Shown: one piece after another, positions 1 through 64,000 of the stretch
How positions within the stretch are numbered: position 1 is the first letter of the stretch
How the letters are laid out: each line of letters opens with the position of its first letter
Origin: an uncultured Eubacteriales bacterium
GTDB lineage: Bacteria; Acidobacteriota; Aminicenantia; Aminicenantales; Aminicenantaceae
NCBI GenBank assembly: GCA_964633715.1
Contig: CAZWHQ010000012.1
Coordinates: 8,062 to 72,061 of the forward strand
Direction: 5' to 3'
Length of the DNA: 64,000 nucleotides
Program-made: the position numbers and the translations under genes
The notes under the pieces: model-generated
Told to the model about the DNA's origin: nothing
Database searches by the model: none
Seen by the model: only the letters and a program-made list of their open reading frames with translations

Positions 1-611
1 AGCAGGTTTTCCGGAGAGAGGGGCTGGCCAAAAACCTCTTTCAACCTGGCATAGACTTCAGGAAAAAAATTGTTCACTCCGCTGGAATAATAGTGATCGA
101 GTTCTTCTTGAGTGGCGGTAAAAATTCCCCGTATCACAATTCCACTGACATTTTCAGGATAGGTCTCGGCATAGGCTAAGGCAAGTGTGGATCCCCAGGA
201 TCCTCCAAAAAGGATAATTTGTTTACACTCCATGTGCTTGCGCAGTGTTTCAATATCTTCGACAAGATCCCAGGTTGTGTTTTCCCGAAGCTCGAGAAAA
301 GGCTTTGACAGCCCGGTCCCCCTCTGATCATGGAGAATGATATGAAAAGCCTCTGGATTAAAAAACCGGCGGTAATAGGGAGAGATACGCGCCCCCGGTC
401 CCCCGTGCAGGACAAAAACAGGGATCCCTTCAGGATTCCCACAGGCCTCATAATAAATTTCATGTAGATCTGAAACTTGCAGAGTATCGGTGAGATAGGG
501 CTTTATGTTTGGCCAGAGCGCTGTTGTTTCCTCTGACACAGACTCAGAGCAGCCCGTCAAAATTAAGGGAATGGAAATTAAAACAAAAAACACGTGCAGA
601 TGTTTTTTCAT
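1..611 (-). CDS. pip: Proline iminopeptidase (S33 alpha/beta hydrolase), 5'-partial at window edge; lipoprotein-type signal
   Basis: Minus-strand translation from the ATG at 611 gives MKKHLHVFFVLISIPLILTGCSE...HGGPG...GGSWGSTLALAYA (nucleophile elbow GGSWG). The ORF runs off the left edge. The listed 176..463 ORF is a wrong frame of the same region. Confidence 0.8.
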   Translation of the reverse strand, partial: MKKHLHVFFVLISIPLILTGCSESVSEETTALWPNIKPYLTDTLQVSDLHEIYYEACGNPEGIPVFVLHGGPGARISPYYRRFFNPEAFHIILHDQRGTGLSKPFLELRENTTWDLVEDIETLRKHMECKQIILFGGSWGSTLALAYAETYPENVSGIVIRGIFTATQEELDHYYSSGVNNFFPEVYARLKEVFGQPLSPENL

Positions 612-660
612 TCTTTTTCTCCTGGAAAAACCGACAATCCCATTTTTATCCTTTTTGCTG

Positions 661-666
661 TATAAT
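661..666 (+). promoter_or_regulatory. Sigma70-like -10 hexamer TATAAT with adjacent TG, upstream of the M28-M19 gene
   Basis: gcTGTATAATgg lies about 50 nt upstream of the ATG at 715. The RBS AAGGGAG sits 8 nt before the start. Confidence 0.45.
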
Positions 667-714
667 GGCAAATTAAATCATATGATTTATCCAAATCACA
701 AAGGGAGTCTCTCA

Positions 715-3342
715 ATGAAAAAGATCTCTATCTCTATTGTTCTCTGTTTGCTTTTATTTGGATTGCCGGGGTATACCCAGGTCAAACCGGATGGACAAAA
801 AGCGATGGAACATCTCCGGTTTCTTGCATCAGATGTGATGAAAGGCCGAAAATCCACTACGCCGGAATACCAAAAAGCCGCTGAATATGTAGCAGAAAAG
901 ATGAGAGAGTATGCACTGGAGCCTGGCGGAGAGGCCGGCACTTACTTTCAGCAGGTCGAATTTAAGAATTGGAGAAACTTTACTCCACCAATCCGCCTGG
1001 ATATCCTTCATCCTACAACCATAAAATTATTTCCGGGACGAAATGCAGATTTTTCACCGATGAACAACACAGGTTCTGGAATAGTGAGAGGGCCTCTTGT
1101 TTTTGCCGGTTACGGCCTGGTTTCAGAAAAAAACAACTGGGATGACTACAAAGATCTCGATGTGCAGGGAAAAATTGTGCTTATTATCCCAGATGCACCT
1201 GAATTTTTGAAAGATCTTACGATTGAAGAAAAGTCAATAGAGACAAAGATTAAAACAGCCGTTAAAAAAGAAGCAAAGGGTGTCATCTTCATGAACATAG
1301 GGGCTAGGATTCGCAGTCCCAGGCAAAAACAGGACGATAATACAGAGACCTGGCCAGAGGACTTTCTGATCTTCTCAGCAAATACATCCGCACTCGACCG
1401 GTTTTTTTATTTGAATAATCTCAGCTGGCGCACAATGGTCAGCCACACTCTAAGAGAGAAAAAATCTTTTACTTCCGAACTGGACATAGAGGTCGAAATG
1501 GAAGCCCATTTCACCCTAGAGGACAGGACGGCTCCCAATGTCATCGGTATCCTTCCAGGACAACACCCAAAACTTAAGGACGAGTGTATTATTATCGGCG
1601 CCCATCTCGATCATCTGGGCATCAATATGGACGGCCTGATTTACAATGGAGCTGATGACAACGCCTCTGGTGTAGCCGTTATTTTGGAACTGGCTCGGGT
1701 GTTCAACCTGAATCATTTCAGCCCGGAAAGGACTCTTGTATTTGCAGCCTGGGCCGGTGAGGAACTCGGCCTTGTCGGATCGAGGTACTATACAGAGCAT
1801 CCCCTGTTCCCTCTAGAAAAGACCGCTGTTTATATGAACATGGACATGGTCGGCTGCGGGGATGAGGATCTGTTTGTGGGAGGCATGTGGGAATTTTCTG
1901 ACTTATATGACCTTATCAAACAAAACCTGACTGAAGATTTAAATTCAAAACTCCGCTACCGATTAAATTACCGGGGTTCAGACCACAGTTCCTTTATCGG
2001 AAAGGGCGTTACGTCTATCAGTCTAAGATCAGGTAATCCTCTCACACGCGAACTGGATGATGAACATCCTGAATACCACTACCCAGGAGATACTCCAGAC
2101 ATTATCCAGCCGGAACTCCTTCAATTGGCCACAGAGTACCACCAAGAAGTTATCTCCTTCCTGGCCAACACAAAAGACAATCTCTTCGATCCCATACACC
2201 ACACGAATTTTATTCATAAAGATTCAACTCTTGTCGATATGCACTGCGATACAATCGGAAGGTTTCTTGCTGGCCAGGATCTCACTTTGGATAACTCCCG
2301 GGGGCACATCGATATTCCAAAGCTCCAAAAGGGAGCTGTAGATTTGCAGGTTTTTGCATGTTATGTCGGCCCTCCACAAAATGAAGTGCAGAAGAACCAG
2401 GCGGCCAAACGCGCCTTTGATCAGATCGATGCCGTTTTTCAACTGGTCGAAGAAAATCCCGACGACCTTCTCCTGGTCCTTGACCCAACCGATCTCAGGC
2501 TGCTTCGCGGGACCAGAAAAACCGGCGTTTTAATTGGCATCGAGGGCGGATACGCGATCGAAAACGATCTTCGACTCCTGCGCAATTTCTACCGCAACGG
2601 CGTCAGGTTGATGACATTGACGCACTGGACACATACAGATTGGGCCGATGCATCGGGTGATCCAGAGACGACATACGGAGGGCTCACAGAGTTTGGCGAA
2701 AAAGTTGTGAAAGAAATGAATAAACTCGGCATGATTATCGATGTCTCCCATGCCCATGACGAAACCTTTTGGGATGTGATTGAACTCACAGACTCTCCTA
2801 TTGTCGCCTCTCATTCCTGCGCCCGCGCTCTTTCCGATCACCACCGGAACATGTCAGACGAGATGCTCAAAGCCCTGGCAAAAAATGGCGGTGTCATCGG
2901 CATCAACTTTTACCCCGGATTCCTTAACGCTGAAAACAGCGAAAAACTTGCAGATCTCAGAACTGAACTCTTAGAAAAACACGGTCTTCCTGAGGAATCC
3001 AGGGAATTCATCAAAGCCGATGCAGAGAAAAGAAAAAAATTCAACGCCGAATACAAGATTAAATCCGAAGAACTCAGGAAGATTCTTCCTCCAATTGATG
3101 TCAAAACAGTTGTGGACCATATCGATCACGTCGTCGAAGTTACAGGCAAGACAGATTATGTTGGATTGGGATCTGATTTTGACGGCATCGGGAGCACTCC
3201 TATGGGGCTGGAGAACGCGGGAAATATGGCGAATATCACAGCTGAACTCGTGAAACGAGGATACAAGGACACCGATATCAGAAAGATCCTCGGTGACAAT
3301 TTCTTGAGAGTTTTCCGGAGAGTGAGCAGCAAAAATAATTAA
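715..3342 (+). CDS. Fused secreted peptidase: N-terminal M28 aminopeptidase with PA domain and C-terminal M19 membrane-dipeptidase domain
   Basis: The start is moved to the ATG at 715 (MKKISISIVLCLLLFGLPGYTQ signal peptide, RBS). The ATG at 505 would overlap pip. M28 motifs are GADDNASGVAVILELARVF, EELGLVGS and HSSF. M19 motifs are VDMHCDT, GIEGG, HWTHTDWADASG, IIDVSHAHDETFWDVIE, SHSCARAL and GLGSDFDGIG. Confidence 0.8.
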   Translation: MKKISISIVLCLLLFGLPGYTQVKPDGQKAMEHLRFLASDVMKGRKSTTPEYQKAAEYVAEKMREYALEPGGEAGTYFQQVEFKNWRNFTPPIRLDILHPTTIKLFPGRNADFSPMNNTGSGIVRGPLVFAGYGLVSEKNNWDDYKDLDVQGKIVLIIPDAPEFLKDLTIEEKSIETKIKTAVKKEAKGVIFMNIGARIRSPRQKQDDNTETWPEDFLIFSANTSALDRFFYLNNLSWRTMVSHTLREKKSFTSELDIEVEMEAHFTLEDRTAPNVIGILPGQHPKLKDECIIIGAHLDHLGINMDGLIYNGADDNASGVAVILELARVFNLNHFSPERTLVFAAWAGEELGLVGSRYYTEHPLFPLEKTAVYMNMDMVGCGDEDLFVGGMWEFSDLYDLIKQNLTEDLNSKLRYRLNYRGSDHSSFIGKGVTSISLRSGNPLTRELDDEHPEYHYPGDTPDIIQPELLQLATEYHQEVISFLANTKDNLFDPIHHTNFIHKDSTLVDMHCDTIGRFLAGQDLTLDNSRGHIDIPKLQKGAVDLQVFACYVGPPQNEVQKNQAAKRAFDQIDAVFQLVEENPDDLLLVLDPTDLRLLRGTRKTGVLIGIEGGYAIENDLRLLRNFYRNGVRLMTLTHWTHTDWADASGDPETTYGGLTEFGEKVVKEMNKLGMIIDVSHAHDETFWDVIELTDSPIVASHSCARALSDHHRNMSDEMLKALAKNGGVIGINFYPGFLNAENSEKLADLRTELLEKHGLPEESREFIKADAEKRKKFNAEYKIKSEELRKILPPIDVKTVVDHIDHVVEVTGKTDYVGLGSDFDGIGSTPMGLENAGNMANITAELVKRGYKDTDIRKILGDNFLRVFRRVSSKNN

Positions 3343-3354
3343 CAAAAAAACCAC

Positions 3355-4719
3355 ATGAAAAACCAAACTGACGACAACGGCTTGAAGCGCAAATTGGGGC
3401 TGTTTCCTACGACCAATATCGTCGTAGCCAACATGATTGGCGCGGGCATCTTTACGACTTCAGGGCTGCTCATGATGGATTTACTCAATCCAGTTTTGAT
3501 GATTTCACTTTGGATTGTTGGAGGAATCATAGCCCTCTGCGGGGCATTGGCCTATGGTGAACTCGGCGCAGCCATCCCCCAAGCAGGCGGAGAATACACT
3601 TTTCTCTCAAAATTATACAATCCCATTCTTGGTTTTTTGAGTGGGTGGGTATCATTTTTTGTCGGCTTTTCGGCACCCATCGCAGCCTCGGCTATTGGAT
3701 TCACAGAATATTTCACCCGCGCATTTCCAGGATTCTTGAAGTTTGGTATTTTCGGCGAAACAGTGGAAACCTTAATCCTCAAAAAGTTTTATGCCATTCT
3801 TATCATCGTCATTTTTACCGTTATCCATATGAGAGGTCTGGAACTTGGAACCAAGGTTCAAAATTCTTTAACTGTTTTAAAAGTGGCCCTGATCGTGGGA
3901 CTGGTCTTTTTTGGTTTTTTGTTGGGGAATGGGGATATGAATCATTTCTCCCTCGGAAGTGTTTTTAATTTCGACTTTTCTGGCTGGAAAACGATCGGTC
4001 TCTCACTCATGTGGATTATGTTCGCCTACGCCGGATGGAATGCCTCCGCCTATATCGGCTCTGAAATTAAAAATCCTGCTAAAAATCTTCCACGATCGCT
4101 CCTGCTCGGAACCGGGATTGTCTTATTCCTCTATATCTGTCTCAACTTTTTCTATGTCTATGCCGTTCCCCCTGCCGATATGGGAGGTGTCATTTCGATC
4201 GGAGGGCTCGCAGTCGGCAATCTCTTCGGAAAATCCTTTGAAAGCCTGCTGTCGGTCTTGATTTCATTTGCTCTATTTTCGTCCTTAAGTGCCTTTATTA
4301 TTCTGGGCCCCCGCGTGTACTATTCAATGGCCAGGGACCGCGCTTTTTTCAAATTTGCAGGTGAAGTCCATCCCAAGTTTGGCGTTCCATCCAAATCGAT
4401 TTTACTGCAGGGAGGAATAGCGGTTGTGATGGTTCTCTTCGGTACCTTCGACCAGCTGCTCACCTATATGGGATTTTCTCTAGGAATTTTTCCGATTCTG
4501 GCTGTTCTTGGAGTATTTAAATTGAGACGGACCAACAAAAGTGTCACCAAACTCCCAGGATTTCCTGTCACCTCTCTGGTGTACATTGTTGCAGGTGTCT
4601 GCATTCTTGTTCTGGCCTATTTTGAACGCCCCATCGAATCATCGATCGCAATAGGAACGGTCCTGACTGGAATCCCAGCCTACTTCTTGTTTAAGAAGAC
4701 ATATAAAGACCAAGAGTAG
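3355..4719 (+). CDS. APC superfamily amino-acid permease
   Basis: 454 aa with 12 predicted TM segments. The N-terminus TTNIVVANMIGAGIFTTSGL is typical of the APC/LAT family. The start lies 13 nt after the upstream stop. Confidence 0.85.
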   Translation: MKNQTDDNGLKRKLGLFPTTNIVVANMIGAGIFTTSGLLMMDLLNPVLMISLWIVGGIIALCGALAYGELGAAIPQAGGEYTFLSKLYNPILGFLSGWVSFFVGFSAPIAASAIGFTEYFTRAFPGFLKFGIFGETVETLILKKFYAILIIVIFTVIHMRGLELGTKVQNSLTVLKVALIVGLVFFGFLLGNGDMNHFSLGSVFNFDFSGWKTIGLSLMWIMFAYAGWNASAYIGSEIKNPAKNLPRSLLLGTGIVLFLYICLNFFYVYAVPPADMGGVISIGGLAVGNLFGKSFESLLSVLISFALFSSLSAFIILGPRVYYSMARDRAFFKFAGEVHPKFGVPSKSILLQGGIAVVMVLFGTFDQLLTYMGFSLGIFPILAVLGVFKLRRTNKSVTKLPGFPVTSLVYIVAGVCILVLAYFERPIESSIAIGTVLTGIPAYFLFKKTYKDQE

Positions 4720-4720
4720 A

Positions 4721-4748
4721 TGAATTAGAGGTGAATTAGAGGGACATC
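4721..4748 (+). repeat. Tandem short repeat TGAATTAGAGG/TGAATTAGAGGGACATC (REP-like unit, copy A)
   Basis: It sits directly after the permease stop TAG. The same 17-mer recurs at 9560 and, inverted, at 26835. Its core AATT..GGGACA..TC resembles the 27-bp unit of the 26718-26830 palindrome. Confidence 0.7.
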
Positions 4749-6137
4749 AGATTCTCAAGTGAATCGATAGCTTCCTCATATTCTCCGACAATGGTGTAAA
4801 TCGACGCCAAGTTTAAAACATATCGAGGCCCATCAAAGGCATCTTTAGACAGGGGAAACATCTCGACAGAACGGAGCCCTTCCTGCACAGCCTCGTCCTT
4901 CCGGTCAAGATAGGCGTAAAGAAGACCAAAAGAGGAGCGAAACCGGGGATCCTGCGGATTCTTTTGAACCAAGTCCTCGATTATAAGAAGTGCCGTTTGG
5001 GCAAACTTCCGCATGTTTTGGATATCATTCATCAAATAATAGGTGGACGCCAGAGCCATGTCTGTGGGGATATAAAACGTGTTCCCCACAAACGCGTTAT
5101 AGGGCAGAGCCTCTAACCGTTCGATGACATCGTTATTTTTTTTTCAAGAAGTCCTTGAATGTACCAGGAGTAATCGGTCAACTGAAGATCGGGCAACTGG
5201 AGAAGGAGAGCAAGCGATGCATCCAAATCTCCTCTTGCCAGGATCGGAAGCCTTGTCTTCGCAAGAAGAGGAAAGAAATATTTCGGATCGATGGAGATCG
5301 CTCTATCAAACCAGATTTCTGCCTCGTCATATTGGCGCAAACACACATAACTCCGACCTATCTGGTAGGCCAGATCGGCATTCAAAGGGCTGAGTTTAAA
5401 AGAATCCTCAAGAATGGCCGTAGATTCATCCCACCGTCCCTGGCGGCGGAGGATATATCCTAAATAGGTATAGGGCAAATTCGGCCTGGCCTTATGCACC
5501 TCCTCAAAAATTTCAAGGGCACGATTTTAATCTTGAAATCCACGGTAGTAGTAAAATCCCAAAGCCAGTTTTGCATCGGGAAGATCGGGATCGATCTCAA
5601 GCGCCCTGTAATCCGCTTCCCTTGCCTTTTCCAGCCGCTCTTCAGTCCGGTCCACACCGTTAGAGTAGGCCCATTGGTGCGTGATGGAGAGAGTGACGTA
5701 GGCAAAGGAGAAATTGGGATCCAGATCGATAGCTTTGTTCAATAATTCTACTGTTTCATTATAATCGGCAAGATTGGACGTGTTCCAGGCATATCCGGCC
5801 AGCTGTCTTGCTTGGAGATAATAATCACAACGGCAGCGGCCAGAATTCCCCAGCGCTTCTGGAAAGAGATCGTTTGACTCTTTGTTGTTCCCTGGATTTC
5901 CGGAGCCTGGTATTCGACTATGGGCAAAAAATGTTCCAGAGATCTCAGCTCGGCCGCTAAAAGTCCGGGATTGTCAAACCGTTCTTCTTTTCTCTTTTTT
6001 AAGCACCTTAAGATCAGCTGGGCGACCTCATAGGGAATTTGAGAATTGAAACCACGAGGATCCGGAGGCACTTCAGTTTTTTGTTTCGAAGCAATTTCAG
6101 CCGCAGAATCTCCTATAAAGGGCTTTGTCCCTGTCAA
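4736..6137 (-). pseudogene. Decayed paralog of the TPR-sensor Ser/Thr kinases (kinase C-lobe tail + TM + TPR repeats), 5'-truncated and split into four frames
   Basis: ORFs 5748..6137, 5527..5742, 5113..5499 and 4736..5089 are collinear with the kinase tail, TM (WGILAAAVVIIIS) and TPR region of the 11350..14475 protein. The catalytic N-lobe is absent. The last codons MSL* are supplied by the repeat at 4732-4748. Confidence 0.7.
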
Positions 6138-6220
6138 ACTTAAGGCTTTTTGAGAGTTGACTTATTTCAATTTTTCTGCTTTAAATTGACGACATGGTCT
6201 GTCTAAATCAATCTGAGAGA

Positions 6221-9200
6221 ATGACAAATAAAAAGAGGTCTTTTTTCCCCGTCCACATGTTATTTTTGATTGCTGGAATTTTTCTGTTTTCCTTTTTCTG
6301 CTCTTTAAAAAATCAACCTCCATCCGCTTCTGAAAGACGTTGGTTTTTTGGATTTGACAAAGCCATTCGAGGGGAAACGATCTCTTATCATTCCCCCATT
6401 CCCGAGGCCAAAGCAGCATTAATCGTAAGATCTATTGATAAAGATCGCTTCATCGAGTGGACAACGGAACCCCTCCCGGAAATCATTACAGGAGATTCGA
6501 TTACGTTTGTTTGGTTGGCTGGAATTGATGTCAATACAGACAGCCATATCTATGATTTTTTTATAAACGAAAAAAAATGGTTCTCTTTTTCCAATCCAAT
6601 TGATCAAAAAAATGAAGACTGGCAGCTGAAGGGAAATCACGGTGTAAACCTGGAATATCACGTCACATCGATCGATAAATACAACGATTTTATGGGATTC
6701 ATGTTTCTTCATATCCCAAAATCCTTGTTTCCATCAGGACAATCCCTGCATCTCCGCGTCCAAGGAGAAAGCGCCAAAAGCCAGAGCTGGTTTATGATCT
6801 TCCAGTTTCAGGTCAAGCCTCAATTGACACTATTTAGTGAACAGGCCGTGCTCCGCAGGTCCGAAAAACCAAATCAAACAATACGGCTTGAAATCGTCCA
6901 TCTCGACAATCCTGCCCAAGCAACAGTGAGAGCGGGAGACCAGATTTTGGACTCTCCATTGAAACTGGGGCATAATGTTCTCCGTATAGGGATTCCTGCT
7001 GTGCACAGATCAAAATCTTTCACAGTGCAAGTGGATATTCCGGGAAATGACTCTTTAGTCGAACATATTTTCATTCATCCTGTAAGGCATAAGGACATCT
7101 ATCTTCTTCACCATTCCCACGTCGATATCGGATACACACATATTCAAGAAGAAGTGAAAAACATCCAAACCAAAAATCTCGAACTGGCCATCGATCTGGC
7201 CTCTCAAACACAGAGTTTTCCAAAGGAATCTCAATTTAAGTGGAATACAGAAGTGATGTGGCCCATAGATGTATTCAAAGATTATGCTTCGGCGGAGAGC
7301 CAGGACAATCTGATCTCTGCCGTTCAAAATGGATCTATAGGACTGGATGCCCTCTATGCCAACGTGCTGACCGGTTTGTGCCATCCTGAAGAGTTGATAC
7401 ACCTTTTGGATAGTGCACGATTTGCGGCCCAAAAATATGGTGTGAACGTCGACGCCGCCATGATTACTGATATTCCAGGATACACATGGGGACTCGTCCC
7501 GGTACTTGCGCAGAGCGGAATTAAATATCTCTCAATCGGGACGAACTCGAGCCACCGCATCGGCCACATCCTTTCCGAATGGGCGGACCGTCCCTTTTAC
7601 TGGATGTCCCCTTCCGGGCAAGAAAAAGTTCTTTGCTGGGTGCATGGAAAAGGATATTCCTGGTTCCATACAGGTCTTGGGTATTCCAGACTCGACAAAC
7701 GGCTTCAAGAAACTCCCATTTTTGAGTATTTATCCGAACTTGAAACCAATAACTACCCCTACGACATCATTGCAGTCCGCTATAACATCGGCTCGGACAA
7801 TGGCCCTCCGGATCCGGAGCTGTCAAATACGGTTAAAGCCTGGAACGAAAAATACATTTCTCCAAAAATGATCATTGCCACAACCAGCGAAATGTTCCAT
7901 GCTTTTGAGGATAAATACAGCAAAAAGCTTCCCGTTTTCAGGGGGGATTTTACAGGGTATTGGGAAGATGGAGCTGCCTCTTCGGCACGAGAGACAACAC
8001 TTACACGAAAGGCTGCCGAACGCCTCGTCCAAACAGAAATCCTGTGGTCTCTGCTCTCCCCGCACACCTTTCCTTCGGAAGTTGTGGAAGAGACATGGCA
8101 AAATATCCTCCTGTATGATGAGCACACATGGGGCTCATGGAACAGTATTAGCGCTCCGGACTCCGATTTCACTTTAAAACAGTGGGAGACAAAACAATCT
8201 TATGCTTTAAATGCCGATCGGCTCTCCAGACAATTGAAAAAGAATATTAGTGGAATCCCTGAAGACAGCTCGGACAAAATAGAATCCTTGGATGTATTCA
8301 ACACCACATCCTGGGAAAGGTCAGATATTGTTACAATCCCGGCCGATATTCCTGTGGAGGGAGATCGAGTGGTTGACGATGCCGGCCATCCCCTTCCATC
8401 CCAAAGGCTTTCCACCGGCGAATTGGCTGTTCTTTTAGAAGGGGTTCCTGCATTTGGAGCAAAAAGGGTGTTTTTCCAGGACCAAGCGGCCTACTCATGG
8501 GGACAAGCCCGAACGACAGGAACAGAACTCAGTAATGGATGGATTTCCCTTCAGATCGACAAGGCTTCAGGAGCTATCAAGGATTTTAGAACTAAAGATT
8601 TGGATACAAATCTGGCCGACAGACAAAACGGATCCGGTTTAAATGAATACCTCTATGTCGCTGGACGAAATCCAAAAAATCTCCTGAAGAACAAAAACGT
8701 TTCTCTCCAAATCAAAGACTCTGGTCCCCTTGTGGCCTCAATAACAATAGTCTCAGATGCTCCTGGATGCCGGTCCTTAGAACAGGAAATACGAGTTATT
8801 GCCGGTCTCAAACGTGTGGACATCCTTAACGTTATCGACAAACAGGACGTTCGCAAACCTGAGGGTGTTCATTTTGCTTTCCCGTTTTTTATCCCCGAGG
8901 GGCAGGTGCGTGTGGACATAGCCTGGGGGAACTACCGTCCGGAATACGACCAGCTGCCCGGCTCGAATAAAAACTATTTTAGTGTCCAACGCTGGGTGGA
9001 CATTTCCAATAAAAACTTCGGTATCACATGGATCAGCCCAGACACCCCCCTGATTGAAGTGGGAGAGATCGCATCCGATCCCACAGTGTTTGGATGGAAA
9101 ATAAGTGTGGATCCCACACAAACTATCTATTCCTATGTCATGAACAATTACTGGGAAACCAACTACAAGGCCTCACAGGAAGGCCCTGTAACATTCCGGT

Positions 9201-9562
9201 ATTCATTGACACCTCATTCCAACTTTGATCCCGTGGAAACGGAACGCTTTGCCATCGAACGTTGCCAACCTCTGATTGTTCTTCCTTCAGACAAAATAGT
9301 CCCTTCTTCATCTTTTCTCCAGCTGGATTCGTCAAATGTTTTAGTGACCTCGCTGAAACCCAGCAAAGACGGACAGGCCATCCTTTTAAGGCTTTATAAT
9401 CCCGGCGTAAGAACGGAAAGGTTACGGTTCATCTGGGGGAAGCAAAAACCCGAATCTCTTTATACAAGCAGCCCGTTTGAAGAAAAGGGAAAAAAAATCA
9501 CAGATACACTTCGTGTTCCAGCTTTTGGAATATTAACTCTCCGCGCCGAAAACTTTAAATGA
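6221..9562 (+). CDS. Secreted glycoside hydrolase, GH38 (alpha-mannosidase)-like catalytic domain with an extra N-terminal domain
   Basis: HHSHVDIGYTH resembles the GH38 HxHxDxGW metal-binding motif. It is a long 1110-aa ORF with an N-terminal hydrophobic signal. The start is chosen at ATG 6221 (ATG 6194 is the alternative). The stop TGA is part of the repeat at 9560. Confidence 0.55.
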   Translation: MTNKKRSFFPVHMLFLIAGIFLFSFFCSLKNQPPSASERRWFFGFDKAIRGETISYHSPIPEAKAALIVRSIDKDRFIEWTTEPLPEIITGDSITFVWLAGIDVNTDSHIYDFFINEKKWFSFSNPIDQKNEDWQLKGNHGVNLEYHVTSIDKYNDFMGFMFLHIPKSLFPSGQSLHLRVQGESAKSQSWFMIFQFQVKPQLTLFSEQAVLRRSEKPNQTIRLEIVHLDNPAQATVRAGDQILDSPLKLGHNVLRIGIPAVHRSKSFTVQVDIPGNDSLVEHIFIHPVRHKDIYLLHHSHVDIGYTHIQEEVKNIQTKNLELAIDLASQTQSFPKESQFKWNTEVMWPIDVFKDYASAESQDNLISAVQNGSIGLDALYANVLTGLCHPEELIHLLDSARFAAQKYGVNVDAAMITDIPGYTWGLVPVLAQSGIKYLSIGTNSSHRIGHILSEWADRPFYWMSPSGQEKVLCWVHGKGYSWFHTGLGYSRLDKRLQETPIFEYLSELETNNYPYDIIAVRYNIGSDNGPPDPELSNTVKAWNEKYISPKMIIATTSEMFHAFEDKYSKKLPVFRGDFTGYWEDGAASSARETTLTRKAAERLVQTEILWSLLSPHTFPSEVVEETWQNILLYDEHTWGSWNSISAPDSDFTLKQWETKQSYALNADRLSRQLKKNISGIPEDSSDKIESLDVFNTTSWERSDIVTIPADIPVEGDRVVDDAGHPLPSQRLSTGELAVLLEGVPAFGAKRVFFQDQAAYSWGQARTTGTELSNGWISLQIDKASGAIKDFRTKDLDTNLADRQNGSGLNEYLYVAGRNPKNLLKNKNVSLQIKDSGPLVASITIVSDAPGCRSLEQEIRVIAGLKRVDILNVIDKQDVRKPEGVHFAFPFFIPEGQVRVDIAWGNYRPEYDQLPGSNKNYFSVQRWVDISNKNFGITWISPDTPLIEVGEIASDPTVFGWKISVDPTQTIYSYVMNNYWETNYKASQEGPVTFRYSLTPHSNFDPVETERFAIERCQPLIVLPSDKIVPSSSFLQLDSSNVLVTSLKPSKDGQAILLRLYNPGVRTERLRFIWGKQKPESLYTSSPFEEKGKKITDTLRVPAFGILTLRAENFK

Positions 9563-9590
9563 ATTAGAGGGACATCTGAATTAGAGGGAC
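9560..9590 (+). repeat. Tandem REP-like repeat TGAATTAGAGGGACATC + TGAATTAGAGGGAC (copy B)
   Basis: Exact 17-mer match to copy A. It provides the stop codon of the GH38-like gene and, on the other strand, the MSL* end of the ABC fragment. Confidence 0.7.
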
Positions 9591-10037
9591 CAAAAGCAGA
9601 GCCGGGTGAATCATTCCGATCATTAACACGGGGATAACAAGGGCAAGGCCGGAGTCCATAATCAACACCACACCCGGACTGAACATCAGGTTGAGTGAAC
9701 GCATGTCATTGGTGGAACGGGCCATGATATCGCCGATGCGCTGCCGGCTGTGGAAGGTTTGGCTTTTTCCCAGAAGATTCAAGTAAAGCTCCTCCCGTGA
9801 GTCTCTCTCGACACGCTGAGCCAAAAATTCTCCCGAAAAGTTCCGCAAGACTCCGGTCAGACCTTCACTGAGAGCGGATCCAAGGATGACAAATACGGGA
9901 ACCATTAGGGCGGCAGTCTGGAATCCGGACTTTAAAATGACATCAAAGGCCTTTCCGACATAAAGCTGGATGTTGCTGTAGGCAAAATTGTTGACGACAG
10001 TACTGAAGAGCAGAATCAAAGCCGTGGAGGATTCCAC
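9564..10037 (-). pseudogene. ABC exporter transmembrane-domain fragment (TM1-TM3 only), 3'-truncated at the repeat
   Basis: RIGDIMARSTNDMRSLN matches the type I ABC exporter TMD motif (TGDLxSRxTNDV). It is only 157 aa with no NBD. It starts at GTG and ends in the repeat-encoded MSL*. Confidence 0.6.
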
Positions 10038-10534
10038 TTTTTGAGGGAGAACAGGGAAGTGATAGTAGGGGCAACTTTGGACGACAGATAATTACAGCAG
10101 ATGATCTCGATAGACGCTTCGGTTCAGGTACAAGTTCCAAATTCTTCAAGAATGAATTTATAATTCGAATTTATCTCGATAATACTGTTCATGGTTTATA
10201 CCACTATGTAACGGCTGTTTGGGCGCAGATATATGGCTACTAGGAAGATTCATGTTGTAATGAGTCGAATTTCAAGGACTTTTCGAATTATCTAGAGACA
10301 CTATCTGTTACCAAATCCTCAAAGCAGCCACCCTTCTTCCTGAGTAGGGGAGAAGCAGCTTTTCCTTTCCTATAGCTTTAGAAGCCCGATTAAGGGGGTT
10401 TAAAACCGGACAAAAGATTTTATTCAAACCGCAGTGTATCGACAGGATTTATCCTGACTGATAATTTGCCCATCTTGGTCATTAAAACTGAACCTCTCCA
10501 TCCTGTCTCTTTTAGTTTTACTCTGTTAAGGCCG

Positions 10535-10933
10535 TTATCTCAGCCAATTTTCCAGACGCAAATAATCGATGCGCTTAAACTCTTTTGTGTTATTAGTAAC
10601 AAAAATCAAGTTATAGGCTGTAGCTTGAGAGGCAAGTAATAAATCCATTGGTCCTATAGGAGTACCTTTCAATTCTAATTCTTCTCTAATTCTTCCATAG
10701 GAAGCTGCCTTTTGGTCGAAATCCAACAGGTTGAATGGTATAAGAAATTCAAGGATAGCGATTCTGTTTTGATGCGGATTTTGACTTCGTTCTGCTCCAT
10801 AATTGAGTTCAGCTATGGTAATTGACGAAATCGATATTTCATTTGGATGCTTTGAGCGAATATTTTCAAGGACTGCAGCAGGACGTTTATTGATTATGTA
10901 AATACAAATGTTTGTATCTAATAAGTATTTCAT
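10535..10933 (-). CDS. vapC: PIN-domain toxin VapC
   Basis: MKYLLDTNICIYIIN...D...E...D acidic PIN residues. It overlaps the upstream antitoxin by 4 nt (ATGA). Confidence 0.85.
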   Translation of the reverse strand: MKYLLDTNICIYIINKRPAAVLENIRSKHPNEISISSITIAELNYGAERSQNPHQNRIAILEFLIPFNLLDFDQKAASYGRIREELELKGTPIGPMDLLLASQATAYNLIFVTNNTKEFKRIDYLRLENWLR

Positions 10934-11166
10934 TGAATAGGTTCACGCTTTTCAAATGTCCCTTGATCCCTATTAAAATCAAAAAAATCGTTAGAGAATT
11001 TATTAAGGCTATCGAAAAGTGGCTGCCAAGGATCTTTATCCTTAGGAATGAGTATGACAACTCCATTGATTTTCTTAATATAGACTTCTTTTCCTGAAAG
11101 AGAATATTCTTTTGGAAGCCTTACGGCTTGGCTGCGACCGTTTAAGAATAATTTCGCTGTATCCAT
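10930..11166 (-). CDS. vapB: AbrB/SpoVT-type antitoxin VapB
   Basis: The internal ATG at 11166 gives MDTAKLFLNGRSQAVRLPKEYSL... (swapped-hairpin fold). A strong RBS GGGAGGT lies upstream. The longer listed ORF is an overextension. Confidence 0.8.
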   Translation of the reverse strand: MDTAKLFLNGRSQAVRLPKEYSLSGKEVYIKKINGVVILIPKDKDPWQPLFDSLNKFSNDFFDFNRDQGTFEKREPIQ

Positions 11167-11313
11167 TATATTACCTCCCTTGGTATATACCATAATATAT
11201 ACCACTTCTAAAAGATTCTCAAGCCCCGACGTACTAAATAGACGTAATTTTAATAGATAATTTCTCAATGAAAATTAGGCATATTAAGTTTTAATTATCT
11301 TTGGAAAATATGG

Positions 11314-11346
11314 ATATATCGCGAAATAATTAATTTCGCGATATAT
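11314..11346 (-). terminator. Perfect 14-bp stem / 5-nt loop hairpin immediately after the kinase-1 stop; likely intrinsic terminator
   Basis: ATATATCGCGAAAT-AATTA-ATTTCGCGATATAT, followed on the transcript strand by a U-rich stretch. Confidence 0.5.
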
Positions 11347-11349
11347 TGT

Positions 11350-14300
11350 TCATGGAACCTTCAATCCAGTCAGTCTCTTCTTCGCATCTTCAACATCGAG
11401 ACTACCAGGATCAGCATCTTTCCAGAGATCAAGGAATTTTTCGTAGTGTTCAATAGCTTTATCTATAAATCCTTTTTTCTCATACAATTTTGCTAATCTG
11501 AAGTGGTATTTTGGGTGAATAAGATATCGCTCTTCTGTATTTGGATCAAATGTAACTAACCGCTCATATTCCACAATGGCTTTTTCTATTTCTCCATTTT
11601 TCTGATACGCCCTAGCCAGGACATCCTTTATGAAGGGCACATTATGGGAGAGGATAAATTGTATTTGAGGAGGTCTTCCCAATTGCGATGCTTTCTCTAA
11701 AATGGCAACCGCTTGGTCAATCGAGCCTTCGGCAAGCAGTATCTCTCCTTGGAGTATGTCATAAGAGAATTTTGCCCTATTTTCATTTGAAGGATCTATT
11801 TCAGGTAGGAGCGACTTCATTTTGGCCAGTCTTGACTTTGCGGAATCGATTCGCCCTTGTTTCAAGTCTATTAATCCGAGATCGAAAGAGTAAAATGCTG
11901 TATTTCCTGGTTCAAATTGAGGCTCATATTCTAAGAAATAATCGAACCATTTTTTAAAGCTTTTCTGGCTAAGTTCAAGCTCGTCCAGTTCATAATAGAC
12001 AGATCCTTTCAGATTTTCAATCAGGGCAACAAACATCTCATTTCTGACCTCTTTGGCTAGGTCCAAAGCCATCTGAAATTCTAGAAGGGACTGTTTTAAG
12101 TTGCCAAGCCAGAAATGATAGAATCCTTTATATAAATATCCAAAGCTCTTTATCCAAGGAATTTGAAAAAAATTAATCTGCAGATCGAGCCATTTCATTG
12201 CTTCAGGATAATTCTCCTTTAATGCATAGATGTATCCGATGCTTAAGCGGGTTATGGGAAAATCCGGTTTAATTTCTAACGCCTCTTTATATTTCACAAT
12301 CGCCTCATCAAGCTTTCCCATCCTCAGATATACTTCGCCCAGGGAATCTATGGGATTGGCATTCCCAGGAGAGACAGTTACATACTTCTTAAAATATTCA
12401 ACTGCTGCCTCAAAATCGCCAATATTTGAATACGTGTAGGCAAGACTATTCATGGCCTCTCCATAGTTTGGATCAAGCTCCAGTGCCGACTGGAACACTT
12501 CTATGGCTTGGTTGAACATATTTAAGTCTTGATAAAATTTACCTAATTCGTAGTGAGCTCTCTTTTCTCCTGGGTATTTTGTCGCTATTTCTTTGAGAAA
12601 CTGAAGCTGCTTTTGTGGATTTTTCTCTACGTCTAATGCATACGATGCTTCGATATAAAGCCGTTCTTTATCGGAGGCATTCTCCGAATAAATTTTTGCC
12701 TTCTCTAAGGCTTCCTCATTCGATCTGGGGTCCGATATACTTCTATATACCTGTGCAAGGTAATAGTATGCCATAGCAAATGTAGAATCGTATTCTATGG
12801 CCTTCTCGAGGAATTGAACGGCCTCATTAAAATAGTATTCTTCAAATGCCTCTCTTCCTTTTAAAAAGTAGTTGTACGCTTCCATTGAAGACGAAGTCAA
12901 TCCGGAAATCTGTGTTTTTACTTCACCCATCTTCTGGCTAGAGCTTCCAATATTTTGGATGATTTTATTGCTGAGTTCATCGATTTGCGTTTTTAGAATG
13001 CTGTCAATGCCCTCGCCTCTTGAACTGGAACTCATCAAAAGGTTCTTTGTCTCCACATCTAATACCTTCACATCTGTGACAAACACATTACCGGCTTTGG
13101 TGTAGCTGCCCAGAACAATCGCAGCTATGCCATCTCTTTGACACAGTTCAAATCCGGAATCACTGTTTATAATCTCGACATCTTCTTTTCCTATTTGCTT
13201 AAGGAGATCTCGCATGCGCTCCCATGTTGTTACATGAAAATTCCCTGTCTGTTCAAGACTGGTTATCAGGAGATTGGGGATCGCTTTTTGTAAATAATCG
13301 TAGGTCTGGTCTCCGGTCTGATTTTCAAAGCTGATAACTGCGATGGAATTTTCAATTATTGGAGCAACTACAATTTTCTTTTTTGGAAGAAGCTTCAGCG
13401 TTAAAACGATGACAATAATGGAAGCAAGGACAATCAGGAAAGGAATTAGAGTTTTTTTCAGGCCAAAGGTCACAGTAATCTCTTTTGATGTTAGAGGCTT
13501 CTTATGCGGGATGGTTCTTCCGGTTGTTGGCAAGCCTTCCTCTATGCTTTTTATATCTTGAAGAACTTCATCTGCACTTTGAAATCTATTCTCTTTTGCT
13601 TTCTCCAAGCACTTTAGAATTACACGGCTGAAATCCTTTGGAATCTGAGGATTGAGTTCAATGGGATCTTTGGGCAGTTCTCCTTTGTGTTTCATGGCAA
13701 TGCTGAGTGGAGTATCTCCGTGGAAAGGAAGCTGCCCCGTCACCATCTCATACAGGATAACTCCCAATGAGTAGATATCAGAGCGAAAATCCACATCTTT
13801 GCCTTCGGCTTGTTCGGGACTCATATATTCAGGAGTTCCGATCATAATCCCGGATCCGGTGATACCTTTGCCTTTTACAGATCGAGCAATCCCGAAGTCC
13901 ATAATCCGGGCACTTCCATTATCATCGATCATGATGTTGTTCGGCTTGAGGTCTCGATGAACAATCCCAATTTTGTGAGCCTCAGATAAGCCCTTACATA
14001 TTTGTTTTCCTATCGAAAGAGCCCTGGACGTGCTCAGCGGTGCAGCCCTTCTGATGAAATTCTTCAAATCTCCACCGGAAACATATTCCATAGTAATATA
14101 ATATGTGTCTTTTTCCCTGTTCAGATCATACATCCGGCAGACATTTTTGTGGGAAATATCACGGGCTGTTTTAAGTTCATTTCTGAAACGCTCAATAGTA
14201 TTCTTATCCACTGCAATCTCAGGTAAAATAAGCTTAAGGGCAACTTTGGTGTTGATTTCTTTATCGAGCACTTTGTAGACTTTGCCCATTCCTCCTTTAC

Positions 14301-14475
14301 CCAATTCCTCAATAATCTGGTACCGTCCGGCAAAAGTAGAGCCTGTCGTGAGTTCTTGTTTGGGTGTTTCTAAAGTGACAGCATCTTTAAGATCAGGGAA
14401 GGGAGTCGCACACTTATTGCAGAATTTTGACTCGTTTGGATTTTCTGTTTGACACTTCGGGCATTCTATAGTCAT
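11350..14475 (-). CDS. Zinc-ribbon / Ser-Thr protein kinase / single TM / extracytoplasmic domain with C-terminal TPR repeats (kinase 1)
   Basis: N-terminal CPKCQTENP...CNKCATPF. Kinase motifs are GKGGMGKVYKV, HRDLKPNNIMID, DFGIAR and GTPEYMSPEQ. One TM (LIPFLIVLASIIVIVL). About 600 aa of TPR-rich sensor region. Confidence 0.9.
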   Translation of the reverse strand: MTIECPKCQTENPNESKFCNKCATPFPDLKDAVTLETPKQELTTGSTFAGRYQIIEELGKGGMGKVYKVLDKEINTKVALKLILPEIAVDKNTIERFRNELKTARDISHKNVCRMYDLNREKDTYYITMEYVSGGDLKNFIRRAAPLSTSRALSIGKQICKGLSEAHKIGIVHRDLKPNNIMIDDNGSARIMDFGIARSVKGKGITGSGIMIGTPEYMSPEQAEGKDVDFRSDIYSLGVILYEMVTGQLPFHGDTPLSIAMKHKGELPKDPIELNPQIPKDFSRVILKCLEKAKENRFQSADEVLQDIKSIEEGLPTTGRTIPHKKPLTSKEITVTFGLKKTLIPFLIVLASIIVIVLTLKLLPKKKIVVAPIIENSIAVISFENQTGDQTYDYLQKAIPNLLITSLEQTGNFHVTTWERMRDLLKQIGKEDVEIINSDSGFELCQRDGIAAIVLGSYTKAGNVFVTDVKVLDVETKNLLMSSSSRGEGIDSILKTQIDELSNKIIQNIGSSSQKMGEVKTQISGLTSSSMEAYNYFLKGREAFEEYYFNEAVQFLEKAIEYDSTFAMAYYYLAQVYRSISDPRSNEEALEKAKIYSENASDKERLYIEASYALDVEKNPQKQLQFLKEIATKYPGEKRAHYELGKFYQDLNMFNQAIEVFQSALELDPNYGEAMNSLAYTYSNIGDFEAAVEYFKKYVTVSPGNANPIDSLGEVYLRMGKLDEAIVKYKEALEIKPDFPITRLSIGYIYALKENYPEAMKWLDLQINFFQIPWIKSFGYLYKGFYHFWLGNLKQSLLEFQMALDLAKEVRNEMFVALIENLKGSVYYELDELELSQKSFKKWFDYFLEYEPQFEPGNTAFYSFDLGLIDLKQGRIDSAKSRLAKMKSLLPEIDPSNENRAKFSYDILQGEILLAEGSIDQAVAILEKASQLGRPPQIQFILSHNVPFIKDVLARAYQKNGEIEKAIVEYERLVTFDPNTEERYLIHPKYHFRLAKLYEKKGFIDKAIEHYEKFLDLWKDADPGSLDVEDAKKRLTGLKVP

Positions 14476-14499
14476 TTTCCCTCACAAGAATGTTTTTAT

Positions 14500-14529
14500 A
14501 AGGATATAAATTATGGAGGAAGGTGTCAA
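14500..14529 (-). promoter_or_regulatory. Conserved promoter element of the kinase paralogs (TTGACACC-N-AATTTATATCCTT)
   Basis: On the coding strand it reads TTGACACCTTCCTCCATAATTTATATCCTT, about 25 nt upstream of the ATG. Near-identical elements occur at 21378-21408 and 25244-25272. Confidence 0.55.
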
Positions 14530-14701
14530 TAATGTCTGAGTAGGGGAGAAGGGGTAAAATAAGGCAATTCTACCGAGATGGATTTGAAAAGGAATAGAAA
14601 TTGAGAAATATCTGTAGGGCAAAACGTCTTAAAAACTAGGAAAGATTAAAAAAGCAACTATATTTCAGTTGCATTTCTTTTTCAAAAATAATATATTCAT
14701 T

Positions 14702-14962
14702 ATGACAAAGCAAGATAAGTTACTAAACAGATTTTTATCGAAACCAAAAAATTTTACTTATAATGAAATGATAAAACTTCTAAAAGGATTCGGTTATCAG
14801 GAAGTAAGATCCGGAAAGACTTCTGGATCCCGTGTCGCCTTTATAAGCACAACTAAACACCATATAATTCGCCTACACAAACCTCATCCCAAAAATATAC
14901 TAAAGAAATATCAACTCGATTTAATAGAAGAAGAGTTGAAAAACCAGGACATTCTAAAATGA
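14702..14962 (+). CDS. hicA: HicA-family mRNA interferase toxin
   Basis: EMIKLLKGFGYQEVRSGKTSGSRVAF...HKPHP matches the HicA fold signature. The start is taken at ATG 14702 (the listed ORF begins at TTG 14669). It overlaps hicB by 4 nt. Confidence 0.7.
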   Translation: MTKQDKLLNRFLSKPKNFTYNEMIKLLKGFGYQEVRSGKTSGSRVAFISTTKHHIIRLHKPHPKNILKKYQLDLIEEELKNQDILK

Positions 14963-15312
14963 AAGATATTCTTAAACATGACGGTTTCATCGGATCTCTT
15001 CATTTCAGTGCAGCCGATGACTGTTTTTTTGGCAAGATTGAAGGAATTGATGACCTGATCACTTTTGAAGGGCAGGACGTCGATGGGCTTAAAAAGGCTT
15101 TTCTGGAAGCGATAGAAGACTACAAAGCACTTTGTATTCAAGCAAATAAACTTATGCATAAATCGTACAAAGGAAGTTTTAATGTTCGGATTGATCCTGA
15201 ATTGCATAAAAAAGCAGTTCAGAAATCTTTGATGATGGGGATATCATTGAACCAACTTGTTCAAAAAGCTATTGAGGAAGAGGTTAAGAATCAGTCCGTT
15301 GACACACTTTGA
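14959..15312 (+). CDS. hicB: HicB-family antitoxin with C-terminal RHH-like DNA-binding tail
   Basis: The size, the ATGA overlap with hicA, and the HicB-like N-domain (HDGFIGSLHFSAADDCFFGKIEGIDDLITFEG) support it. Confidence 0.7.
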   Translation: MKDILKHDGFIGSLHFSAADDCFFGKIEGIDDLITFEGQDVDGLKKAFLEAIEDYKALCIQANKLMHKSYKGSFNVRIDPELHKKAVQKSLMMGISLNQLVQKAIEEEVKNQSVDTL

Positions 15313-15364
15313 AGAGAAAACCTATGGGAAAGGAATATGATCGAAAACTAAACAAAAAGAGAAA

Positions 15365-15673
15365 ATGATGAGAGATATCTATGATGAAGTCAAAGATTTT
15401 TTCCGTGATAATCCTGATGTCGTTATATCTGAAGGGAAAAGTGCACAAGGACTCAAACATAATAACAAGATGTTTGTCATGTTTTATAAGGGAGATTTAA
15501 CGATTAAAGTCAAACCTGAAACGGCTGTAAAGCTCATTGATCAAGGAAAAGGATTTCCTTTTGATCCTGGAACAGGCGTACCAATGAAAGACAGAATCCT
15601 TATCCCTGCTTCCCTGAAAGGGAATTGGATTTCTCTATGTGAATTATCTCTGGAAGAAGTAAAAAGTAAATAA
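15365..15673 (+). CDS. TfoX N-terminal domain-like small protein
   Basis: KMFVMFYKGDLTIKVKPETAVKLIDQGKGFPFDPGTGVPMKDRILIP matches the TfoX_N pattern (MFGG..DG.mFAlv...LylK...pF). Confidence 0.45.
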   Translation: MMRDIYDEVKDFFRDNPDVVISEGKSAQGLKHNNKMFVMFYKGDLTIKVKPETAVKLIDQGKGFPFDPGTGVPMKDRILIPASLKGNWISLCELSLEEVKSK

Positions 15674-15720
15674 GAAATTCATCCACTCCATGATGAAACA
15701 CAACAGCTTTGAAATAACAC

Positions 15721-16935
15721 TTACACTATTAATCTCGGCATCAGCGGATTCAGCCATATCATCACTTTATAACTGGTAATTTCGGTCCATTCGGCTATGT
15801 CAACGGCAGTAATCTCCTCTTTTCCCTGAGTCCCCAGCAGGACAACTTCGTCTCCCATGGATACTCTGGAATCCGGTTTCAGCAGGACTTCCATATGGTT
15901 GGCAGACATATAAGCGACCACCGGACAGCGTTCACCATTGATCAGGACAAAGGTATTTCCCTGGGCGTTATAAGGGTACCCGTTGGAGTAACCAACCGGG
16001 ATAACGGCAATTTTCTCTTTAGTTTTGGCCACATAGGATTTGTTATACGAAACCTGATCTCCCGGGCGCAGGTTTCTGACCACCGCCACGCGGCTTTTAA
16101 GCTGTAAAACAGGCTTCAGTATTATTTCCTTAAATTTTTCCCTAACTTCCCGGGAAGGGTAATATCCGAATAAAAGCAGCCCGGGCCGGACCATATCCAG
16201 GTAAGACGACCTTTGAGAAAAGATTCCGGTAGAGCTCACGGCATGCTTTATTTCCAAAGAGATTCCCTCACTTTCCGCCTGCTGACAGAGGATTTGAAAG
16301 CGTTTGATCTGTACTTTATCCAACTCATCATCTTCACTCATTGCAGTGGAAATCCCTTTTATCCGAAGGCCTTTCCACCCAGCGACTTTCTTGATATAAG
16401 GCATAGCCTCGTAATAGGGGATTCCCATCCTGGCCATTCCCGTATCCACATGAATATGGACATCTGACCTTTTCCCTATCTTGAGTGCCGCGGCGTTCAG
16501 TTCCTGAGCCTTTCCGGTAAATATAGATTGAGATATGTTTTTCTTAATGAGAATCTCTGCAGCGTCCTCATGAAGCGGTCCGAAATTGTGAACAGGACAG
16601 GAAACACCTGCCTCTCTCAATTGGAGTGCTTCGGGGAGACTGACGACCATAAGAGCATCGACTTTTTGTTGATCCAAATAGCGGCCGACTTCCACCAGAC
16701 CATGGCCGTAGCCATTGCATTTAATAACACCCATGATGGGAACCTTGACGAATTTTCTTAACTGTTCCAGATTCCATCCCATATTCTCCAGCTTCAATTC
16801 GATCCAGACGTCATCATAAGAACTGTTCTGGTCTTTGCTTCCTAAAAGTGGTTTATCAAAGTCCATTCCGCCGGTCAGGTATGCAGCAGAGCTCACGCCG
16901 GCGAATGACAGGAAATCCCTTCTGTTTATTTTCAT
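15721..16935 (-). CDS. alr: Alanine racemase family (PLP) with twin-arginine (Tat) signal peptide; putative periplasmic broad-spectrum amino-acid racemase
   Basis: Start at ATG 16935 with a perfect GGAGG RBS. MKINRRDFLSFAGVSSAAYL is a Tat motif. VIKCNGYGHG contains the PLP-lysine motif. There is a C-terminal beta-domain. Confidence 0.8.
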   Translation of the reverse strand: MKINRRDFLSFAGVSSAAYLTGGMDFDKPLLGSKDQNSSYDDVWIELKLENMGWNLEQLRKFVKVPIMGVIKCNGYGHGLVEVGRYLDQQKVDALMVVSLPEALQLREAGVSCPVHNFGPLHEDAAEILIKKNISQSIFTGKAQELNAAALKIGKRSDVHIHVDTGMARMGIPYYEAMPYIKKVAGWKGLRIKGISTAMSEDDELDKVQIKRFQILCQQAESEGISLEIKHAVSSTGIFSQRSSYLDMVRPGLLLFGYYPSREVREKFKEIILKPVLQLKSRVAVVRNLRPGDQVSYNKSYVAKTKEKIAVIPVGYSNGYPYNAQGNTFVLINGERCPVVAYMSANHMEVLLKPDSRVSMGDEVVLLGTQGKEEITAVDIAEWTEITSYKVMIWLNPLMPRLIV

Positions 16936-16990
16936 TTTCCCTCCTCTACAAAAATAGACAAGCAGACCTATTAGACACAATCATACAATC

Positions 16991-17245
16991 TTGTACAACC
17001 GATTATCTCTGCTTATAAAGGACTTCATGAAATTGGTTTTTTTTGCCAACATCATTGCCATCCCTATTGCATATTTTTTTATGAACAGGCTAATCCATTT
17101 TATTTACACTTATCCCATAACGATTGGGGCCGAAGTTTTTATTGTTTGTGCTGTCCTTTCATTGCTGGTGGCCTTCATAACTGTTTCGTCTCAGACCATA
17201 AAATCGGCTTTATTGAATCCAGCAGACAGCTTGAGATACGAGTGA
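16991..17245 (+). pseudogene. Orphan C-terminal fragment of an FtsX/MacB-type ABC permease
   Basis: It ends ...LLNPADSLRYE, the canonical FtsX permease C-terminus. Only about 84 aa remain. It is a paralog of the fragment at 52058..52309. Confidence 0.6.
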
Positions 17246-17601
17246 AGCACTCATCAGAGGATCTCTGCTAAGAAACTAAAGATAAGGACTATAAATCTTA
17301 TTATTATCGGGACAGCAGGCTGGAACTGATGGGGATCTAACCCACGACCCCTTGGCTGCCAGTCATGCTTTCAGTATAGACCTTTCCCTTGTGTAACAAT
17401 ATCCTATGTCAATAACAAATTTACTAACGGTGCCCTCTGATAAGGTGTTTTGTTCTTCAGCGGTAGTTTGTAAGTTTTCTTTCCCTTACGAAGGACGCCA
17501 ATCCCAGCCTCGCTGAAGTTGAAGATACAAAGAAAAGGCGGTGGGATTGAAGGAATAATTCACTTTCCTGAAAAAATCTGAAAAATATCTTTTCCGGATC
17601 G

Positions 17602-18048
17602 TCAAATCTTCTCGAGTTTTTCGATATCGGCAAGGTCCTGTTTTCTTCCTGAAATGCGCTTGCAGTGTATCAGGTCCTGTTTTGATATAAAGAAGACAGA
17701 GATATCCCCATACTGCCCGGAAACGCGGTTTGGCCAGAAATTATTGAAATCCGTTCCCTTAATAGAGGTCAAAATGTCGATCCTCACTGGATCCATGCCC
17801 AATTGGATAATTTGGCCGGGTTCCATAAAATCTTTATCAGTCAGTTTGAGATCTTCAAAGCCAAAATCTTTGATGGCATCCAAAATATTCTTGGCATTTT
17901 TCTGGGTTTGCTCGATGAGGATATCGATATCTTTGGTATAGCGCGGCTCAGCGTAAAAACTGTAGGCAAATCCTCCGATTATTAAGTAGTGGACGTCATG
18001 CCTGTTTAATAACGCGATAAATTCTTTGAAATCCTTTTCGACTCTCAT
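17602..18048 (-). CDS. Nucleotidyltransferase-fold protein (DUF6036-like)
   Basis: LIIGGFAYSFYAEPRYTKDIDILI matches the hG[GS]x9-13DhD nucleotidyltransferase motif. Confidence 0.6.
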   Translation of the reverse strand: MRVEKDFKEFIALLNRHDVHYLIIGGFAYSFYAEPRYTKDIDILIEQTQKNAKNILDAIKDFGFEDLKLTDKDFMEPGQIIQLGMDPVRIDILTSIKGTDFNNFWPNRVSGQYGDISVFFISKQDLIHCKRISGRKQDLADIEKLEKI

Positions 18049-18181
18049 TTTTCAATTCATAATACATATCTCTCAGCTGTTGAAGCGCATCCAGCTTTTC
18101 TTCGGAAGTTTTGGACTTCCAGAAAGCTATGTCTTTTTTTTCGGCCTCTGCAAAAGATAATTTCCTCAGATTCTTTTCCAT
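17996..18181 (-). CDS. Small helical protein upstream of and overlapping the nucleotidyltransferase gene; possible antitoxin-like partner
   Basis: 61 aa, charged and helical (…EEKLDALQQLRDMYYELKN…). Same strand, 53-nt overlap with the NTase ORF. Confidence 0.35.
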   Translation of the reverse strand: MEKNLRKLSFAEAEKKDIAFWKSKTSEEKLDALQQLRDMYYELKNESRKGFQRIYRVIKQA

Positions 18182-18413
18182 ATTGTTATTCTACCAGAGC
18201 TCTTCATAATTCTCTATAATTCTTTATTCTCATTTCTTTATTCACATTGAAACTCCAATCCTAAATCTATAATGCCATTTCTGTGGGCGGCTAGATTTAT
18301 AAGAATTATTTATAAGAATTTCCTTTTTGTCTTTGCTCCGAATTCCTCATAAATTTCCTCAAAATCTACCCGCTGACAACTGAAATTAGAATTATCATAT
18401 CAAAACGGTAAGG

Positions 18414-18614
18414 TCAATGGCTCATAAAGCCAAACAACTTCCCCCTATGAGCATTGGCATAGAGTCCTGAGTTACGAATCATGACCTGGCCTTTATCGGG
18501 AATATGGGAGGTGACTCTGGCGATAAACTCCAGATAATCGATATGCTCTGAATCTGTGCTGTGCTTTCCGTATTGATAGATTACCTGCCCTTGGGCCTCA
18601 TCAAAGGAAAGCCG
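18414..18614 (-). mobile_element. Remnant 3' end of an IS91-family (HUH/Y2 rolling-circle) transposase gene
   Basis: EHIDYLEFIARVTSHIPDKGQVMIRNSGLYANAHRGK aligns with the IS91 TnpA C-terminus (…LEfIgR…P.…H.vRyyGlLAnahR). The upstream half of the listed ORF is an alternate frame of the TolB tail. Confidence 0.5.
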
Positions 18615-21353
18615 CTTGAGAGAATGGATCGGTCTTATCATGTACTCTTCCATATCCGGATATATCAAACAGCATCCTCGGCTTTCCCGGAATAATGTCT
18701 GGATAAGATTGAATATCAACGACCCATACATGGCTTTCGTTTGTATAGAAAAGATGTCTTCCATCCCCTGCCCAAAGCGGTTGGTATCCTCCATTTAGGG
18801 ATATCTTCTGACGGCCACCATCTGGACTCAATGACTGAACATAGACTTCATAAATTCCCGTTTCATTTGAGCGATATGCAAGCCAAAGGCCATCAGGAGA
18901 AAACTAGGGATATTTGAGATTAAAATTCGACGGCGAGAAAGGTTTTGCGCTCTTGTTCAGGATATCAAAAAGGAAAGCGGTATTGGAATCTCCTTGAATT
19001 TCCACAAACGTCAGCAAATCCCCTTCAGGAGACCATGAACCAGAATATTTTTCAGTATCATTTTTATAAAGAAGTTCCATCTTTTCGCCATCAGCTTGAA
19101 TTAAGTAAAGGTCAGATGCTACAGACTGAATCCAACTGAAGGCAAGCTGCTTTCCATCTGGAGGAACCCAATTCACATAAGAAGCCACCCCCTCCGATGT
19201 TAACATGGTTGGGATATCTCGAGTGAGGTCATATACCCACAACCGTGGTTCGAGCCCCAAGGTCGTATAGGCAATCTTCTGACCATCAGGAGAAAGCCGG
19301 GGAGCAAAAAAATGTCCCTCTAAAGAGCCTATCGGTTGTTCTGTACCCATCTGATCCACCCAAACAAGGGAGTTTTTCTTGTCAGGGATAATTCCACCAG
19401 CTACATATACCAACTCTCCTGAATTTGAAATGCTGAATAATCCGGAGCCAATATCGGAAAAGAGATTCCCAAAGTTTAACGCCTGCATTACCCCAGAGAC
19501 GATCGGGACAGCACGTCCGATATTTTCAGGTTTATTAATGTCAAAAGGAACAACCATCAGAGTCCCCTGACGAATGAAGATAATATGTCCCGTCTGGATA
19601 TATCGGGCATCTGAGCCGTCCTTCAACAAAATCCTCCACTGATGGGTTTCGGGATCTAAAAAACCTATATCAGGATAGGGCTCATTTTTGGGGTACATGA
19701 TGGTAAATAGAATCCCTTTTCCCAAAGGAAGGACGTGAGGAAGCCGATGGCTGACTTCCTCCCGATTGCGATCTGGTATTGTCAATGGCTCCGTTTCACC
19801 GCTTCCAGCAGAAATGCTGGAAAGCCCTTTATCCCAATCCGAAGAAAATACGATCATTCCATCATCCCCCCAACTGACTCCAAAGGGCCGGGAGACTTCA
19901 CATAATTCCTGGGGGATGCCTCCTCCAACCTGCACCTTCCAGAGTTTATTTTCTGCCCAAAAGCCAACCCACTTGTCATCAGGAGACAGGAATGGGCTGC
20001 CTCCCCCTTCTGTTCCGGCGATGGGAGTAGCTTCCAGTTCGTCAAGTTGTCTAATAAAAAGCTGAGGTATTCGATTTGGTTCGCCATCATCCTTGAGCGC
20101 ACTATAAACAAGGAAATTTCCGTCCCGGGAAATGGCCATGGCAGTCCTGGTTGGCCGTTTAAGAGAATTAATTCTGTACGATCCCCCAAGGGAGTATCCC
20201 GGCCCTAACTTGATCACAGATCGAACTTGTAAAGTAGATAGTTCAATATTGGTAGATCTTTTCACCAAGGAACCGATAAGAATACCTGTAAGGATTAAAA
20301 CTGTTCCGCCTGCGATCATCCAGGCTATTGGAAAACGCTGCTTGGCAGAAAAATCTTCAGTAGGCAGGTCGGCCGGTTCAGCAATCTCGATCCGGGCGTC
20401 AGCAATATCGTGGAGACGCATCCTGGGGTCCTTCTGTAAACATCGGCGAAGAAGCGCCCTTATCCCTCGGGAAGTATTTGATGGAAGTACTGTCCAGTCT
20501 GGTTCGCCCTTTAAGACAAGAGCTAGAGTGTCTGATAGGGTTTCTCCTTGAAGCGGCCGTTTTCCTGATAGACATTCATAAAGTACACTTCCAAAGCCCC
20601 AATGTCAGTCCTTTTATCAACTGCATGGCTCCTGGCTTGCTCTGGGCTCATATAGGCAGCTGTGCCTAAAATAATGCCTGGCTGGGTCATCCGGTCTGTA
20701 AGAGTTGGGGACTTGGAGAGGTCAGTCGCTTTAGGTTCCTCTTGGAAGACTTTTGCCAATCCAAAATCGAGGATCTTAACCTTGCCTTCTGGAGATATCA
20801 TTATGTTTCCCGGTTTTAGATCCCGGTGGATGATTCCTTTTTCATGGGCCGATTCAAGACCCTCCGCTATCTGGCTGCATATTTCAAGAGCCTCGTCCAT
20901 AGGAAGCGGTCCTTTAATTATTCTTTCGGCTAAGGTTTTTCCTTCCACTAATTCCATCACAAGGAACTGCTGTCCATTAGACTTCTCAAGTCCATGGATT
21001 GTCGCGATGTTTTGATGGTTGAGCGATGCCAGTAGTCGGGCTTCCCTTTCGAACCGAGCCAATCGTTCCTTATCCAAAGCAAACGGTTGGGGGAGAACTT
21101 TGACGGCAACCTGACGTTTCAGGCTTGTGTCTTCTGCCAGGTAGACTTCTCCCATTCCTCCCTTACCTAGTTCGCTGATGATTTCGTATCTATTTGCTAA
21201 AGATGTTCCTGGCTTGAATTGAGGATAGGGAGTTTTAATAGTCTTTGTAACTTCAGGAGTATTGATTGACGAACTTAGGTCAGTCCCACAATCACCACAG
21301 AAATTCTTTGTATCAGGATTATCGGTATGACATTTCGGGCATTCGGTTCCCAT
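18601..21353 (-). pseudogene. Kinase 3: zinc-ribbon / Ser-Thr kinase / TM / TolB-like beta-propeller, disrupted by a -1 frameshift near 20605 and an in-frame TAG at 18904-18906
   Basis: Frame A (20523..21353) has the CPKCHTDNP zinc ribbon and kinase subdomains I-IX. The next reading frame continues with HWGFGSVLYECLSGKRPLQGET...CLQKDPRMRLHDIADARIEI (subdomains IX-XI) into the 505-aa ORF. Restoring one T in a homopolymer gives DIWGFGSV. After the TAG at 18904-18906 the same frame continues with FSPDGLWLAYRSNETGIYEV... to 18601. Confidence 0.75.
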
Positions 21354-21377
21354 CGTTCCTCTTTGCTATAGCGACAT

Positions 21378-21408
21378 AAGGATATAAATTTTAGTGAGCG
21401 GGTGTCAA
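21378..21408 (-). promoter_or_regulatory. Conserved kinase-paralog promoter element (copy upstream of kinase 3)
   Basis: AAGGATATAAATT-N11-GGTGTCAA on the plus strand, equivalent to TTGACACC…AATTTATATCCTT on the coding strand. Confidence 0.5.
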
Positions 21409-21521
21409 ATGAGAATACCGGCTCTAAATATTGTTAGGAAACAACCCCTTTCCAAAACATATGGGAAAAAATCAATTATCTCATTCAGAAATGCAGAAAA
21501 GAATTTCCCCGTTAAGATATA

Positions 21522-22052
21522 TCATTGAATGCCAGGAACTAGAGCACTTTTGCTTAGTTTCTCCAGAGTTTTTTGGATTTCCGCATCTGATTTTCCTTGA
21601 ATTTGAATCTTTTTATTAATCCCTAAAACCGTTCCAAGCACTGCACCAGCGACTCCGCCAATAGCTCCAAATGTGATATATTTTTGATTAGGCTCAAAAG
21701 ACCTAGATTGACTTTTTGTGGCTGACCCATAGAGTATGCCAGCTAACACTCCATAAATACCCACTTGCAATACCCTAGATTTTGTCACAATCGTGATCAT
21801 TTCCACTTCCTTTATCAGTATCTGCGATGAAATATCTGCATTTATTTCTGCAGACATTAACAATAACGAATCCTTTTTAACAGTGATGAGTTCACCTGTT
21901 ACTTGTTGACCATCATTTTTCTGAATCCTCAGTTTGGCTCCTTTTCTTACACTTCTGGACAAGTCTTGTGCCATCAAATTCCATGAAAACGCCACTAAAG
22001 AAAGAACAAGCAGCAGTGAAACGATTCCTTTTCTTTTTTCTCCTATAAGCAT
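21522..22052 (-). CDS. Secreted small protein with C-terminal glycine-zipper motif
   Basis: Start at ATG 22052 with a perfect AAGGAG RBS. Signal peptide MLIGEKRKGIVSLLLVLSLVAFSWNLMAQ. C-terminus AIGGVAGAVLGTVLG. It lies between kinases 2 and 3 on the same strand. Confidence 0.6.
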   Translation of the reverse strand: MLIGEKRKGIVSLLLVLSLVAFSWNLMAQDLSRSVRKGAKLRIQKNDGQQVTGELITVKKDSLLLMSAEINADISSQILIKEVEMITIVTKSRVLQVGIYGVLAGILYGSATKSQSRSFEPNQKYITFGAIGGVAGAVLGTVLGINKKIQIQGKSDAEIQKTLEKLSKSALVPGIQ

Positions 22053-22114
22053 TGAACTGTCTCCTTTGTGGATATACATGAAAAGTTAGAGCACCAAGCT
22101 CGGTAAACCTAAAT

Positions 22115-25100
22115 TCATTCTTTCAACCCAGCCAGTCTCTGCTTCGCGTCATCGACTTCAGGGAGGCCGGGATCGGCGTCTTTCCAGAGGTCTAGGAATT
22201 TCTCGTAATTCTCGATGGCAATGGTTTTGTCGCCCTGTTGTTCGTGAATCTTACCGAGCATATAAAAAGCCTTAGCATAAATATTGCCCCAATAAAGCCT
22301 GCCCCATGTCAAGGAAATTATCGTTTCATAATTCTCTTGGGCATTCTCTAAGTCTCCCGCCTTAAAGTTGGCAAAAGCCAAGGAATCGTAAAATAAAGCA
22401 TCAAATGTAGAGTGACCAGATTTTTGAGAGGGTAAAACGGACAATGTTTTCTTAAAATATTCAACAGCAAGCGAATAGTTGTTTTTCTTTTGCTCTATTC
22501 CTCCTTGCAAATGATAATAAAATCTTATGATTTTTTTGTATATTCCATTCTCAATAAATTCTTTTAGTTCATCTGCTGTTTCCTGAGCTTTATCAATAGA
22601 ATTCATCCCAATGTAGGCAAGTCCCTTCTGCCAAAGAGCGACTCTTTGCCTAGAAAGGCTTTCCGTCTCCAAGGCAAAATCCAAATACTTCTCATTTTCT
22701 TTCAAAGCTGAGCTAAAATCTCCAATTGAAAGATAATGTTCGCACAAATAAAGATGAGTATAGGATTCAGCTGAAGCATTTGAAGCTTGAATCGATAACT
22801 CACGCCTCTTTTCAATTTGTTCTTTTGATTCTCTAAATTTCCCTTCAGCCCGATATAATAATGACAAGCGGAACATACTTCCCCTAACATAGCCTTCATT
22901 CGAAGTATCGGCAAGTTTTTGGAATTCTTTTTCTGCTTCTAAAAAATCTCCTTTCAACAAGTAAATATCTCCAAAATAATAATAAATCCCATGATAAGTT
23001 GGGTCGAGGGAAAAGGCTTTGTTTGCTTCATTCAATGCAAGGTCAAATTCTCCCTGAGAAGCATAAATAGTGGATATTCGTCTGCGAAGAAATGCAGAAT
23101 CGGAAAAGCTTTTGGTATAATCTTCAAGTATTTCTCTGGCTTTATCATAAAGTCCTTTAGCTTCATACATAATTGACATTCCATTGTAGGTAACAGTAGA
23201 AGAGACTTTTTGCTTCATGTTCGCTTCATATGGTTTGATAGCCTTATCCCATTCTTCTATTTGAGAATATACCCATGCCAGGTTACTATTCGCCATCCTA
23301 TCATCAGGATAGAGTTCTAGTAGTTTGATATAAGCTTCAATACTTTTATCAAAGGTCTTCTCTGAAACATTGTAGAAATCTCCTTCGATGATATACCGCT
23401 CTCGCTCCGATATACGTTCTCTCAGTTCAAAAGCTTTCTGGATATAAACTTTTTCTTTATCTAAATTACGAAGATTGTAGGAAGCTGCTGCCATACTTCT
23501 GTAGGCCATTGCAATTCCTGGATCAAGGTCGACAGCTTTCTCCATAATTGCTATGCTATTCTCCCATTCCCGATTGCGAAAAAATTCTCTACCCTTGCTG
23601 TAAAACTTAAAAGCTTCAGGTATTGCGGTTGTAATTTCCCTTAACTCTTTGTTGATATCCTCTGCTATTAGTCTTGGAGATAGATCCAGGTCTGACTTGA
23701 TCTGGTTTGACACCTCGTCTACTTTGGAAATGATCTCTTCTTCTCCAATACATTCAATACGCAAAGAGTTTATAACCTCACCTGTCTGCTGACTTTGAAG
23801 CGATAAAGTGATGATGATGTTTTGCCCGGGTTTCAAGATGCTTCCACTTAAAGTGTGGGAAGCTCTTCCTTCGCTTGCAACTTTTACGAGATCTTCTTTG
23901 GTATATTTTTTGCCCTCATCCAGATTGAGCTTCTTTAAGATACTGTAGACCGTGTTTCCGTCTAACACATTGATGTATTTTGATTGAGCAAGCTTTATGA
24001 TGAGCAGTTCAGTGAGTCCCATTTCCCAGGCATCCAGGCTGCTATCGCTTGAGAGATTATCAAAGTAGAGGATAGCAAGGGATGGTTTTTCTGTTAGAGA
24101 TGGAATGAATTCTTTCTTTGGGATAAACTGCAAGATCATGAATGTGATGACGGCCAGAGCAATGATTCCAATTGTGGGGATTAGGAGTTTTTTTACTTTG
24201 AACTTTACTGTTATCTCCTTTGAAGTTACCGACTTTTTTTTCGATACAATCCTGTCAGTAGTAGGAATTCCTTTCTCAATATTCTCTAATTCAGACCGTA
24301 ATTCTTCTGCACTCTGATAACGGTTTTCCCTATCTTTTTCTAGACATTTCAAAATCAACTGGTTGAAGTCGTCTGGGATTCGCTCATTAAAATTCTTGGG
24401 AGCTTTTGGAGTTTCAGTCCTTTGTTTGACTCCAACAGTAATAGCGGAATCCCCTTCAAAGGGCACCCTGTCTGTCAGCATTTTGTAGAGGATAATTCCT
24501 AGAGAATAAATATCCGATCTCTGATCGACATCTTTTCCTTCAACTTGCTCAGGTGACATATATTCTGGAGTACCGATTATGGCTCCAGATCCTGTAATGC
24601 TTTTTCCTTTGACAGCCCTGGCAATACCAAAGTCCATAATCCTTACGTTCCCGCCCCTGTCGATCATGATATTGTTGGGTTTAAGGTCTCTGTGGATTAT
24701 CCCAAGGCTGTGTGCTTCCTTGAGTCCAGCACAAATTTGCTTGGCAATTGAAACGGCTTTTCCAACCGTAAGTTGTCCTGTCTGGCGAATCAATCCTTTT
24801 AAATCCTGTCCAGAGATGTATTCCATGGTGATGTAGTGGAGGTTCTTCTCTTCCCCCAAATCAAACATCGCACAGACATTCTTGTGCCTTATCTTTCGTG
24901 CAAACTTAAGTTCATTCCTGAATCGTTCAATAGTTTTTTTATCTGCTGCAATTTCAGGTTTGATGAGCTTTAAAGCAACTTCTTCTTTGACCTTAGTATC
25001 TTCTACTCTATAAACTTTACCCATCCCTCCTTTACCCAGTTCTTCGATAATTTCGTACCTGTCAACGAAAGTACTTCCGCGAGTTAATGCTTCCGTAGAA

Positions 25101-25219
25101 GTTTCATATGTTTTGGTGAGGACTCCCTCTCTTGCATCAGGAAGAGGAGTGTCACACTCACCACAGAATTTCTGAGAATCAGGATTATCTGTGTGACACT
25201 TAGGGCATGTTGTGCTCAT
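22115..25219 (-). CDS. Zinc-ribbon / Ser-Thr protein kinase / TM / TPR-repeat sensor (kinase 2), paralog of kinase 1
   Basis: CPKCHTDNP...CGEC. Kinase motifs GKGGMGKVYRV, HRDLKPNNIMID, DFGIAR and GTPEYMSPEQ. A TM segment and a long TPR region. The C-terminus DLWKDADPG..DAKQRLAGLKE parallels kinase 1. Confidence 0.9.
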   Translation of the reverse strand: MSTTCPKCHTDNPDSQKFCGECDTPLPDAREGVLTKTYETSTEALTRGSTFVDRYEIIEELGKGGMGKVYRVEDTKVKEEVALKLIKPEIAADKKTIERFRNELKFARKIRHKNVCAMFDLGEEKNLHYITMEYISGQDLKGLIRQTGQLTVGKAVSIAKQICAGLKEAHSLGIIHRDLKPNNIMIDRGGNVRIMDFGIARAVKGKSITGSGAIIGTPEYMSPEQVEGKDVDQRSDIYSLGIILYKMLTDRVPFEGDSAITVGVKQRTETPKAPKNFNERIPDDFNQLILKCLEKDRENRYQSAEELRSELENIEKGIPTTDRIVSKKKSVTSKEITVKFKVKKLLIPTIGIIALAVITFMILQFIPKKEFIPSLTEKPSLAILYFDNLSSDSSLDAWEMGLTELLIIKLAQSKYINVLDGNTVYSILKKLNLDEGKKYTKEDLVKVASEGRASHTLSGSILKPGQNIIITLSLQSQQTGEVINSLRIECIGEEEIISKVDEVSNQIKSDLDLSPRLIAEDINKELREITTAIPEAFKFYSKGREFFRNREWENSIAIMEKAVDLDPGIAMAYRSMAAASYNLRNLDKEKVYIQKAFELRERISERERYIIEGDFYNVSEKTFDKSIEAYIKLLELYPDDRMANSNLAWVYSQIEEWDKAIKPYEANMKQKVSSTVTYNGMSIMYEAKGLYDKAREILEDYTKSFSDSAFLRRRISTIYASQGEFDLALNEANKAFSLDPTYHGIYYYFGDIYLLKGDFLEAEKEFQKLADTSNEGYVRGSMFRLSLLYRAEGKFRESKEQIEKRRELSIQASNASAESYTHLYLCEHYLSIGDFSSALKENEKYLDFALETESLSRQRVALWQKGLAYIGMNSIDKAQETADELKEFIENGIYKKIIRFYYHLQGGIEQKKNNYSLAVEYFKKTLSVLPSQKSGHSTFDALFYDSLAFANFKAGDLENAQENYETIISLTWGRLYWGNIYAKAFYMLGKIHEQQGDKTIAIENYEKFLDLWKDADPGLPEVDDAKQRLAGLKE

Positions 25220-25243
25220 CTTCCCTCCTACCTATGTGACAAT

Positions 25244-25272
25244 AGGGTATAAATTTAAGCGATGGGTGTCAA
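25244..25272 (-). promoter_or_regulatory. Conserved kinase-paralog promoter element (copy upstream of kinase 2)
   Basis: AGGGTATAAATTT-N10-GGTGTCAA is located about 25 nt upstream of the ATG at 25219, after an AGGAGGG RBS. Confidence 0.5.
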
Positions 25273-25439
25273 ACGGTAAAGATTACAGGGATTGAGAATT
25301 GGTCGGCAATCGATTCCAGACACACGATCCTAGGCTCAAAAAGGTATCTATGAGCACTTTTTGGATGGAAATGATGAAGAGGTAAGGGTATCCCCCTTAG
25401 AATTACAAGAAAATTAGAAACCACCCCTATAGTACATGT

Positions 25440-25520
25440 TTTGGAAAATAACGGGGAAACTTCAAAAAAGTGGAAAATTAGGGAAAAAATGGGAAATATA
25501 TGGGCGGGAGGTATGAAAAG
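25440..25520. repeat. Phased G-tract/A-tract repeats (GGGAAAA-like units every ~10-11 bp)
   Basis: ggaaaataac ggggaaacttcaaaaaa gtggaaaatta gggaaaaaat gggaaatatat gggcgggagg lies in the 460-bp intergenic region upstream of kinase 2. Only spurious ORFs are listed there. Confidence 0.4.
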
Positions 25521-25681
25521 AGTAACTCCCATTCCAAGGTACAAAATTCCCCATAGGGGGGGTCGTTTCTTCTGGTTGTGGCCCTTTTATCCTTGGCTGA
25601 TATGGGAACTGCTGTAGTGTACAATACAATGAGAAGGCAAAAAGAAAGGGCAAAGATTGGCGGTCTCCTTGCCCGTATGGG

Positions 25682-26344
25682 TTACTGTTTCAGTTGTTCA
25701 ATCAAATTCTGATTGCAGAGGACACAGGACAGGACAAGTCCTGCCTTGCCCCATACGTTGGCCCCGCATATCGGGCAAGTGTATTTTGTTCTCTGGCCTT
25801 GTTTTGTCGGTTGGGGGGTAGGTGGTGCTCCTGGTTCCTGGGGGTCAGGGCTTCCAAGGTTCTCAGTAAGGTATGGAAAGAAGCAATCCTCTGGAAGCTT
25901 TACGACTGCGTTCCATGTCGCCCCTTCTCTGATTATTGCTTGAGTGCAATTCTGCCCCGTGCACTTGGTGGGCTCTTTCACGTTGATGTTTTTCAATCCC
26001 AGATCGTGGGCTTTTGAAGCGAACTCCTGATTGTGATATCCGTTCCGGGTTTTCTTCCCGTGGTAATGTTGCCAGAGGTGTATCATTTCATGAACAAGTA
26101 CACCCATGAGGTGTACAATGTCTTTCGACTGCATGAGGTTTGCATTTAAAGCGATTTCTGAGACTTTGGCCCTGTTCTTAATCCATTTCTCTGCGACAAA
26201 ATATCCACCCAGGATATTGGCGTTTCGTGTCAATGACAGCATAGGGGTTTGAAGGATGCCCCCAAAAAGAGTTGAATTGAGATAGTCAAAAGAGTTCTGG
26301 AAGGCCGTCGATTGTTCGATGGTTGGTTTAATTGTAATGTTCAT
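25682..26344 (-). CDS. SprT-like zinc metalloprotease domain protein with C-terminal zinc ribbon
   Basis: HEMIHLWQ is an HExxH motif. The C-terminus has CPICGANVWGK…CVLC (a Cys4 ribbon). Confidence 0.6.
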   Translation of the reverse strand: MNITIKPTIEQSTAFQNSFDYLNSTLFGGILQTPMLSLTRNANILGGYFVAEKWIKNRAKVSEIALNANLMQSKDIVHLMGVLVHEMIHLWQHYHGKKTRNGYHNQEFASKAHDLGLKNINVKEPTKCTGQNCTQAIIREGATWNAVVKLPEDCFFPYLTENLGSPDPQEPGAPPTPQPTKQGQRTKYTCPICGANVWGKAGLVLSCVLCNQNLIEQLKQ

Positions 26345-26420
26345 TACATTCTATTCCTTTGTTTTTTGATTCTCGAGCGCGAGTCTTCGATGATATGGAT
26401 TTTATCTTCGTCGAAGTCGT

Positions 26421-26693
26421 CTAGAACGTAGGCGTTGGAAGGGCACCCTTTCTGACATAGATGTCTGCATTCCGGAGCCCGTAGCTTACTCTTTTAATCT
26501 TTTTAATTTTGGTATGTACTCCTTCGGTAAATGCATTTGTTGTTCGATTATCAAAGTAATTGAGTATCTGATTTTTCCATCTCCGCAGCATATTCCTCCA
26601 GCAGAGTATCGCACCATCATCTGAGACCCTCATGGCCGCAATCACCATATCTAAGACCTTCTCGCCTTGTTTGCGATCCTCTGCTCTGTACAT
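26421..26693 (-). mobile_element. ISL3-family transposase gene remnant (C-terminal ~90 codons only)
   Basis: …ILNYFDNRTTNAFTEGVHTKIKKIKRVSYGLRNADIYVRK is a typical ISL3 TnpA C-terminus (TNg.tEg.N.KIK.iKR..yG.RN). The N-terminal 300+ codons are missing and replaced by the palindrome. Confidence 0.7.
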
Positions 26694-26717
26694 CTCTCTC
26701 AGCTTCTCTTTGACCCA

Positions 26718-26830
26718 TTAATTGGGGACAGTCCCTACTTTTTATAATTGGGGACAGTCCCTACTTTTTAATTGAAAAAGTGGGGACTGTCCCCAATTAT
26801 AAAAAGTAGGGACTGTCCCCAATTAATTAA
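26718..26830. repeat. 113-bp near-perfect palindrome built from four copies of a 27-bp unit (two direct, then two inverted): BIME/MITE-like element
   Basis: TTAATTGGGGACAGTCCCTACTTTTTATAATTGGGGACAGTCCCTACTTTTTAATTG | AAAAAGTGGGGACTGTCCCCAATTATAAAAAGTAGGGACTGTCCCCAATTAATTAA. There is one mismatch between the arms. Each unit contains the mini-palindrome GGGGAC(A/T)GTCCCC. Confidence 0.85.
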
Positions 26831-26834
26831 GGTT

Positions 26835-26850
26835 GATGTCCCTCTTATTT
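26835..26850 (-). repeat. Inverted copy C of the REP-like unit directly after the dctM stop
   Basis: The minus strand reads TAA ATAAGAGGGACATC, compared with TGA ATTAGAGGGACATC at 9560. It continues straight into the palindrome. Confidence 0.6.
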
Positions 26851-28150
26851 AAAATCCGAATAGTCTCGGCAGGAACAAACTGATCTGAGGGATATAGGTA
26901 ACAATAAGAAGTGCTATAACCATGGCCAGATAGAGAGGGATCAGGGGTTTTAAAACTTTTGATATGCTCGTCCCGGCTATCCCGCAACCTACAAAAAGAA
27001 CACTCCCTACAGGTGGTGTACAGAGGCCGATGCAGAGATTTAAGACCAAAATGATGCCGAAATGAACGGGATCAACTCCCAGTTTGATCGCTACAGGCAG
27101 GAAGATAGGAGTAAATATTAGAACAGCGGGTGTGATGTCAATAAACGTCCCCATGATCAGCAAAAAAAGATTGATGATCAGAAGCACAACGATGGGTGAA
27201 TTCGAGAGGGATATTAAGGCAGAGCTGATCCCCTGAGGGATATTCTCGTAGGATATAAGCCAGGACATGGCCATTGAGGCTGCAACAAGAAGCAGGACCA
27301 CGGCTGTTGTCGTTGAAGAACCGAGCAGGATTTTAGGCAGTTCCCTCCATTTAATTTCTTTATACACAAGGACTGAGAGGATAAATGCGTACAGAACGGC
27401 AATAGCACTGGCTTCGGTGGCCGTAAAATACCCTCCAACAATACCACCAATGACAAGAATGATCATAAAGAGGCTTGGTAGAGCATCGAAAAATTTGAGC
27501 CACGCTTCCTTGAACTTGACTCGATCAAAGGTTGGATAGTTTCGTCTGAAAGCAATCGCTCCTGACACAGCCATCAGGGAGACTCCGATGAGAATACCGG
27601 GGAGATATCCAGCAAGGAAGAGAGCTCCAATCGACACACCTCCAGACGCGAGTGAATAGACAATCAAAATATTGCTGGGAGGAATAATAAGTCCTGTTGT
27701 AGCTGAGGTGATATTGACGGCTGCACTGTAGTTCAGATCGTATCCTTCTTTTTTCATCATAGGAATCATAAATCCGCCAATCGCGGCAGATGTGGCGACA
27801 GCTGATCCGGAAATGGAACCAAAAAGCATCGCTGCCATAGTGTGCACAAAGGCCAAACCTCCAGGCAGCATCCCCACAAATACTTTTGCGAATTCTATCA
27901 ATCGTCTGGCAATCCCTCCCCTGTTCATGAGCTGACCTGAGAGGATAAAAAAAGGTATAGCGAGAAGAGCGAAACTGTCTAATCCAGTGGCCATCCTCTG
28001 GGCGACCGTTGTCAGAGCAGGCCCCATTTTTATCCCGAGCAGTAAAGTGGACACCGTCGCCAGACCAATACTAAAGGATATGGGTACGCCTATCAGAAGG
28101 AGAAAAATAAAACTTATTGCGAGGACTAAGATATGAAGGACTTCCATCAC
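26849..28150 (-). CDS. dctM: TRAP transporter large permease subunit
   Basis: 433 aa, polytopic, typical DctM length and hydrophobicity. 4-nt overlap with dctQ. Confidence 0.9.
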   Translation of the reverse strand: MMEVLHILVLAISFIFLLLIGVPISFSIGLATVSTLLLGIKMGPALTTVAQRMATGLDSFALLAIPFFILSGQLMNRGGIARRLIEFAKVFVGMLPGGLAFVHTMAAMLFGSISGSAVATSAAIGGFMIPMMKKEGYDLNYSAAVNITSATTGLIIPPSNILIVYSLASGGVSIGALFLAGYLPGILIGVSLMAVSGAIAFRRNYPTFDRVKFKEAWLKFFDALPSLFMIILVIGGIVGGYFTATEASAIAVLYAFILSVLVYKEIKWRELPKILLGSSTTTAVVLLLVAASMAMSWLISYENIPQGISSALISLSNSPIVVLLIINLFLLIMGTFIDITPAVLIFTPIFLPVAIKLGVDPVHFGIILVLNLCIGLCTPPVGSVLFVGCGIAGTSISKVLKPLIPLYLAMVIALLIVTYIPQISLFLPRLFGF

Positions 28151-28689
28151 AGGGCTCCTGCTCTTTGGTCCAAACTCTCCGGATTATTTTGGTCTTCAAA
28201 GGAGATGTCCTTCTGTTTTTTCTGAATCTCAAATAGAAATAAAAGAGAGTAAAACATCAGGAGCAGTCCACTCAGCGGAAGCACAAGATAGACATATCCC
28301 AGTTTGATGCGTAAAACGGCCGATATCTGATTGAGGGTAAGCGTTATAATCACCAAGCGAACACCGCCAAAAACCATCACAAAAAGAGAAAAAACAAGAA
28401 TCGAAACTTCGATGAGACATTCGGCCAGGTGTTTGGTTCTTTTGGTGAATTGATTGACCAGAACATCGATGGCCAGATGTTTCTTTCGTCCCGCCACATA
28501 ACTGGCGCCCAATAATCCGATCCAAATGAGCAGATACCTGGCCAATTCTTCCGTAAAGGAACTTGGATTCTTCAATACAAAGCGTGTGAAGACCTGCCAC
28601 AAGACATTGACTACATTGGCTGCCATGAGAACAATAAGGATCCATTCCAAAACTTTATCGACGGCTTGTTTAATATTCTGGAGCCTCAT
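28147..28689 (-). CDS. dctQ: TRAP transporter small permease subunit
   Basis: 180 aa with 4 TM segments. ATGA overlaps on both sides. Confidence 0.75.
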   Translation of the reverse strand: MRLQNIKQAVDKVLEWILIVLMAANVVNVLWQVFTRFVLKNPSSFTEELARYLLIWIGLLGASYVAGRKKHLAIDVLVNQFTKRTKHLAECLIEVSILVFSLFVMVFGGVRLVIITLTLNQISAVLRIKLGYVYLVLPLSGLLLMFYSLLFLFEIQKKQKDISFEDQNNPESLDQRAGAL

Positions 28690-29687
28690 TTGACGTTTTT
28701 TATTTGCTGGATAAGGGTGTCGATCTCTGGGAAAGCCCTAAAATTATCATACATGGATTGAACTTTTTCTATAAATTCGCTTTTATCTGGATAGTGAATC
28801 TCCACTCCGGCTTCCTGGACACTTTTCAGTGCCAGCCGAGTGGCCTCTTTCCACAACTTTTTTTGTAGCTGGGCACATTCTTCGACCGCATCCTGTAGGA
28901 TCTGTTTTTCTTCCGTGGACAGATCTTTCCAGGATTGTGTGCTGATCAAGAGGACATCGGGCACTCCTGTGTGCTCATCGAGAGAATAAAACTTGCAGAC
29001 TTCATAATGCCGGGAGAGAAAAAAGCTTGGGGGATTGTTTTCTGCCCCATCCACAACTCCCTGTTGGAGAGCAGAATACAGTTCTCCCCAGGAAATAGGT
29101 GTTGGAGATCCCCCCATGGCTTGAACCATTTTGATGGACGTGGGACTCTCCTGGGTCCGAATTTTTAATCCCGCTAGATCACCAGGATTTAGGATGGGTT
29201 TTTCTTTGGAGTAAAAGCTGCGGGTGCCCGCATCAAAGTAGCACAACCCACGGAGCCAGAATTCTTCTCCCTCTAAAAGCAACTTCTTCCCAACCTCACC
29301 TTCCAGAACTTGAAAACGGTGTTCCTCATCCCTAAATATGTAGGGAAGGCTCAAAACACTCATGGCCGGTACAAATCCTTCCAACACACTGCAGGAAACT
29401 TTTGTCATATCGAGGCTGCCGATTTGAAGCAGTTCCAAACATTCCCGCTCGGAACCCAACTGCTCGGAGGGATAGATATCGATCCTCATTTGGCCTTCTG
29501 ATTTTTCTCCCACTTGTTTCGCCATAAACTCCATGGCTTTATGAACAGAATGAGAAGGATCCAGGCCGTGACCGAGTTTTAAAACTGTTATTCTCCGCTT
29601 TGGACTGCAGGAGAGAGAAAAAAGGAGAAGGAACAGAAACACTTTTAACTTCAACAAACTTATATATCTATTCACAATGGTATTCAC
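28686..29687 (-). CDS. dctP: TRAP transporter periplasmic solute-binding protein (DctP family), lipoprotein-type signal
   Basis: 333 aa. Signal peptide ends in LSCS. DctP-like fold length. It is in an operon with dctQM. Confidence 0.85.
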   Translation of the reverse strand: MNTIVNRYISLLKLKVFLFLLLFSLSCSPKRRITVLKLGHGLDPSHSVHKAMEFMAKQVGEKSEGQMRIDIYPSEQLGSERECLELLQIGSLDMTKVSCSVLEGFVPAMSVLSLPYIFRDEEHRFQVLEGEVGKKLLLEGEEFWLRGLCYFDAGTRSFYSKEKPILNPGDLAGLKIRTQESPTSIKMVQAMGGSPTPISWGELYSALQQGVVDGAENNPPSFFLSRHYEVCKFYSLDEHTGVPDVLLISTQSWKDLSTEEKQILQDAVEECAQLQKKLWKEATRLALKSVQEAGVEIHYPDKSEFIEKVQSMYDNFRAFPEIDTLIQQIKNVK

Positions 29688-30685
29688 TTTGAGAGAGGAT
29701 GGATCACCTCAGCGTGAATTTTCCCCATTTCGGAAACCAGCACATCGAACATGTCCTCTCCCTTGTACATGCCAATAATGGATCCACCTGATCCGGCAAA
29801 TTTTGCGGAGGCTCCACACCGTCGTGCAGTCTGGATGAGCTCCTTGTTGGCCTCGCTGATGAACATGATTTTTGATCTCAGATCGAAGTTCAGATTCATA
29901 AGATTAAAAAATTTGTTCCAATCTCCCTGTTTTAAGGCAGAAAATCCTGCTTCAGCCAGCTCAGCTAAAGACTTGAGGGTGGAAAGGATGTTTTTGTCTC
30001 CACTCTCATATCCTTTACGGATATCGTTTAAAACTTTCCCCGAAATCTTGCCCAGATCAGATTTATAGGCCAAGTAAAAATCTGGAAGAAGCGACAGGTC
30101 AAGATTTTTGTAAATGCCGTGGCCCGTCTTTTTAATGAGGCTCTTTTTCAAATCCATGTACACACATCCTTCATACACTTGAACAACACGGTCCATGTAT
30201 CCTGCATTGATCCCCAATTCCTTTAATTCGGCATCGAGGATAAGAGAGGGTTGGAAGTCCTTAGGAATATCCACATCATAGAATTCCATTAAGGCCCGCA
30301 GAGCGGCCGTAATGATCGCACTCGATCCGCCCAGGCCGATCTGACGGGGTATAGTGGTTTTATACTGAATGGAAAAATTTTTGTTTTCCAACTCAATATT
30401 ATGAAGCCGGCAGTAGTCACTGAATTTTTTAATCGTGGCTTTTATAAGGCGGGTTCCTCCGTAATATCCAAAAAGTTGGGTAGCCTCCACAAGGTTATCT
30501 ATATTTTTATATAAATTTTTTTCTGTATCAGAAGGCACTATTCTCAACTCGGATGATTCTTCTAGGAACACTTGGGCAGAAAAATTTTTTATGTTAAGGG
30601 CAATAATTTTACCGAAATAGCCATCCGAGGGATTGCCCAGAAGCCCGGCTCGGGCAAAAGCTCGCGTCTCAATAGCCATTATCAC
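29684..30685 (-). CDS. GHMP-family sugar kinase, glucuronokinase-like
   Basis: The N-terminus RAFARAGLLGNPSDGYFG resembles plant glucuronokinase. The GHMP ATP motif is PRQIGLGGSSA. The start is GTG 30685 or ATG 30679. Confidence 0.65.
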   Translation of the reverse strand: MIMAIETRAFARAGLLGNPSDGYFGKIIALNIKNFSAQVFLEESSELRIVPSDTEKNLYKNIDNLVEATQLFGYYGGTRLIKATIKKFSDYCRLHNIELENKNFSIQYKTTIPRQIGLGGSSAIITAALRALMEFYDVDIPKDFQPSLILDAELKELGINAGYMDRVVQVYEGCVYMDLKKSLIKKTGHGIYKNLDLSLLPDFYLAYKSDLGKISGKVLNDIRKGYESGDKNILSTLKSLAELAEAGFSALKQGDWNKFFNLMNLNFDLRSKIMFISEANKELIQTARRCGASAKFAGSGGSIIGMYKGEDMFDVLVSEMGKIHAEVIHPLSK

Positions 30686-31538
30686 TCTTCAGAACAGAAA
30701 GAACGCCTCTCACATAACCGACCGATTCCGCGGCTCCGGCTAAAGGATCTTTGCTATCTTTTTCATATTCGAGGGAAGCGATTCCCGCATATTTGATTTT
30801 GAGCAAAGTCCCAATGAATTGGGGAATGTTTATGACTCCCCGGCCGACTTCCACAGTGCTTCCTTCCTTGGTCGAAGCCGACACATCTTTAAAATGGACA
30901 TCGAGCAGGCGGTCGGCATACTTCAAGGCAGAATCAGACGGATTGACTCCCGAACGCTGAGTATGGCCAATATCAATGCAGAGTCCCATCCGCAAATCCA
31001 GGCTTTTTATTTTTTCATAAACACTCTCCGGAGTCGGATAGAGCTCGTCTCCGGGACCATGGTTATGGATGGCCACCCGGATATTGTATTCTTTCACTTT
31101 ATTTTCGACCAGTTCCAAGAGCTCGTGATTGGGAACACCTATGATCACTCGCATGCCGGCAGCCTTGGCATAGTCAAAAGCCCTCTTGACCTCCTCTTCA
31201 TTCTTCATATAAACCACACCACAGCCGTAGAGATCGAGACCGGCATCCTCAACTTTTTGGGCAACAGTCCTAATTTCTGATTCCGTGCTTTCCATAGGCA
31301 GATGAAAGTCTTTCAAACAAATACGGGTCAATCCCAATCTCTTCGTCATTGCCAGGGTTTTTTCCAGATCAAACTCCCTGAACGTATAGGAGGCCATCCC
31401 CAATTTTAATGCTGTCCCGCCGGATTCAGCCCGCTGCCCCTTGTGCTTCGAAAAGGACTCAAGTTGTGATGAAAATGATGCCGCCATCACCCCCGTTCCG
31501 GTCAGTTTAAAAAATTCCCGTCTTGTGGTTTTAGTCAT
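30669..31538 (-). CDS. Xylose-isomerase-like TIM-barrel sugar (phosphate) isomerase/epimerase with Tat signal
   Basis: Start ATG 31538 with an AAGGAGAG RBS. MTKTTRREFFKLTGTGVMAASFSS is a Tat motif. The TIM-barrel AP-endonuclease/xylose isomerase fold signature includes HNHGP. Confidence 0.75.
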   Translation of the reverse strand: MTKTTRREFFKLTGTGVMAASFSSQLESFSKHKGQRAESGGTALKLGMASYTFREFDLEKTLAMTKRLGLTRICLKDFHLPMESTESEIRTVAQKVEDAGLDLYGCGVVYMKNEEEVKRAFDYAKAAGMRVIIGVPNHELLELVENKVKEYNIRVAIHNHGPGDELYPTPESVYEKIKSLDLRMGLCIDIGHTQRSGVNPSDSALKYADRLLDVHFKDVSASTKEGSTVEVGRGVINIPQFIGTLLKIKYAGIASLEYEKDSKDPLAGAAESVGYVRGVLSVLKSDNGY

Positions 31539-31651
31539 GGATCCACTCTCCTTGAACCGATTCCCCATTGAAATCAAATTTTAGTCTTCCTGTCAACCTT
31601 AATATTGACCCAAAGGAGATTTTTAATATACTAAGAAAGGAGAAATGAAGT

Positions 31652-32470
31652 ATGCAAATTAAAAGAGTACTTTATAATCTGTGCAGAAATAGAAATTTAG
31701 TCCTTTTAATTTCTATATTCCTCCTATTGGCGGTATGTGGAAAAGAAAAACCAGTCAACCCTGAATCCTTTTCGGCCCAAGAACTCAACACTCTGACAGC
31801 AGAGGAAAAAGCGGAAGAGTGGACACTTCTCTTTGACGGCAAAACATTCAACGGCTGGCGTGGAATAGGTTTGGAAAACATCCCGGAGGGACACTGGACC
31901 ATAGAAGACGGCGCCATCAAAAAGATCCCCTCCGGCAAAGTTTCCCTCCAGGAAGACGGGCAGCCTCTCGTAGGCGGAGATATAATGACAACCGAGACAT
32001 TCGAGGACTTCGAGCTCTATTGGGAATGGAAGATTGTCCCAGCTGGAAACAGCGGAATCAAATACAATGTCTCCGAAAACATGTCGGCTTCGAATCCTCC
32101 GCCTCATGGGGCACTCGGATTTGAATACCAGATTCTCGATGACGATCTCCACAGCGACGGACAAAGAGGGGGACGGTATACGGCGTCCGCCCTCTATGAT
32201 CTTGTGGAACCTATAGGAAAAGAGCTGAAACCTGTTGGAGAATTTAATACGTCCCAGATTATTATGAAGGGGCAGCACGGTGAACACTGGCTCAACGGCA
32301 CCAAGGTTTTAGAATATGACATGGACACAGATGAATTTAAAGCTCTGGTCGCCAAAAGCAAATATAAAGACTATGAGGGATTTGCGGACAAACGCAGCGG
32401 TCACATCGTTATTCAAGACCACACTTCAGCAGCCTGGTTCCGCAACATCAAAATCCGAATATTCAAATAA
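31652..32470 (+). CDS. DUF1080 (3-keto-disaccharide hydrolase-like, LamG/concanavalin fold) lipoprotein
   Basis: WTLLFDGKTFNGWRGIG…WTIEDGAIK…IQDHTSAAWFRNIKI is the characteristic DUF1080 start and end. A lipobox cysteine is present. Confidence 0.7.
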   Translation: MQIKRVLYNLCRNRNLVLLISIFLLLAVCGKEKPVNPESFSAQELNTLTAEEKAEEWTLLFDGKTFNGWRGIGLENIPEGHWTIEDGAIKKIPSGKVSLQEDGQPLVGGDIMTTETFEDFELYWEWKIVPAGNSGIKYNVSENMSASNPPPHGALGFEYQILDDDLHSDGQRGGRYTASALYDLVEPIGKELKPVGEFNTSQIIMKGQHGEHWLNGTKVLEYDMDTDEFKALVAKSKYKDYEGFADKRSGHIVIQDHTSAAWFRNIKIRIFK

Positions 32471-32480
32471 GGGGGAAAAT

Positions 32481-33821
32481 ATGAGTCAAAAAACAATCAC
32501 ACGAAGAAATTTTTTAAAAACGGTTTCAACAGGAGCAGTGGCGGCATCTGTTGTTCGACTGCCGACCTCAAGCTACGGAAAAATCCTTGGAGCCAACGAC
32601 CGCATTCGCGTTGGAATTGTCGGTTTTTCGGACAGGGCCCGGAATTCACTCATCCCCGCTTTTCTGGGAAGTGCAGAAGAACTCAATTTTGAAATTACTG
32701 CTGTCTCAGATATCTGGAACCGGAGGCGGGAAGAAGGAAAGGCTTTCCTGGAAGAAAAAACAGGCAATCCTGTGGCTGTTTTGCGCAACAACGAGGAGCT
32801 CTATGACTCAAATACAGTCGATGCTGTCATCATCAGCACCGCTGATTTTCAGCATGCCCTTCACTGCATACAAGGAGTCGAAGCAGGAAAAGATGTCTAT
32901 GTAGAAAAACCTTTCGCTAACAGCATGGCCGATGCTCGGGATGCCCTGAAAACCGTGTCAAAATCAGATAAAATCGTACAGATCGGAACCCAGCGGAGAA
33001 GCGCGGCCAACTACATCCAGGCCGACAGATTTATCCGGTCCGGCCGCTTTGGGGATATTGTGGCTGTGGAGATGACCTGGAATGTCAATCAACCCGGACG
33101 CTGGCGCAGACCTAAATTGGTCGAGGACCTCCGAGAAGACGATGTGGATTGGAAACGCTATCTTATGAACCGTCCATTCGAAGCATGGGATCCCAGAAAA
33201 TACATCGAATACCGCCTTTTCTGGCCTTACTCTTCTGGTATACCAGGTCAGTGGATGGTTCACCAGATCGACACGGTCCATTGGTTCACAGACCTTCCCC
33301 ATCCACGCAGTGTGGTGGTCAACGGCGGAATTTATCTCTGGAAAGACGGCCGCAAAAATTTTGACACCCTGACGGCCGTATTTGATTACGGTCCTCTTAA
33401 AGACACAACAAAAGGTTTCCAAGTTATTTATGTCTCACGGCAAACGAATTCAGCCGGCGGCGTTAAAGAGCTCTATTTTTCTAACGGAGGAACCCTCAAT
33501 CTGCTGAACAATACCATCACGCCCGAGGGTGGTTTAACCCAGGGAATGGCTGCAGCCATGGGGATGGAAGAAAACAGACTTCCCGAGATGTCCATCGCCG
33601 AAGCAGTAGGTGTCGAAACAGCAGCCGATACAGGAACGGACGACGCCACATCCGCCCACATGCGGAATTGGATGGAGTGTGTACGGAGCCGGAAAACACC
33701 AAATGCCGATATCCATGCCGCCTACAATCATTCCGTTGCGCTTAACATGACCATAGCAGCCATGCACTCAGGGAAACGCGTCACATTCAACGAGTCCAAA
33801 CAAGAGGTCATTATCAGCTAA
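32481..33821 (+). CDS. Gfo/Idh/MocA-family NAD(P)-dependent oxidoreductase with Tat signal
   Basis: Start ATG 32481 (MSQKTITRRNFLKTVSTGAVAAS). The Rossmann motif is VGIVGFSDRARN. The listed 32316 start would overlap the upstream gene. Confidence 0.85.
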   Translation: MSQKTITRRNFLKTVSTGAVAASVVRLPTSSYGKILGANDRIRVGIVGFSDRARNSLIPAFLGSAEELNFEITAVSDIWNRRREEGKAFLEEKTGNPVAVLRNNEELYDSNTVDAVIISTADFQHALHCIQGVEAGKDVYVEKPFANSMADARDALKTVSKSDKIVQIGTQRRSAANYIQADRFIRSGRFGDIVAVEMTWNVNQPGRWRRPKLVEDLREDDVDWKRYLMNRPFEAWDPRKYIEYRLFWPYSSGIPGQWMVHQIDTVHWFTDLPHPRSVVVNGGIYLWKDGRKNFDTLTAVFDYGPLKDTTKGFQVIYVSRQTNSAGGVKELYFSNGGTLNLLNNTITPEGGLTQGMAAAMGMEENRLPEMSIAEAVGVETAADTGTDDATSAHMRNWMECVRSRKTPNADIHAAYNHSVALNMTIAAMHSGKRVTFNESKQEVIIS

Positions 33822-33921
33822 AATCTTTAATTTTGCCTATCCTCATATAGAATTAGACCTTTCTATTTTTTTTTAAAAAGACTTGACAAAAACCTAGTTT
33901 GGCTTATCTTATAAATATGTG

Positions 33922-33947
33922 TTTATATAAATAGGTTTTTATATAAA
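33922..33947 (+). promoter_or_regulatory. Candidate ArsR operator: two copies of the 10-bp palindrome TTTATATAAA separated by 6 bp, just upstream of the arsR start
   Basis: gTTTATATAAAtaggttTTTATATAAAagg lies 10 nt before the ATG at 33959. A TTGACA -35-like hexamer is at 33883. Confidence 0.45.
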
Positions 33948-33958
33948 AGGTTATTGAT

Positions 33959-34303
33959 ATGGATGACGCACAGCAACTGCAGCTTCTCTTCCATACTCTG
34001 GGAGATGCCAACAGGCTTAAAATTATCAAGTTCATCGGAAAGGAAGAAAGATCCGTTTCCGAGATTGTAGAATCTATAGGACTATCTCAGCCCCTGGTTT
34101 CACACCATCTGAGAATTCTCCGGGAAAGAGAAATCTTGGAGACAAAACGAAACGGGCCCTTCATTTACTACAAATTGAAAAACGAGAAATTACTCGGTGC
34201 TCTGGGATTATTCTTAGAGATAGCCAGTACGGTAAAAAGCAGGACACCGTTTGAACCAATGTTTTGCTGTCCTCCCAAGTGGAGTACAAAAATAAAAAAA
34301 TGA
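33959..34303 (+). CDS. ArsR/SmtB-family metal-responsive transcriptional repressor
   Basis: The HTH is LGDANRLKIIKFIGKEERSVSEIVESIGLSQPLVSHHLRILRE. A C-terminal Cys pair (MFCCPP) is a possible metal site. Confidence 0.85.
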   Translation: MDDAQQLQLLFHTLGDANRLKIIKFIGKEERSVSEIVESIGLSQPLVSHHLRILREREILETKRNGPFIYYKLKNEKLLGALGLFLEIASTVKSRTPFEPMFCCPPKWSTKIKK

Positions 34304-34319
34304 TGAGGAGGTTAAGGAT

Positions 34320-34793
34320 ATGAATTATAACGGAAAGACAACAGGACCAAAGGAAAAGCAAATGTGGGAACACATGATGGAATGCTGCTGTTCGGAAATG
34401 TCGGACGAAGAGAAGAAAAAATGGAAGGCAGAAATTCCTAATATGAAGCAGCATATGATGGAATACGGCTGGGGCCATAAAATGGGCATGATGATAGGTC
34501 ACAAACATGGGAAGATGGGAAGCTTCATGCCTATGGAAATGTGCAAGGATATGATGTCCTCTCTACATCAAAGCCATAGGGTTGCGAATCTGGCTACTCC
34601 TGAGGTTCAGGGCTTATTCGAAGACTGGGTGGAACAAATCGAGCAGGAGATGGTGGATTATCTAAAGAACAAAGATTCTGTTGAAGTCCACGAGGTGGCA
34701 AATCATTTCAAAATATCTAAAGAGAGCACATATTACTTCCTGACCAGACTGGCTCAGAAAGAAAAGATAAAGCTGAAAGTCAATAAAGAGTAA
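34320..34793 (+). CDS. Met/His/Cys-rich putative metal-binding protein with C-terminal winged-helix-like domain
   Basis: Metal-binding-like motifs are ECCCSEM, HMMEYGWGHKMGMMIGHKHGKMGSFMPMEMCKDMM and repeated MxxM/HxxM. The last ~45 aa (VEVHEVANHFKISKESTYYFLTRLAQKEKIKL) are FeoC/wHTH-like. It lies 16 nt downstream of arsR. Confidence 0.5.
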   Translation: MNYNGKTTGPKEKQMWEHMMECCCSEMSDEEKKKWKAEIPNMKQHMMEYGWGHKMGMMIGHKHGKMGSFMPMEMCKDMMSSLHQSHRVANLATPEVQGLFEDWVEQIEQEMVDYLKNKDSVEVHEVANHFKISKESTYYFLTRLAQKEKIKLKVNKE

Positions 34794-34811
34794 GACTAAT
34801 TCAGTACTTTC

Positions 34812-35891
34812 TCAAGCTGAGTGAATAGAACGGATCGGCTGTGTAAAACACTCGGGAAAACTTGGTACATTCAACAGGGTTGAACAAGAGAGCATCATTA
34901 ACTGAATGGATAAAATAGACATTCTTTCTATTTTTTTTTGAGCCAGCTCGCGCTGGATGATGTGATATTGAACGGCCATCGAGTGCCCCACTTCCCTCGA
35001 CCAATAGGCCGCACTGTGTCCTCCTTTAGACTGGCCATAGGTAAAGGGGATATTGTTGTCCTCCAAAATCCGAATAAAATTTCGTGCGCCTCTGATCAAA
35101 CCGTCTTCTGTCCCACAGTCGATATAGATATGAGGCAGTTTCTCTTTAGGAATCTGAAGGACCAACTTGTAAGAATCATAGATATCACAATCTGCTTCAG
35201 TTAGAAAGATCTGCCCTTTCGGGGAGCGGTCCACCTGGCTGGAGAAACCTTCGATGGCTATGTTCGGATCCGGTTTATCGGACATCCGTTCCTCCCACAT
35301 CACCCAGGGTTTCTCCCCTTTTTTCAGCCGTTCTTTTTGGCTCTGGGCATATCCGATAACACCGCTGTGGCTCCCGATTGAACAGAACAATTCCGGATGC
35401 CTTAGCCCGAGCACAATCGCCCCATATCCGCCCATCGAAAGCCCATTTATGGCCCGGCCTTCTCTAGCATTGATTGTCCTGTATGAGTCATCCACGTGAG
35501 GTATTAAATCTTTGATAATATAGTCTTCCCAGTTATTTTTTTGGCCCTCTTCATTTTTGGCCCAGTTGACATACCAGGAGTTTCCCACGTCCGGCATAAC
35601 CACGATGAGATCATAATTAGATGCATATCTGGGAGCCCCAAGAGCTGCCCACGCCCTGTAATTGCTGGTCAGTCCATGAAGAAGGTAAAGAACAGGATAG
35701 CTTGTTTTTGTGGTTTCATAATCTTCCGGCAGATAGATGTTGTATTTCATCGTTCTGTTCACTGATTCAGAATAAAAATCGACAGTTTTAACCTCTCCGG
35801 TAGCAGGCAGCACACAAACAAAAACAAAACCCAATATTAAAGCAAACGTCCATATTGACTGTGGATAAACACGTGTTTGGCTGTTCCTCAT
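34812..35891 (-). CDS. Secreted esterase (esterase D / enterochelin-esterase-like alpha/beta hydrolase)
   Basis: Start ATG 35891 with an AGGAGGG RBS and a signal peptide. Motifs PVLYLLHGL and GLSMGGYGA (nucleophile elbow GxSxG). Confidence 0.7.
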   Translation of the reverse strand: MRNSQTRVYPQSIWTFALILGFVFVCVLPATGEVKTVDFYSESVNRTMKYNIYLPEDYETTKTSYPVLYLLHGLTSNYRAWAALGAPRYASNYDLIVVMPDVGNSWYVNWAKNEEGQKNNWEDYIIKDLIPHVDDSYRTINAREGRAINGLSMGGYGAIVLGLRHPELFCSIGSHSGVIGYAQSQKERLKKGEKPWVMWEERMSDKPDPNIAIEGFSSQVDRSPKGQIFLTEADCDIYDSYKLVLQIPKEKLPHIYIDCGTEDGLIRGARNFIRILEDNNIPFTYGQSKGGHSAAYWSREVGHSMAVQYHIIQRELAQKKIERMSILSIQLMMLSCSTLLNVPSFPECFTQPIRSIHSA

Positions 35892-35913
35892 TTTCCCTCC
35901 TAACAAAATAAAC

Positions 35914-37233
35914 CTATTCTTTATCTATTTTCAGGATTGTTTTCAACAACACATTAGCCCCGTTGACAACATCCGACATGTGCGAGAATTCTTTTGGAGA
36001 ATGGCTGACTCCTCCGACACTTGGGATAAAGATCATCCCCGTAGGAGCAATCTTAGCCATATCCTGCGCATCATGGCCGGCACCGGAGGGCATAAATTGT
36101 GATGTCAATCCCAGTTCTTCAGCCGATTCTGCAATTTTTTTTCTTATAGCCGGGTCGGTAGGAGCCGGAACAGCCATGGCATCGATGGGGTCAAAAAAGA
36201 TTTTTGTGCCTGTTTTTTTCGATAAAAGGGCTGCTTCTTCTTCAATTTTCCTGTAGAGAGTTTGGATTTTATCAGCAGACAGGTCCCGGAGTTCCAGACT
36301 CATGACCACTTTTCCAGGTATGACGTTGGGCGCCCCCGGTTCAGCATGGATTCGTCCGACTGTTCCAACTTGACTGCCCTCGACACCGGTGACAACCCTG
36401 TTTACGGCTAGGATCAAGTGCGCCGCTGTCAATAAAGCATCCTGTCTCACATTCATAGGCGTCGTTCCAGCATGATTCGCATATCCCTCGATGCTCACAT
36501 CCCACCATGCAATCCCCACGATCCCCTCGACAACACCTATATCGATGTTTTTCGTCTCCAGAATGCGTCCCTGTTCGATATGGATTTCTAGGAAAGCCAA
36601 GATATCTCCTTTTTTACGTTTAACACTGTCCAGACTGTCCGGATCCCCTCCCAGAGCCTGAATCCCCTCCAGGACGGTTTTGCCGCTGTGGCTTTTTTCC
36701 GTGAGAGCTTCAGAAGTCAAGGTTCCATTCATCGCTCGGCTTCCAACAAGCCCCCCCTCTTCATCCGTAAACACAATCACCTCTAGAGGATGCCGGGTTT
36801 GGAGATTGTTCTCAACAAGCACTTGGACACACTCGATAGCACTCAGGACACCAACAGTCCCATCATATTTTCCACCGTTCGGGACGGTATCGATATGTGA
36901 TCCGGACAGGATCACGGGCAGAGATTTTTCTCTCCCCTCCCGTCTCCCCACCATGTTTCCCGCTGCATCAATCCTCACATCCAAACCTGCGGCCTCCATG
37001 AGGACTAAAATATATTTTCTTGCGGCAATGTCTTCGTCGCTATAGGCCACACGGTGGACACCGCCTTCAGAGGTTTTTCCAAATTCCGCCAGTTCAAAAA
37101 TGTGTTTCTCTATTCTTTTTGCATTAACCCTTAATTCTTTCATTGGTTGTCCTTTCTCACACAAGTATAAAACCGGACTGGCCATCAGAAGTAAAAATAG
37201 CCCAAGGAAAAGTCGTCGACAAAAATTGTACAT
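35914..37233 (-). CDS. M20-family amidohydrolase (allantoate amidohydrolase / N-carbamoyl-amino-acid hydrolase type) with signal peptide
   Basis: SGSHIDTVPNGGKYDGTVGVLSAIE and a C-terminal dimerization domain. RBS GGGGAGG. Confidence 0.75.
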   Translation of the reverse strand: MYNFCRRLFLGLFLLLMASPVLYLCEKGQPMKELRVNAKRIEKHIFELAEFGKTSEGGVHRVAYSDEDIAARKYILVLMEAAGLDVRIDAAGNMVGRREGREKSLPVILSGSHIDTVPNGGKYDGTVGVLSAIECVQVLVENNLQTRHPLEVIVFTDEEGGLVGSRAMNGTLTSEALTEKSHSGKTVLEGIQALGGDPDSLDSVKRKKGDILAFLEIHIEQGRILETKNIDIGVVEGIVGIAWWDVSIEGYANHAGTTPMNVRQDALLTAAHLILAVNRVVTGVEGSQVGTVGRIHAEPGAPNVIPGKVVMSLELRDLSADKIQTLYRKIEEEAALLSKKTGTKIFFDPIDAMAVPAPTDPAIRKKIAESAEELGLTSQFMPSGAGHDAQDMAKIAPTGMIFIPSVGGVSHSPKEFSHMSDVVNGANVLLKTILKIDKE

Positions 37234-37244
37234 CCCTGCCTCCC

Positions 37245-38570
37245 CTATATTTTAACCAGCTCTTCGATGGCAAACGGCTGTTCCTGCTCGATACTCCGGC
37301 GGGCTGCAACACCGATCAAAATAGAGAGAACGCCATCCCGACTTCCCGCCCCCTGTTCCAGAAGATCATCCCCGGGATTCCGGAAGATTCTATCCTGCAT
37401 GATCTGGTCCGCACCCCAATGGCTTCCTCCTTGCCCAGATTCCAGGCTAAACGTCAAAGTGTCTTTGAAATTTCTGGTGAGGCGAAAATCCGCAAGACTC
37501 TCGACCTTCCATGGTTGGTTATGGTAAACACGCGCATCGAGCCGTCCCTTTGTCCCATTAAATCCCACAGAATATCCCTCATAGGGCATAAATGCGTTCA
37601 AAGAATAACTCATTGTCACACGGTTGTGGTACTGGACCTGGACGTTCATGGTGTCCCAGATGTTGATTCTCTTCCGAAAAACACAGGCATCACGGATGTA
37701 CCCATCGGCAGATTCGGCCTTTACGTAGAGATTCATTAAATGCTCATCCTGTGTGATATCCCAGAAGAATTCACACGAATCCTTATAGGGACAGGTCATA
37801 CAGCGGCCGCTCCGGGCTGTTCCGTTAAAGCCATACTTACGCAATTCCCCGTAAGCATTCACTTCTACAGGTTCAGCAGCCAACCACCAATTCATGAGGT
37901 CATAGTGATGAGTAGCCTTGTGCACAAGAAGAGAGCCTGAAAACTGCTTGAATCCATGCCAGCGTCGGAAATAAGAGGCCCCGTGATAGACATCCAGATA
38001 GTAGTTAAAATCTACAGATGTGATCTCTCCAATCTCCCGGGACAAGAGAATCTCCTTGATTTTGACCGCATCCGGATTGTACCGGTAATTAAATGTCACA
38101 ACGAGGTTCTTTCCTGTCCTTTTTTCTGTATCGATAATCTTCTGCGCCAAAGTCTCATCAGTGGCAAGGGGTTTTTCTGTAATCACGTCACACCCCATCT
38201 CCATCGCCAGACAGATATACTTGGCATGAAAGCAGTCCATGGTGGTCACAATCACTGTTTCAGGTTGTGTGTCTTTGACCATTTTATGAAAATCTGTGTA
38301 AGTTGGACATGTCGCCCCCATATAACGTTTTGAGTATTCCAACCGGATTGGATTGATGTCACAAAGCCCGACCATTTCCAGCACATCGCCGTAATCCTGC
38401 AGCAGTGTTTTTCCCCACAGTGAAGATCCTCTGATCCCAGTGCCAACCAGGGCAATCCTTTTCTTCTTGACCGGTTGGGCAAAAAGAAGGTTCCCTTTGT
38501 TCACCAGGGAATATCCGGTCACACCCAAGGCAGCCCCCACCGAAGTGGACAAAAACTTACGTCGACTCAA
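37245..38570 (-). CDS. Gfo/Idh/MocA-family oxidoreductase with Tat signal (second copy)
   Basis: MSRRKFLSTSVGAALGVTGYS is a Tat motif and IALVGTGIRG a Rossmann motif. It starts at TTG preceded by a T10 tract. Confidence 0.8.
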   Translation of the reverse strand: MSRRKFLSTSVGAALGVTGYSLVNKGNLLFAQPVKKKRIALVGTGIRGSSLWGKTLLQDYGDVLEMVGLCDINPIRLEYSKRYMGATCPTYTDFHKMVKDTQPETVIVTTMDCFHAKYICLAMEMGCDVITEKPLATDETLAQKIIDTEKRTGKNLVVTFNYRYNPDAVKIKEILLSREIGEITSVDFNYYLDVYHGASYFRRWHGFKQFSGSLLVHKATHHYDLMNWWLAAEPVEVNAYGELRKYGFNGTARSGRCMTCPYKDSCEFFWDITQDEHLMNLYVKAESADGYIRDACVFRKRINIWDTMNVQVQYHNRVTMSYSLNAFMPYEGYSVGFNGTKGRLDARVYHNQPWKVESLADFRLTRNFKDTLTFSLESGQGGSHWGADQIMQDRIFRNPGDDLLEQGAGSRDGVLSILIGVAARRSIEQEQPFAIEELVKI

Positions 38571-38633
38571 TTTTTTTTTTAGATTTTGTCACAAACGCCT
38601 CCCCATTCAAAATATATCCTTACACTTTAGGTA

Positions 38634-38668
38634 GCTTCTATCACAGGAAAAAAGGGATGTCAAAACCA
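38634..38668 (-). promoter_or_regulatory. Conserved sigma70-like promoter element TTGACATCC-N-TTTTTTCCTGTGATAGAAGC (copy 1)
   Basis: 33-bp near-identity with 45675-45708. Coding-strand TTGACA, a 17-18 nt spacer, then TAGAAG/TATAAG with upstream TG. Confidence 0.5.
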
Positions 38669-38685
38669 AGGGTGAAGGAGGATTT

Positions 38686-39549
38686 TTAGTCCTGAGCTAG
38701 CTCAAGGATGTTGGTCAAAGGACTGTATGTATTTTCAAGTCGGGAGAGAAATGGGCGAAAAGATGCTTCGATCACAAAAGGAAGGCCATCCTGCCAAGGG
38801 ATTCGACGGAAATCCTCTTCCAGAGCTTGTATTTCAGCCAGGAAAGCTCCTCTCCACTCATCATCTCCTGGTTTTACTGGAGGTGAATCCAACTGAGGAA
38901 CCTGGTTTTTTAGTATAGACAGTATTAAATGGTTTATCCTCTCGACCATATTTATTTCACGTTCCTCTAGGTTTTCTTCTCTGTCCCACTCATCAAATCT
39001 CCACTCTCTATCACTCTGGACAAGCTGAAAACCCGGACCGTCTCCGGGAGATTTCCCGAGCATGGAATAATAGGAAAGAATGTAAATATACATATACTCC
39101 CCTAAACCCATCTTAACGTCAAGGAGAGCCTGACTGCGTTGCGCATAGTAATCACCAATCCCGGGGATCAGACTAAAAGCCGCTCTGAATGCGTGAAAAA
39201 CTTGACCTGGTTTCCTGTTTTCTTTTCTTTGATTTTCACGATTCCGGATTTCGTCGAGAACGGAAATGGAGTCATCCAACCTGTCACGGGCAGGAACCGT
39301 AATTTCTCTGACATAAAGAAAGTCTTCCATTCGCTCAAAGGAGATGCGCCCATCTGAAGGAGGTGTATATTCTTCAATTTCACCATAGAGGTTTTTTAGA
39401 GAATCCGTCAATTCTCCTGTTTCTTCGAATTTATAGACCAAGTCTTTTACAAAGAAAAATCCTAGAGTCAGCAGAACCAGCAGAATAACCACAATGGCTC
39501 CGCAGCCAATACCACAACCAATGAGCCATTTTTTTGTGGACTTTTCCAT
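38686..39549 (-). CDS. Membrane-anchored hypothetical protein
   Basis: N-terminal TM (LIGCGIGCGAIVVILLVLLTLGFFF) followed by an acidic soluble domain. No family recognised. Confidence 0.5.
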   Translation of the reverse strand: MEKSTKKWLIGCGIGCGAIVVILLVLLTLGFFFVKDLVYKFEETGELTDSLKNLYGEIEEYTPPSDGRISFERMEDFLYVREITVPARDRLDDSISVLDEIRNRENQRKENRKPGQVFHAFRAAFSLIPGIGDYYAQRSQALLDVKMGLGEYMYIYILSYYSMLGKSPGDGPGFQLVQSDREWRFDEWDREENLEEREINMVERINHLILSILKNQVPQLDSPPVKPGDDEWRGAFLAEIQALEEDFRRIPWQDGLPFVIEASFRPFLSRLENTYSPLTNILELAQD

Positions 39550-39557
39550 CCTTCACC

Positions 39558-40661
39558 TCAAGATGCAGTTAATTCCGCCAGTGCTTTATTTAAGTTGTTT
39601 AGACCGATTTTAATTTTCTCAGGCTCACCACCAAATCCCAACCTGAAATGTGTTGGATCCATCTCGAAACATCTCCCGGGAACGACAAACGTTTTATATT
39701 TATTTGCGAGAAGCCGGTAAAGTCTTTCCGGATCAATGGCCATTTGGCCCTTTATTCGAGGGAAACCCACGACTCCTGCCTCTGGATAAATCCACTCGAA
39801 ATTTTCCTGTTGATTGATCCAGTCGGCAGCGATGCCTCGATTTTTTTCGATCCGCTGTTTGGCTTTGTCCACAAATCGTTTTTTTTCGGTGAGCACCCGG
39901 GACGCAATCTCTTCACTGAGAGCATTATTCGCAATGCTGACCTGCTCCCGGACAGCCAGAGCCGTATTGAGAACATTTTGATCCAATGTGGCCAGCCATC
40001 CCGTTCGTAATCCAGGCAGTCCGTAAGATTTAGAGAGACTCGAGATGCTGATCACCTTTGGACTCAAGGTGGCCGCAGGAGGAAGTGGATCCTTAAAATC
40101 CATATCCCTGTAGGTTTCGTCAAAAAGAATATAAATATCTTTGGATTCGGCCATGTCGATTATTTTTTGGAGTTCCCCGCTTGAAATTTTCGAACCTGTA
40201 GGATTGTTGGGATGAGTCAGGCTGATCAGTTTTGTTTGAGGTGTGATCTTTTCCTTGATTTCTTCTCCAATTGGCCTGAATTTGTTGTCATACTTTAGAG
40301 TATAGAGGTCTACATTACATCCTAACGATCGGGGCACTTCATAGTTTGAGGGATAATTTGGGTGTTCAACTATTACATGGTCGCCCGGTTTGATAAGAGA
40401 TGCGGCAATCACAAAATTGGCCTCACTTGCACCGGTTGTGACGATGATGTGTTCCGGTGATAATCCGGGATAGGATAAAGCGATGATCTCTCGTAAATCG
40501 GGCCGGCCTTTGTGGTATCCATATCTTAGTAAAATATCGTTCAGGTCGATATCGAGGTGCCGTACGCCGAGTGTTTTTACCGCACTCTCCCCGATGTCAT
40601 ATTCGATCTCATATTGATAGGTATCAAACCAGTCCTCTAATTCCATCCTTTGAAACCACAT
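39558..40661 (-). CDS. PLP-dependent aminotransferase, class I/II fold
   Basis: SLSKSYGLPGLRTGW is the Schiff-base lysine motif. HPNNPTG is present. An AGGAG RBS precedes the start. Confidence 0.8.
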   Translation of the reverse strand: MWFQRMELEDWFDTYQYEIEYDIGESAVKTLGVRHLDIDLNDILLRYGYHKGRPDLREIIALSYPGLSPEHIIVTTGASEANFVIAASLIKPGDHVIVEHPNYPSNYEVPRSLGCNVDLYTLKYDNKFRPIGEEIKEKITPQTKLISLTHPNNPTGSKISSGELQKIIDMAESKDIYILFDETYRDMDFKDPLPPAATLSPKVISISSLSKSYGLPGLRTGWLATLDQNVLNTALAVREQVSIANNALSEEIASRVLTEKKRFVDKAKQRIEKNRGIAADWINQQENFEWIYPEAGVVGFPRIKGQMAIDPERLYRLLANKYKTFVVPGRCFEMDPTHFRLGFGGEPEKIKIGLNNLNKALAELTAS

Positions 40662-40673
40662 GAATCCAGTCTC

Positions 40674-41573
40674 CTATATATTGTGTGAATTGATGAATGT
40701 GAGAATATGCTGACGCAGCTGTTTGCTTGAAAGAGCCCCTGTCCAGTGCCCTTTGTCCAACACAAAAACAGGATGTTCGCCATAACTTTCCTTCTGCCTT
40801 TTATACCGGAACAGCTGATCGTATCTGGCCAGCAATGGAAAAACATTGTCGCTGTTGACTTTTTTAAAATCCTTCTCAAAATCTAACTTTTCATTGACGA
40901 TTTCCCACTGTTCATGCACAATTTTGGCCATTCTATTGTAAGCAGATGTCATAAAGACATCACTCAGAGATGCCCCTGCACACAAAGGGATGTAGACATC
41001 AGCAGTGTTGAAATAGGTCCTGTGGAGATTAGCCGCTAAACCACCCAGGCTGACTCCAGCAACAAACACTTGGCCTCGTCCCTCTGATTTTATGTATTTG
41101 ACCAGAAAATCGATCAATTTCGCACAAACAGAGAGCATAGCAATAAAACTTGTCAAGTGTCCCATCCGTTTGGCATATTTTAGGATGGAACCCTTGTGAA
41201 AGGGTGCACGAAGAGCGATGAGGTTTGCCTCTATAGGTTCCCGCGAAGACACAAAAATATCTCGGAATGTATTCTTTATATACCAATGAAAATCAAAAGG
41301 ACGTTCAAGGTTCCCATGATGATAGATGATAGTGGGATAATCCGTTCCTTTCCACTGGTGGATTAAAAATGCCGGATTCATGACCCCAGCTTCTGTTTCA
41401 GCCTCCACTTCATATTTTCCCTCGCCCAATATCGTGGGAACTTTTAGTTTGATTTTTTTGAGATGCTCCACATAGGTGGAACTCTCTATACTCTTGGAAA
41501 AAACTTTGTTATTGATCAGAAGAACTTCAGTGCTCCTGATGGAAATGTGATCTATCAAGGCATGGATATTCAT
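40674..41573 (-). CDS. Alpha/beta-hydrolase fold protein of unknown specificity
   Basis: GVSLGG is a nucleophile elbow. It lies upstream of and co-directional with the aminotransferase. Confidence 0.5.
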   Translation of the reverse strand: MNIHALIDHISIRSTEVLLINNKVFSKSIESSTYVEHLKKIKLKVPTILGEGKYEVEAETEAGVMNPAFLIHQWKGTDYPTIIYHHGNLERPFDFHWYIKNTFRDIFVSSREPIEANLIALRAPFHKGSILKYAKRMGHLTSFIAMLSVCAKLIDFLVKYIKSEGRGQVFVAGVSLGGLAANLHRTYFNTADVYIPLCAGASLSDVFMTSAYNRMAKIVHEQWEIVNEKLDFEKDFKKVNSDNVFPLLARYDQLFRYKRQKESYGEHPVFVLDKGHWTGALSSKQLRQHILTFINSHNI

Positions 41574-41806
41574 TTTTACATAAGGCCAGTCCTGTTTAAG
41601 ATCATTTCATTTTAAAGAATTCTGAAACTTAAATAAAGACACGTCTTTTGGAAAGCATCCCATTTCCCGCGATTTCAAGAAAGAATTCTCCGCAAAGTGA
41701 TAAGAAATCACGAAAATGAGGAAACTTCCCAATTGAGTTGGCTTGACTTTTTGAGAAGGTGGTGGTAATTCAGATTCTTTAAAAGATCGGATATTTGGAG
41801 GAATAA

Positions 41807-43474
41807 ATGGCCAAAAAAACTCACTTCTACCTATCTATTTTTATAGTGATTTTTCTTCTTTTTCCCGGCTGTACAAGCAAAACTTCTGGGATAGAAGAAG
41901 CTCTAGCAAGTATCTCGTTGGAGGATTTTAAAAAAGACATAAAAATTCTCTCCTCGGACGAATTCGAAGGCCGCTCTCCCGCTTCTAAGGGAGAAGAGCT
42001 GACCATTGAGTTCTTGAAAAACGAGTTCCAGGCCCTGGGACTTGAACCGGGAAATAAGGGCAGTTTTTTCCAGGAAGTTCCACTGGTCAAGATTACTTCG
42101 ATTCCCTCCAAAACTCTGGAAATTTCGGGACAGAATACTTCTCATACATTCCGATACGGCGATGAATATGTCGGCACAACCAAACAAGTTGTTGATGAGG
42201 TTTCCCTTAGAGATTCAGAGATGATTTATGTCGGTTACGGCATTGTCGCACCGGAATACGGTTGGAATGACTATGAGGGTATCGATGTGAAGGGAAAAAC
42301 CGTCGTCATTCAGGTGAATGATCCCGGATTCGCGACGCAAGATCCAGATCTTTTTAACGGCCGCGCCATGACCTATTACGGCCGGTGGACCTACAAATAC
42401 GAAGAAGCTGCACGCCAGGGAGCGGCAGGCGCTCTCATCATTCATGAAACCGAACCTGCTGCCTACGGTTGGGATGTCGTGTTTAATGGCTGGACCGGGC
42501 CTCAGTTTAATTTGGAGAATAAGGACAACAAGATGTCCACTTGTGCCGTCGAAGGATGGATCACTTTGGAGACTGCTCACCGGATATTCGAGCAGGCCGG
42601 ACTTGACTTCGATGAGTCAAAGAGGGCCGCTGCCAATTTAGGATTCAAGCCCGTTCCCATGGAACTGACCGCCAATTTAACATTAAAAAACAGCATCGAG
42701 TACTCTCGATCCAATAACGTTATTGCCGTCCTGCCAGGTTCAGAACGGCCGGATGAAGTGATTTTCTACACAGCCCATTGGGATCATTTCGGAATCGACA
42801 CTTCCCTGGAAGGGGATCAGATCTTCAATGGAGCATTGGATAACGCGACCGGAACTGCAGCCCTTATCCAACTGGCCGAAGCATTCCTGAAGCTGAAAAC
42901 ACCTCCCGCCCGCTCGATAGCCTTCATGGCCGTTACCGCTGAAGAACAGGGATTGCTTGGCTCTCTATATTACGCCACTCATCCCATCTATCCCAAGACG
43001 AAGACCGTTGCCTCCATCAATATGGATGCTCTCAACATCTATGGGAAAATGAACGATATCACGGTCATTGGCTACGGACAATCTGAACTGGACGACTACG
43101 TGGAAACCGCTGCCGCAAAGCAGGGACGACGTGTTCGACCTGATCCTAAGCCTGAAAGAGGCTCTTTTTTCCGCTCGGATCATTTCAGTTTTGCCAAACA
43201 GGGCATTCCCGCCCTCTATACAGGCGCAGGGATCGATCATGTAGAGCATGGAGAAGCATGGACACTTGAAAAAAGAGATGCCTATATCGCTGAAAAATAC
43301 CACAAGCCTTCGGATAATTACGATCCTAATTGGGACCTTTCCGGCGCGATTGATGACCTGCGTTTGCTGTTTAATATTGCTCACAAGTTAAGCATGGAAT
43401 CCTCTTTTCCAAACTGGAAAGAAGGAAGTGAGTTCAAAGCTAAAAGAGATGCCGATATGTCCGAAAAAAAATAA
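41807..43474 (+). CDS. M28-family aminopeptidase with PA domain, lipoprotein
   Basis: Lipobox LFPGCTS. It is collinear with the N-terminal half of the 715..3342 protein. DNATGTAALIQLAEAF is a zinc-ligand region. Confidence 0.8.
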   Translation: MAKKTHFYLSIFIVIFLLFPGCTSKTSGIEEALASISLEDFKKDIKILSSDEFEGRSPASKGEELTIEFLKNEFQALGLEPGNKGSFFQEVPLVKITSIPSKTLEISGQNTSHTFRYGDEYVGTTKQVVDEVSLRDSEMIYVGYGIVAPEYGWNDYEGIDVKGKTVVIQVNDPGFATQDPDLFNGRAMTYYGRWTYKYEEAARQGAAGALIIHETEPAAYGWDVVFNGWTGPQFNLENKDNKMSTCAVEGWITLETAHRIFEQAGLDFDESKRAAANLGFKPVPMELTANLTLKNSIEYSRSNNVIAVLPGSERPDEVIFYTAHWDHFGIDTSLEGDQIFNGALDNATGTAALIQLAEAFLKLKTPPARSIAFMAVTAEEQGLLGSLYYATHPIYPKTKTVASINMDALNIYGKMNDITVIGYGQSELDDYVETAAAKQGRRVRPDPKPERGSFFRSDHFSFAKQGIPALYTGAGIDHVEHGEAWTLEKRDAYIAEKYHKPSDNYDPNWDLSGAIDDLRLLFNIAHKLSMESSFPNWKEGSEFKAKRDADMSEKK

Positions 43475-43483
43475 ATAATAAGA

Positions 43484-43729
43484 TTGTTTCAAAAAATATT
43501 TTTCGAAAACTCATCCGGGATCAAACTGTGTGGAATTCTCTCCACACCCTCTTCTGAAAAACAAGAGACGATTTTTTTACTTTGCCACGGTTTTTCAACA
43601 AGCAAGGATGGCCGAACCAACACCCGGCTTGAAAAGACTCTCAATGACGGCGGGCTGGCCACTTTTCGCTTCGATTTTTTTGGACATGGAGAGTGCGGAC
43701 CATATCTAATCTCAGCCCAGAGATTTTGA
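43484..43729 (+). pseudogene. N-terminal fragment of an alpha/beta hydrolase (dienelactone-hydrolase/BAAT-like), truncated before the catalytic serine
   Basis: …FLLCHGFSTSKDG…FDFFGHGEC then a stop. Only 81 aa. Confidence 0.5.
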
Positions 43730-43788
43730 TAAAATGATCCGCCTGATTTCTGATTTTGTTTTGACCCACTCAAAAGATCGGATAATTT

Positions 43789-45630
43789 TTATTTGATTAT
43801 AATCTGCTTTTTATCGTTGCCCGCTTTTTGAGTTTTAACGGACACTTTCAAAAAGGGCTCTCCCTGTCCTTCTTTCACGCGCAAGATATAAGTCGTTTTT
43901 GCACTTGAGGCATACCCTTGGATTTGCCCGAGTTCGACTTTTTTCTCACCGTACAGAATCTCCACGTTCTCACTGGGTTCAATCTCGAGAAGCACAGGTT
44001 TGGCGATTCTCAAAGCCAACGCTTGTTCGGTAGCCGTAGGGAGGAAACCCAGATTGTCGACTTCAAGGTCCAGTTGAAAGATGCCCCCCTTTTTATCTGT
44101 GATTTTTGTCTCCCCAATCTGAACCTTTGGGGCAAGCGTGGCCAGATAGATTGTGAAGTTGTTCCCCATCTCACATTCCTTCTGTACCAGCTCTCCTTCG
44201 GGTGGACTCATCCTGTTTCTCTTCCATCCTCCGATTTCCACCTCACCGAGTGTCGGGTGATCAAAGGAATGCCAGTCGACGAATAATTTCCCATCCATTT
44301 CTTCGTCATTCCACTTGAACCGCTCTTCATCCGAAACGTTTCCATCCTTGTTATAATCCGGAGTCGCCCAGTGTTCATCGGCCATCGAGAAAATCCCAAA
44401 GAGATTATAAGTGGTTTCCAACGAGCTCCCCCAGGCAAAATAGCCACGGTCAAAGGACTCGTTTTCCCCACAGCCGCAGAAATCAAAATTTGTTTCCCGC
44501 CTCGTCACCTCAGGATACATTCCCTCTGGAGCGTTTTTGATATGTCCATCCTTATCCCTGTAGATCTGTGAGGCTTTTCTGTTCCCGGTCCCTGGTGGAT
44601 AATTCCAATGAAACACAGATGTGGCCAGATCCCAACCGGAGTATTCGAGGCTTCTGGCTCCAATGACCTGGAAGAGTCTCAAATCTCCCTGGTTCGGAAA
44701 GTCACTATCAGCCATTGTCGTTGGAGGTCGAAGGATGACTCGTCCACAGCAGTGATGCTGTAGATAGAGGACAATGTTGGGATGGCCGGCCACAAAATCC
44801 ACCTCTGCTCTGGTGATAGTTTCCTCAAGTGGATAATTTCCGCCACCGCTTTGAACGGTCTGAGGCCTCCAGTTGCCTGGATAATTCCGATTGGACAAAA
44901 ATCTCGTCCGGAAACTGTCCTCATTAATTTTTCCATCCCCATCATTATCGAAACCCTCACTGTAGGTCGTATAATATGTCCCGCCTATCTCATCGGGGGC
45001 TTTCCTGACCAATACCCTTGGATCCTTGTCCGATATCTTCATGGTTCCTTCGGGATCCTTTTTCCTCATCTGGACAATAAAACCATCTCCGTCCACATCT
45101 TCGGGAGGATCTTCGTCAAACAATCCGTCCCCGTCATTGTCAACAGGATTAGGATCTTCTCCGGCCGGTTTTCCGGTCAGGTAGGCCTCGGCCCCATCCA
45201 CATCAAGCCTGGGAACAATGTACCAGACAAGATTGTCGACCATTTTTGTAACTTTTTCGTCTTTCCCATAATTTTCAAGCAAATGCCAGATGGTGTAGGC
45301 ACACGACATGGACGCAATGACTTCACTGGAATGAATCTGGTTGAGAAAATAACCCGGTTTATCTTCAGCTTGGCCCGTCTTAGGATTGTTGATGACCAAC
45401 ATCCAAACATCCCTCCCCATCTGAGAGGAACACAGCGATTGAAGCTCCGTCAGCTGAGGAAAAGCAGCATGTACGTCTTTCAGAAAATTTGTAAGCTCAG
45501 CGTATTCATAATAATGGAAAAAATCATACGTTCCGAGAGCCTTGACCTGATTAACCTTTCCATCTCCTGCTCCCAGCAATAAGGGCAGGACAAGCATAAT
45601 GCCTAAAAATAAAACAAATATTTTCCTCAT
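43789..45630 (-). CDS. M14-family zinc carboxypeptidase-like protein with Asp-rich calcium-binding-type repeats, secreted
   Basis: Start ATG 45630 with a strong GGAGAGGAGGG RBS. Signal peptide. IHSSEV is an HxxE zinc motif. DNDGDGLFDEDPPEDVDGDG and FDNDGDGKINED are Ca-binding-like repeats. Confidence 0.55.
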   Translation of the reverse strand: MRKIFVLFLGIMLVLPLLLGAGDGKVNQVKALGTYDFFHYYEYAELTNFLKDVHAAFPQLTELQSLCSSQMGRDVWMLVINNPKTGQAEDKPGYFLNQIHSSEVIASMSCAYTIWHLLENYGKDEKVTKMVDNLVWYIVPRLDVDGAEAYLTGKPAGEDPNPVDNDGDGLFDEDPPEDVDGDGFIVQMRKKDPEGTMKISDKDPRVLVRKAPDEIGGTYYTTYSEGFDNDGDGKINEDSFRTRFLSNRNYPGNWRPQTVQSGGGNYPLEETITRAEVDFVAGHPNIVLYLQHHCCGRVILRPPTTMADSDFPNQGDLRLFQVIGARSLEYSGWDLATSVFHWNYPPGTGNRKASQIYRDKDGHIKNAPEGMYPEVTRRETNFDFCGCGENESFDRGYFAWGSSLETTYNLFGIFSMADEHWATPDYNKDGNVSDEERFKWNDEEMDGKLFVDWHSFDHPTLGEVEIGGWKRNRMSPPEGELVQKECEMGNNFTIYLATLAPKVQIGETKITDKKGGIFQLDLEVDNLGFLPTATEQALALRIAKPVLLEIEPSENVEILYGEKKVELGQIQGYASSAKTTYILRVKEGQGEPFLKVSVKTQKAGNDKKQIIIK

Positions 45631-45674
45631 AGAATCCCTCCTCTCCACAAGTGATAAAAATCTCTGTATGCTAG

Positions 45675-45708
45675 AGCTTATATCACAGGAAAAAAATGGA
45701 TGTCAAAG
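45675..45708 (-). promoter_or_regulatory. Conserved sigma70-like promoter element (copy 2) upstream of the M14 gene
   Basis: The coding strand reads TTGACATCCATTTTTTTCCTGTGATATAAGC, with -35 TTGACA and an extended -10 TGaTATAAG. Confidence 0.5.
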
Positions 45709-45770
45709 AAAAGCCGGGAATTGAAATGTTTAGGCAGGAACGGACAGAAATGCCCAAAGAAGAAAACCAA

Positions 45771-45962
45771 CTATTTGAAACCTTTTAGCGCTCTTGCGGG
45801 CAGAAAAATAATCGTTTTAAATAGGTCTAAAACAGCCGTGACCGTGATCCCTATCAGGCGAAAAGGAATTAAAAGAATCCAGACAATGGGATAGAGAAAA
45901 AGCGCCAAAAGCGCAAGAGGCCAACACAGCACCAAGAGAATAAACCACAATAAAATTTTCAT
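45771..45962 (-). CDS. Small two-TM membrane protein
   Basis: 63 aa, very hydrophobic. The RBS GAGGAG lies 9 nt upstream. The overlapping plus-strand ORF is basic and low-complexity. Confidence 0.35.
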   Translation of the reverse strand: MKILLWFILLVLCWPLALLALFLYPIVWILLIPFRLIGITVTAVLDLFKTIIFLPARALKGFK

Positions 45963-46083
45963 GTTTTGCTCTTCTCCTCACTCTATTATACGAAATATAA
46001 ATGGAAAAGATTACCCCCCTTGAAGGAATTGTGATAATAATAGTAGAATTGAAGTCTCAAAAAATTGAAAGGAGGCCAATCCC

Positions 46084-46269
46084 ATGGCTTATGAAATGAA
46101 ATGCCCCTTGTGTGGTCAAGAAATGTCCGTTGACGTCGAATCAGAGGCCGAAGCCCTCGAGCTCATTCTTAAAGAAGGCATCAAACATGTGCAGGAGGCA
46201 CACAAAGATCTGCCAATGGATGAAGCAATGCTGAAACAGCTGATCCAGACAAATATGAAAAAGACATAA
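46084..46269 (+). CDS. DUF1059-family small protein
   Basis: MAYEMKCPLCGQEMSV…HVQEAHKDLPMDEAMLKQL matches the DUF1059 (YjdC-like) consensus. RBS AAGGAGG. Confidence 0.6.
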   Translation: MAYEMKCPLCGQEMSVDVESEAEALELILKEGIKHVQEAHKDLPMDEAMLKQLIQTNMKKT

Positions 46270-46346
46270 TCTTCACAGACTTAAATCAGATTTTTACAAA
46301 ATTGAATCAGCATAAAAAAATATATCAAACAAAAAGGAAAACGGTT

Positions 46347-48497
46347 ATGAAAACCAAACCTATACTCTTCATATTTTTAGCTTTGCTTCTGTTTTTAGCT
46401 CCTTCATACGGACTTTGTCAATCCGGCAGTTCCTTTAAAACACCGCTGTCTCCGGACATCCTTAACCTTCTCGTCAACGAGATCTCCGGACAGATCATCT
46501 TCAACAATGAAGTGATTCTTGCAGGAGCGCCATGGATCAGAGATGCGTCAGAGTTTTCAGACACTTTCTATGAATCAATAAAAATGATCGAGATCGCTAA
46601 GAGTTATGGGATCGAGACCATCCGCATAGACCAATTCAAGCGCAACAGGGAATTCAGCTATGCATTTGAGGGAGAATTCTGGATCGTCAAGCCTGAAAAA
46701 AAACTTGTCGCCCGCCTAGAAGCTGACGCCGCCCTTGTTGCCAGCGGATCATCGTCTGTAGATATTACCGGAGACCTTATCTATATTCCACCGCTCCAAG
46801 GACAAGAGATTAAAGCTCTAGAGGAAGCCGGGATCCAAGAACGATATGATGGGAAGATCGCATTGATGTGGTCCCATGCTAGAGGAGGTCTCGCCAAAGC
46901 CTTGGACGCAGCTGGAGTTAAAGGTGTCATTTCCTTTCGAGCTCAGGACCGCTATCTTGATCCCGATCAGGTCGTCTATTCAGGGGGGTCATACTCAGGA
47001 ATGGACAATTTAAAATTCGGATTTACGATCTCATGGCGGCAGTGGACACAGCTCCTTGAAGACATAGAAAAGGGAAGAAAAATCACAGTCAGAGGGAAAA
47101 CCCGGATCGAAAATTTTCCGGATAGAATTGAGAACGTCTTCGCCTGGATCCCAGGGACTGAACCCGATAAAAAGGGGATCATATTTTCAGGGCATCTCTA
47201 TGAGGGATACACTAAGCGCGGGGCCAACGACAATATGAGTGGAGTTGTGGTGCAGTTGGAAATTCTAAGGGCCCTTGCCAAACTCATTGAAAAGGGCTTT
47301 CTTCCACAACCACGAAGAACAATCTATTTTCTCTGGCCCAATGAGATATCTGGCACATACGAGCATTTTGTGCAGCATCCAGGATTTACAGATAAAATCA
47401 GCACAAATATCAATATGGATATGGTGGGCGAAGGTTTGCGAAAAAATAACGGCATACTGACAGTGAGTGAAAGCCCGAACCATCTTCCCAGTTATTTGGA
47501 CGGATTGTGCGAATCCATATGCAATTATGTCTGGCGTATGAACGATATCGTGTATCTCCCCGACTCTCCACGAAACCGGTATGGGCAGATTTTTCCAGTT
47601 CCCATTTGGGAGAAAAACGGATCAAGAGATGCCTTCCGCTATGATATCCAACCCCCATCGGGTGGAAGCGACCACATATGTTTCAATAATCCCTCCGTTT
47701 CCGTACCTGGACTCGGTTTCTGTGCCTGGCCTGACCAGTGGTATCATGCCGACGTCGACACTCCCGACAAATCCGATCCGACTCAACTGAAAAGGATGGC
47801 ATTTATCGGTGCTGCCATGGCATGGGTGACGGCCAACTGCACGGATGAGGTCTTAGCCGTTCTTCTCGATGAGGTTTCGGATTTTGGGTACGAACGAGTT
47901 GCGAGACAAGAACTTTCCCGATCCATGCAACTTATCAATCATGCAGAAGCCAAAACTCTTCAGGATTCAACTTCGAGAGCTCTGAGTCTCCTCAGCTTTG
48001 CATGCAACCGTGAATTAGAGGCCATCCAAAAAACGGAAGATATCTTCACTGGATCCGAAAAAGCCAAACATCTGGTCAACAGTCATGTCCAGCAGTGGAT
48101 ACAGTACGAAAGGGCGCTAAGAGATTTACTGATGGAATACAGCCGCTTCCAAGCTCAAAGACAAGGCGCAAAAATCCCTTCGGAACCGGAAATCACCGAA
48201 CTGGAAAAATCATATCTCAAAGTGGTCCCCGTTCTTCTCCCGAATATAAAGGGCCAAAAATTTAATCTCAACCAGACCGGCAAGTACGGTGAATTCATGA
48301 AGGAAAATCCCGACTTCAACAAAGAGCTCAAGCTGGACCGCAGACAGCAGAGATCCATTCTCAACTATATCAACGGCCGCCGGTCAATAACAAAAATTCG
48401 CAGTTGTGTTGTGGCCGAATCAGGTAACGATATAGATTTTAACGCACTGCTCAAATATCTCGACTTCCTCAAAACAATCGACTGGATTACCTATTAA
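46347..48497 (+). CDS. Secreted M28-like peptidase with PA domain (DUF4910-type)
   Basis: Start ATG 46347 (MKTKPILFIFLALLLFLAPSYG). ANDNMSGVVVQLEILRALAKL parallels the M28 ADDNASG zinc-ligand region. Confidence 0.6.
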   Translation: MKTKPILFIFLALLLFLAPSYGLCQSGSSFKTPLSPDILNLLVNEISGQIIFNNEVILAGAPWIRDASEFSDTFYESIKMIEIAKSYGIETIRIDQFKRNREFSYAFEGEFWIVKPEKKLVARLEADAALVASGSSSVDITGDLIYIPPLQGQEIKALEEAGIQERYDGKIALMWSHARGGLAKALDAAGVKGVISFRAQDRYLDPDQVVYSGGSYSGMDNLKFGFTISWRQWTQLLEDIEKGRKITVRGKTRIENFPDRIENVFAWIPGTEPDKKGIIFSGHLYEGYTKRGANDNMSGVVVQLEILRALAKLIEKGFLPQPRRTIYFLWPNEISGTYEHFVQHPGFTDKISTNINMDMVGEGLRKNNGILTVSESPNHLPSYLDGLCESICNYVWRMNDIVYLPDSPRNRYGQIFPVPIWEKNGSRDAFRYDIQPPSGGSDHICFNNPSVSVPGLGFCAWPDQWYHADVDTPDKSDPTQLKRMAFIGAAMAWVTANCTDEVLAVLLDEVSDFGYERVARQELSRSMQLINHAEAKTLQDSTSRALSLLSFACNRELEAIQKTEDIFTGSEKAKHLVNSHVQQWIQYERALRDLLMEYSRFQAQRQGAKIPSEPEITELEKSYLKVVPVLLPNIKGQKFNLNQTGKYGEFMKENPDFNKELKLDRRQQRSILNYINGRRSITKIRSCVVAESGNDIDFNALLKYLDFLKTIDWITY

Positions 48498-48499
48498 AA

Positions 48500-50188
48500 A
48501 TGAAACGCAGTTCTCTTTTCACTCTGCTGCTCATTATCTCTGTTGTTTTTCTTTCCTTTTATCTGAAAAATAAAATCTCACCTACCGAAAAAAATAAAAT
48601 CCAAACTAGAGTCGATAAAATCTTTGAAAACTGGGATAAATCCGATTCACCCGGCGCTGCTCTTGCGGTTGTCAAAGGAAAAAAGGTCGTTTATGCACAG
48701 GGATACGGCTCGGCAAATTTAGAATACGATATACCGATTACACCAGAGACCATTTTTCATGTGGCCTCCATTTCAAAACAGTTTACAGCCTTTGCCATAA
48801 CCAAACTGGCCGATGCGGGAAACTTATCTCTGGATGACGATATCCGGCTCCATCTTCCCGACATTCCCGATTTCGGAAAAACCATTACGATCCGCCACCT
48901 TATCCACCATATCTCGGGTTTACGGGACCAGTGGGAACTTTTGGCTATGGCCGGATGGCGACTGGATGACGTGATCACAAAAAATCACATACTCAAAATG
49001 GTCCGGCGCCAGAAGGATCTCAATTTCGATCCCGGTGAGGAATACCTGTACTGCAACACCGGTTATACACTTCTTGCCGAAATTGTCGAGAGAGTCACGA
49101 AAAAAAGTTTCCGTGACTGGACTTTGGAAAATATTTTTAAACCTCTGAGCATGACCAACACACAGTTTTTTGACGATCATGAAAGAATAGTAAAAAACAG
49201 AGCCTATTCCTATTCCCCACAGGAAAAAGGATTTAGAAAAAGAGTGTTGAGCTTTGCCAATGTGGGCGCGACAAGCCTCTTTACGACTGCTGAGGATATG
49301 GCTAAATGGGTGCAAAACTTCGACAGCCAAATCATCGGCAATGATGCGGTTTTAAAACAGATGCACGAACAAGGGTCGTTAAACAGCGGTGAAACGCTCA
49401 ACTATGCATTTGGGCTGTCTATAGGAGAATACAAAGGACTCAAAACTGTCGGCCACGGCGGTTCGGATGCTGGATTCAGGAGCCATGTTGTGCGATTCCC
49501 CGAAGAGGATTTTGCCGTCATCGTTCTCTCCAACCTTTCCTCAATCAACACAAGCCGTTTGGCGATGCAGGTGGCCGACCTTTATCTGGCAAAAAAGATC
49601 AAAGAAAAAAAACTGCCCAAAAAGAAAGCCGAACGGGCAAGCATCGAACTCGATCCAAAAATTCTCACGGCTTATGAAGGCCTGTATAAAATCCGCCCGG
49701 ATTATGCCCTCACCATAAAAATACAAAACGGCCAACTGTTTATCCAAGGAACTGGTGGGAGTCAACACATCCTCTATCCAGAATCAGAGACATTATTTTT
49801 CAGGGAGAATGACGATTTTGAGATTTTATTTACTATCAACAATGTCGGAGATATTACAAAAATCACGGTTCTGGACAATGGAAGAAAGATCGAAGGGACA
49901 AAGTTTATCCCCATCCATCTCAATCCTGAGCAGATAGCCGAATACACCGGAGAATATTACAGCCCTGAACTGGATACATTTTACAGGATTGTTTGGGTAG
50001 AAGACCGTCTTGTCGCCACACACCGGAAACATGACGATATTCCCTTAACAAAAATTACTCCGGATTATTATTCCGGGACAGAATGGTTCTTCAGGACGCT
50101 CCATTTCACACGAGATGAGAGCAACAGCATCGATGGATTTATGGTCACAGGAAGCCGAGTCCGCAATCTCCGTTTCACAAAAAAATAA
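48500..50188 (+). CDS. Serine hydrolase of the beta-lactamase / S12 D-aminopeptidase family with C-terminal extra domain
   Basis: SISKQ is the SxxK motif, YCNTGY the YxN motif, and HGGSD the KTG-like motif. The start is 3 nt after the upstream stop. Confidence 0.8.
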   Translation: MKRSSLFTLLLIISVVFLSFYLKNKISPTEKNKIQTRVDKIFENWDKSDSPGAALAVVKGKKVVYAQGYGSANLEYDIPITPETIFHVASISKQFTAFAITKLADAGNLSLDDDIRLHLPDIPDFGKTITIRHLIHHISGLRDQWELLAMAGWRLDDVITKNHILKMVRRQKDLNFDPGEEYLYCNTGYTLLAEIVERVTKKSFRDWTLENIFKPLSMTNTQFFDDHERIVKNRAYSYSPQEKGFRKRVLSFANVGATSLFTTAEDMAKWVQNFDSQIIGNDAVLKQMHEQGSLNSGETLNYAFGLSIGEYKGLKTVGHGGSDAGFRSHVVRFPEEDFAVIVLSNLSSINTSRLAMQVADLYLAKKIKEKKLPKKKAERASIELDPKILTAYEGLYKIRPDYALTIKIQNGQLFIQGTGGSQHILYPESETLFFRENDDFEILFTINNVGDITKITVLDNGRKIEGTKFIPIHLNPEQIAEYTGEYYSPELDTFYRIVWVEDRLVATHRKHDDIPLTKITPDYYSGTEWFFRTLHFTRDESNSIDGFMVTGSRVRNLRFTKK

Positions 50189-50379
50189 TCCCTTCACATT
50201 TTTTGAATTTCCTAAAGGATTGGGCACATCTAGGTCCACTCCATTACAGCTATTTTGATATTCACACGCACAAATTCCAAACTCTAAATAATTTCTTTTA
50301 AATTCTTTAAATTTTAAACAACTTTTTTGGATTTTACACGTCTTAATATATAAATGCCTTTTGCATACAAATAGGAGAA

Positions 50380-50718
50380 ATGGACATGAAACTTTTATCC
50401 AGGGCTGAAGAGATTTGCCTCATCTCCGTTTATAAACTCGACGGGAACGCCTACGGTGTAACAATTAGAGAACAAATCCACAAAGATATCGGTTTTTATT
50501 GGTCTTTTGGCGTCATCTACAAAACCTTAAAAAAGTTGAATTACAAAAAATATGTCCATAAAATAACCAGCTCTCCTCTTTCCGAACGGGGAGGCCGGAG
50601 CCGTTATTTTTATGAAATCACCTCGGAAGGACAGTCTGCCCTCAAAGAGATCAGAAGGCTTCAATCCTCATTATGGAAAGGCGTTTTAAGCCCTTCGTTT
50701 GAAAAAAAGGCGGATTGA
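50380..50718 (+). CDS. PadR-family transcriptional regulator
   Basis: ICLISVYKLDGNAYGVTIREQIHKD…YKTLKKLNYKKYV is a winged helix of PadR type. Confidence 0.8.
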   Translation: MDMKLLSRAEEICLISVYKLDGNAYGVTIREQIHKDIGFYWSFGVIYKTLKKLNYKKYVHKITSSPLSERGGRSRYFYEITSEGQSALKEIRRLQSSLWKGVLSPSFEKKAD

Positions 50719-52309
50719 AACATTAAAACAATATCCACGCCCTCCGCTTATTGCCCGGGTTATGCTGAGAGTTTTAAGAAGTGGGGATGAATATCATGAA
50801 GTCGCCGATGATATCCAGGAAGTCTACAAACAGCTTATGGAAACAGGGCCTAAATGGAAGGCCAGGTTATGGTACTTTTTCAGGGTCGTCGAATCTATTC
50901 CCAGCTTTGTTTCAGATATTATTTATTGGCGGATCTTAATGCTTAATAACTATCCTGAACTATTCATAAATGTAGCCGACACCGAGATATATGTTCATTA
51001 TTATCATCCTATTACTCGATTCATCTAGCTACATTGTGATTGAAACATTTTCCAAAACTTTTTCTAAGAATAAGTCGGCCAAATTTACCTTCCAGGCAAG
51101 CCGATCTCACTGCATCAGCTTCGTTGTAGCCTGTTCGCGGTACATTAGTACAGCTTCACAGGCCACTGCCTCGCAACTACAGCAACCTCGACTTGTGAAT
51201 AATCCAGGCTATTTAAAAATCGCTATTAGAAACTTTAAGCGGCATAAAGGCTATTCATTTATCAATCTGGCGGGTTTTGCGATCGGGATGATGTGCTGTC
51301 TTCTTATCTTCCTCTATATCCGGCATGAAACCAGCTATGATAATTACCACAAGGATGGAGACCGCGTTTACCGCATTGTGCAAGATATCAGAACCCAGAC
51401 TTCCAACAGAGTTTTTGCTCCTATTTCACCTATGGTTGGTCCGACACTCAAAGCAGATTTCCCACAGGTCGAACAATCCGTACGTGTCATCACTGCTGGG
51501 AGTCGGCTGGTCAGAAAGGAAGATGTGTATTTTTACGAAGACCTCTTCATGTGGGCCGATCAAGAGCTTTTTGATGTCCTGACGATCCCCTTTATCCGGG
51601 GAAATCCCCAGGACGCCTTATCCCGTCCTCAGACCGTAGTTATCACAAAACGAATGGCAGAGAAATACTTCGGTCATGGCGAAGCAATGGAACAATTATT
51701 GACGATCAATCAACAGGATTATGAAGTGACTGGAGTTTTGGCCAATCCTCCTGAAAACACCCATTTGAAGTATGATTTGATTGCCTCATTGGAGACTCTG
51801 GCCGACTGGAACGAGATGAACAATTGGTATTCAACCATGTTTTACACCTATTTGAAACTCCGTCCCAATGTCGATGTGGATGAATTCAGTCTTCAGGTCA
51901 GCCATATTGCAGATAAATACATCGGAGATTTTATATCGAGTCGGGGATCGGAGTACTATTATTTCCTTCAACCTGTTTCCGACATACACCTCAAGTCCAA
52001 CATAAGCTACGAAGCCGAACCAAAGAAATTGGCATTCGTAAGGTACTGGGAGCCTCTGTGCCAGGAATTTTTATTATGCTGTCCAAACAGTTTATAAAAT
52101 GGGTGTTGGTTGCCAATTGTATCGCCTGGCCCCTCGCTTATTATTTCCTGCACGAGTGGCTGAAGAGTTTTGCCTTGAGTGCAAAAATCGATATTTACAC
52201 TTTTCTTTTGTCGGGTTTACTTGTTTTATTTTTGGCTTTGTTGACTGTCAGTTTCCAAACCGTCAGAGCGGCCACGGCCAATCCCTCGGATTCCCTACGC
52301 TACGAATAA
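50699..52309 (+). pseudogene. Degraded ADOP/MacB-type (FtsX) ABC permease gene split over three frames with an internal deletion
   Basis: 50699..51028 is the permease prefix domain (YPRPPLIARVMLRVL…ARLWYFFRVV). 50991..52097 has the first TM (AIRNFKRHKGYSFINLAGFAIGMMC) and a MacB-type periplasmic domain. 52058..52309 has the terminal TMs ending NPSDSLRYE. The total is far shorter than the 800+ aa of intact homologs. Confidence 0.65.
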
Positions 52310-52559
52310 ATACTTTACTGTTGCTCTCCAGCCCTTTAACGAGGAAAACCTGGTTGAGTTTAACTCAAACATGTGAGACTATACATTCAAGGAAGGAGAC
52401 ATGAATCCTCGCAAGAATAAAGGGGTATCAAGGCATGAATTCCTCAAAACTGCGGGCACATCGTCGAGCATGAAACAGGGCCAACTTCATGGAGAGCACC
52501 AAAGGCTGTTTGGAGGGACTCCCTAAAATGGGTCGGGGATTGTAAACAAAGAGGTGAAT

Positions 52560-54152
52560 ATGGGACAGACAAATAATACCCTAAACCGTCGGGACTTCAT
52601 TAAAATAACGGCTGCGGCTGGAATCACAACCCTTTTGCCGAGCTGCCGGTCAGAGTCAGCCAAAAAAAACAAACAACGGCCTAACGTGCTGTTTGTCATT
52701 GTCGACGACCTCAGGCCCGAACTGGGATGTTACGGCAATCCGGAAATAAAAACCCCGAATTTTGACAAGCTGGCCGGAGAAGGGATTTTCTTTGCGCAGA
52801 CTCACTGCCAAGCTGCGGCCTGCGCGCCCTCCCGAGCCAGTGTTATGCTGGGCATGAGGCCCGACTCCACCCGGGTGTGGAGCCTGGGCGAAAAGTTCCG
52901 GGAGATCAATCCAAACTATGTCACCATGCCCCAGCATTTTTTTAAACACGGCTACCACACTGTCTCCATGGGAAAAATCTTCCACAACCACATGCCCGAT
53001 CGTTTATCTTTTGTAGAACCGGACTTGAAGCCAACTGAGTACATGACCCCTGAGATGATCGACCGGGATGCAGAATCCTTCTATTATGACGAAGAATTAA
53101 ACGAGGAACTGGCCCAAGTCAGAGAACGGAGGCTTAAAAAGAATCCCAATGCTTATGCCGACGGTTGGGCTTATGGACGCTCCTGGGAAAGTTCAGATGC
53201 CCCCGATAACGCTTTTTATGATGGTGCGCAAACAGACCTGGCCATAGAAAAGTTGAAAGAATTAAAAGAGAAAGACAAGCCCTTTTATTTCGCATTGGGC
53301 TACTTCCGGCCGCACTTGCCCTTTGTCGCCCCTAAGAAATATTGGGACCTCTATGACCGGCAAAAACTTCCGTTGGCCGACAATCCCTATCTACCTAAGG
53401 ATTCTCCGATTATGGCCATAAATTCCGCTTACGAACTCAAGGCCTGCTATGATCTAGAGTGGGTTAAGCACCCCTCGGTCGAACAAATTCCAGAGGAAAC
53501 CGCCCGACTTTTGAAGCATGGTTATTATGCATCCGTCAGCTATGTGGATGCCTGTCTAGGCCGCCTGATGGATGGATTAAAGGAGCTGGGATTGGATAAA
53601 AATACGATTGTGGTTGTCTGGGGCGATCATGGTTGGAAACTTGGAGAACACGGTAGCTGGTGCAAACAGACGAACTACAACGTCGACACACGAGTTCCTT
53701 TGATTATTCGAACACCAGACATGACGGTTACAGGACAATCCTGCGAACAGCTTACAGAGCTTGTTGACCTCTTCCCCACACTCTGTGATCTAACGGGAAT
53801 TGAAATTCCAGACTATATGGAAGGATCGAGCCTCAAGCCGTTGCTCAATAATCCGGATTCGAAAATAAAGAACGCGGCCTTCAGCCAATATGTACGGCGG
53901 CCCAAGAATTCGCCCGATGGAAAGCGTTATATGGGATACTCAATGGTGACCAAACAGTATCACTATGTGGAGTGGTATCACTGGGATCACGACACAAAAA
54001 CCGCCGGCGAGCTGGCCGCTCTCGAACTCTATAACACCCAAACAGATCCAGGTGAAAACATCAATATAGCCGGGATTCCGGAAAATAAGGACGTTGTCCA
54101 ACAGCTGGCCCAGCAAATAAAGGCGGGCTGGAGAGCCGCGCGAATGCGTTAG
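52560..54152 (+). CDS. Cys-type sulfatase (formylglycine-dependent) with Tat signal
   Basis: Start ATG 52560 with an AAGAGG RBS. NRRDFIKITAAAGITTLLPSC is a Tat motif. CAPSRASVMLGMRP is the C-x-P-x-R FGly motif. GDHGW is present. Confidence 0.85.
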   Translation: MGQTNNTLNRRDFIKITAAAGITTLLPSCRSESAKKNKQRPNVLFVIVDDLRPELGCYGNPEIKTPNFDKLAGEGIFFAQTHCQAAACAPSRASVMLGMRPDSTRVWSLGEKFREINPNYVTMPQHFFKHGYHTVSMGKIFHNHMPDRLSFVEPDLKPTEYMTPEMIDRDAESFYYDEELNEELAQVRERRLKKNPNAYADGWAYGRSWESSDAPDNAFYDGAQTDLAIEKLKELKEKDKPFYFALGYFRPHLPFVAPKKYWDLYDRQKLPLADNPYLPKDSPIMAINSAYELKACYDLEWVKHPSVEQIPEETARLLKHGYYASVSYVDACLGRLMDGLKELGLDKNTIVVVWGDHGWKLGEHGSWCKQTNYNVDTRVPLIIRTPDMTVTGQSCEQLTELVDLFPTLCDLTGIEIPDYMEGSSLKPLLNNPDSKIKNAAFSQYVRRPKNSPDGKRYMGYSMVTKQYHYVEWYHWDHDTKTAGELAALELYNTQTDPGENINIAGIPENKDVVQQLAQQIKAGWRAARMR

Positions 54153-54161
54153 AATCTAAAA

Positions 54162-55082
54162 TCAGATCTTATCTTCCCCCTCTCTGATTTGATTTTTCTT
54201 TAATAAACCAAAAAGAAAAAGTTTCATGAAAAATAATCCAAACAGAATTGGAATGAGGCGATTTACGAAAGAGACCAAAAGGCTTGCTCCCAGTAATCTC
54301 TCTGGAGTCGCATAATTCGAAAAGATTAAAAGAATAGTGCTTTCCCTGGTACCCAGGCCCGAGGGAGTTAGGGGAAGCATAGAAGCCAGAATGGACAGGG
54401 GAACAAGGCGCAATAGGACACCAAACGGAACCTCTATATCCAGAGCCGTAAAGAGAAGATACGTATTGAGCAGTTTTAAACCCTCAAACCCCAAGGAATA
54501 AAAAAAAAGAAGGGAGAGTGTTTTAGAATTCAATCTATCAATAATTTCCTTATTCTTTAAAAAAATCTTAATGAGTCTTTTAAGAAGAGGGACCAACATC
54601 AGAAAAAGGAAAAACAATAGACCAAGATAGTATCTTTGCTTTAAGGCAAATTGATCGAAAAGCCATCCCACAAAAACAAAAAAAGACAAAGCAGCAGCAC
54701 TTAGAGCGTATCCAAACAGAACAGAAGTCAGACCTTTGGGATAGGAGAGATGATGTCTCTTTTTCAGATAGGCAATCCTGGTCAATTCTCCACCTTTAAG
54801 GGGAAGAATTCCCTTTAAAGGAATACTCCCTATTCTGAGGATAAAGGCTTCCTTAAAAGAAAGAGGGCAGTCCAAGATTCTCAGTATCTCCCTCTGTCTA
54901 CCTGGTGAGAAAAAGACATACATAAACAGACATACCAGAATACTCAAAGAAACCAATTTAACGTCAGCCTGTCCAAAAACGATAAGAGCTTCTGAAAATT
55001 CTATTTTAGAGAAAATGATCACAAAGAGGACAATGGTTAAAACCCAGGGGAAAGCAAATTTTATAGTTTTTTTAAAATTCAT
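54162..55082 (-). CDS. UPF0104 / lysyl-PG-synthase-TM-like flippase-like membrane protein
   Basis: 306 aa with 8 or more TM segments. The architecture is that of the flippase-like domain found with lipid-modifying enzymes. Confidence 0.55.
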   Translation of the reverse strand: MNFKKTIKFAFPWVLTIVLFVIIFSKIEFSEALIVFGQADVKLVSLSILVCLFMYVFFSPGRQREILRILDCPLSFKEAFILRIGSIPLKGILPLKGGELTRIAYLKKRHHLSYPKGLTSVLFGYALSAAALSFFVFVGWLFDQFALKQRYYLGLLFFLFLMLVPLLKRLIKIFLKNKEIIDRLNSKTLSLLFFYSLGFEGLKLLNTYLLFTALDIEVPFGVLLRLVPLSILASMLPLTPSGLGTRESTILLIFSNYATPERLLGASLLVSFVNRLIPILFGLFFMKLFLFGLLKKNQIREGEDKI

Positions 55083-55098
55083 AAATTCGAATGTTTTT

Positions 55099-56187
55099 TT
55101 ATTTTATGTGTTTTTGTCTCCGGTAATATTTTTTATTGAGATGATAATAAAGGACATTGACTAAAGTGGGTAGAGAAAAATTATAAATCAGATTCAATTC
55201 TAAACGGTGATGATGCCAGCAATCTTGGCACTCAGGAAGATTAACAAGCTCCCAGGCTTTTCTAAATCCATCTTTGATGACGTTCACTGGATTATCCCTA
55301 TCGATGGCATAGTAACAAGGAACGAGCTGTCCATCGGGCTGGATGCGCCCAAATATTCGACCTGCAGTGCACGGCAAATCACCAAAGTTTGGAAATTTAT
55401 TCAAATAGTTGAGCATAACCATGGATTGATCCATGGGATTATAGAATTTTCCCTGGCCAGAAAAAATGTCGTTGAAGATAGAATCTGTGCCAAATCTTTG
55501 TAGAACTCCAATAAATTGTCTTAAATTTCTTGTCTTTCTTATCTCTTTTAAGAAATCCAATAATTCCGCTAGCTGCTCTTGAGAAGGACCTAGCTCAGGC
55601 AGATCACAGAGAGGTTGGAAACTCACAAAAGCGCGTGTGTCCATAGCCTTACCTAAGGCAAAAGTAAGGCTCTCCACTGTTGTGTACTTGTTAATCACAG
55701 AAACAATTAAACATCGCCAGTTGTTTTTTTTTACCACATTCAAGGCCTTCATTATCTGTAAGAAAGAACCCTCTCCCCGAGCTCTTTCATGCGCGTTTAA
55801 ATCACCATCCAAGCTGACTTGAATCATATCCGCAGAGGCGGCTTTTAATTCCTTTTCCATCTGGGGTAGCAATAAACCGTTTGTCGTGTACTGAACCCAC
55901 ATCCCCAGTTTTTTTGCCTTGACTATAAGTTCGGGCAAATGTGGGATTAATAGAGGTTCTCCACCTGTAAAAGAGACAATTTTGCAGCCTGCTTCATGGA
56001 TTTCATCCAAAATCCTGAAGTGCTCCTCCTGCCCCAACTCTTCTGTCTCTTCACTCGCATAGCAGTGCGGACAATTAAGATTGCACTTATGAGTCAGCTC
56101 AAAGGCCATCGCCAGCGGATATCTCTTTCCAATAAATTTGCAGGCCAGAAGGCGTGTTCCCAAGATAAACATCGTTTTTAATTTCAT
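55099..56187 (-). CDS. Radical SAM enzyme with C-terminal Cys-rich SPASM/twitch-like region
   Basis: CNLNCPHCYA is a CxxxCxxC motif. C-terminal cysteines are in LPCTAGRIF…VPCYYAI…LPECQDCW. About 360 aa, like anSME or peptide-modifying rSAMs. Confidence 0.7.
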   Translation of the reverse strand: MKLKTMFILGTRLLACKFIGKRYPLAMAFELTHKCNLNCPHCYASEETEELGQEEHFRILDEIHEAGCKIVSFTGGEPLLIPHLPELIVKAKKLGMWVQYTTNGLLLPQMEKELKAASADMIQVSLDGDLNAHERARGEGSFLQIMKALNVVKKNNWRCLIVSVINKYTTVESLTFALGKAMDTRAFVSFQPLCDLPELGPSQEQLAELLDFLKEIRKTRNLRQFIGVLQRFGTDSIFNDIFSGQGKFYNPMDQSMVMLNYLNKFPNFGDLPCTAGRIFGRIQPDGQLVPCYYAIDRDNPVNVIKDGFRKAWELVNLPECQDCWHHHRLELNLIYNFSLPTLVNVLYYHLNKKYYRRQKHIK

Positions 56188-56238
56188 GACAACTCTAACT
56201 TTTTCCTATTCAAATAATAGACATTTTCTTTTATTTAG

Positions 56239-57720
56239 TTATTTAAATTTCGACATCTTCCAGTAAAAATCCAGCTTTTTGGAGGTTTCGTGGTAAGCGA
56301 CAAAATCCTCATCCTTTTTGGACAGATCTTCTTGGGAAAAGACCATCTCCAGATAACCTAAGAACTTTCTCCTAAACTCTGAAAAAGAACGGATCTTCAA
56401 AGTTGATCTTAATAAAAAAGAGGGCCGGGAATGATAGCTCACATAAGCCCCCTTAGCCATGCGGTCAATCTGTTCATTGGTAAGTTCTGTCCAAGGCCGG
56501 GGAAGGGGTCTATCCACTTCTTTTCCAAGTATCCATTCTCTCCAGTAGTCTTCCCCTGTATCCTCCTTCATCTGTTTCCACAAGGAAGTCAAAGGTTTAG
56601 CCAAACACTTGGAAAACTGAACATAATCCAGGTCAAGTTCCTTGGCAAATTTCACCGTCCTTTTAACAGTTTTTTTCGTTTCTCCCGGCGCCCCGACCAA
56701 AAAAAAGCCGAGAGCTTTTATCCCCAATTCTTTGGTTTTTCCTATCGTCTTCCTTATTTGATCAAAAGTGATATCCTTCCCTAACTTATCCATCACAGCT
56801 TGAGAGCCCGTCTCCAATCCATAATAGATCCTGCCACATCCGGCATCCTTCATCTCCTGCAATAACTCAGCATCGATATCCACCCGGGACCTGCAGGCCC
56901 AGAGAAGGTCAAGATTCTTTTTTTTTATCCCCCGGCAGATTTCTATCGTTCTTTTCCTGTCGATGGTGAAGTCATAGTCAAATATGTCTATCTCCCGAAT
57001 GCCGTATTTATTAAAACACTCTTCCATTTCACCCAAAACCGTCTCTGGACTCCGCGGATTAAAGGCTGTTTGACCCGCCTCGCAGAAGCTGCAGGAATAA
57101 GGACAGCCTAAACTGGTCACCATTACCGTAAAATTTTTCCTCTCTGTAGGAAACTCGGCATAGAGGTCATTGGGAAGAAGATCTCTGGCTGGATGAGGAA
57201 ACTTATCAAAGTCGACCGGCTGGGTTGGATTTATCCTGATCTCGCCATTGTCCTTATAGACCAAACCCACTACCTCCTCCAATTTTCTCTTGCCTTCCAG
57301 CACAGATAATAGCTGTGGGATTGTGTCTAGGGCATGCTCTATCACGCCAAAATCTATCTCGGAGTGGCTCAGAGACTCCCGAGGATAGACACGGAGATTA
57401 TACCCTCCGATGACAACTTTTGTTTTGAGCTCTTTTTTCAGATACCTAATCCATTCCAGAGTTTCAGGAAACATATAGGTGGTCATCATAAAACCCATAA
57501 TATCCGGCTTAAAGCTCTTCAGTTTATCTAAAACTTCTTCCTTGGAGAGCTTTAGCGTCCGGGCATCGATGAGAGTCACCCGGTGACCTGCTTGCCGGGC
57601 AATGGCAGCAACCCAGGCCAGGCTTAATGGAGGAAACATTCCAAAATATTTTTGGACAATCCGCAAATTTTCCTCATGAACTTTGTATTTAAAGGGATTG
57701 AAAATCAGAGCGAACCGCAT
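56239..57720 (-). CDS. B12-binding-domain radical SAM enzyme (class B)
   Basis: The N-terminal cobalamin-binding Rossmann region is MRFALIFNPF…PPLSLAWVAAIARQAGHRVTLID. VTSLGCPYSCSFCEAG is the CxxxCxxC motif. Confidence 0.8.
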   Translation of the reverse strand: MRFALIFNPFKYKVHEENLRIVQKYFGMFPPLSLAWVAAIARQAGHRVTLIDARTLKLSKEEVLDKLKSFKPDIMGFMMTTYMFPETLEWIRYLKKELKTKVVIGGYNLRVYPRESLSHSEIDFGVIEHALDTIPQLLSVLEGKRKLEEVVGLVYKDNGEIRINPTQPVDFDKFPHPARDLLPNDLYAEFPTERKNFTVMVTSLGCPYSCSFCEAGQTAFNPRSPETVLGEMEECFNKYGIREIDIFDYDFTIDRKRTIEICRGIKKKNLDLLWACRSRVDIDAELLQEMKDAGCGRIYYGLETGSQAVMDKLGKDITFDQIRKTIGKTKELGIKALGFFLVGAPGETKKTVKRTVKFAKELDLDYVQFSKCLAKPLTSLWKQMKEDTGEDYWREWILGKEVDRPLPRPWTELTNEQIDRMAKGAYVSYHSRPSFLLRSTLKIRSFSEFRRKFLGYLEMVFSQEDLSKKDEDFVAYHETSKKLDFYWKMSKFK

Positions 57721-57721
57721 T

Positions 57722-59296
57722 CTAAATTTTTGTGAATATTCTTTTCCAAATTAAATAACCATTCAGGAATATACTCAATAAAATCAAGGGAACAATAAAT
57801 TGGGTTAACAGTCGTATTTTGCCTCCCATTGCGTAAGTTGTAATAAACCAATAATCTAGGCAAGTGTTTCTTATAAAATCTTCGCCTTTGCCTTCATAGG
57901 AAATATTTTCTCGAATGGCAGAAATTGTCTGCTTTAGGTGTAAAGGCCAAAGTTCAAAAAGCGCAATTACGGATGAATATTTTGGCTCAAAGACAAAATC
58001 CTGGCTGTCATCGATTCCTTGTCCAGTCATAACATTGACGTAATCCAATCCAACCGCTAAAAACTGGATCAAAAAGCTTAATCCCACGAGAAGGACGACC
58101 ATAACGAGGAGTAATTTCTTTTTATTCTTATATATTTTTTCAATAACCGTACCCATGGGCAAAAGCAAAAAGACACTTATCGTAACCATGTGCCTGGGCC
58201 CCCAACTGTAGCCTCCATCCCAGCCTTCGTGCCTTGAATAGAATAAAAGGTAAATGAGAGGGATGGACAGAAACAGCAGAGCCTCAACTCGAAAACGTTT
58301 CATAAAACTCTTAATTCCGAAGAAAAAAAGCAGAAGACTGGGGGCATAGACAAAAAGCCCCTTACCCGGACTCAATAACTGTCCGACTATTCCTTCGTAA
58401 ATGGGATTCGTGAACAATTGAATTTTGCTTCCATATCCCGTTTCCCAAATGGACCCGAATCTCATGAAGTTATAACCCAGGACAAGGAAGGTAAATACGG
58501 TTAAGGGCATAACAAATACAATGAAGCGATGTATTGCACCTTTGAGGTCTATTTTTTCTCTGTGCAATAAATACAGCAAATAAAGGAGCAGTAAAGGCGT
58601 CACTATAATCGAGGCATGTCTTGTGGACACAGAAAATCCAAGGGCTATTCCAGAAAACAGCAACCACTTCATCTCTCCCGTTTGTTTATAACGATACAAA
58701 GCAAAACAAGAAAAAAACAGTAAAAATGAAACTAAAGGCTGCTCAAAAAAATATTTGGTGTACGACCAAGCCAGGGTTGTCAAACCATAGATCAGACAGA
58801 CAAAAAAACCCACCTGTGGAGAAAATTTGAGCCTCTTCACAAATAAAAAAATTAAAACGCACATCAAGGCTGTTATGAGTGGAGAAAAAACAAGCACTGT
58901 GGCTTGAAGGCCATTCAAATCTGAACCAAAAACAGCCCTGCCTAACAAAAACAGGGGGACAGCGGCCAGGGATTGCCCAAAGCCATATTTGGCATAGACA
59001 TATCCGTTTGGACCAATCTTACCCAGGGGAGTATCTGTGCCCGGTTGACTTTCGCTCTGTGTATGATTGGCACCATAAGGCTGACCATCAGGCCAATAAG
59101 TAAATCGGCCATCCAAAACAAAGTTTTGAGTCACAAAATAGAGGGCCTGATCATGCATGACATAAAAATGTCCGGCCATGGTCAGCACATAAATGGATAG
59201 GAAAAAGAAAAACAGGATTATTCCTATTGGAATGTTTTTATAAAACTTTTGTTTTAAGAAGTTTAGTGTCACTCTCATCGCTATTATCGCATTCAA
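57722..59296 (-). CDS. Polytopic GT-C-fold glycosyltransferase-like membrane protein (ArnT/PMT-like)
   Basis: 524 aa with about 12-13 TM segments and a large loop after TM1. Its stop lies 1 nt before the B12-rSAM start. Confidence 0.5.
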   Translation of the reverse strand: MNAIIAMRVTLNFLKQKFYKNIPIGIILFFFFLSIYVLTMAGHFYVMHDQALYFVTQNFVLDGRFTYWPDGQPYGANHTQSESQPGTDTPLGKIGPNGYVYAKYGFGQSLAAVPLFLLGRAVFGSDLNGLQATVLVFSPLITALMCVLIFLFVKRLKFSPQVGFFVCLIYGLTTLAWSYTKYFFEQPLVSFLLFFSCFALYRYKQTGEMKWLLFSGIALGFSVSTRHASIIVTPLLLLYLLYLLHREKIDLKGAIHRFIVFVMPLTVFTFLVLGYNFMRFGSIWETGYGSKIQLFTNPIYEGIVGQLLSPGKGLFVYAPSLLLFFFGIKSFMKRFRVEALLFLSIPLIYLLFYSRHEGWDGGYSWGPRHMVTISVFLLLPMGTVIEKIYKNKKKLLLVMVVLLVGLSFLIQFLAVGLDYVNVMTGQGIDDSQDFVFEPKYSSVIALFELWPLHLKQTISAIRENISYEGKGEDFIRNTCLDYWFITTYAMGGKIRLLTQFIVPLILLSIFLNGYLIWKRIFTKI

Positions 59297-59378
59297 TTAT
59301 CCACTGCCAACAGAAAGACATAAAATGGATAAATTGAAAAATCCAATTTTGCTCATATTTTGCCGTTTTAAAGAAGAG

Positions 59379-60347
59379 TTATTTATCTTCAGGTTCGAGA
59401 TAGATCCGGGCGTTGGGCAAAATATCCTTGATCTCCTTTTCAATACTGTTGTTTATTTTTTCCAACTCCTCAACGATAAGCCCATCCTTGTATTCAATCT
59501 CTACAACAATCAGGACATCATCGGAACTGAGATGCATACTTTTTAATCTGATCACTCGTACGACATCATCAAAATCATTCACAGCTTTAATGACTTGAGC
59601 TCGTTTGAGGGCTGATACTCCTTCTCCGATGAGCAGTTTTTTCGTTTCCACAGCCAGAAAAAAAGCAAACACCATGAGAAGTGTTCCAATCACGATGGAG
59701 GCCATGGCATCGATAATGAGTGCCCCGGTTACCTGAACAAGCGCGATGGCCACAGCGGCAATCACCAAACCCACAAGCGCAAGAGAGTCCTCAAAAAGCA
59801 CAGTCAGAGTCGTTGGATCTTTGCTGTCCCGTATGGCACAAAAAAAGTTGGCATGTTTTTCTTTTTTCATTTCTGTTTTGATAGTTTGAATAGCCATCCG
59901 GAGTGCAATACTCTCGAAAAAAGCGGCCACGGCGATGGCCAGATAGGCCAGCCACACATTTGTAATCGGTTCGGGATGAATCAGTTTATGATAGCCTTCT
60001 CTTATGGAGAGGCCACCGGCGACAGCAAAAAGGATAATCGCCACCATAAAAGACCAGAAAAACTGTTCTTTTCCATGTCCAAAAGGATGACCGGCATCGG
60101 GTTTTCTGCGACTTGCTTTTAATCCAATGAGAAGCAGAATTTGGTTAAAGGTATCGGAGACCGAGTGATAGGCCTCGGCCAGCATCGAGGAAGAGCTGCT
60201 GAGCAGTGCGGCGGCCAATTTAAAAACAGCAATACAGAGGTTGGCGATCAAGGCGGCAATAACAGCTCTTTTACTCTTGTGTTGCATTTTTTTTAAGCCA
60301 TTAATCAGGAATATACCGTGGATATGTGTTTTTTGCCTTTTCGGCAT
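59379..60347 (-). CDS. Cation diffusion facilitator (CDF) family metal efflux transporter
   Basis: AYHSVSDTF is a TM2 metal site. Six TM segments plus a C-terminal cytoplasmic domain. The probable start is the internal ATG near 60287, which avoids overlap with the upstream gene. Confidence 0.8.
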   Translation of the reverse strand: MPKRQKTHIHGIFLINGLKKMQHKSKRAVIAALIANLCIAVFKLAAALLSSSSSMLAEAYHSVSDTFNQILLLIGLKASRRKPDAGHPFGHGKEQFFWSFMVAIILFAVAGGLSIREGYHKLIHPEPITNVWLAYLAIAVAAFFESIALRMAIQTIKTEMKKEKHANFFCAIRDSKDPTTLTVLFEDSLALVGLVIAAVAIALVQVTGALIIDAMASIVIGTLLMVFAFFLAVETKKLLIGEGVSALKRAQVIKAVNDFDDVVRVIRLKSMHLSSDDVLIVVEIEYKDGLIVEELEKINNSIEKEIKDILPNARIYLEPEDK

Positions 60348-61071
60348 TTTTTAGATCGATGTCGCAGGTGAGAAAAGGCTTGTCGGCTGATGTGACACCT
60401 AAAACACGACCATCGGGATTGATAATCCAACCTTTCCCTCCCAGCTCAGCCGGATTCCCTTTGGAAGCCACACGGTTAGACGAAAGAGAATAGGCTCCGG
60501 ACACAACTGCAGCTGCCTGGCCGGCCACCAGCCATTTGTCCAATGTGTTTTTTGGCGTCGCGCGTGGACAGACCACAATATGAGCTCCCTGCTTTCCGTA
60601 TTGGCGGGAGCGCTCGAAAAACCAAATCCCTGAACAGATGAGAAATCCCACAGAGACAGGACCACTCTGAGCAGTCTTAAATTCCCCATCCCCACGGGAA
60701 TACCAGGTAGCTTCCCAATAGCCCTCTTCATCGGGAAGATAAAATTTATCATGGGCCCCTTGGTATCCATTTTTTATATCCCATATAAATCCCTGATTGA
60801 GACGAACAAAACCGTTTTCTTTTGGATTAGACCCCAGAACACATGCAGGAGCCAGTTCTTCACACCGTTCCAACCACCTCTTGTGGGCTTCCAAGCTCTC
60901 CTTCCAGAGTCGGGGATCAAAGCGATTTCGCCAAAAAAGCCATGGATAAAACGGCATTTCCGGCAGCAAAACGAAGTCGCTTTTTTCTTTTTGGACAAAA
61001 TCGACCAGCCTGTTCCAATCTCTGGTAAAATCTTCTTTAGAATCATTCATCTCACATACTGTGACTCTCAT
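60301..61071 (-). CDS. Carbon-nitrogen hydrolase (nitrilase superfamily) protein
   Basis: The Glu-Lys-Cys triad context includes LLPEMPF and GFLICSGIWF (catalytic Cys). Confidence 0.7.
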   Translation of the reverse strand: MRVTVCEMNDSKEDFTRDWNRLVDFVQKEKSDFVLLPEMPFYPWLFWRNRFDPRLWKESLEAHKRWLERCEELAPACVLGSNPKENGFVRLNQGFIWDIKNGYQGAHDKFYLPDEEGYWEATWYSRGDGEFKTAQSGPVSVGFLICSGIWFFERSRQYGKQGAHIVVCPRATPKNTLDKWLVAGQAAAVVSGAYSLSSNRVASKGNPAELGGKGWIINPDGRVLGVTSADKPFLTCDIDLKNAEKAKNTYPRYIPD

Positions 61072-61223
61072 CAGTCTTGTCCAATAGTTCTTTTCGACTA
61101 TTTAAACGAAATTCAAAGAATTTGACAAGTTTTTTGATTACGGCATGCTAATTGATATAGCCTAATTTTTCCCCTATAATACTTTCCATAACATTCATGA
61201 AAATTCAAGTCAGAGGAGGTATT

Positions 61224-61790
61224 ATGAAAAAAATACTGATTATCCTATCTATATTTCTGATCGTCTCCGGCGCTTCTGCCCAAACCGGAAAATTCCTAGG
61301 CGGATTCAACCTCTCCAAGTATCACTCCACAGACAAAACCACCTCTCAAAAATTTGGCTATTGGGGAGGTATCGGTTTTGAATGGGGTGGATTAATTGGC
61401 GGTGAATTTGATATCCTCTACTTCCAGAAAGGCGCCACTGTTAAAATCGGTGGTCAAGACATCGATTTTACACTGTCAGAGTTGTTGTTCCCTGCAATGA
61501 TCAAAATAAAATTTCTGCCCGGAACGTCTCCATATATCTTTGGAGGAGGGGAACTTGGATTGGTTCTCTCATATAAATCTTCAGGTGCTGCAGCTCTGGC
61601 CGGAATGGACGTCGTAAAAAATTTGGATTATGGCCTAATTTTTGGAGCCGGATTTGAAATCTGGTTCGGCAATATAGGAATTTTACTTGAAGGCCGCTGC
61701 CACTATGGATTGGCACCTATGGGGGAAGGAACTGGATTCGATTTCAAGACAAACTCGATCGCTTTCATGCTCGGTTTTATTTTCTTTTAG
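61224..61790 (+). CDS. Outer-membrane beta-barrel protein (OmpA-like/OmpW-like small porin)
   Basis: Start ATG 61224 with an AGAGGAGG RBS. Signal peptide MKKILIILSIFLIVSGASAQ. Alternating amphipathic beta strands. C-terminal aromatic FF. A TATAAT -10 hexamer is at 61176. Confidence 0.6.
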   Translation: MKKILIILSIFLIVSGASAQTGKFLGGFNLSKYHSTDKTTSQKFGYWGGIGFEWGGLIGGEFDILYFQKGATVKIGGQDIDFTLSELLFPAMIKIKFLPGTSPYIFGGGELGLVLSYKSSGAAALAGMDVVKNLDYGLIFGAGFEIWFGNIGILLEGRCHYGLAPMGEGTGFDFKTNSIAFMLGFIFF

Positions 61791-61798
61791 GAAGTTCA

Positions 61799-64000
61799 GT
61801 GAAAAAATCTGCATTCCATACCCTTTTGATCCTTTTTTTGGTCAGTTTATGTTTTCTTCTCTCCACAGCCCCCATACACGCCGGTGAGATAATACCCCTC
61901 ATCCAGTACCTGGATTACGCTCGGGCATCGGCCGATTGGACCTGGGATCACTATGACGATGTGATCGAGAGATGGAAGGAAAGTTTTGACCCAAAAAATG
62001 TATTTGGCTACCGCGCCCCGGGAGGTCTGCTGGAAATGGCGGTCATTTATGCCTTTCTTTTTGAAAAGGAAAAGGATGAAGCCCACGCCTTGCGCGTCAA
62101 AAAAGTCCTTATCACTTATGGAGACTACAGAACGATGTACCCCGATTCGGTCAGACAGCAACGGCCGGACTATGCTGATGGTGTACCCGCACTCCCTGAT
62201 TTTTTTACAACCATGCGCTATATCCGTGCCTATGACACACTGAACCGCTTTAATCAATTCAATCCAAAGGAAAAAACAAAGATCGAAGAGATCATTGCGG
62301 AAAGCATGACCTATTTGTTGAGAACACAGGAGTGGGGGCCCATGAACCGCACCGCACTCCGGGCTGAAACATTGGCCTGGGCCGTCCGTGCCCTCCCGAA
62401 TCATCCTCAAGCAAAATACTGGGAGATGCAGAGAAAAGCTTTGGGGGATGACAACTGGGGGAATTGGGAGATCGAAGACGCCACAATCTACCATGCGGTC
62501 TGGCTGTATGCCCTTCTGGGTTATGCCGATGTTCTTGGACAGCAGGATCAACTGCTGAAAACACCGGAGATGTACTATTATGCCCAATACTTCCTTCATC
62601 TGATGTGCCCCTCTAATATGATCCCTGATTTTGGTGACGCGAACTGGCTGTCCAACTGGAACCGGTACCTTGTGTATTTCGAGACCGCAGCCGCTTTCTA
62701 TAAGGATCCCCATCTGAAATGGGCCGCGGCAACTATAGCCAACACTTTTATCGACTTTGACAATCCTACAAGTGTTGGACTCGGATATCTTCTTCTGGAC
62801 TGTTTTCGTTGGGGAGACGACACGATCTATCCGTCACCTCCTTCCTCTCTGTCAAAAGAAGTTATGGAAGATGTTCAGGGAAAAAAGATCGTGTTCCGGA
62901 ATGGATGGGAGACAGATTCTACGTATTTGCTTCTCAATTACAGGGATGAAGGAGATGGAGGGCACAATTTCCGGGATTATTTAAGAGACACCATCCCCGT
63001 CGAGGAAGAAAAAATGACCCATGGGCACGCCGATGAAAACAGCATTGTCCTGCTCATGTCAGGAGGATCGGTTTTGCTCAGAGACGGCGGCTACAGAGAT
63101 TATATGCCCAGTGGTCCTTTTGGCGCCTACCGTCAGGATTATTTTCACAACCGCCTGTGTGTCAGAGCAGAAAAAATTTGGCTGGGACAAAAGCAGGGTG
63201 AATACCGTTACAGCATCCGCGACGCCATCCCTGGCCAGGCCGTTCTCGATTTTCTCCAAAACGCCGGATCCTATAGGATAGTCCGCACGCAAAAAGTCGA
63301 CTTTCTGACACTCTCGGACTTCGACTACAGCCGGACACGGTTGATCGATGAAAAGATGGGTTATGAATGGGACCGCATAATCACATTTATCAAAGAGCCC
63401 AATATTCTTGTGGTCTTCGATGTATTTAAAGGACAAAAAGAGGAGTACTTTACGCTCTGTAATCTTTGGCACACACGAAAAATTGTAGCCCAGGGCGACC
63501 ATTGGTACGACACTGTTTATGACAGGATCCAGAATCGGGAACTGTCCACAAATACTCATCTCCTCGTAGTCTTCCCCCAGACTTTTAACACTGTGGAAGG
63601 AGTGGAATCCGAAAAACGGCACTACCAGGATGAACTGGTCATTCATCAAACCAAAACCCAGCACTTCGAATTGGGAGAAACAGTCGGCTTTATCACCGTG
63701 TTGATCCCTCATCCATCCGGACTCTCCCCCAAAGAAATCGCCAAGAGTATCTCACTCCTCCAAGTTCAACCAAAGAGAGCTGGACTGGGCGTACAAATCT
63801 CTGTTGCTGGAAAACTTTACACAACAGCTGCCAAAACCGATTTGCGTCGGGATATAATCCGTGATTTCCGGCGCCCCAGGTACACCTACGAAGCCGGAAG
63901 GCTGAATATGGGAGAATTTGAAACAAACGGCGATTTCCTTTTTGCTGCTGAAGATGGGAACACCCTGAACTACACGATCGTCAATCTGACCAAGGCAAAC
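61799..64000 (+). CDS. Secreted heparinase II/III-like polysaccharide lyase, 3'-partial at window edge
   Basis: An uninterrupted plus-strand frame of 734 codons from GTG 61799 (KKSAFHTLLILFLVSLCFLLSTAPIHA signal). HGHADENSIVLLMSGGSVLL resembles the heparinase II/III C-domain motif. The N-terminal alpha/alpha-toroid region is alginate-lyase-like. It is not in the ORF track because it has no stop in the window. Confidence 0.65.
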   Translation, partial: MKKSAFHTLLILFLVSLCFLLSTAPIHAGEIIPLIQYLDYARASADWTWDHYDDVIERWKESFDPKNVFGYRAPGGLLEMAVIYAFLFEKEKDEAHALRVKKVLITYGDYRTMYPDSVRQQRPDYADGVPALPDFFTTMRYIRAYDTLNRFNQFNPKEKTKIEEIIAESMTYLLRTQEWGPMNRTALRAETLAWAVRALPNHPQAKYWEMQRKALGDDNWGNWEIEDATIYHAVWLYALLGYADVLGQQDQLLKTPEMYYYAQYFLHLMCPSNMIPDFGDANWLSNWNRYLVYFETAAAFYKDPHLKWAAATIANTFIDFDNPTSVGLGYLLLDCFRWGDDTIYPSPPSSLSKEVMEDVQGKKIVFRNGWETDSTYLLLNYRDEGDGGHNFRDYLRDTIPVEEEKMTHGHADENSIVLLMSGGSVLLRDGGYRDYMPSGPFGAYRQDYFHNRLCVRAEKIWLGQKQGEYRYSIRDAIPGQAVLDFLQNAGSYRIVRTQKVDFLTLSDFDYSRTRLIDEKMGYEWDRIITFIKEPNILVVFDVFKGQKEEYFTLCNLWHTRKIVAQGDHWYDTVYDRIQNRELSTNTHLLVVFPQTFNTVEGVESEKRHYQDELVIHQTKTQHFELGETVGFITVLIPHPSGLSPKEIAKSISLLQVQPKRAGLGVQISVAGKLYTTAAKTDLRRDIIRDFRRPRYTYEAGRLNMGEFETNGDFLFAAEDGNTLNYTIVNLTKAN

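Follow-up and report, generated by a model that had tools for sequence, protein, structure and literature searches.

Human renal dipeptidase coordinates its binuclear zinc centre through His20, Asp22, Glu125, His198 and His219 (PMC9305348). PvdM of fluorescent pseudomonads is a precedent for an M19-fold protein of the periplasm that binds peptide but is non-catalytic (PMC9305348). Among proteins of solved structure, the closest relatives of the two halves of the protein described here are true enzymes: Sco3058 and DPEP1 for the C-terminal half, and LapA, BSAP/YwaD, the AM-1 aminopeptidase and PaAP for the N-terminal half. Literature searches for an M28-M19 fusion returned no description of one, and no solved structure holding both domains together was found. 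Aminicenantes are abundant, uncultured bacteria of sediments and the subsurface, and their name refers to predicted amino-acid consumption. Herein, we describe an M28-M19 fusion encoded in the window, the whole 64,000-nucleotide stretch of DNA that was analysed. It is conserved across hundreds of Aminicenantes genomes and had not been characterised before.

Domain Architecture of the Fusion Protein

The sequence-only reading of this DNA had proposed one polypeptide joining a PA-domain M28 aminopeptidase to a complete M19 dipeptidase, and this proposal held. An uninterrupted open reading frame occupies 505..3342 (+) in the ORF listing of the window, and the ATG within it that aligned homologues share as their start yields 875 aa (Table 1). 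NCBI protein P0001 is 100% identical to the product. All three Pfam domains scored above threshold within this single frame, and the C-terminal half is M19. The PF04389 match covered profile positions 1-187 of 193 (cut-off 21.3 bits) and the PF01244 match positions 2-318 of 319 (cut-off 26 bits), while the PA domain barely exceeded its cut-off of 23.9 bits. For the M28 half, no NCBIfam model attained its cut-off. In all homologues of alignments A1 and A2, the junction is read through in one frame, with no gap and no stop codon. An AF2 model of the full chain reached a mean pLDDT of 88.9 and a pTM of 0.80, and on this model a two-module fold is predicted with confidence. The signal peptide would be cleaved after residue 21, directly before Gln22, which is near-invariant among homologues, and the protein is predicted to cross the cytoplasmic membrane. 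A promoter and terminator scan returned sites no more numerous than in shuffled sequence.

Table 1. Coordinates of the fusion gene, its encoded domains and its flanking genes in the window
Feature	Position	Strand	Remarks
Lipoprotein prolyl aminopeptidase (S33), 5' part	611..1	-	Divergent; start codon 611..609; cut by window edge
Shine-Dalgarno-like AAGGGAG	701..707	+	7 nt 5' of ATG 715; read from sequence
Fusion gene	715..3342	+	875-aa PA-M28 aminopeptidase + M19 dipeptidase, predicted exported; end includes stop codon
Predicted signal peptide, residues 1-21, MKKISISIVLCLLLFGLPGYT	715..777	+	Model helix 2-15; pattern kept in homologues
PA domain inserted in M28 fold, residues 124-204	1084..1326	+	PF02225, 25 bits
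M28 catalytic core, residues 275-474	1537..2136	+	PF04389, 138.2 bits, E 3.5e-40
M28/M19 junction, residues 486-499	2170..2211	+	Last M28 helix to first M19 barrel strand; alignments A1, A2
M19 TIM-barrel (renal-dipeptidase-type), residues 500-868	2212..3318	+	PF01244, 356.9 bits, E 1.2e-106
Helical insertion of ~55 residues in M19, residues ~739-795	2929..3099	+	Alignment A1; model helices 739-790
APC-superfamily amino-acid permease	3355..4719	+	AA_permease_2, 197.8 bits

In the M28 half, the motifs quoted earlier were located at residues 312-319 (GADDNASG), 349-352 (EELG) and 423-427 ((D)HSSF). H297, D299, E349, E350, D377 and H424 were invariant in 118 full-length family members, and H297, E349/E350, D377 and H424 were likewise invariant in an alignment of 53 sequences. 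D315, which is not among the residues tabulated for the 118-sequence set, was invariant in the 53-sequence alignment and in one of 15 sequences; this residue, rather than D314, is the one kept in both fusion families described below. The co-catalytic ligand set of the window protein is complete (His, bridging Asp, Glu, Asp and His, plus the EE pair). The roles of these residues, as zinc ligands and as the general-base Glu of the EE pair, are presumed from the standard M28 motif pattern. Foldseek matched the model to the PA-bearing aminopeptidases 2ek8, 6hc6 and 8ac9, which have an M28 fold with a PA insertion, with a probability of 1.00.

The M19 half retains the zinc ligands H510, D512, E610, H679 and H700 in 118/118 family sequences, and H637, R711 and D821/D823 are also invariant in this set. 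These five ligands are equivalent to the human renal dipeptidase (hrDP) set by alignment with Sco3058 and DPEP1, where the alignments begin at query residue 518 and H510/D512 were placed by the H-x-D motif of the first barrel strand. R711 aligns with the Arg of the "PRN" motif of Sco3058 and is the counterpart of R230, the substrate-carboxylate Arg of hrDP. D821/D823 lie within a GSDFDG/GGDYDG motif and correspond to D288, the catalytic-site Asp of hrDP. The best solved relative of this half by sequence is Sco3058 (3id7, E 4.4e-58). Structural comparison by Foldseek gave target TM scores of 0.82-0.85 and rmsd values of 2.0-2.9 Å to 3s2j, 3id7, 1itq and 5lwz, with 3s2j at 0.85. The helical insertion is missing from 830-aa family members (P0011 and P0082 in alignment A1) and from human DPEP1, to which the matches are split. 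Judged from their conserved residues, both active sites of the fusion are apparently intact. The nearest free-standing M19 relative, P0123, is a secreted protein of 404 aa, in agreement with the view that M19 enzymes usually stand alone.

Distribution of the Fusion and a Sister Family with a Degenerate Barrel

More than 120 protein clusters, with identities of 60-100% over the full length, all carry PF04389 and PF01244. Among GTDB species-representative genomes, 203 matches were obtained, nearly all labelled Aminicenantes, and in tblastn searches both halves were contiguous in 80/80 loci examined. The architecture search thus found the arrangement common in related genomes, and with this number of clusters and species sharing it, the idea of a lineage-specific invention did not survive. 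At the narrowest, the fusion is specific to a class- or phylum-level clade; a large sister family also exists. It is an old, clade-wide Aminicenantes trait and no recent local event. Database entries name family members "M20/M25/M40 family metallo-hydrolase" or "membrane dipeptidase"; this existing annotation is generic, automatic and uncurated. In a neighbor-joining tree of M28 modules, the family of the window protein was monophyletic in 100/100 bootstraps. The same tree, whose "other" group included several ~770-aa fusion-type proteins, gave no settled placement of this family relative to the sister family or to giant multi-M28 proteins.

The sister family is also large and consists of proteins of ~765-810 aa from Aminicenantes, Acidobacteriota and KSB1, which have the same M28 half and junction followed by a shortened M19 domain. 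Examples are P0124, P0152 (MDZ7339453.1, KSB1), P0168 (MEW6457122.1) and P0365 (Aminicenantes chromosome). These proteins resemble the window protein in domain order, junction, intact M28 ligands and signal peptide, but overall identity is 27-32% and their C-terminal domain is ~90 residues shorter. In the 125 sequences examined, this domain is devoid of H510, D512, E610, H679, H700, R711 and the D821/D823 segment. The C-terminal domains of both families are nevertheless homologous over their whole length (hhalign probability 99.7%, E 7e-26), and many sister-family members still score above the Pfam M19 threshold. Since it has no zinc ligands, the sister C-terminal domain cannot be a metallo-dipeptidase. 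Because the barrel is catalytically dead in one family, it presumably serves a non-catalytic purpose as well.

The window encodes other proteins related to the M28 half. The stand-alone M28 paralog reported at 41807..43474 is indeed a second PA/M28 protein, but it is distant, being 26% identical to the M28 half of the fusion and an outgroup in the M28 tree. On these two grounds it was rejected as an M28 donor or recent duplicate. A 731-aa M28-like protein at 46302..48497 was rejected as a sister-family member, with similarity extending over only ~150 residues; it has no M19-like C-terminal domain, and its motifs are degenerate. The window also encodes an alanine racemase and a beta-lactamase-fold/DUF3471 protein.

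Flanking Genes and Locus Conservation

The flanking genes were as previously described, with a lipoprotein prolyl aminopeptidase on one side and an APC permease on the other. The prolyl aminopeptidase translation (MKKHLHVFFVLISIPLILTGC...) contains the lipobox LTGC and the nucleophile motif GGSWGS. It belongs to Abhydrolase_1/S33, and its match to TIGR01249 (model positions 2-159 of 307) scored 204.8 bits. The permease gene begins 12 nt after the fusion stop codon, and its best NCBIfam matches were amino-acid transporter subfamilies, all under cut-off. The spacing suggests that permease and fusion are probably co-transcribed, in the window lineage only.

The description of this region as a compact peptide-scavenging locus was not borne out once the flanking ORFs of 80 loci were clustered for comparison. 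The prolyl aminopeptidase-fusion-permease arrangement recurred only in the closest relative (L001, 83% identity), and an APC homologue lay a few kb upstream of the fusion in L013 and L020. Elsewhere the neighbours were housekeeping genes, the commonest being a PcnB/CCA-type (poly(A)-polymerase) gene, found in 24/80 loci, and an RluA-type gene. Cell-wall recycling genes were not recurrent neighbours of the fusion in the 80 loci. Because the neighbouring transporter and peptidases are not conserved, the surroundings of the gene lend no support to a dedicated pathway, and conserved synteny was rejected as functional evidence.

Proposed Function and Alternative Explanations

The architecture, the two intact ligand sets and the strong retention of the fusion throughout Aminicenantes point to a genuine exported bifunctional exopeptidase, one that would degrade peptides to free amino acids beyond the cytoplasmic membrane. 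We consider this reading of the sequence probable, with some reserve. The signal peptide would direct the protein across the cytoplasmic membrane to a periplasmic or extracellular site. There, the PA-M28 module would act as a co-catalytic di-zinc aminopeptidase and remove N-terminal residues from oligopeptides, and the M19 module, as a binuclear-zinc TIM-barrel dipeptidase, would split dipeptides with a free C-terminal carboxylate. Acting together, the modules could, outside the cytoplasm, break peptides down fully to free amino acids. In the window organism and in its closest relative, the APC permease whose gene starts 12 nt after the fusion could import these products. These substrates are those expected from the two enzyme families, and the two sites may act one after the other on the same peptide. 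That N-terminal trimming is coupled to the hydrolysis of dipeptides, as the sequence-only reading envisaged, is plausible.

The bacterial M19 enzymes profiled by Cummings et al. in 2010 (Sco3058 and relatives) reportedly prefer L-Xaa-D-Xaa dipeptides, so the M19 half may act on substrates that the M28 half does not make. The chain could then carry two independent activities, with M28 taking L-peptides and M19 specialised for L-Xaa-D-Xaa or unusual dipeptides, such as peptidoglycan or necromass fragments, Cys-Gly conjugates or beta-lactam-like amides; fusion would provide co-export and 1:1 stoichiometry and no hand-over. The position of Sco3058 as best solved relative fits this explanation, as do its crystal complexes with L-Xaa-D-Xaa phosphinate mimics (3s2j, L-Leu-D-Ala) and the conservation of the carboxylate-binding R711 and the D821/D823 region. 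The alanine racemase and the beta-lactamase-fold/DUF3471 protein fit a cell-wall-peptide diet only loosely. However, sequence features do not separate L-L from L-D specificity, the 80 loci share no cell-wall recycling neighbourhood, and retention of the fusion in more than 200 species suggests a functional benefit of proximity. We regard two unlinked activities as unlikely, at roughly one chance in four. Less probable still is a barrel that serves M28 mainly as a structural, dimerisation or peptide-binding module with dispensable catalysis, comparable to the C-terminal domain of GCPII/transferrin receptor or to PvdM. The sister family lends this explanation weight, with M28 ligands and barrel kept and all M19 zinc ligands lost in 125 sequences, and PvdM, an M19 homologue documented as non-hydrolytic, has retained its peptide-binding site (PMC9305348). 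Against it, the M19 ligands and substrate-binding residues are invariant in 118/118 sequences of the window family, which argues for selection for catalysis. That a sequencing frameshift or chimeric contig had merged two neighbouring genes was considered only since the source is a metagenome-type assembly, and nothing was found in its favour. The identical uninterrupted ORF and junction recur in independent assemblies of many studies, including multi-megabase contigs and the 4.4-Mb chromosome CP070825; this recurrence and the contiguity of all 80 loci refute an assembly or gene-calling artefact, whose probability we consider negligible.

Beyond the bifunctional exopeptidase that we favour, the two families may share a longer history. 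It is conceivable, though we hold it only tentatively, that M28 and M19 were fused once, long ago, that this fusion radiated through Aminicenantes, Acidobacteriota and KSB1, and that the window protein is a survivor in which both catalytic halves are complete. The M19 metal site would have been lost in most descendant lineages, where the barrel became a non-hydrolytic peptide-binding or dimerisation module. The form seen in Aminicenantes would reflect the ancestral enzyme, an exopeptidase working in two steps, in which dipeptides might pass directly between the sites.

The two catalytic families are familiar ones, hundreds of database entries already contain the fusion, and it alters no general concept. 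A conserved aminopeptidase-dipeptidase fusion could nonetheless mark how Aminicenantes finish the degradation of protein or necromass extracellularly. It offers a simple model for intermediate transfer between the sites of fused exopeptidases, and the pair of families with active and dead M19 domains is a natural experiment in the conversion of an enzyme domain to a pseudoenzyme.

Comparison with Known Systems

Sco3058 of Streptomyces coelicolor and DPEP1 (MEROPS M19, PF01244) have the same TIM-barrel as the C-terminal 370 residues of the window protein, with ~30-33% identity, the TM scores given above, the full H-x-D/E/H/H zinc set and the carboxylate-binding Arg. They are stand-alone proteins of ~370-400 aa, DPEP1 being GPI-anchored, whereas the window barrel is half of an 875-aa protein. 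BSAP/YwaD (6hc6), Aneurinibacillus AM-1 (2ek8), Pseudomonas PaAP (8ac9) and Legionella LapA (5gne) combine the M28 fold with a PA insertion as in the N-terminal 495 residues and share the H/D/E-E/D/H co-catalytic zinc motifs. Identity in structural alignments is 19-23%, and these aminopeptidases have no second peptidase domain. GCPII and the transferrin receptor (M28B) likewise join an M28 domain with an inserted PA (apical) domain to a third, C-terminal domain. That domain is a helical dimerisation bundle, in contrast to the TIM-barrel peptidase of the window protein, and the Foldseek TM to the model is only 0.37-0.39. For PvdM, the structure 3b40 gave a TM of 0.79 to the AF2 model. PvdM is without four of the five zinc ligands and the window protein has all five, which sets the latter apart from PvdM; the analogy of lost ligands and a kept barrel fits the sister family only. 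If both families descend from one ancient fusion, the degenerate barrel would resemble PvdM, or the third domain of GCPII, in fused form.

Architecture and Active Sites of the M28-M19 Fusion

The fusion is encoded by a single open reading frame. Because its homologues start at the aligned ATG at 715, with a Shine-Dalgarno sequence ahead of it, the product was taken as 875 aa; it is 100% identical to P0001, a protein in NCBI. By Pfam, this single protein has M28 and PA domains in its N-half and an M19 domain in its C-half. The sequence-only reading had described it and its flanking genes correctly in every factual detail. The N-terminus, MKKISISIVLCLLLFGLPGYT followed by Q, is signal-peptide-like, and the same pattern is kept in the family. 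Gln22, right after the hydrophobic region (..AQ/VKPDG), is nearly invariant in the family. An N-terminal Gln/pyroglutamate "Q-rule" is described for signal-peptidase-I substrates of Bacteroidetes, and Gln22 recalls it.

Features of the fusion gene, its product, and other genes in the window
Feature	Position	Strand	Remarks
Lipoprotein prolyl aminopeptidase (S33)	window start, upstream of fusion	-	divergent, truncated by window edge; lipobox LTGC; TIGR01249 205 bits over the half present
Fusion open reading frame	505..3342	+	product 715..3342
Shine-Dalgarno AAGGGAG	701-707	+	precedes ATG at 715
Gln22	778..780	+
PA domain	residues 124-204		Pfam 25 bits, barely over threshold
Peptidase_M28	residues 275-474		Pfam 138 bits
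Insertion GNxLTRELDD	2035..2079 (residues 441-455)	+	8 residues
Peptidase_M19	residues 500-868		Pfam 357 bits, E 1e-106, 317/319 profile positions
APC-superfamily amino-acid permease	3355..4719		starts 12 nt past fusion stop codon
Kinase-TPR remnant	4736..6137	-	three short broken ORFs
Intact kinase-TPR relatives	11350..14475; 22115..25219		~1040 aa each
PA/M28 protein	41807..43474		26% identical to M28 half of fusion, many gaps
M14 carboxypeptidase	43789..45648	-
M28-like protein	46302..48497	+	731 aa; first 114/193 positions of PF04389 only
Regions rich in exported hydrolases	6194..9562; 15721..16980; 40674..50188; 52554..54152

Conservation was assessed in 118 full-length family members of 55-86% identity. 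The M28 residues H297, D299, E349, E350, D377, and H424 and the M19 residues H510, D512, E610, H679, and H700 were invariant in 118/118, as were H637, R711, and D821/D823. D315, invariant in alignments of 53 and 15 sequences, is probably the bridging Asp of the M28 site, since the adjacent D314 varies in a sister family of fusions. Human renal dipeptidase uses His20, Asp22, Glu125, His198, and His219 as zinc ligands and Arg230 and Asp288 for cilastatin/substrate binding (PMC9305348). The first five correspond to H510, D512, E610, H679, and H700 of the fusion, respectively, and the last two to R711 and the D821 region. Sequence alignments with Sco3058 and DPEP1 begin at fusion residue 518, so H510 and D512 were placed via the conserved H-x-D motif.

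An AlphaFold2 model built from the 53-sequence alignment was confident (mean pLDDT 88.9, pTM 0.80). With Foldseek, its C-half matched Sco3058, DPEP1, DPEP3, and GliJ at TM 0.82-0.85, and its N-half matched the PA-bearing aminopeptidases AM-1, BSAP/YwaD, and PaAP. No solved chain in Foldseek spans both halves (top query-normalized TM 0.39), and the sequence search concurs. The highly conserved GNxLTRELDD insertion, specific to the active-M19 family, sits before the invariant DEHPEYH motif and is the sole internal segment of the model with pLDDT <50; it may form an interdomain or substrate-gating loop.

With this architecture, fold, and pair of intact, conserved sites, the fusion is best read as a two-step exopeptidase that is probably exported. 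Its M28 site would remove N-terminal residues from peptides, the M19 site would cleave dipeptides, and the free amino acids would enter via whatever permeases the cell has, one of which is encoded here directly downstream and is presumably co-transcribed with the fusion. In the leading alternative reading, the M28 and M19 sites would act on unrelated substrates: characterized bacterial M19 enzymes reportedly prefer L-Xaa-D-Xaa dipeptides, and the 3s2j ligand is L-Leu-D-Ala. A purely structural M19 barrel would be consistent with the sister family, but it does not fit the fusion family because the catalytic M19 set is kept in 118/118 members.

Distribution of the Fusion

A search of 5.8 billion proteins gave at least 120 clusters that match the fusion with 60-100% identity and coverage of 85% or more, and PF04389 with PF01244 was precomputed on all 120 clusters listed. 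When each GTDB species was represented by a single genome, scanning gave 203 fusion-encoding stretches. Among the 80 of these listed, labels were almost all Aminicenantes, Aminicenantales, or Aminicenantia, with a few KSB1, Acidobacteria, Terriglobia, and Desulfaltia and many uninformative "uncultured" entries. Both halves were contiguous and in one frame in 80/80 loci examined. An assembly artefact is excluded, because the fusion occurs in many independent assemblies. Clustering at 50% identity collapsed the whole family into one full-length representative, P0121, and the family formed a clade with 100% bootstrap in a neighbor-joining tree of M28 modules. A lineage-specific invention, as first proposed, is thus untenable at the level of this genome; the architecture is common in related genomes and already carries automatic annotation.

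Database names are "M20/M25/M40 family metallo-hydrolase" (NCBI) and "membrane dipeptidase" (IMG), and no NCBIfam model attains its cut-off against the fusion. The fusion is thus common and automatically annotated, yet its bifunctional nature is not recognized. A full-text literature search found no description of an M28-M19 fusion. The protein is an undescribed but widespread architecture of two well-known peptidase families, conserved across an uncultured clade.

Genomic Context

Among the loci examined, only L001, that of the nearest relative (fusion 83% identical), repeats the order prolyl aminopeptidase, fusion, permease; loci L013 and L020 instead have an APC homologue a few kb upstream of the fusion. 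Clustering of three ORFs per side across 80 loci revealed no conserved functional partner. The commonest neighbors were a PcnB/CCA-type nucleotidyltransferase directly downstream (24/80 loci) and, on the upstream side, an RluA-type pseudouridine synthase (about 25/80, two clusters). With such neighbors elsewhere, the suggested compact peptide-scavenging locus stands locally, here and in L001, but not as a dedicated locus.

Directly after the permease, a Ser/Thr kinase-TPR gene survives as a remnant, probably a pseudogene: its TPR part is in a different frame from kinase residues ~244-360, and the first ~243 residues are absent. Exported hydrolases are abundant in the window: besides the PA/M28 protein, the M28-like protein, and the M14 carboxypeptidase, it encodes an alpha/beta hydrolase, a sulfatase, a GH38 alpha-mannosidase-like protein, and a beta-lactamase-fold/DUF3471 protein. 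The window also has a gene for an alanine racemase. The PA/M28 protein, earlier regarded as a stand-alone paralog of the M28 half, was rejected as the source of the fused module: at its low identity it shares only the broad family, and it fell outside all relatives in the M28 module tree, where it served as outgroup. The M28-like protein carries SGHLYEGY instead of the HxDH motif and WPNEISG instead of GEExG; it had no match among NCBIfam models and may be a non-catalytic M28 relative.

A Sister Family with a Degenerate M19 Domain

An exhaustive representative search with Pfam scans showed that the M28 clade of the fusion is prone to fusion. Giant proteins (1,500-2,100 aa) hold a pair of such M28 modules together with Peptidase_MA_2 or DUF418, and other M19 architectures include M19-M19 tandems, TPR-M19, and GT4-M19 (glycosyltransferase-4). 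All these kinds are represented among the multi-module proteins P0132, P0144, P0147, P0129, P0128, P0141, P0216, and P0187. The closest stand-alone M19 is P0123, a free-standing secreted protein (404 aa, 60% identical to the fusion C-half) with no M28 gene beside it at its locus. Its gene (L081 5001..6215) lies between rpmH-rnpA-yidC-mnmE-mnmG and dnaN-recF-gyrB-gyrA, the place usually taken by dnaA.

The sister family (~765-810 aa; P0124, P0140, P0152, P0156, P0168, P0176, P0178, P0193, P0214, and P0284-P0400) shares the signal peptide, PA-M28 half, and junction of the fusion. More than 120 clusters belong to it; their sources are Aminicenantes (among them a 4.35-Mb contig), Acidobacteriota, KSB1, and unclassified bacteria. 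Both the active and the dead M19 version thus occur within Aminicenantes as a group. Its C-terminal domain is ~90 residues shorter than the M19 half. Homology to that half extends along the whole domain (hhalign probability 99.7%, E 7e-26), which in many members remains above the Pfam cut-off for M19. In 125 sequences this domain lacked the H-x-D motif, bridging Glu, both His ligands, Arg, and DFDG segment, while the M28 ligands were intact. Since the junction is common to both families, a single fusion event is likely, although the neighbor-joining tree of M28 modules does not settle it. This active and dead pair is the most interesting lead. The sister-family domain looks like a pseudo-dipeptidase and in this resembles PvdM, a non-hydrolytic M19 homologue (PMC9305348).

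Follow-up and report, generated by a model that had tools for sequence, protein, structure and literature searches.

MITEs and mobile insertion cassettes (MICs), for example the Correia elements and MIC231 with its IS231 ends, carry terminal inverted repeats around a variable interior, whose contents vary between a bare hairpin and passenger genes; they lack a transposase and are intergenic (for a review, see PMC3184786). Hairpins are cleaved by SbcCD, and alt-EJ and MMBIR are microhomology-mediated joining routes. Palindromic extragenic repeats can also be organised as inverted doublets, termed REPINs, and the REP/BIME and REPIN sequences of proteobacteria are mobilised by RAYT Y1 transposases (PMC3116915). 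Such repeats are known targets of insertion sequences (PMC1525189), as illustrated by IS1397 and ISKpn1 in BIME loops and by IS110-family elements in REPs (PMC1525189, PMC12288879).

Here, we analyzed a 17-bp motif in a stretch of 64,000 nucleotides (the window) from an uncultured Aminicenantes genome. Like REP, BIME and REPIN sequences, the motif is a short extragenic repeat between convergent genes, at sites of insertion and rearrangement. Like MITEs and MICs, it provides terminal inverted repeats, with the copies at 9560-9576 and 26835-26851 agreeing at 15/17 positions, around a variable, intergenic interior. It departs from MITEs and MICs in that neither a target-site duplication nor a parent IS with matching ends came to light and in that the interior edges are truncated genes. 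We assign a probability of about 0.5 to the reading that the 17-mers are remnant arms of a MITE/REPIN-like palindromic element that was rearranged at its interior, and not members of a genome-wide REP family. As it stands, the feature is of an ordinary kind, namely remnant repeats at island borders. Its value would lie in mapping the acquisition of a 17-kb island and the loss of gene ends in this genome, with junction microhomologies that may record the repair route.

Copies of the motif in the window

Site 1 (4721-4748, plus strand) reads TGAATTAGAGG followed by TGAATTAGAGGGACATC. It comprises a partial unit at 4721-4731, which starts 1 nt past the permease stop codon TAG (4717-4719), and the full 17-mer at 4732-4748, a solo arm. 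Site 2 (9560-9590, plus strand), which reads TGAATTAGAGGGACATC followed by TGAATTAGAGGGAC(C), begins with the second exact copy of the 17-mer (9560-9576, the left arm), whose opening 3 nt, TGA, are the stop codon of the GH38 gene; the second unit, TGAATTAGAGGGAC, extends from 9577 to 9590. Both exact copies in the window are therefore accompanied by a partial tandem copy. Site 3, the right arm (TAAATAAGAGGGACATC; 26835-26851, minus strand), is inverted relative to site 2 and matches the 17-mer at 15/17 positions. Its opening 3 nt are the dctM stop codon TAA (plus-strand TTA, 26849-26851), and 7 nt separate it from a long palindrome (26717-26827). The repeat itself and its inverted third copy beside the palindrome had been recognised in an earlier, sequence-only reading of this DNA, and both proved real.

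With up to three mismatches, the 17-mer matches the window four times, compared to 0.23 matches expected from shuffles, and none of 100 shuffles reached four. The fourth match, an 11-mer at 48011 within a coding gene, looks like a chance match. A 22-nt similarity between 9591-9612 and 48644-48665 was also considered as a paralogue and was rejected as chance, since the second site lies within a beta-lactamase-like gene.

The sequence-only reading had placed the motif in a REP/BIME-like family with single units at gene 3' UTRs, which would correspond to a high-copy family with its mobilising RAYT elsewhere in the genome. Copies do lie at convergent gene 3' ends, one of them adjoins a mosaic palindrome, and other contigs contain hairpin doublets of this sequence. 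However, REP/BIME units are imperfect palindromes of about 20-40 nt that form a stem-loop, and the present unit is neither palindromic nor folding: the 17-mer is without self-complementarity, and the 71 nt around the centre of site 1 fold with only -7.3 kcal/mol (z +0.34 relative to shuffles) and those around site 2 with -10.5 kcal/mol (z +0.67). In contrast to the high copy number of REPs, there are three sites in 64 kb, each of which is, as judged by alignment with related Aminicenantes contigs, a synteny breakpoint and not an ordinary gene 3' end or 3' UTR. No copy was found in ~90 kb of these relatives, and at most two exact copies occur in any of 185,579 species-representative genomes, a set that does not include the source genome. 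REPs are usually species-specific, whereas the same 17-mer occurs in unrelated phyla, and the inverted units in the window are 17.3 kb apart, unlike the short-spacer hairpin of a REPIN. A tblastn search of the window with an approximate IS200 TnpA query gave no Y1/RAYT match better than E 0.02, in agreement with the earlier statement that the window lacks such a transposase. A high-copy REP/BIME family thus appears quite improbable to us. What stands of the proposal is the existence of 17-mer hairpins between convergent genes in two other contigs (L015 and L074, see below), together with the association of the repeat with insertion and deletion. Rfam gave no match at the gathering threshold for the window and five foreign loci.

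Gene truncations at sites 1 and 2

At site 1, the permease gene, which retains its native C-terminus, converges with a TPR Ser/Thr-kinase pseudogene that is broken into three ORF fragments (4736-6137, minus strand). Compared to the intact 889-aa orthologue in the related contig L028, the pseudogene is missing its last 37 codons and first ~215 codons, and homology ends after ...ENLM. The alignment of site 1 with L028 (TAGATGAAT against TAGATTAAT) reveals that 16 nt substitute for 103 nt of the kinase 3' end. The last 7 nt of the full unit, GGACATC, match the native kinase sequence at 6/7 positions (GGCCATC in L028), which gives a junction overlap of GG(A/C)CATC.

At site 2, the left arm overlaps a 3'-truncated ABC exporter gene (9564-10037, minus strand) that encodes no more than the N-terminal half of a transmembrane domain (positions 2-149 of the 274 in Pfam ABC_membrane) and has its best homologues in Spirochaetia and Anaerolineae. 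LLLVPLI is kept in homologues, with P151 invariant, and they run on as FTVLL... past ...LLLVPLI. The native sequence encoding LLLVPLI corresponds to 12 nt of the arm tip. Of the second unit, 12/14 bases (9579-9590) are native ABC codons, V-P-L-I, and not inserted repeat, which corrects the earlier description of the tandem motif at this site.

Both truncated minus-strand frames, that of the kinase and that of the ABC fragment, terminate as MSL* within the repeat, as had been noted before. The repeat had been proposed to supply these last codons; we regard the tails as a passive result of fusion. Read in reverse complement, the motif has a stop in only one of its three frames.

The native origin of most of the second unit at site 2 bears on a reading without any element, in which the motif would be templated filler from microhomology-mediated repair, copied from the ABC sequence GTCCCTCTAATT and re-used at nearby junctions, with the foreign hairpins coincidental. 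The neighbouring unit at site 2 duplicates the 12 native nucleotides, and at sites 1 and 2 a non-native stretch of ~16 nt, by our delimitation, is found between native flanks. In addition, 44 of the 59 distinct contexts of public exact 17-mer matches are chance coding matches (ELEGH or DVPLI). This reading leaves unexplained why the same 14-17 nt occur, inverted, at both ends of one insertion. Moreover, GACATC is common to all three sites but absent from the ABC gene, and identical 17-mer tips recur in a hairpin family that is represented twice in one genome. Taken together, we judge filler without an element to be improbable.

The 17.3-kb island and the palindrome

The stop codons of GH38 and dctM are 17,286 bp apart in the window, and the interval between them (9563-26848) is a lineage-specific insertion of 17.3 kb bounded by the inverted 14-17-mers. 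In the relatives (L028, L078/L079, L077 and L080), the dctM stop is 0-10 nt from the GH38 stop and no motif is present. Both genes retain their native C-termini in the window. The GC content of the island (0.37-0.43) is below that of its flanks (0.44-0.47), and the island is rich in toxin-antitoxin modules (PIN/MazE and HicB; upstream of the latter, a HicA gene is predicted on the matching JGI contig) and gene fragments (ABC, ISL3, IS91-type). It further contains two TPR kinases and one kinase fragment, an alanine racemase, a DUF6036 protein, a PD40 protein, a SprT-like protein and transposase fragments. The latter are an IS91-type (Y2_Tnp) fragment (18414-18794, minus strand; Pfam PF04986, profile positions 112-179 of 183) and the C-terminal third of an ISL3-family transposase (26421-26717, minus strand; DDE_Tnp_ISL3 positions 151-237 of 240, E 1.8e-20), whose gene lacks its 5' part and is cut off exactly where the left edge of the palindrome lies. 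No intact transposase was detected in the island. In contrast to a single IS inserted into a REP, the insert is a 17-kb mosaic. The end-pieces look like marks of the points at which 17 kb of foreign DNA entered and part of a gene was lost.

The palindrome (26717-26827, ~111-113 bp) has 53-nt arms that are 98% complementary, folds strongly (dG -93.9, z -15) and comprises four terminator-like units, each a GGGGACAGTCCC hairpin followed by a T-run, two on each strand. The AATT..GGGACA..TC core that the sequence-only reading saw in both the palindrome unit and the motif is suggestive only. BLAST of the palindrome against plasmids and phages found nothing, and a 19-base string of its unit gave 0 matches in viral contigs.

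As an alternative, the junctions or the palindrome join could be assembly artefacts. The second record of this region, JGI contig L027, breaks off within the palindrome, at window position ~26808, and the junction from the palindrome to dctM on the right is present in one assembly only. Sites 1 and 2, however, are identical in L027, the gene reached across the right junction, dctM, is exactly the one that adjoined GH38 ancestrally and keeps its native stop codon, and a repeat as short as 17 bp does not mislead an assembler. L077, an NCBI contig from a relative, is plainly mis-assembled as a mirror image, which may be counted in favour of an artefact. For the window, we consider an artefact very improbable.

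The same 17-mer in other genomes

Exact 17-mer scans gave 26 loci in species representatives, 46 in JGI metagenomes and 1 in viral contigs, counted as a single match per stretch throughout and with the source contig not among the loci. Among these matches are unrelated metagenome contigs in which a hairpin of 53-66 bp, with the 17-mer at the tips of its arms, lies between convergent genes. Both arms contain the exact 17-mer in L015 (dG -36, z -11.7) and in L074 (dG -29, z -4.9); the arms are perfect or near-perfect, and the hairpins adjoin the convergent stop codons. These inverted doublets resemble REPINs. The best-preserved arms (L074 and the right arm of L015) start with TG and finish with CA. 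One Eubacteriales metagenome-assembled genome carries the 17-mer twice (L015 and L019). A profile built solely from foreign arms detects sites 1-3, and no others, in the window, with site 3 aligned out to arm position 27. The extension of the site 3 arm, AACCTTAATTAATT, is similar to the arms of these hairpin elements, with a chance probability roughly estimated at 0.001-0.01; the link to the foreign hairpins consists of 17 nt chosen by the search itself and the ~10 nt of this extension.

In L066, inverted 17-mer copies flank an ISDpr1-like IS4 element, whose terminal repeats (CACTAGTGTCC...) start directly inside GGGACATCA. This arrangement is reminiscent of REP-targeted insertion sequences, as the IS is central to inverted arms, and in the window foreign DNA likewise lies between arms. 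It differs from the IS1397, ISKpn1 and IS110 cases in that the IS belongs to the IS4 family and has no clear target duplication there. The ends of the ISDpr1-like IS4 group itself are CACTAGTGTCCCA, with a 9-bp duplication in L084, and the motif was rejected as a terminal repeat of the L066 IS4 because related copies place the IS4 ends inside the motif arms. A homologue of the L066 transposase was not found in the window.

In viral contigs, TTAGAGGGACATCAT occurs only in coding or ribosome-binding-site contexts and not in hairpins. The L015 hairpin had no BLAST match among plasmids, and the literature, when searched for the sequence string, yielded unrelated primers only. An integron attC site, a Xer/dif site and a ribosome-binding site for translational coupling were rejected on account of absent defining sequence features and downstream ORFs. 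The ~150-aa genes upstream of foreign copies do not form one family, as only those of L019 and L066 are homologous.

Elements with the same tips measure 53 bp, 66 bp, 766 bp (one gene, L019) and 1.36 kb (the IS4 in L066). This range of sizes can be accommodated if the arms were terminal inverted repeats of a large, now defective cargo transposon that moved the 17.3-kb island whole. The left tandem 17-mers and the right AATT..GGGGACAGTC units would then be transposase-binding repeats, comparable to those at the ends of Tn7, IS21 and Mu, and the small hairpins elsewhere its deletion derivatives. The inverted repeats exactly at the insertion ends, the TG...CA form of the best-preserved arms and the direct tip repeats at sites 1 and 2 are consistent with this explanation. 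On the other hand, the only transposases of the island are the ISL3 and Y2 fragments, and no consistent direct repeat was seen in the flanks in the window or at L015, L074, L019 and L066. Genes are truncated at both inner edges (the ABC 3' end and the ISL3 transposase 5' end), unlike in an organised transposon, and native ABC coding sequence adjoins the left tip. We therefore consider a cargo transposon unlikely, though a serious alternative. The search for an autonomous IS with motif ends found none, the only IS between arms being that of L066.

A bolder proposal, which seems rather improbable to us, is that these loci represent a cross-phylum family of "TG...CA" hairpins between convergent stop codons, with a conserved ~17-nt tip. 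Such hairpins might serve as a landing pad or cassette boundary for foreign DNA (bare loop, one gene, IS or 17-kb island) and be driven by a putative sequence-specific enzyme. If this hairpin family is real and widespread, it would provide a marker of convergent-gene insertion hot spots in several phyla.

Proposed origin of the junctions

In the reading that we prefer, the 17-mer would be the outer arm tip of a palindromic, non-autonomous extragenic element of MITE/REPIN type with the consensus arm (TG)AATTAGAGGGACATCA followed by a variable interior. We infer that the two arms on the GH38 and dctM stops once formed one element or a terminal-inverted-repeat pair; they now enclose 17.3 kb of accessory, decayed DNA, with the copy at the convergent junction of permease and kinase as a solo arm. 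The island may either have entered a pre-existing hairpin or have travelled as cargo between the arms. Illegitimate recombination in the element interior, directly inside GACATC, could then have joined the ABC fragment and the kinase gene in register to arm copies, at identities of 12 nt (ABC) and 6/7 nt (kinase). Such fusions would truncate both genes and allow their frames to reach the arm stop, so that the MSL* tails would be by-products of in-register fusions at short identities. This order of events, as well as any enzyme or repair route behind it, is put forward as probable only.

Breakage of a palindrome followed by microhomology-mediated joining offers a possible analogy, in view of junctions at 7-12 nt identities, short duplicated filler and the long perfect palindrome nearby. 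However, simple microhomology joining would leave one copy and is not in itself enough to explain why partial tandem copies occur at sites 1 and 2. At both of these sites, as well as in both arms of L066, there is an apparent fixed break or insertion point after GACATC.

Inverted arms at island and deletion borders

The motif studied here is represented by remnant inverted-repeat arms at the borders of an island and of a deletion, a known kind of feature. In the most economical reading, which has three parts, the 17-mer would be the arm tip of an extragenic element of MITE/REPIN type that is palindromic and lacks a transposase. A pair of inverted arms would mark the edges of a 17.3-kb island at the convergent GH38/dctM junction, and a solo arm the loss of 103 nt at the convergent permease/kinase junction. 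Illegitimate recombination at short homologies would have joined the truncated genes to arm copies. Extragenic repeats of the palindromic type are known to serve as insertion-sequence targets (PMC1525189) and also to occur as inverted doublets (PMC3116915).

The 17-mer occurs as TGAATTAGAGG-TGAATTAGAGGGACATC at 4721-4748 (site 1), as TGAATTAGAGGGACATC-TGAATTAGAGGGAC(C) at 9560-9590 (site 2) and, on the minus strand, as TAAATAAGAGGGACATC at 26835-26851 (site 3). This agrees with the tandem and inverted arrangement that the sequence-only reading had described, with partial tandem copies at the first two sites. Four matches with up to three mismatches were found in the window compared to 0.23 expected, and four were reached in 0 of 100 shuffles; an extra 11-mer copy at 48011 lies within a coding gene. 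The plus-strand genes for an amino-acid permease and a GH38 alpha-mannosidase-like protein end at the motif or 1 nt ahead of it, and the site 3 unit opens with the three bases on which the minus-strand gene dctM ends. Folding of the units, proposed as a check, gave structures at sites 1 and 2 no more stable than shuffles (z +0.34 and +0.67). The label of a REP/BIME-like family is unsupported for the window, whereas its proposed link to insertion and deletion events proved correct.

Comparison with relatives

The closest homologues of the GH38 protein are from Aminicenantes (Acidobacteriota), and a JGI contig (L027) matches the window's DNA, sites 1 and 2 included. An 80%-identical relative, L028, has the gene order peptidase, permease, TPR-kinase, GH38, dctM-dctQ-dctP, with an intact minus-strand kinase of 889 aa. 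Its GH38 and dctM stop codons are separated by 10 bases; the gap is 0 bases in the relative L077, 1 base in L078/L079 and 6 bases in L080. Because these stops adjoin (0-10 bases) while those of the window lie 17,286 bp apart, with ATTAGAGGGACATC just inside at the left and the inverted copy GATGTCCCTCTTAT at the right, sites 2 and 3 are the inverted borders of a lineage-specific insertion. Native last codons are retained in GH38, dctM and the permease gene. Neither the motif (up to three mismatches) nor the core of the palindrome beside site 3 was found in the relatives' contigs, ~90 kb in total.

The kinase between permease and GH38 is absent altogether in some relatives (L029/L030, L077, L078). 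In L080 (13243-13300), dctM is reduced to its last ~23 nt behind the GH38 stop, and among the genes annotated next is an esterase that sits ~9 kb further along in L028; rearrangement of this convergent junction has therefore taken place in a different lineage too, and there without the motif. The entire 18.4-kb contig L077 (GCA_042585245.1, JBHORZ010000016.1) is mirror-symmetric, with a block AP_endonuc-GHMP-DctPQM-hexapeptide at either end in opposite orientations, which looks like a palindromic mis-assembly.

Contents of the island

The insertion is accessory, partly decayed DNA, with a GC content of 0.37-0.43 compared to 0.44-0.47 outside. It contains an ABC exporter fragment (9564-10037), two full TPR Ser/Thr kinases (11350-14475 and 22115-25219), a kinase-domain fragment (20523-21353), an alanine racemase (15721-16980), a PD40-repeat protein (18904-20421) and a SprT-like protein (25682-26344). 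No intact transposase was found in it, only fragments: one of Y2 (IS91) type (18414-18794) and the C-terminal third of an ISL3 transposase (26421-26717). The island is also dense in toxin-antitoxin-type modules, of which it has three: a PIN/MazE pair (10535-11268), HicA/HicB (~14700-15312; hicA was called on L027) and a DUF6036/AbiEii-like nucleotidyltransferase (17602-18048). Together with a copy at 4736-6137, the kinases make a set of four paralogous zinc-ribbon/TPR genes or gene fragments in a stretch of 25 kb. The 5' ends of these paralogues have repeats of 88 and 217 nt (families D1 and D2) in common.

The ISL3 fragment is truncated precisely at the left-hand border of a palindrome (26717-26827; 53-nt arms) that lies 7 nt from site 3 and folds at -93.9 kcal/mol (z -15). 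Four terminator-like units, two per strand, make up the palindrome. All are copies of a 26-nt sequence, TAATTGGGGACAGTCCCTACTTTTTA, with a T-run behind a GGGGACAGTCCC hairpin, and all score as terminators composed of a small hairpin and a T-run. Rfam gave no match, and L027 stops inside the palindrome at about window position 26808.

The island may have entered a pre-existing hairpin, as favoured by the truncated genes at both of its inner edges, or may have moved as cargo between terminal repeats, as favoured by the TG...CA termini and the repeated tip-like units. No target duplications were found.

Fusion of truncated genes to arm copies

Alignment with eight homologues showed that the ABC fragment at site 2 is native up to ...HPALLLVPLI, after which the window has QMSL* and the homologues FTVLL.... 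Read on the opposite strand, AATTAGAGGGAC at 9579-9590 gives the V-P-L-I codons (GTC CCT CTA ATT), and the "second unit" of site 2 is therefore ABC coding sequence. This sequence matches the arm tip over 12 nt, with two copies retained; only 9560-9576 plus TG are foreign to both flanking genes. At site 1, kinase homology extends to ...EYEEAIDSLENLM (tblastn and blastn against L028). There, a 103-nt stretch from the kinase 3' end in L028 is replaced by 16 nt, TAGAGGTGAATTAGAG, and the unit's GGACATC overlaps GGCCATC of the native gene. By way of these short identities, both truncated genes are therefore fused in register to an arm copy. The repeat had been said to supply their last codons (MSL*). 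The tail does lie in the repeat, but its sharing has no functional meaning because the reverse complement of the motif is free of stops in two frames and the third reads ATG TCC CTC TAA.

A pure repair-filler origin of the motif would account for the ABC identity but leaves unaccounted for the inverted borders, the GACATC common to the sites and a foreign hairpin family.

The motif in other organisms

That an element arm is involved is suggested by foreign metagenome loci. Exact scans gave 59 distinct contexts, 44 of them chance hits in long open frames (ELEGH or DVPLI); a small set of non-coding matches has the common extension ...GACATCAT(A)YTTAATT. Two of these loci, L015 and L074, have hairpins of 53 and 66 bp (dG -36.4, z -11.7 and dG -28.6, z -4.9, respectively) in which either arm is formed by the motif and which adjoin the stops of the convergent genes on their two sides. 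L019, from the same Eubacteriales metagenome-assembled genome as L015, has one membrane-protein gene between a degenerate left and a perfect right arm.

In L066, a transposase gene of the IS4 family stands between inverted copies of the motif (15/15 and 14/15). Related copies give the ends of this ISDpr1-like family as CACTAGTGTCCCA, and in L066 these start directly after GGGACATCAG (left) and GGGACATCAT (right). Since the family's own ends begin directly after arm sequence, the arms lie outside the IS, and it is the centre of a hairpin element that the IS occupies. This is a direct parallel to the window's insertion between arms.

A profile built from the foreign arms alone matched sites 1, 2 and 3 and nothing more, whether in the window or in relatives. 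For site 3 the alignment continues through AACCTTAATT as far as position 27, and this extension is the sole similarity to the foreign arms not forced by search design. Every disrupted arm, at sites 1 and 2 and on both sides in L066, breaks within 0-2 nt after GACATC. The interest of the finding is modest, and would be greater if the hairpin family and fixed break point were to represent a site-specific system.

ISDpr1-like IS4 elements with the ends CA(C/G)T(A/G)(G/C)TGTCCCA occur in L084/L085/L086 (locus 1360-2683) and L083 (locus 705-2057). The L084 element has a 9-bp target duplication, GATTAGCCT, and in L084-L088 the element is flanked by the toxin-antitoxin pairs ParE/RHH and PemK/RHH. 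In an Aminicenantes MAG (L082), a copy with 78% identity adjoins an IS66 transposase. Short repeats resembling the IS4 end sequence, GTATAGTGTCCCCAGAAC, stand in tandem or inverted near IS copies (L089:1776-1810, L084:538-616). Finally, the motif plausibly doubles as Shine-Dalgarno plus spacer sequence, since TTAGAGGGACATCAT with G, or AATG, directly behind it recurs ahead of ORFs in phage contigs (L096, L099, L103, L110, L114, L125 and L138-L140).

What the first reader, a model, noticed from the sequence alone, without database searches (positions are those of the whole stretch)
11350..25272. Tandem array of three paralogous zinc-ribbon Ser/Thr kinases with swapped sensor domains and a shared promoter
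Kinase 1 (TPR sensor), kinase 2 (TPR sensor) and kinase 3 (TolB-like beta-propeller sensor) all begin with a CPKC…C..C zinc ribbon fused to a Hanks-type kinase and a single TM. Each is preceded by the same element (TTGACACC–N10-11–AATTTATATCCTT) about 25 nt upstream of the ATG. That implies duplication of gene plus promoter and co-regulation. A secreted glycine-zipper protein is inserted between kinases 2 and 3. The N-terminal zinc ribbon on a transmembrane sensor kinase is uncommon and suggests a cytoplasmic nucleic-acid or protein-docking function.
Basis: partly seen in the sequence, partly recalled or inferred. Interest (0 to 1): 0.6.

Follow-up and report, generated by a model that had tools for sequence, protein, structure and literature searches.

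The report
Aminicenantes receptor kinases sharing one promoter
This stretch of an uncultured sediment bacterium (Aminicenantes) holds two intact and two decayed copies of a very large, undescribed family of membrane sensor kinases. Every family member carries the same promoter-like sequence in front of a small zinc-binding head, which is a modestly interesting evolutionary pattern rather than a new kind of system.

Summary
Three same-strand genes start with a CPKC…CxxC zinc ribbon fused to a Hanks-type kinase. Each is preceded, 24-25 nt before the ATG, by TTGACACC-N9-10-AATTTATA(T/C)CCT. Two copies are exact and one has 2 mismatches; shuffles give 0.

Three parts of the interpretation need correction.
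- **Kinase 3 is decaying.** It has a 1-nt frameshift, an in-frame TAG and a 3' end cut by an IS91-like fragment. A fourth kinase remnant lies at 4736-6137.
- **These are not recent tandem duplicates.** K1 and K2 share 62% identity in the cytoplasmic head but only 22-26% in the sensor. K3 belongs to a separate, old propeller subfamily. K2 and K3 are each closer to homologues in other Aminicenantes genomes than to the other kinases here.
- **The architecture is common in this phylum.** There are over 230 full-length homologue clusters, and most carry the ribbon.

The element reads as a sigma-70-type promoter: -35 TTGACA, 17-18 bp spacer, -10 TA(T/C)CCT. It belongs to a family-wide head cassette, found before 73 of 99 kinase starts in 1.27 Mb of related genomes. 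TTGAC-17/18-TAnnCT precedes 49% of kinases and 2.5% of other genes. Among promoter-bearing genes, the -10 is preceded by TGn in 35/49 kinases and 8/40 others. Promoter activity and co-regulation are inferred, not shown.

The parts
11350..14475 (-). K1: intact 1041-aa receptor Ser/Thr kinase. Order of domains: zinc ribbon, linker, Hanks kinase, one TM, alpha/beta domain, TPR superhelix.
   Evidence: ORF and translation. Pkinase E=1.3e-60 and many TPR families. Head is 62% identical to K2, sensor 22-26%.
14501..14529 (-). K1 promoter-like element: -35 TTGACA (14529-14524), 17-nt spacer, -10 TATCCT (14506-14501). A Shine-Dalgarno GAGGGAAA follows, then the ATG 25 nt after the -10.
   Evidence: Homology to orthologues L095/L101 starts about 8 nt upstream of the -35.
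11314..11346 (-). Terminator-like 14-bp hairpin immediately after the K1 stop codon.
22115..25219 (-). K2: intact 1034-aa receptor kinase with the same architecture as K1.
   Evidence: It is 52-62% identical over full length to more than 100 homologue clusters. AlphaFold2 model has mean pLDDT 83.5.
25244..25272 (-). K2 promoter-like element: -35 TTGACA (25272-25267), 17-nt spacer, -10 TACCCT (25249-25244). The ATG is 24 nt after the -10.
21522..22079 (-). 185-aa signal-peptide and glycine-zipper ORF starting 35 nt after the K2 stop. Probably co-transcribed with K2.
   Evidence: No Pfam, NCBIfam or PADLOC match. Homologues lie next to kinases in L026 and L003.
21379..21408 (-). K3 promoter-like element: -35 TTGACA (21408-21403), 18-nt spacer, -10 TATCCT (21384-21379). 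The ATG is 25 nt after the -10.
20523..21353 (-). K3 5' fragment: zinc ribbon plus the N-terminal 3/4 of the kinase domain. The reading frame is lost at about 20601, where one T of ATT-TGG is missing.
   Evidence: The same frameshift is in the independent JGI contig.
18649..20421 (-). K3 3' fragment: end of the kinase domain, TM and Tricorn/PD40-type propellers. There is an in-frame TAG at 18904-18906. Homology to orthologues stops at about 18649, about 50 codons short.
   Evidence: The TAG is GAG in the JGI contig.
18414..18794 (-). Fragment of a Y2 (IS91-type) transposase. Its homology begins where K3 homology ends, so it is the likely cause of the 3' truncation.
   Evidence: Y2_Tnp E=1.1e-8, residues 50-115. 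Junction derived.
4736..6137 (-). Fourth family member, now a 5'-truncated and fragmented remnant: kinase C-lobe, then TPR pieces in three short ORFs. It has no head and no promoter.
   Evidence: tblastn with K1/K2. ORFs. TPR hits.

Best explanation
**What it is.** The window comes from an Aminicenantes genome. It holds a loose cluster of four members of a very large, lineage-expanded family of receptor Ser/Thr kinases: two intact (K1, K2), one decaying (K3) and one remnant. Family members share a conserved head cassette: a sigma-70-type promoter, a roughly 18-nt leader with a GGAGG-like ribosome site, a Cys4 zinc ribbon, a disordered linker, a PknB-like kinase and one TM helix. This head is joined to fast-diverging or different extracytoplasmic sensors: an alpha/beta domain plus a long TPR superhelix, or tandem beta-propellers.

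**What the shared element is.** It is that cassette's promoter: -35 TTGACA, 17-18 bp spacer, -10 TA(T/C)CCT. It is shared because the whole family carries it, not because these three genes duplicated here recently. It is kept by selection, and probably also by recombination or gene conversion between paralogue heads.

**How it most likely works.** Each kinase is transcribed from its own similar promoter. The periplasmic sensor binds a ligand or partner. The kinase autophosphorylates its activation-loop Thr and phosphorylates cytoplasmic targets. The tethered ribbon and linker act as a docking or regulatory module.

**Shown versus inferred.** Shown: sequence anatomy, homology, conservation statistics and gene decay. 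Inferred: promoter activity, membrane topology, signalling steps and the ribbon's role.
For: **Organism and family size**
- Homologues are named Candidatus Aminicenantes. More than 119 clusters of about 1030 aa match K2 at 52-62%, and more than 118 clusters of about 955 aa match K3 at 51-59%.
- 134 kinase heads occur in 81 related loci, up to 7 per 23 kb.

**Active-kinase features**
- Pkinase E=1e-60. PknB 1mru E=1.6e-66 by sequence and TM-score 0.83-0.86 by fold.
- The Gly-loop glycines, the Lys, HRDLKxxN, DFG and the activation-loop Thr are invariant.
- Model: ribbon 1-29, disordered 30-52, kinase 53-318, TM helix 349-364, alpha/beta domain 380-510, TPR 515-1033.

**Old paralogy**
- K1/K2 heads are 62% identical and sensors 22-26%.
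- The K3 head is 65% identical to the propeller family on average (maximum 83%) but 38% to the TPR family.

**Promoter**
- Exact repeats with 0 expected by chance.
- 73/99 kinase starts in other genomes have TTGAC-17/18-TAnnnT, 23-30 nt before the start in most.
- Family consensus is TTGACT…TTGaTATtCTTTtgCCA.
- TAnnCT form: 49% of 85 kinase upstream regions against 2.5% of 439 others.
- C at -10 position 5: 42/49 against 11/40, p=2e-8. TGn: 35/49 against 8/40, p=2e-6.
- 60 of 72 strong PWM hits precede kinases, and several others precede kinase-head stubs.
- The -60..0 segment is more conserved between paralogues (0.60-0.98) than kinase-domain DNA (0.51-0.80) or DNA further upstream (about 0.4-0.5).
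- Orthologue homology starts at the -35.
- The window's own variant precedes at least 13 kinases of at least 5 subtypes in metagenomes.

**Recombination hints**
- P0130 shares K3's exact leader and first 13 codons, then continues like a different paralogue.
- Lineage-specific promoter variants and TTG start codons are shared across subfamilies.
Against: - No transcript data. The element is only a consensus match, and such matches are common (53 found against 37 expected in the 17-kb region).
- The PWM and the specificity counts were trained and tested on homologous genes, so shared ancestry inflates them. The within- versus between-genome promoter similarity (0.55 against 0.41, and 0.68 against 0.46) could partly reflect base composition.
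- The three window copies lack the TGn and GCCA features of the family consensus.
- In L106 the TTTATATCCT variant goes with the K3 subtype only, which weakens a simple lineage-specific reading.
- K3 keeps a perfect promoter although the gene is broken, so conservation here may just reflect recent inactivation.
- The sensor's periplasmic location rests on one predicted TM helix.
Confidence: 0.72

Rival explanations
1. Dedicated regulon. The family-specific promoter form (C at -10 position 5, TGn, GCCA at the start site) is read by a dedicated sigma-70-family factor, or overlaps the site of a family-specific regulator. The whole kinase repertoire, plus a few secreted proteins, would then be switched together.
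For: - The family-specific signature is absent from other promoters in the same genomes.
- Lineage-specific variants are shared by different subfamilies within a genome.
- A few secreted or peptidase-like genes carry the same element.
Against: - The hexamers and spacing fit an ordinary housekeeping sigma.
- No candidate factor was identified.
- Several of the 'other' genes sit behind kinase-head stubs, so promoter capture by rearrangement explains them.
- The window copies lack TGn and GCCA.
Confidence: 0.22
2. One reading: a recent local tandem duplication copied gene plus promoter, followed by a sensor swap at this locus.
For: Same strand, same head, same element, and K2 and K3 nearly adjacent.
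Against: - Only 37-41% protein identity.
- K2 and K3 are each closer to homologues in other genomes.
- Promoter spacers differ and nothing upstream of the -35 aligns.
- K3-type and TPR-type kinases also lie together in other genomes.
Confidence: 0.04
3. The element is simply the generic housekeeping promoter of this organism, and the similarity between copies carries no family-specific meaning.
For: TTGAC-17/18-TAnnnT is also enriched before other genes: 9.1% against 0.5% in shuffles.
Against: - The -10 position 5 and TGn preferences differ sharply between kinase and non-kinase promoters.
- 13- and 8-nt blocks are identical between genes that are 39% identical as proteins.
- 83% of strong PWM hits precede kinases, which are 13% of genes in the loci.
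Confidence: 0.1
4. The kinases are anti-phage defence kinases (PD-T4-6-, MADS6- or PglW-like) sitting in a defence or mobile island.
For: - PADLOC PD-T4-6 hits down to E=1e-105, and MAD6 hits.
- VapBC, HicAB, a DUF6036/AbiEii-like nucleotidyltransferase and IS fragments lie nearby.
Against: - The hits cover only the generic kinase domain. NCBIfam scores are far below cut-offs (MAD6 199-206 against 460; PglW 86 against 990).
- No partner genes of those systems are present.
- The receptor architecture with large periplasmic sensors, and many copies per genome, fits environmental sensing.
Confidence: 0.03
5. The conserved segment is a small mobile promoter-bearing element that inserted in front of unrelated kinase genes.
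For: - The homology boundary lies just upstream of the -35.
- A tRNA-3'-half-like sequence abuts the -35 in some lineages.
- The element also occurs before non-kinase genes.
Against: - No terminal inverted or direct repeats lie around the window copies.
- Conservation runs without a break into the leader and zinc-ribbon codons.
- Spacers differ between copies.
Confidence: 0.04

Closest known systems
PknB/Stk1-type Hanks receptor Ser/Thr kinases (Mycobacterium tuberculosis PknB, PDB 1mru)
   Same: Cytoplasmic kinase domain with all catalytic motifs, 38-41% identical in fold alignment. One TM helix and an extracytoplasmic sensor. Activation-loop Thr residues.
   Different: No PASTA repeats. NCBIfam PknB_PASTA_kin scores 364-377 bits against a cut-off of 450. 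An N-terminal Cys4 zinc ribbon on a disordered tether is added. The sensor is an alpha/beta domain plus about 500 aa of TPR.
M. tuberculosis PknD (kinase, TM, beta-propeller sensor)
   Same: K3 and its roughly 955-aa orthologues have the same logic: kinase, one TM, extracytoplasmic beta-propeller.
   Different: The propellers are PD40/Tricorn_N/Tricorn_2nd type, not NHL. The PknD model scores 153-183 bits against a cut-off of 839. A zinc ribbon is present. The window copy is a pseudogene.
PknG (actinobacterial kinase with rubredoxin-like Cys4 domain and TPR domain; PMC8546545)
   Same: A Cys4 metal-binding module N-terminal to the kinase, a flexible N-terminal region, and a C-terminal TPR domain.
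   Different: [quoted passage not shown] Here a TM helix puts the TPR outside the cell, and the ribbon is separated from the kinase by a 22-residue low-confidence linker. No PknG structure appeared among the listed best sequence or fold matches.
Sensor module of TIGR04510 'putative peptide modification system cyclase'
   Same: Residues about 376-775 of K1/K2 (alpha/beta domain plus TPR) align with the C-terminal part of that family, E=1e-38 to 1e-40. The sensor module is therefore shared with other output domains.
   Different: Scores are far below the cut-off (131-137 against 400). The output here is a kinase, not a cyclase.
Extended -10 sigma-70 promoters (TTGACA-17-TGnTATAAT)
   Same: Family consensus TTGACT-N17-18 with TGn directly before the -10, and a short leader.
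   Different: The -10 is TAT(T/C)CT with a strongly preferred C at position 5. The window copies have TTTA instead of TTGA, so they lack the TG.

Membership tests
Hanks-type (eukaryotic-like) Ser/Thr protein kinase | Protein kinase fold with the Gly-rich loop, beta3 Lys, alphaC Glu, HRDLKxxN, DFG and SPE motifs | tested here: met
   Pfam Pkinase E=1e-60/6e-62/1e-42. The Gly-loop glycines, K84, E103, H176-N183, D196-G198 and the S and E of SPE are invariant, and P223 nearly so, in 64 sequences. PknB fold match TM-score 0.83-0.86.
Hanks-type (eukaryotic-like) Ser/Thr protein kinase | Catalytic activity (autophosphorylation) | not testable with these tools
   Needs purified protein.
Receptor kinase (kinase, single TM, extracytoplasmic sensor) | One TM helix between the kinase and the C-terminal domain | tested here: met
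   AlphaFold2 helix 349-364 in K2, flanked by Lys clusters. Hydrophobic stretches lie at the same place in K1 and K3. Topology itself is inferred.
PknB/Stk1 PASTA kinases (NF033483) | PASTA repeats and whole-protein score above the cut-off | tested here: not met
   364-377 bits against a cut-off of 450. Only the kinase domain aligns.
PknD (NF009651) | Whole-protein match including the NHL propeller | tested here: not met
   153-183 bits against a cut-off of 839. The propeller is PD40/Tricorn type.
PknG-like kinases | Soluble protein with a rubredoxin-like domain packed next to the catalytic core and a cytoplasmic TPR | tested here: not met
   A TM helix lies between kinase and TPR, and the ribbon sits on a disordered tether. 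PknG description from PMC8546545.
Zinc ribbon (Pfam Zn_Ribbon_1 / DZR) | CxxC-N(10-14)-CxxC knuckles | tested here: met
   Pfam E=1e-5 (K3) and 2e-4 (K2), near or just under the gathering score. C5, C8, C19 and C22 are invariant. Metal binding was not tested.
Sigma-70-type promoter | -35 and -10 hexamers at 16-18 bp spacing, placed upstream of the gene | tested here: met
   10/12 matches at K1 and K3. K2 has TTGACA-17-TACCCT. The -10 is 24-25 nt from the ATG.
Sigma-70-type promoter | Transcription starts there | not testable with these tools
   Needs 5'-RACE, dRNA-seq or in vitro transcription.
Anti-phage kinases (PD-T4-6, MADS6, BREX PglW) | Full-length match and system partner genes | tested here: not met
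   Matches are limited to the kinase domain. NCBIfam MAD6 scores 199-206 against 460 and PglW 86 against 990. No partner genes are in the window.

The most novel reading that the evidence does not exclude
The head (promoter, leader, zinc ribbon, kinase) is a portable expression-and-signalling cassette. Gene conversion or ectopic recombination keeps it uniform among dozens of paralogues per genome. This lets new sensor tails be grafted on, leaves 'promoter + ribbon' stubs behind, and places the whole kinase repertoire under one family-specific promoter type. That would amount to a phylum-wide, concertedly evolving 'kinome regulon'.
Probability: 0.2. Interest if true: 0.65.

Novelty: new variant of a known kind. 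Interest (0 to 1): 0.38.

Why it matters
Bacterial Hanks-type receptor kinases are well known, and this locus is a routine sample of one family, half of it decayed. The value lies at the family level.

- **Family size.** Aminicenantes, an uncultured and abundant sediment group, carries a very large, undescribed expansion of zinc-ribbon-headed receptor kinases.
- **An unusual conservation pattern.** Their non-coding promoter and leader are better conserved between paralogues than the kinase domain itself.
- **A testable handle.** The family offers a defined consensus, mutable positions and a clear prediction for transcription start sites. This could address how large sensor families are expressed and diversified.
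- **Candidates for study.** The conserved Cys4 head and the TxT[LI]xTP linker motif are candidates for regulatory docking.

None of this changes current understanding unless the regulon or gene-conversion reading is confirmed.

Tried and rejected
- **Exact look-up of K1** found nothing. K2 was found on a JGI contig and served instead.
- **Rfam** on the whole window returned no RNA family, so the element is not a known leader RNA. The leader is only about 18 nt long.
- **ARAGORN** found no tRNA in the window or next to the tRNA-like fragments in L014, L028 and L025.
- **Invertible-promoter or mobile-element reading.** No inverted or direct repeats flank the three promoters.
- **PADLOC and NCBIfam defence hits** were rejected as generic kinase-domain matches.
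- **PknG-like reading** was rejected because of the TM helix and the tethered ribbon.
- **Literature searches** (Aminicenantes plus kinase; zinc ribbon plus Hanks-type; zinc-ribbon plus Thr kinase plus TPR) found no description of this family. One search failed on syntax.
- **Simple lineage-specific promoter variant.** Only partly upheld. In L106 the TTTATATCCT form is confined to the K3 subtype.
- **Bins labelled outside Aminicenantes** (L033, L038, L039, L050) do not show the cassette at the usual distance.
- **First PWM scan** timed out and was rewritten.

Full report
**1. What is in the window**

All relevant genes lie on the minus strand.
- K1 (11350-14475, 1041 aa) and K2 (22115-25219, 1034 aa) are intact.
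- Each has CPKC-N10-CxxC in the first 22-25 residues, a Pkinase domain (E=1e-60 and 6e-62) and many TPR matches in the C-terminal 500 aa.
- The third gene starts the same way at 21353. It is split into a 276-aa ORF (20523-21353) and a 505-aa ORF (18904-20421) that contains a hydrophobic segment and PD40 repeats.

Upstream elements:
- TTGACACC-N9/10-AATTTATATCCTT is exact before K1 (14500-14529) and K3 (21378-21408). It occurs in none of 100 shuffles.
- K2 has TTGACACC-N9-AATTTATACCCTA at 25243-25272.
- The consensus scan reads these as -35 TTGACA, 17-18 nt, -10 TATCCT.
- The -10 ends 24-25 nt before each ATG, and a GGAGG-like site lies in between.
- Upstream of the -35 the three regions do not align.

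**2. K3 is decaying, and there is a fourth remnant**

- Restoring one T at about 20601 (GAC ATT [T]GG GGC) joins the two K3 ORFs into one kinase-TM-propeller protein.
- Intact orthologues are about 950-960 aa and 51-59% identical.
- Against them, the window copy also has an in-frame TAG at 18904-18906. Homology then continues to about 18649 and stops about 50 codons early.
- At that point the homology of a Y2/IS91-type transposase fragment begins.
- An independent JGI contig of the same organism is 99.95% identical over 14.7 kb. It has the frameshift and the truncation but GAG instead of TAG. The gene is therefore really degenerating, and the nonsense change is polymorphic.
- A fourth family member survives only as a kinase C-lobe plus TPR pieces at 4736-6137.
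- K3 and K1 are separated by about 4.4 kb. This stretch holds an alanine racemase, HicAB, a DUF6036 nucleotidyltransferase and the transposase fragment. VapBC, a truncated ABC-transporter piece, a SprT-like gene and an ISL3 fragment lie around the cluster.

**3. Organism and family**

- K2's homologues are named Candidatus Aminicenantes. The best 119 clusters are all about 1030 aa, cover 94-100% of K2 and are 52-62% identical.
- K3's best clusters are propeller kinases annotated Tricorn_N/Tricorn_2nd/PD40.
- A scan of species-representative genomes returned 79 loci (1.27 Mb), almost all Aminicenantes MAGs. They contain 134 kinase heads, often 2-7 per 23 kb.
- K1 and K2 are 62% identical in residues 1-330, but only 22% in the post-TM domain and 26% in the TPR part.
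- K1/K2 heads are on average 65% identical to TPR-type homologues from other genomes and 36% identical to propeller-type ones. The K3 head shows the reverse: 65% (maximum 83%) against 38%.
- The two sensor types therefore belong to old subfamilies whose kinase domains co-segregate with the sensor.
- Further sensor types occur on K1/K2-like heads, such as an 833-845-aa short-TPR form.
- Mixed TPR and propeller clusters recur elsewhere.
- The zinc ribbon is the rule. Its four cysteines are invariant in 64 aligned sequences, and it is present in 117/120 and 99/119 homologue clusters.
- No searchable paper describes the family.

**4. Protein anatomy**

- The closest solved structures are PknB kinase domains (E=1.6e-66, residues 46-320). 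Nothing solved covers the ribbon. Foldseek agrees.
- The AlphaFold2 model of K2 has mean pLDDT 83.5. It gives the ribbon at 1-29, a low-confidence linker at 30-52, the kinase at 53-318, a disordered juxtamembrane stretch, a TM helix at 349-364, an alpha/beta domain at 380-510 and a continuous TPR superhelix to residue 1033.
- The linker holds a conserved T-x-T-[LI]-x-T-P motif exactly 27 residues before the Gly loop in 81/120 TPR-type homologues.
- The alpha/beta plus TPR module also resembles the C-terminal part of TIGR04510 cyclases, well below the family cut-off.
- No NCBIfam model reaches its cut-off.

**5. The upstream element across the family**

- Of 99 zinc-ribbon kinase starts in the related loci, 73 have TTGAC-17/18-TAnnnT, and in most the -10 lies 23-30 nt before the start codon.
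- The consensus is atTTGACTctc…aaTTGaTATtCTTTtgcCAa. That is a -35, an extended -10 TGn, a -10 of TAT(T/C)CT and GCCA at the expected start site.
- In the same loci, TTGAC-17/18-TAnnnT occurs before 58% of kinases and 9.1% of 439 other genes, against 0.5% in shuffles. General sigma-70-type promoters therefore exist in these genomes.
- The TAnnCT form occurs before 49% of kinases and 2.5% of other genes.
- Among promoter-bearing genes, C at -10 position 5 is found in 42/49 kinases against 11/40 others (p=2e-8; one kinase per locus, p=4e-7). TGn is found in 35/49 against 8/40 (p=2e-6).
- Of 72 strong PWM hits in 2.5 Mb of scanned strands, 60 precede zinc-ribbon kinases. Several of the rest precede kinase-head stubs, such as MTVKCPKCQTENPDAQKF-stop followed by a peptidase gene.
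- The PWM was trained on these kinases, and all kinases are homologous. These figures show family specificity, not independent recurrence.

**6. Conservation pattern**

- Between paralogues in one genome, the non-coding -60..0 segment is 0.60-0.98 identical, kinase-domain DNA is 0.51-0.80 and the -200..-100 segment is about 0.4-0.5.
- For the window trio, the values are 0.60-0.71 for -60..0 and 0.51-0.62 for kinase-domain DNA.
- K1's close orthologues in other metagenomes (L095, L101) are alike from about 8 nt upstream of the -35 onward and unrelated before it.
- A metagenome scan for the window's own variant gave 24 loci. Of the 19 with TATCCT, at least 13 are followed by zinc-ribbon kinases of at least five subtypes.
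- At non-selected promoter positions, within-genome pairs are more alike than between-genome pairs at equal protein identity: 0.55 against 0.41, and 0.68 against 0.46.
- In the L014/L028/L109 lineage, TPR-type and propeller-type kinases share CTCTGTTAGTCTGAGGCCAAG and a TTG start codon.
- P0130 has K3's exact leader and first 13 codons, then the sequence of another paralogue.
- These points suggest recombination or gene conversion among heads, or co-evolution with a trans factor. Neither is proven. L106 is a counter-example, where the TTTA form is confined to the K3 subtype.

**7. Explanation**

- The best-supported reading is a loose cluster of members of a large birth-and-death family. The common head cassette includes its own sigma-70-type promoter.
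- The shared element is that promoter. It is inherited and maintained family-wide, rather than copied in a recent local duplication.
- Each gene is probably transcribed on its own. K1 has its own terminator-like hairpin. The glycine-zipper ORF is probably co-transcribed with K2, and homologues occur beside kinases in L026 and L003.
- Signalling presumably follows the PknB paradigm. The role of the ribbon is open.
- Rivals considered: a dedicated regulon, a recent duplication, a generic promoter, defence kinases and a mobile promoter element. They are weighed in the rival-explanations section.

**8. Verdict**

- The kinases are a new variant of a known kind.
- The one feature of wider interest is the family-wide, family-specific promoter/head cassette and the signs of its concerted evolution.
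- Interest is 0.38.

Noticed in passing
window 4721-4751 and 9560-9596: 20-nt direct repeats TGAATTAGAGGGACATC(A/T)GA bracket a 4.8-kb segment holding the kinase remnant and a GH38 alpha-mannosidase gene (6194-9562). The truncated ABC-transporter ORF at 9564-10037 ends (…MSL-stop) inside the right-hand repeat, and the remnant ORF at 4736-5089 ends at the left-hand copy. This may mark an insertion or rearrangement junction.
   Followed up: no
window 26717-26827: A 53-nt inverted repeat, 98% complementary, built from 26-nt units TAATTGGGGACAGTCCCTACTTTTTA. It lies right next to an ISL3 transposase fragment (26421-26693).
   Followed up: no
window 18906 (and 12164, 12177, 17135, 18407): The window differs from JGI contig KVRMV2_100034852 at 5 substitutions and 2 indels in 14.7 kb. 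One substitution makes the K3 TAG stop (GAG in the JGI version), so the nonsense change is polymorphic or assembly-specific.
   Followed up: partly
L004 (-) ~597; L019 (-) ~11081; L018 +4793; L060 +18469; L086, L089, L090, L091, L094: 'Promoter + zinc-ribbon stub' remnants. Each has an intact promoter and leader followed by only 16-90 kinase codons, then a stop or an unrelated gene such as a peptidase. They are frequent enough to suggest repeated rearrangement just after the head.
   Followed up: partly
L014 (before 15578, 19015), L028 (before 245, 8048), L025 (before 9994): A tRNA-3'-half-like sequence (…GGTTCGAATCC…CCA) ends about 4 nt before the -35 of several kinases. ARAGORN finds no complete tRNA there.
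   Followed up: partly
K2 residues 33-39 (TKTYETS), K1 residues 33-39 (VTLETPK); family-wide: Conserved linear motif T-x-T-[LI]-x-T-P exactly 27 residues before the Gly-rich loop in 81/120 TPR-type homologues, and in relaxed form in 79/119 propeller-type ones. It lies in a segment AlphaFold2 leaves disordered. It could be a phospho-acceptor or docking site.
   Followed up: partly
window 10535-11268, 14669-15312, 17602-18048: VapBC-like and HicAB toxin-antitoxin pairs and a DUF6036/AbiEii-like nucleotidyltransferase are interspersed with the kinases. Together with the IS fragments, this marks the region as a plasticity zone.
   Followed up: no
P0122 residues 3-26: The zinc ribbon also weakly matches the N-terminus of an NCBIfam Ser/Thr phosphatase model (PRK14559, E=3e-4). 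The same head may therefore occur on phosphatases.
   Followed up: no

Follow-up and report, generated by a model that had tools for sequence, protein, structure and literature searches.

The end of a TRAP transporter operon in the 64,000-nt stretch of DNA analysed here (the window) adjoins a long palindrome, the remains of an ISL3-family transposase gene and a gene for an SprT-like protease. The question raised by this locus is what kind of element the palindrome represents, and whether it had a part in the loss of the transposase gene next to it. Based on the collective evidence presented below, the palindrome is understood, with good though not complete confidence, as a cluster of four GT[AG]G-tagged REP (repetitive extragenic palindrome) units placed after dctM, lying beside wreckage of ISL3, g2 and SprT genes to which it is unrelated.

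Architecture of the locus

The palindrome occupies positions 26717–26827 of the window (111 nt) and consists of two 53-nt arms, differing by one mismatch, around a 5-nt centre. The initial annotation was thus right about a long palindrome, its 113 bp and its perfection excepted. Four 26-nt units compose it, two direct and then two inverted, with spacers of 0–5 nt, as had been described except that the period had been given as 27 bp. The features of the locus are as follows.

25682–26344, minus strand: intact gene for an SprT-like Zn-metalloprotease (Pfam and translation)
26347–26448, minus strand: tail of the g2 gene, last 34 codons (tblastn against g2 of locus L053)
26444–26716, about 275 nt, minus strand: internal fragment of an ISL3-family transposase gene (Pfam and nucleotide homology)
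26717–26769 and 26775–26827: left and right arms of the palindrome, 53 nt each, 98% complementary
26719–26744, plus strand: REP unit u1, outer left, TAATTGGGGACAGTCCCTACTTTTTA, 0 mismatches
26745–26770, plus strand: REP unit u2, inner left, identical to u1
26774–26799, minus strand: REP unit u2', inner right, 2 mismatches, GTGG head (CCCCAC, TTTTTC end)
26800–26825, minus strand: REP unit u1', outer right, identical to u1
26849–28150, minus strand: dctM, which closes the dctP-dctQ-dctM operon for a TRAP transporter (translation and domain match)

The unit TAATTGGGGACAGTCCCTACTTTTTA is found four times in the palindrome and has no match in shuffled sequence. The GTAG head of u1 belongs to the minus-strand reading and points toward the centre of the palindrome; at the centre-facing ends of all units it is GTAG three times and GTGG once, the tags as read being AAAAAGTAGGGAC in three units and AAAAAGTGGGGAC in one. 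The window holds two inverted unit pairs, one nested within the other. Folding of the palindrome as single-stranded DNA gives −60.3 kcal/mol (z = −15.6), and as RNA of the dctM-sense strand −96.3 kcal/mol (z = −15.9). A search of Rfam returned only sub-threshold matches to microRNA precursors, as any long hairpin gives.

The cluster lies 21 nt past the dctM stop codon (26849–26851). An extra inverted REP-like unit had been proposed just before that stop, and support for it is weak. The sequence in question, GTCCCTCTTATTTA at 26838–26851 (plus strand), overlaps the stop codon, looks like the 3' half of a unit and is able to pair with u1' in RNA; among random 55-mers drawn from the window, however, 4.4% reach its local score of 9. 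Because a score reached in about 4% of cases is at chance level, a fifth unit was set aside, and the sequence is at most weakly suggestive of a degenerate half unit.

A dispersed repeat family at gene ends

The units of the window belong to a family with the core GGGGAC[A/T]GTCCC[C/T], tagged by GT[AG]G, which is present in Aminicenantes MAGs and in 33 metagenome contigs, sediment metagenomes included. Its commonest form elsewhere is a two-unit inverted hairpin placed directly 3' of stop codons, with GTGG as the tag on most copies outside the window. Such doublets occur at no fewer than 7 distinct loci, where arms of 25 nt are near-identical while flanks and loops differ (they were seen in L004, L005, L007, L017, L020, L021, L029, L033 and L037). 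Units occur singly too, with other flanks (AAAGT..., AAGTC...) on the same core. When placement was counted against open frames of 120 aa or more, which together cover 89% of bases, 72% of the 88 cores in 266 kb were located outside open frames or at most 30 nt from a frame 3' end. A second four-unit cluster was found at none of 38 loci.

In the source organism, the family may be sparse or extinct, given that the 64-kb window contains neither a gene for a RAYT (REP-associated tyrosine transposase) nor a REP copy beyond the cluster and that 146 kb of control loci, the closest dctM relatives included, contain no REP copy. Among those relatives (93% and 83% DctM identity), there is no REP core 3' of dctM and a different downstream gene in each; the flank being wholly different, no clean empty site is available for comparison. 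The window DctM itself, searched with its 433-aa and 432-aa starts, had no exact protein match, and DctQ was matched.

RAYT genes and the proposed origin of the cluster

Genes for Y1 transposases of 224–235 aa are present at eight loci of related contigs (L016, L019, L022, L024, L025, L027, L028 and L030), and in each of them REP cores lie no more than about 100 nt from the ends of the gene. Pfam Y1_Tnp was matched above its cut-off by the proteins of L022 (E = 1.6e-11) and L027 (E = 3.3e-13). The L022 protein scored 76.3 bits against the NCBIfam model 'REP-associated tyrosine transposase', just under the curated cut-off of 80, and its sole match in the PDB is 4ER8, the TnpArep of E. coli, in which HMH and YIYINP align with its HYH and YIERNP. 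The RAYTs of the related contigs fall into three lineages with mutual identity of 22–32%, and all three are bracketed by one and the same REP core. One REP copy lies in frame within a RAYT gene. RAYT genes were found in 8 of 37 loci selected for REPs, compared to none in 21 control loci plus the window. For the toxin-antitoxin genes that REPs separate in L022 and L027, an integron cassette array was also considered and rejected: no attC-like GTTRRRY core is present, and a RAYT is encoded next to them instead of an integrase.

On this evidence, the REP family is dispersed in Aminicenantes-type genomes, usually just past stop codons and in the form of a REPIN, a pair of inverted units that folds into one hairpin; by analogy with known systems, REPINs would be copied as single-stranded hairpins in trans by the RAYT, an HUH tyrosine transposase. 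The four-unit order would most simply have arisen by insertion of one REPIN into the loop of another already present at the site, or by symmetric duplication. Once in place, the cluster would probably act as a transcript-end hairpin or terminator of the TRAP operon.

One alternative understands the units as immobile host signals under selection, that is, a lineage-specific bidirectional terminator or protein-binding palindrome whose link to RAYT is incidental. It accommodates that the sites coincide with the ends of genes and in many cases fall precisely between two convergent stop codons, and that each unit shows a hairpin with T-run on both strands (four pattern matches in the units of the window, two per strand). 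It does not readily account for identical or near-identical 25-nt arms at unrelated loci and in different MAGs, for one core bracketing three divergent RAYT genes, or for the copy in frame within a RAYT gene; and the single-unit hairpins, at −6.4 to −8.7 kcal/mol (z = −0.9 to −1.6), are weak as terminators. We consider it unlikely as the origin of the units. The same weakness of the single-unit hairpins makes a terminator role for the REP cluster at the end of the TRAP operon plausible and not more. The bidirectional terminator suggested by the initial annotation is accordingly retained for its terminator-like features on both strands, with the low stability of individual units weighing against it.

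Assembly support

A long palindrome invites the suspicion that it, or the join of its ISL3 side to its dctM side, is an artefact of assembly, produced by fold-back or by a chimeric join through a repeat. JGI sample 3300002231 covers the locus with two contigs, of which contig A corresponds to window positions 20682–26805 and contig B to 26796–32688. Both end inside the palindrome and overlap by just 10 nt, and contig B has one mismatch near its end; these are the observations that speak for an artefact, and the link between the palindrome halves rests on assemblies rather than reads. The collapse of a true palindrome in a de Bruijn graph would, however, be expected to stop contigs at this very point. 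Contig A on its own contains three full units, the u2' variant included, as well as the asymmetric centre and the beginning of the fourth unit, while contig B shows that fourth unit (u1') joined to the dctM stop side. The flanks outside the 53-nt arms are unrelated, unlike those of a fold-back chimera, the SprT-like protein is also found on a 93-kb NCBI contig, and many assemblies made independently contain genuine two-unit hairpins of this family. An artefact thus appears improbable. A genuine palindrome would in turn explain why assemblies of the source organism break at 26717–26827.

The possibility of a MITE

The size of about 110 nt and the presence of TA or TTAA-like bases at the borders of every doublet (ATTAATTGGGG...CCCCAATTAAT), conceivably a TA duplication, recall a classical MITE, derived from a DDE-type IS (e.g., IS630-like, with a TA target) by deletion of the interior and moved by cut-and-paste with target duplication. 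The TA/AATT bases recur at every site as part of the conserved consensus, so that a target duplication cannot be told apart from the element itself. Single units, and units with other flanks on the same core, exist; all transposases found next to units are of the Y1/RAYT type, and a DDE gene next to units was found at none of the 38 loci. Nor is the ISL3 element a candidate parent: inverted repeats of its relatives, GGCTCTATRACAAAAAGTGTGATG, are unrelated to the REP unit. Taken together, a MITE origin is distinctly improbable. The earlier designation as a MITE/PATE-type element is appropriate insofar as it implies a small non-autonomous repeat of the mobile type, and it fails as regards kinship with ISL3.

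The ISL3 fragment and its junctions

The transposase fragment beside the REP cluster is matched by Pfam DDE_Tnp_ISL3 with E = 1.8e-20 over profile positions 151–237 of 240, and by NCBIfam with 66 bits at a cut-off of 180. Its DNA is 85–90% identical to ISL3 derivatives of related metagenomes, the homology being confined to about 26444–26721. It is without both inverted repeats, without the N-terminal, catalytic two-thirds and without the last ~20 codons. Judged from its sequence, what was annotated as an 'ISL3 transposase' is a dead internal fragment and not an IS; the family assignment stands, and survival of the gene's 3' end does not, given truncation on both sides. Homology ends at ~26444, short of the IRR, and the left ISL3 end is replaced by the REP cluster. 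The IRR consensus of relatives has no match in the window at up to 3 mismatches, and the stretch 26345–26420, in which the IS end had been expected, is the 3' end of g2. A protein search for full-length ISL3 relatives gave only short proteins (68–157 aa); the DNA retrieved for these relatives represents derivatives in which internal sequence is deleted and both inverted repeats persist.

On the side away from the palindrome, the fragment is fused to the g2 tail, recognized by tblastn at 53% identity over 34 aa (E = 2.8e-7; residues 220–253 of the 255 in g2 of L053). The g2 stop overlaps the start of the SprT-like gene (TAATG). That gene encodes a protein matching Pfam PF10263 (E = 7.8e-10; 39 bits, cut-off 25.6), with the motif HEMIH and a C-terminal CPIC...CVLC (CxxC...CxxC); its score against the NCBIfam SprT equivalog, 19.9 at a cut-off of 113, implies that it is not an orthologue of E. 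coli SprT. Relatives have the operon order AAA_5 - g2 - SprT, conserved in L053 and L056–59. Since g2 there sits between the AAA_5 ATPase gene and the SprT-like gene, gene order marks the SprT-like gene of the window as an orphan left from the end of a phage-like AAA_5 - g2 - SprT module, and its annotation, like that of the ISL3 fragment, is corrected in this sense. The view of the protease as cargo of mobile or defence regions finds agreement in the mobile or phage-like context in relatives but none on the side of defence, the protease having no match among PADLOC defence models. Kinases encoded nearby match the PADLOC PD-T4-6 models only by virtue of a generic kinase domain.

That the palindrome arose from the ISL3 element, or caused its loss, is very improbable: the outer edge of the palindrome (26717–26721) is indeed where ISL3 homology ends, to the nucleotides given, and insertion sequences are known to insert into REPs (PMC1525189), but the REP unit and the ISL3 ends share only the 8-nt run AAAAAGTG, the other end of the fragment is likewise an illegitimate junction, with g2, and the relatives decay by internal deletion with their inverted repeats retained, unlike the fragment in the window. 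The idea that the palindrome had excised most of the IS is not sustained, considering that the fragment has lost both ends and that its other junction is with a truncated g2. Under the preferred reading of a REP cluster beside unrelated wreckage, these same features suggest that at least two illegitimate deletions produced the junctions of the ISL3 fragment, with one deletion stopping exactly at the outer edge of the cluster. One could speculate that RAYT cleavage or processing at the REP hairpin nucleated that deletion, which we regard as a long shot. If it did, a domesticated REP/RAYT system would actively erode mobile DNA that lands beside REPINs, its targets here having been ISL3 and the phage-like module, and the nested 111-nt palindrome would be the footprint.

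Relation to known systems

With Correia elements and other MITEs, the cluster has in common that these are inverted repeats of ~100–150 nt at gene ends, capable of termination and with TA-rich borders; it differs in that no DDE parent was found, no target duplication is separable, single units exist and the transposases are tyrosine-type. The clustering of several REP units at an operon end, with proposed roles in termination and mRNA stability, recalls the BIMEs of E. coli. In BIMEs, unit orientation alternates and spacers are defined (PMC2817692); the window cluster shows neither, having two direct and two inverted units with almost no spacer between them.

There is likeness also to the TT dimers of the GTAG REP superfamily. 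As characterized in an excerpt of Di Nocera et al. (PMC3733652), GTAG REPs are defined by a GTAG tag at one stem-loop end, with GTRG/GTGG variants accepted, and all window units carry such a tag (three GTAG, one GTGG). The inward-facing tags, the location downstream of coding regions and the occurrence of intragenic copies, all described in the same excerpt, are likewise shared. A point of difference from what is described there is that the last tag base of the window unit pairs into the stem. As hosts of GTAG repeats, the excerpt names Proteobacteria, Cyanobacteria, Chloroflexi and the PVC group but not Aminicenantes, and none of the papers in the literature searched combined 'Aminicenantes' with 'repetitive extragenic'.

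Lastly, the REPIN/RAYT systems of Pseudomonas fluorescens SBW25 and of E. coli TnpArep (PMC3116915, PMC3337134, PMC3479197) provide a close parallel. The family described here shares with them short palindromic units in inverted pairs that form one long hairpin, the extragenic placement at gene 3' ends and, in related contigs, a Y1/HUH gene bracketed by units. It is unlike them in its host, the Aminicenantes (Acidobacteriota-related), in a core that is an almost perfect 13-nt palindrome, in spacers of 2–7 nt, in a copy density that looks low (one cluster in the 64-kb window) and in the nested order that generates a 111-nt near-perfect palindrome, seen at no other locus examined. The cluster is an element of an ordinary kind and leaves the understanding of REP/RAYT systems unchanged; its importance is in extending the REP/REPIN-RAYT type to the Aminicenantes, an uncultured sediment lineage, for which the core motif and the three RAYT lineages can now be used in tracing these elements in MAGs.

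Results

Structure and origin of the palindrome

The 111-nt palindrome at the end of the TRAP transporter operon (dctP-dctQ-dctM) is a cluster of REPs (short palindromic repeat units) and REPINs (two inverted REPs in one hairpin), belonging in Aminicenantes to a family associated with REP-associated tyrosine transposases (RAYTs), and beside it lie an ISL3 fragment that is dead and a SprT-like gene orphaned from its operon. The palindrome occupies 26717-26827, with arms of 53 nt each that are 98% complementary and 5 nt apart, and is made up of four copies of the 26-nt unit TAATTGGGGACAGTCCCTACTTTTTA, for which shuffled sequence gave no matches comparable to the four in the window. On this evidence of arms, units and shuffle control, the four-unit palindrome of the initial annotation is real; its description there as perfect, with a 27-bp period and 113 bp long, is corrected to one mismatch, 26 nt and 111 nt, and the extra "REP-like unit" placed by the dctM stop (26838-26851) is equalled by ~4% of random windows and is dropped.

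Features of the locus (window coordinates, strand, description)
25682-26344, minus, SprT-like gene, 220 aa, intact
26719-26744, plus, unit copy 1, direct
26745-26770, plus, unit copy 2, direct
26774-26799, minus, unit copy 3, two mismatches
26800-26825, minus, unit copy 4
26849-26851, minus, dctM stop codon

As single-stranded DNA the palindrome region folds into one hairpin (-60.3 kcal/mol, z = -15.6), and the RNA of the dctM-sense strand reaches -96.3 kcal/mol (z = -15.9). Its order of two direct and two inverted units was seen at no other repeat locus examined. The simplest origin of the four-unit form would be a REPIN inserting in the loop of a resident REPIN; alternatively, a symmetric duplication could have added one unit on each arm. 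The left units are identical to each other and two positions set the inner right one apart, a mismatch pattern that would fit an imperfect inserted doublet only slightly better than symmetric duplication. A chimeric join between the two sides of the palindrome during assembly is improbable: two contigs of JGI sample 3300002231 do both end within the palindrome and overlap by only 10 nt, but this is the spot at which we infer that a de Bruijn graph would collapse on a true palindrome, and the SprT protein is also carried by a 93-kb NCBI contig. The first JGI contig, 100% identical to 20682-26805, ends inside the far arm, having covered three complete units, the asymmetric centre and the opening bases of unit copy 4; the second (26796-32688) ends inside the palindrome from the opposite side, with the fourth unit joined to dctM.

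The 3' end of dctM

All genes flanking the palindrome lie on the minus strand, with dctP, dctQ and dctM upstream and the ISL3 piece after it. Each unit reads TGGGGACAGTCCC(C/T)A followed by CTTTTT and scores as terminator-like on both strands, so that transcription leaving dctM meets two such sites in tandem. Isolated unit hairpins have little stability (-6.4 and -8.7 kcal/mol, no clear gain over shuffles), unlike the full four-unit hairpin, which is very stable. The cluster may plausibly serve the TRAP operon as a terminator or transcript-end structure, in agreement with what has been proposed for REPs generally (PMC3733652).

The operon of AP-endonuclease-like, GHMP kinase, dctP, dctQ and dctM genes is conserved in relatives. 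In all those examined (L047-L052, compared with window 26849) synteny is lost exactly at the dctM stop codon, and none of the dctM loci carries the 13-nt palindrome GGGGAC[A/T]GTCCCC that forms the conserved heart of the unit (the core). Since a different gene follows in each lineage (an amino-acid permease; a 537-nt gap and a gene of unknown function; a GH38 glycosidase), the dctM 3' end is a recurrent rearrangement point, and a clean empty site is absent among these relatives.

The ISL3 fragment and the SprT-like gene

On the minus strand, dctM is followed by 21 nt, the four REP units, an internal ISL3 fragment, the tail of a gene termed g2 and the intact SprT-like gene. Nucleotide homology of the window to ISL3 relatives (85-90%) covers about 26444-26721 only. 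On the palindrome side it reaches no further than the repeat's outer border (relatives TTTTACTGGGTCAAAG, window CAATTAATGGGTCAAAG), and on the other it breaks off past GTCAGAAAGG, ~90 nt before the element end. The fetched DNA of these relatives consists of decayed or internally deleted derivatives in which neither inverted repeat has been lost: GGCTCTATGACAAAAAGTGTGATG... and its complement, with the end ...ATAGAGCC. Their IRR consensus has no match across the whole window, which also answers in the negative the suggestion of an ISL3 inverted repeat in 26345-26420. From these homology limits and the absent IRR, the supposed transposase "stump" is an internal fragment with neither end. Its closest protein-database relatives are all short (68-157 aa), and a word-index protein search returned no full-length one. 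The closest relatives, at L039 215-900 (~680 nt) and L043 3330-4310 (~980 nt), are short, internally deleted elements which, with both 24-30-nt inverted repeats kept, are MITE-like ISL3 derivatives. Elsewhere in the window, 18309-18421 shows 72% identity over 115 nt to DNA just outside the L039 derivative, and a minus-strand ORF at 18414-18794 matches Pfam Y2_Tnp (IS91-type, E = 1.1e-8), marking another transposase remnant within 18309-18794.

In relatives the SprT-like gene closes a conserved operon of three genes with one orientation, after an AAA_5 ATPase gene and g2 (L053 139-2776; L056 2933-5663; also L057-L059). SprT identity to the window is 65% in the closest relative, L053, and 43% in the more distant L056-L059, whose phage-like contigs (~44 kb) are packed with small ORFs and have HTH and P22-like matches. 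The g2 product, ~250 aa in relatives, is unannotated and has no Pfam match. Its last 34 residues are encoded at 26347-26448 (53% identity, E = 2.8e-7), with the g2 stop overlapping the SprT start as TAATG; at the window locus g2 lacks its first 85%, and the AAA_5 ATPase gene is missing altogether.

Two junctions are illegitimate: the REP edge is joined to mid-transposase sequence, and the 3' part of the transposase to g2. They call for two or more deletions or a single complex event. No evidence shows the palindrome to have caused them, or to have excised the IS as had been proposed; that one junction falls exactly at the hairpin edge is suggestive, and an active role of the cluster in the deletion is kept as an improbable reading. 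The reading of SprT as mobile or defence cargo holds in part, the protein matching phage family PHROG 6361 (function unknown; E = 1.7e-20) and no PADLOC defence model.

Beyond SprT, the 460 nt at 25220-25681 are without a convincing gene and include, at 25546-25563, a G-rich hairpin with a T-rich stretch after it. Two Ser/Thr kinase genes adjoin (20523-25219), each with a zinc-ribbon-like N-terminal start and the one at 22115-25219 with a long TPR tail; both match PADLOC PD-T4-6 models strongly, via the generic kinase domain only.

The repeat family and its transposases

With each species represented by a single genome, a scan places the unit in Candidatus Aminicenantes MAGs and one Clostridia MAG, and a metagenome scan adds 33 contigs. 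Outside the window the units most commonly come in pairs, as a hairpin in which TAATTGGGGACAGTCCCCACTTTTT and AAAAAGTGGGGACTGTCCCCAATTA enclose a loop of 2-7 nt, with almost identical arms at at least seven unrelated loci, varying loops and flanks, and a position directly 3' of stop codons, at times exactly between two convergent genes. The core is also found singly, between different short flanking sequences and often in several copies on one contig. Of 88 cores in 266 kb of repeat-carrying loci, 72% lie outside open frames 120 aa or longer, which make up 89% of the bases, or within 30 nt of a frame's 3' end. A single unit AAAAAGTAGGGACTGTCCCCAAATTGTCCCCACTTTTG stands beside an identical flank in L002 97-140 (the Clostridia MAG) and two metagenome contigs (L013 5319-5360, L035 795-840), from which the repeat may occur outside Aminicenantes; ~70 nt beyond it, L002 has a tRNA-gene-like sequence, recognized by eye only.

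RAYT genes occur in 8 of 37 repeat-fetched loci as against 0 of 21 control loci; the 64-kb window holds this one REP cluster and no RAYT. L022 4886-5560 encodes a 224-aa protein with cores 98 and 24 nt upstream and another overlapping its stop codon, and L027 is arranged alike. Both proteins match Pfam Y1_Tnp (IS200-like; E = 1.6e-11 and 3.3e-13, respectively). Against the NCBIfam model "REP-associated tyrosine transposase" the L022 protein scores 76.3 bits, slightly below the cut-off of 80; its sole solved-structure match is E. coli TnpArep (4ER8), with whose HMH and YIYINP its HUH motif (HYH) and tyrosine motif YIERNP align. Two more RAYT lineages are core-bracketed, one in L024 and one in L016/L019/L025/L030, and the three share just 22-32% identity pairwise. 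In L016 (1610-2314), and likewise L025, L030 and L019, the RAYT coding sequence holds an in-frame REP core ...FLAKVGTVPTLAIQ.... Toxin-antitoxin pairs (PIN with Phd/YefM; MazF/PemK with a small partner) adjoin the RAYT gene in L022 4780-6310, L027 680-2900, L014, L003 and L028, set apart cassette-like by single REPs. Several genes at these loci, the RAYT among them, finish within a REP, which gives their products the tail ...(K)VGTVPN/T.

A transposase gene flanked by its own REPs, together with hairpin REP doublets, is the defining REPIN-RAYT picture (PMC3116915, PMC3337134, PMC5581495). One unit end bears a tag, GTAG in three window units and GTGG in one, as in most copies elsewhere; in the account of PMC3733652, GTAG defines a superfamily of REPs with GTRG and GTGG variants on record, and the window tags, pointing to the centre, correspond to what that source terms "TT dimers".
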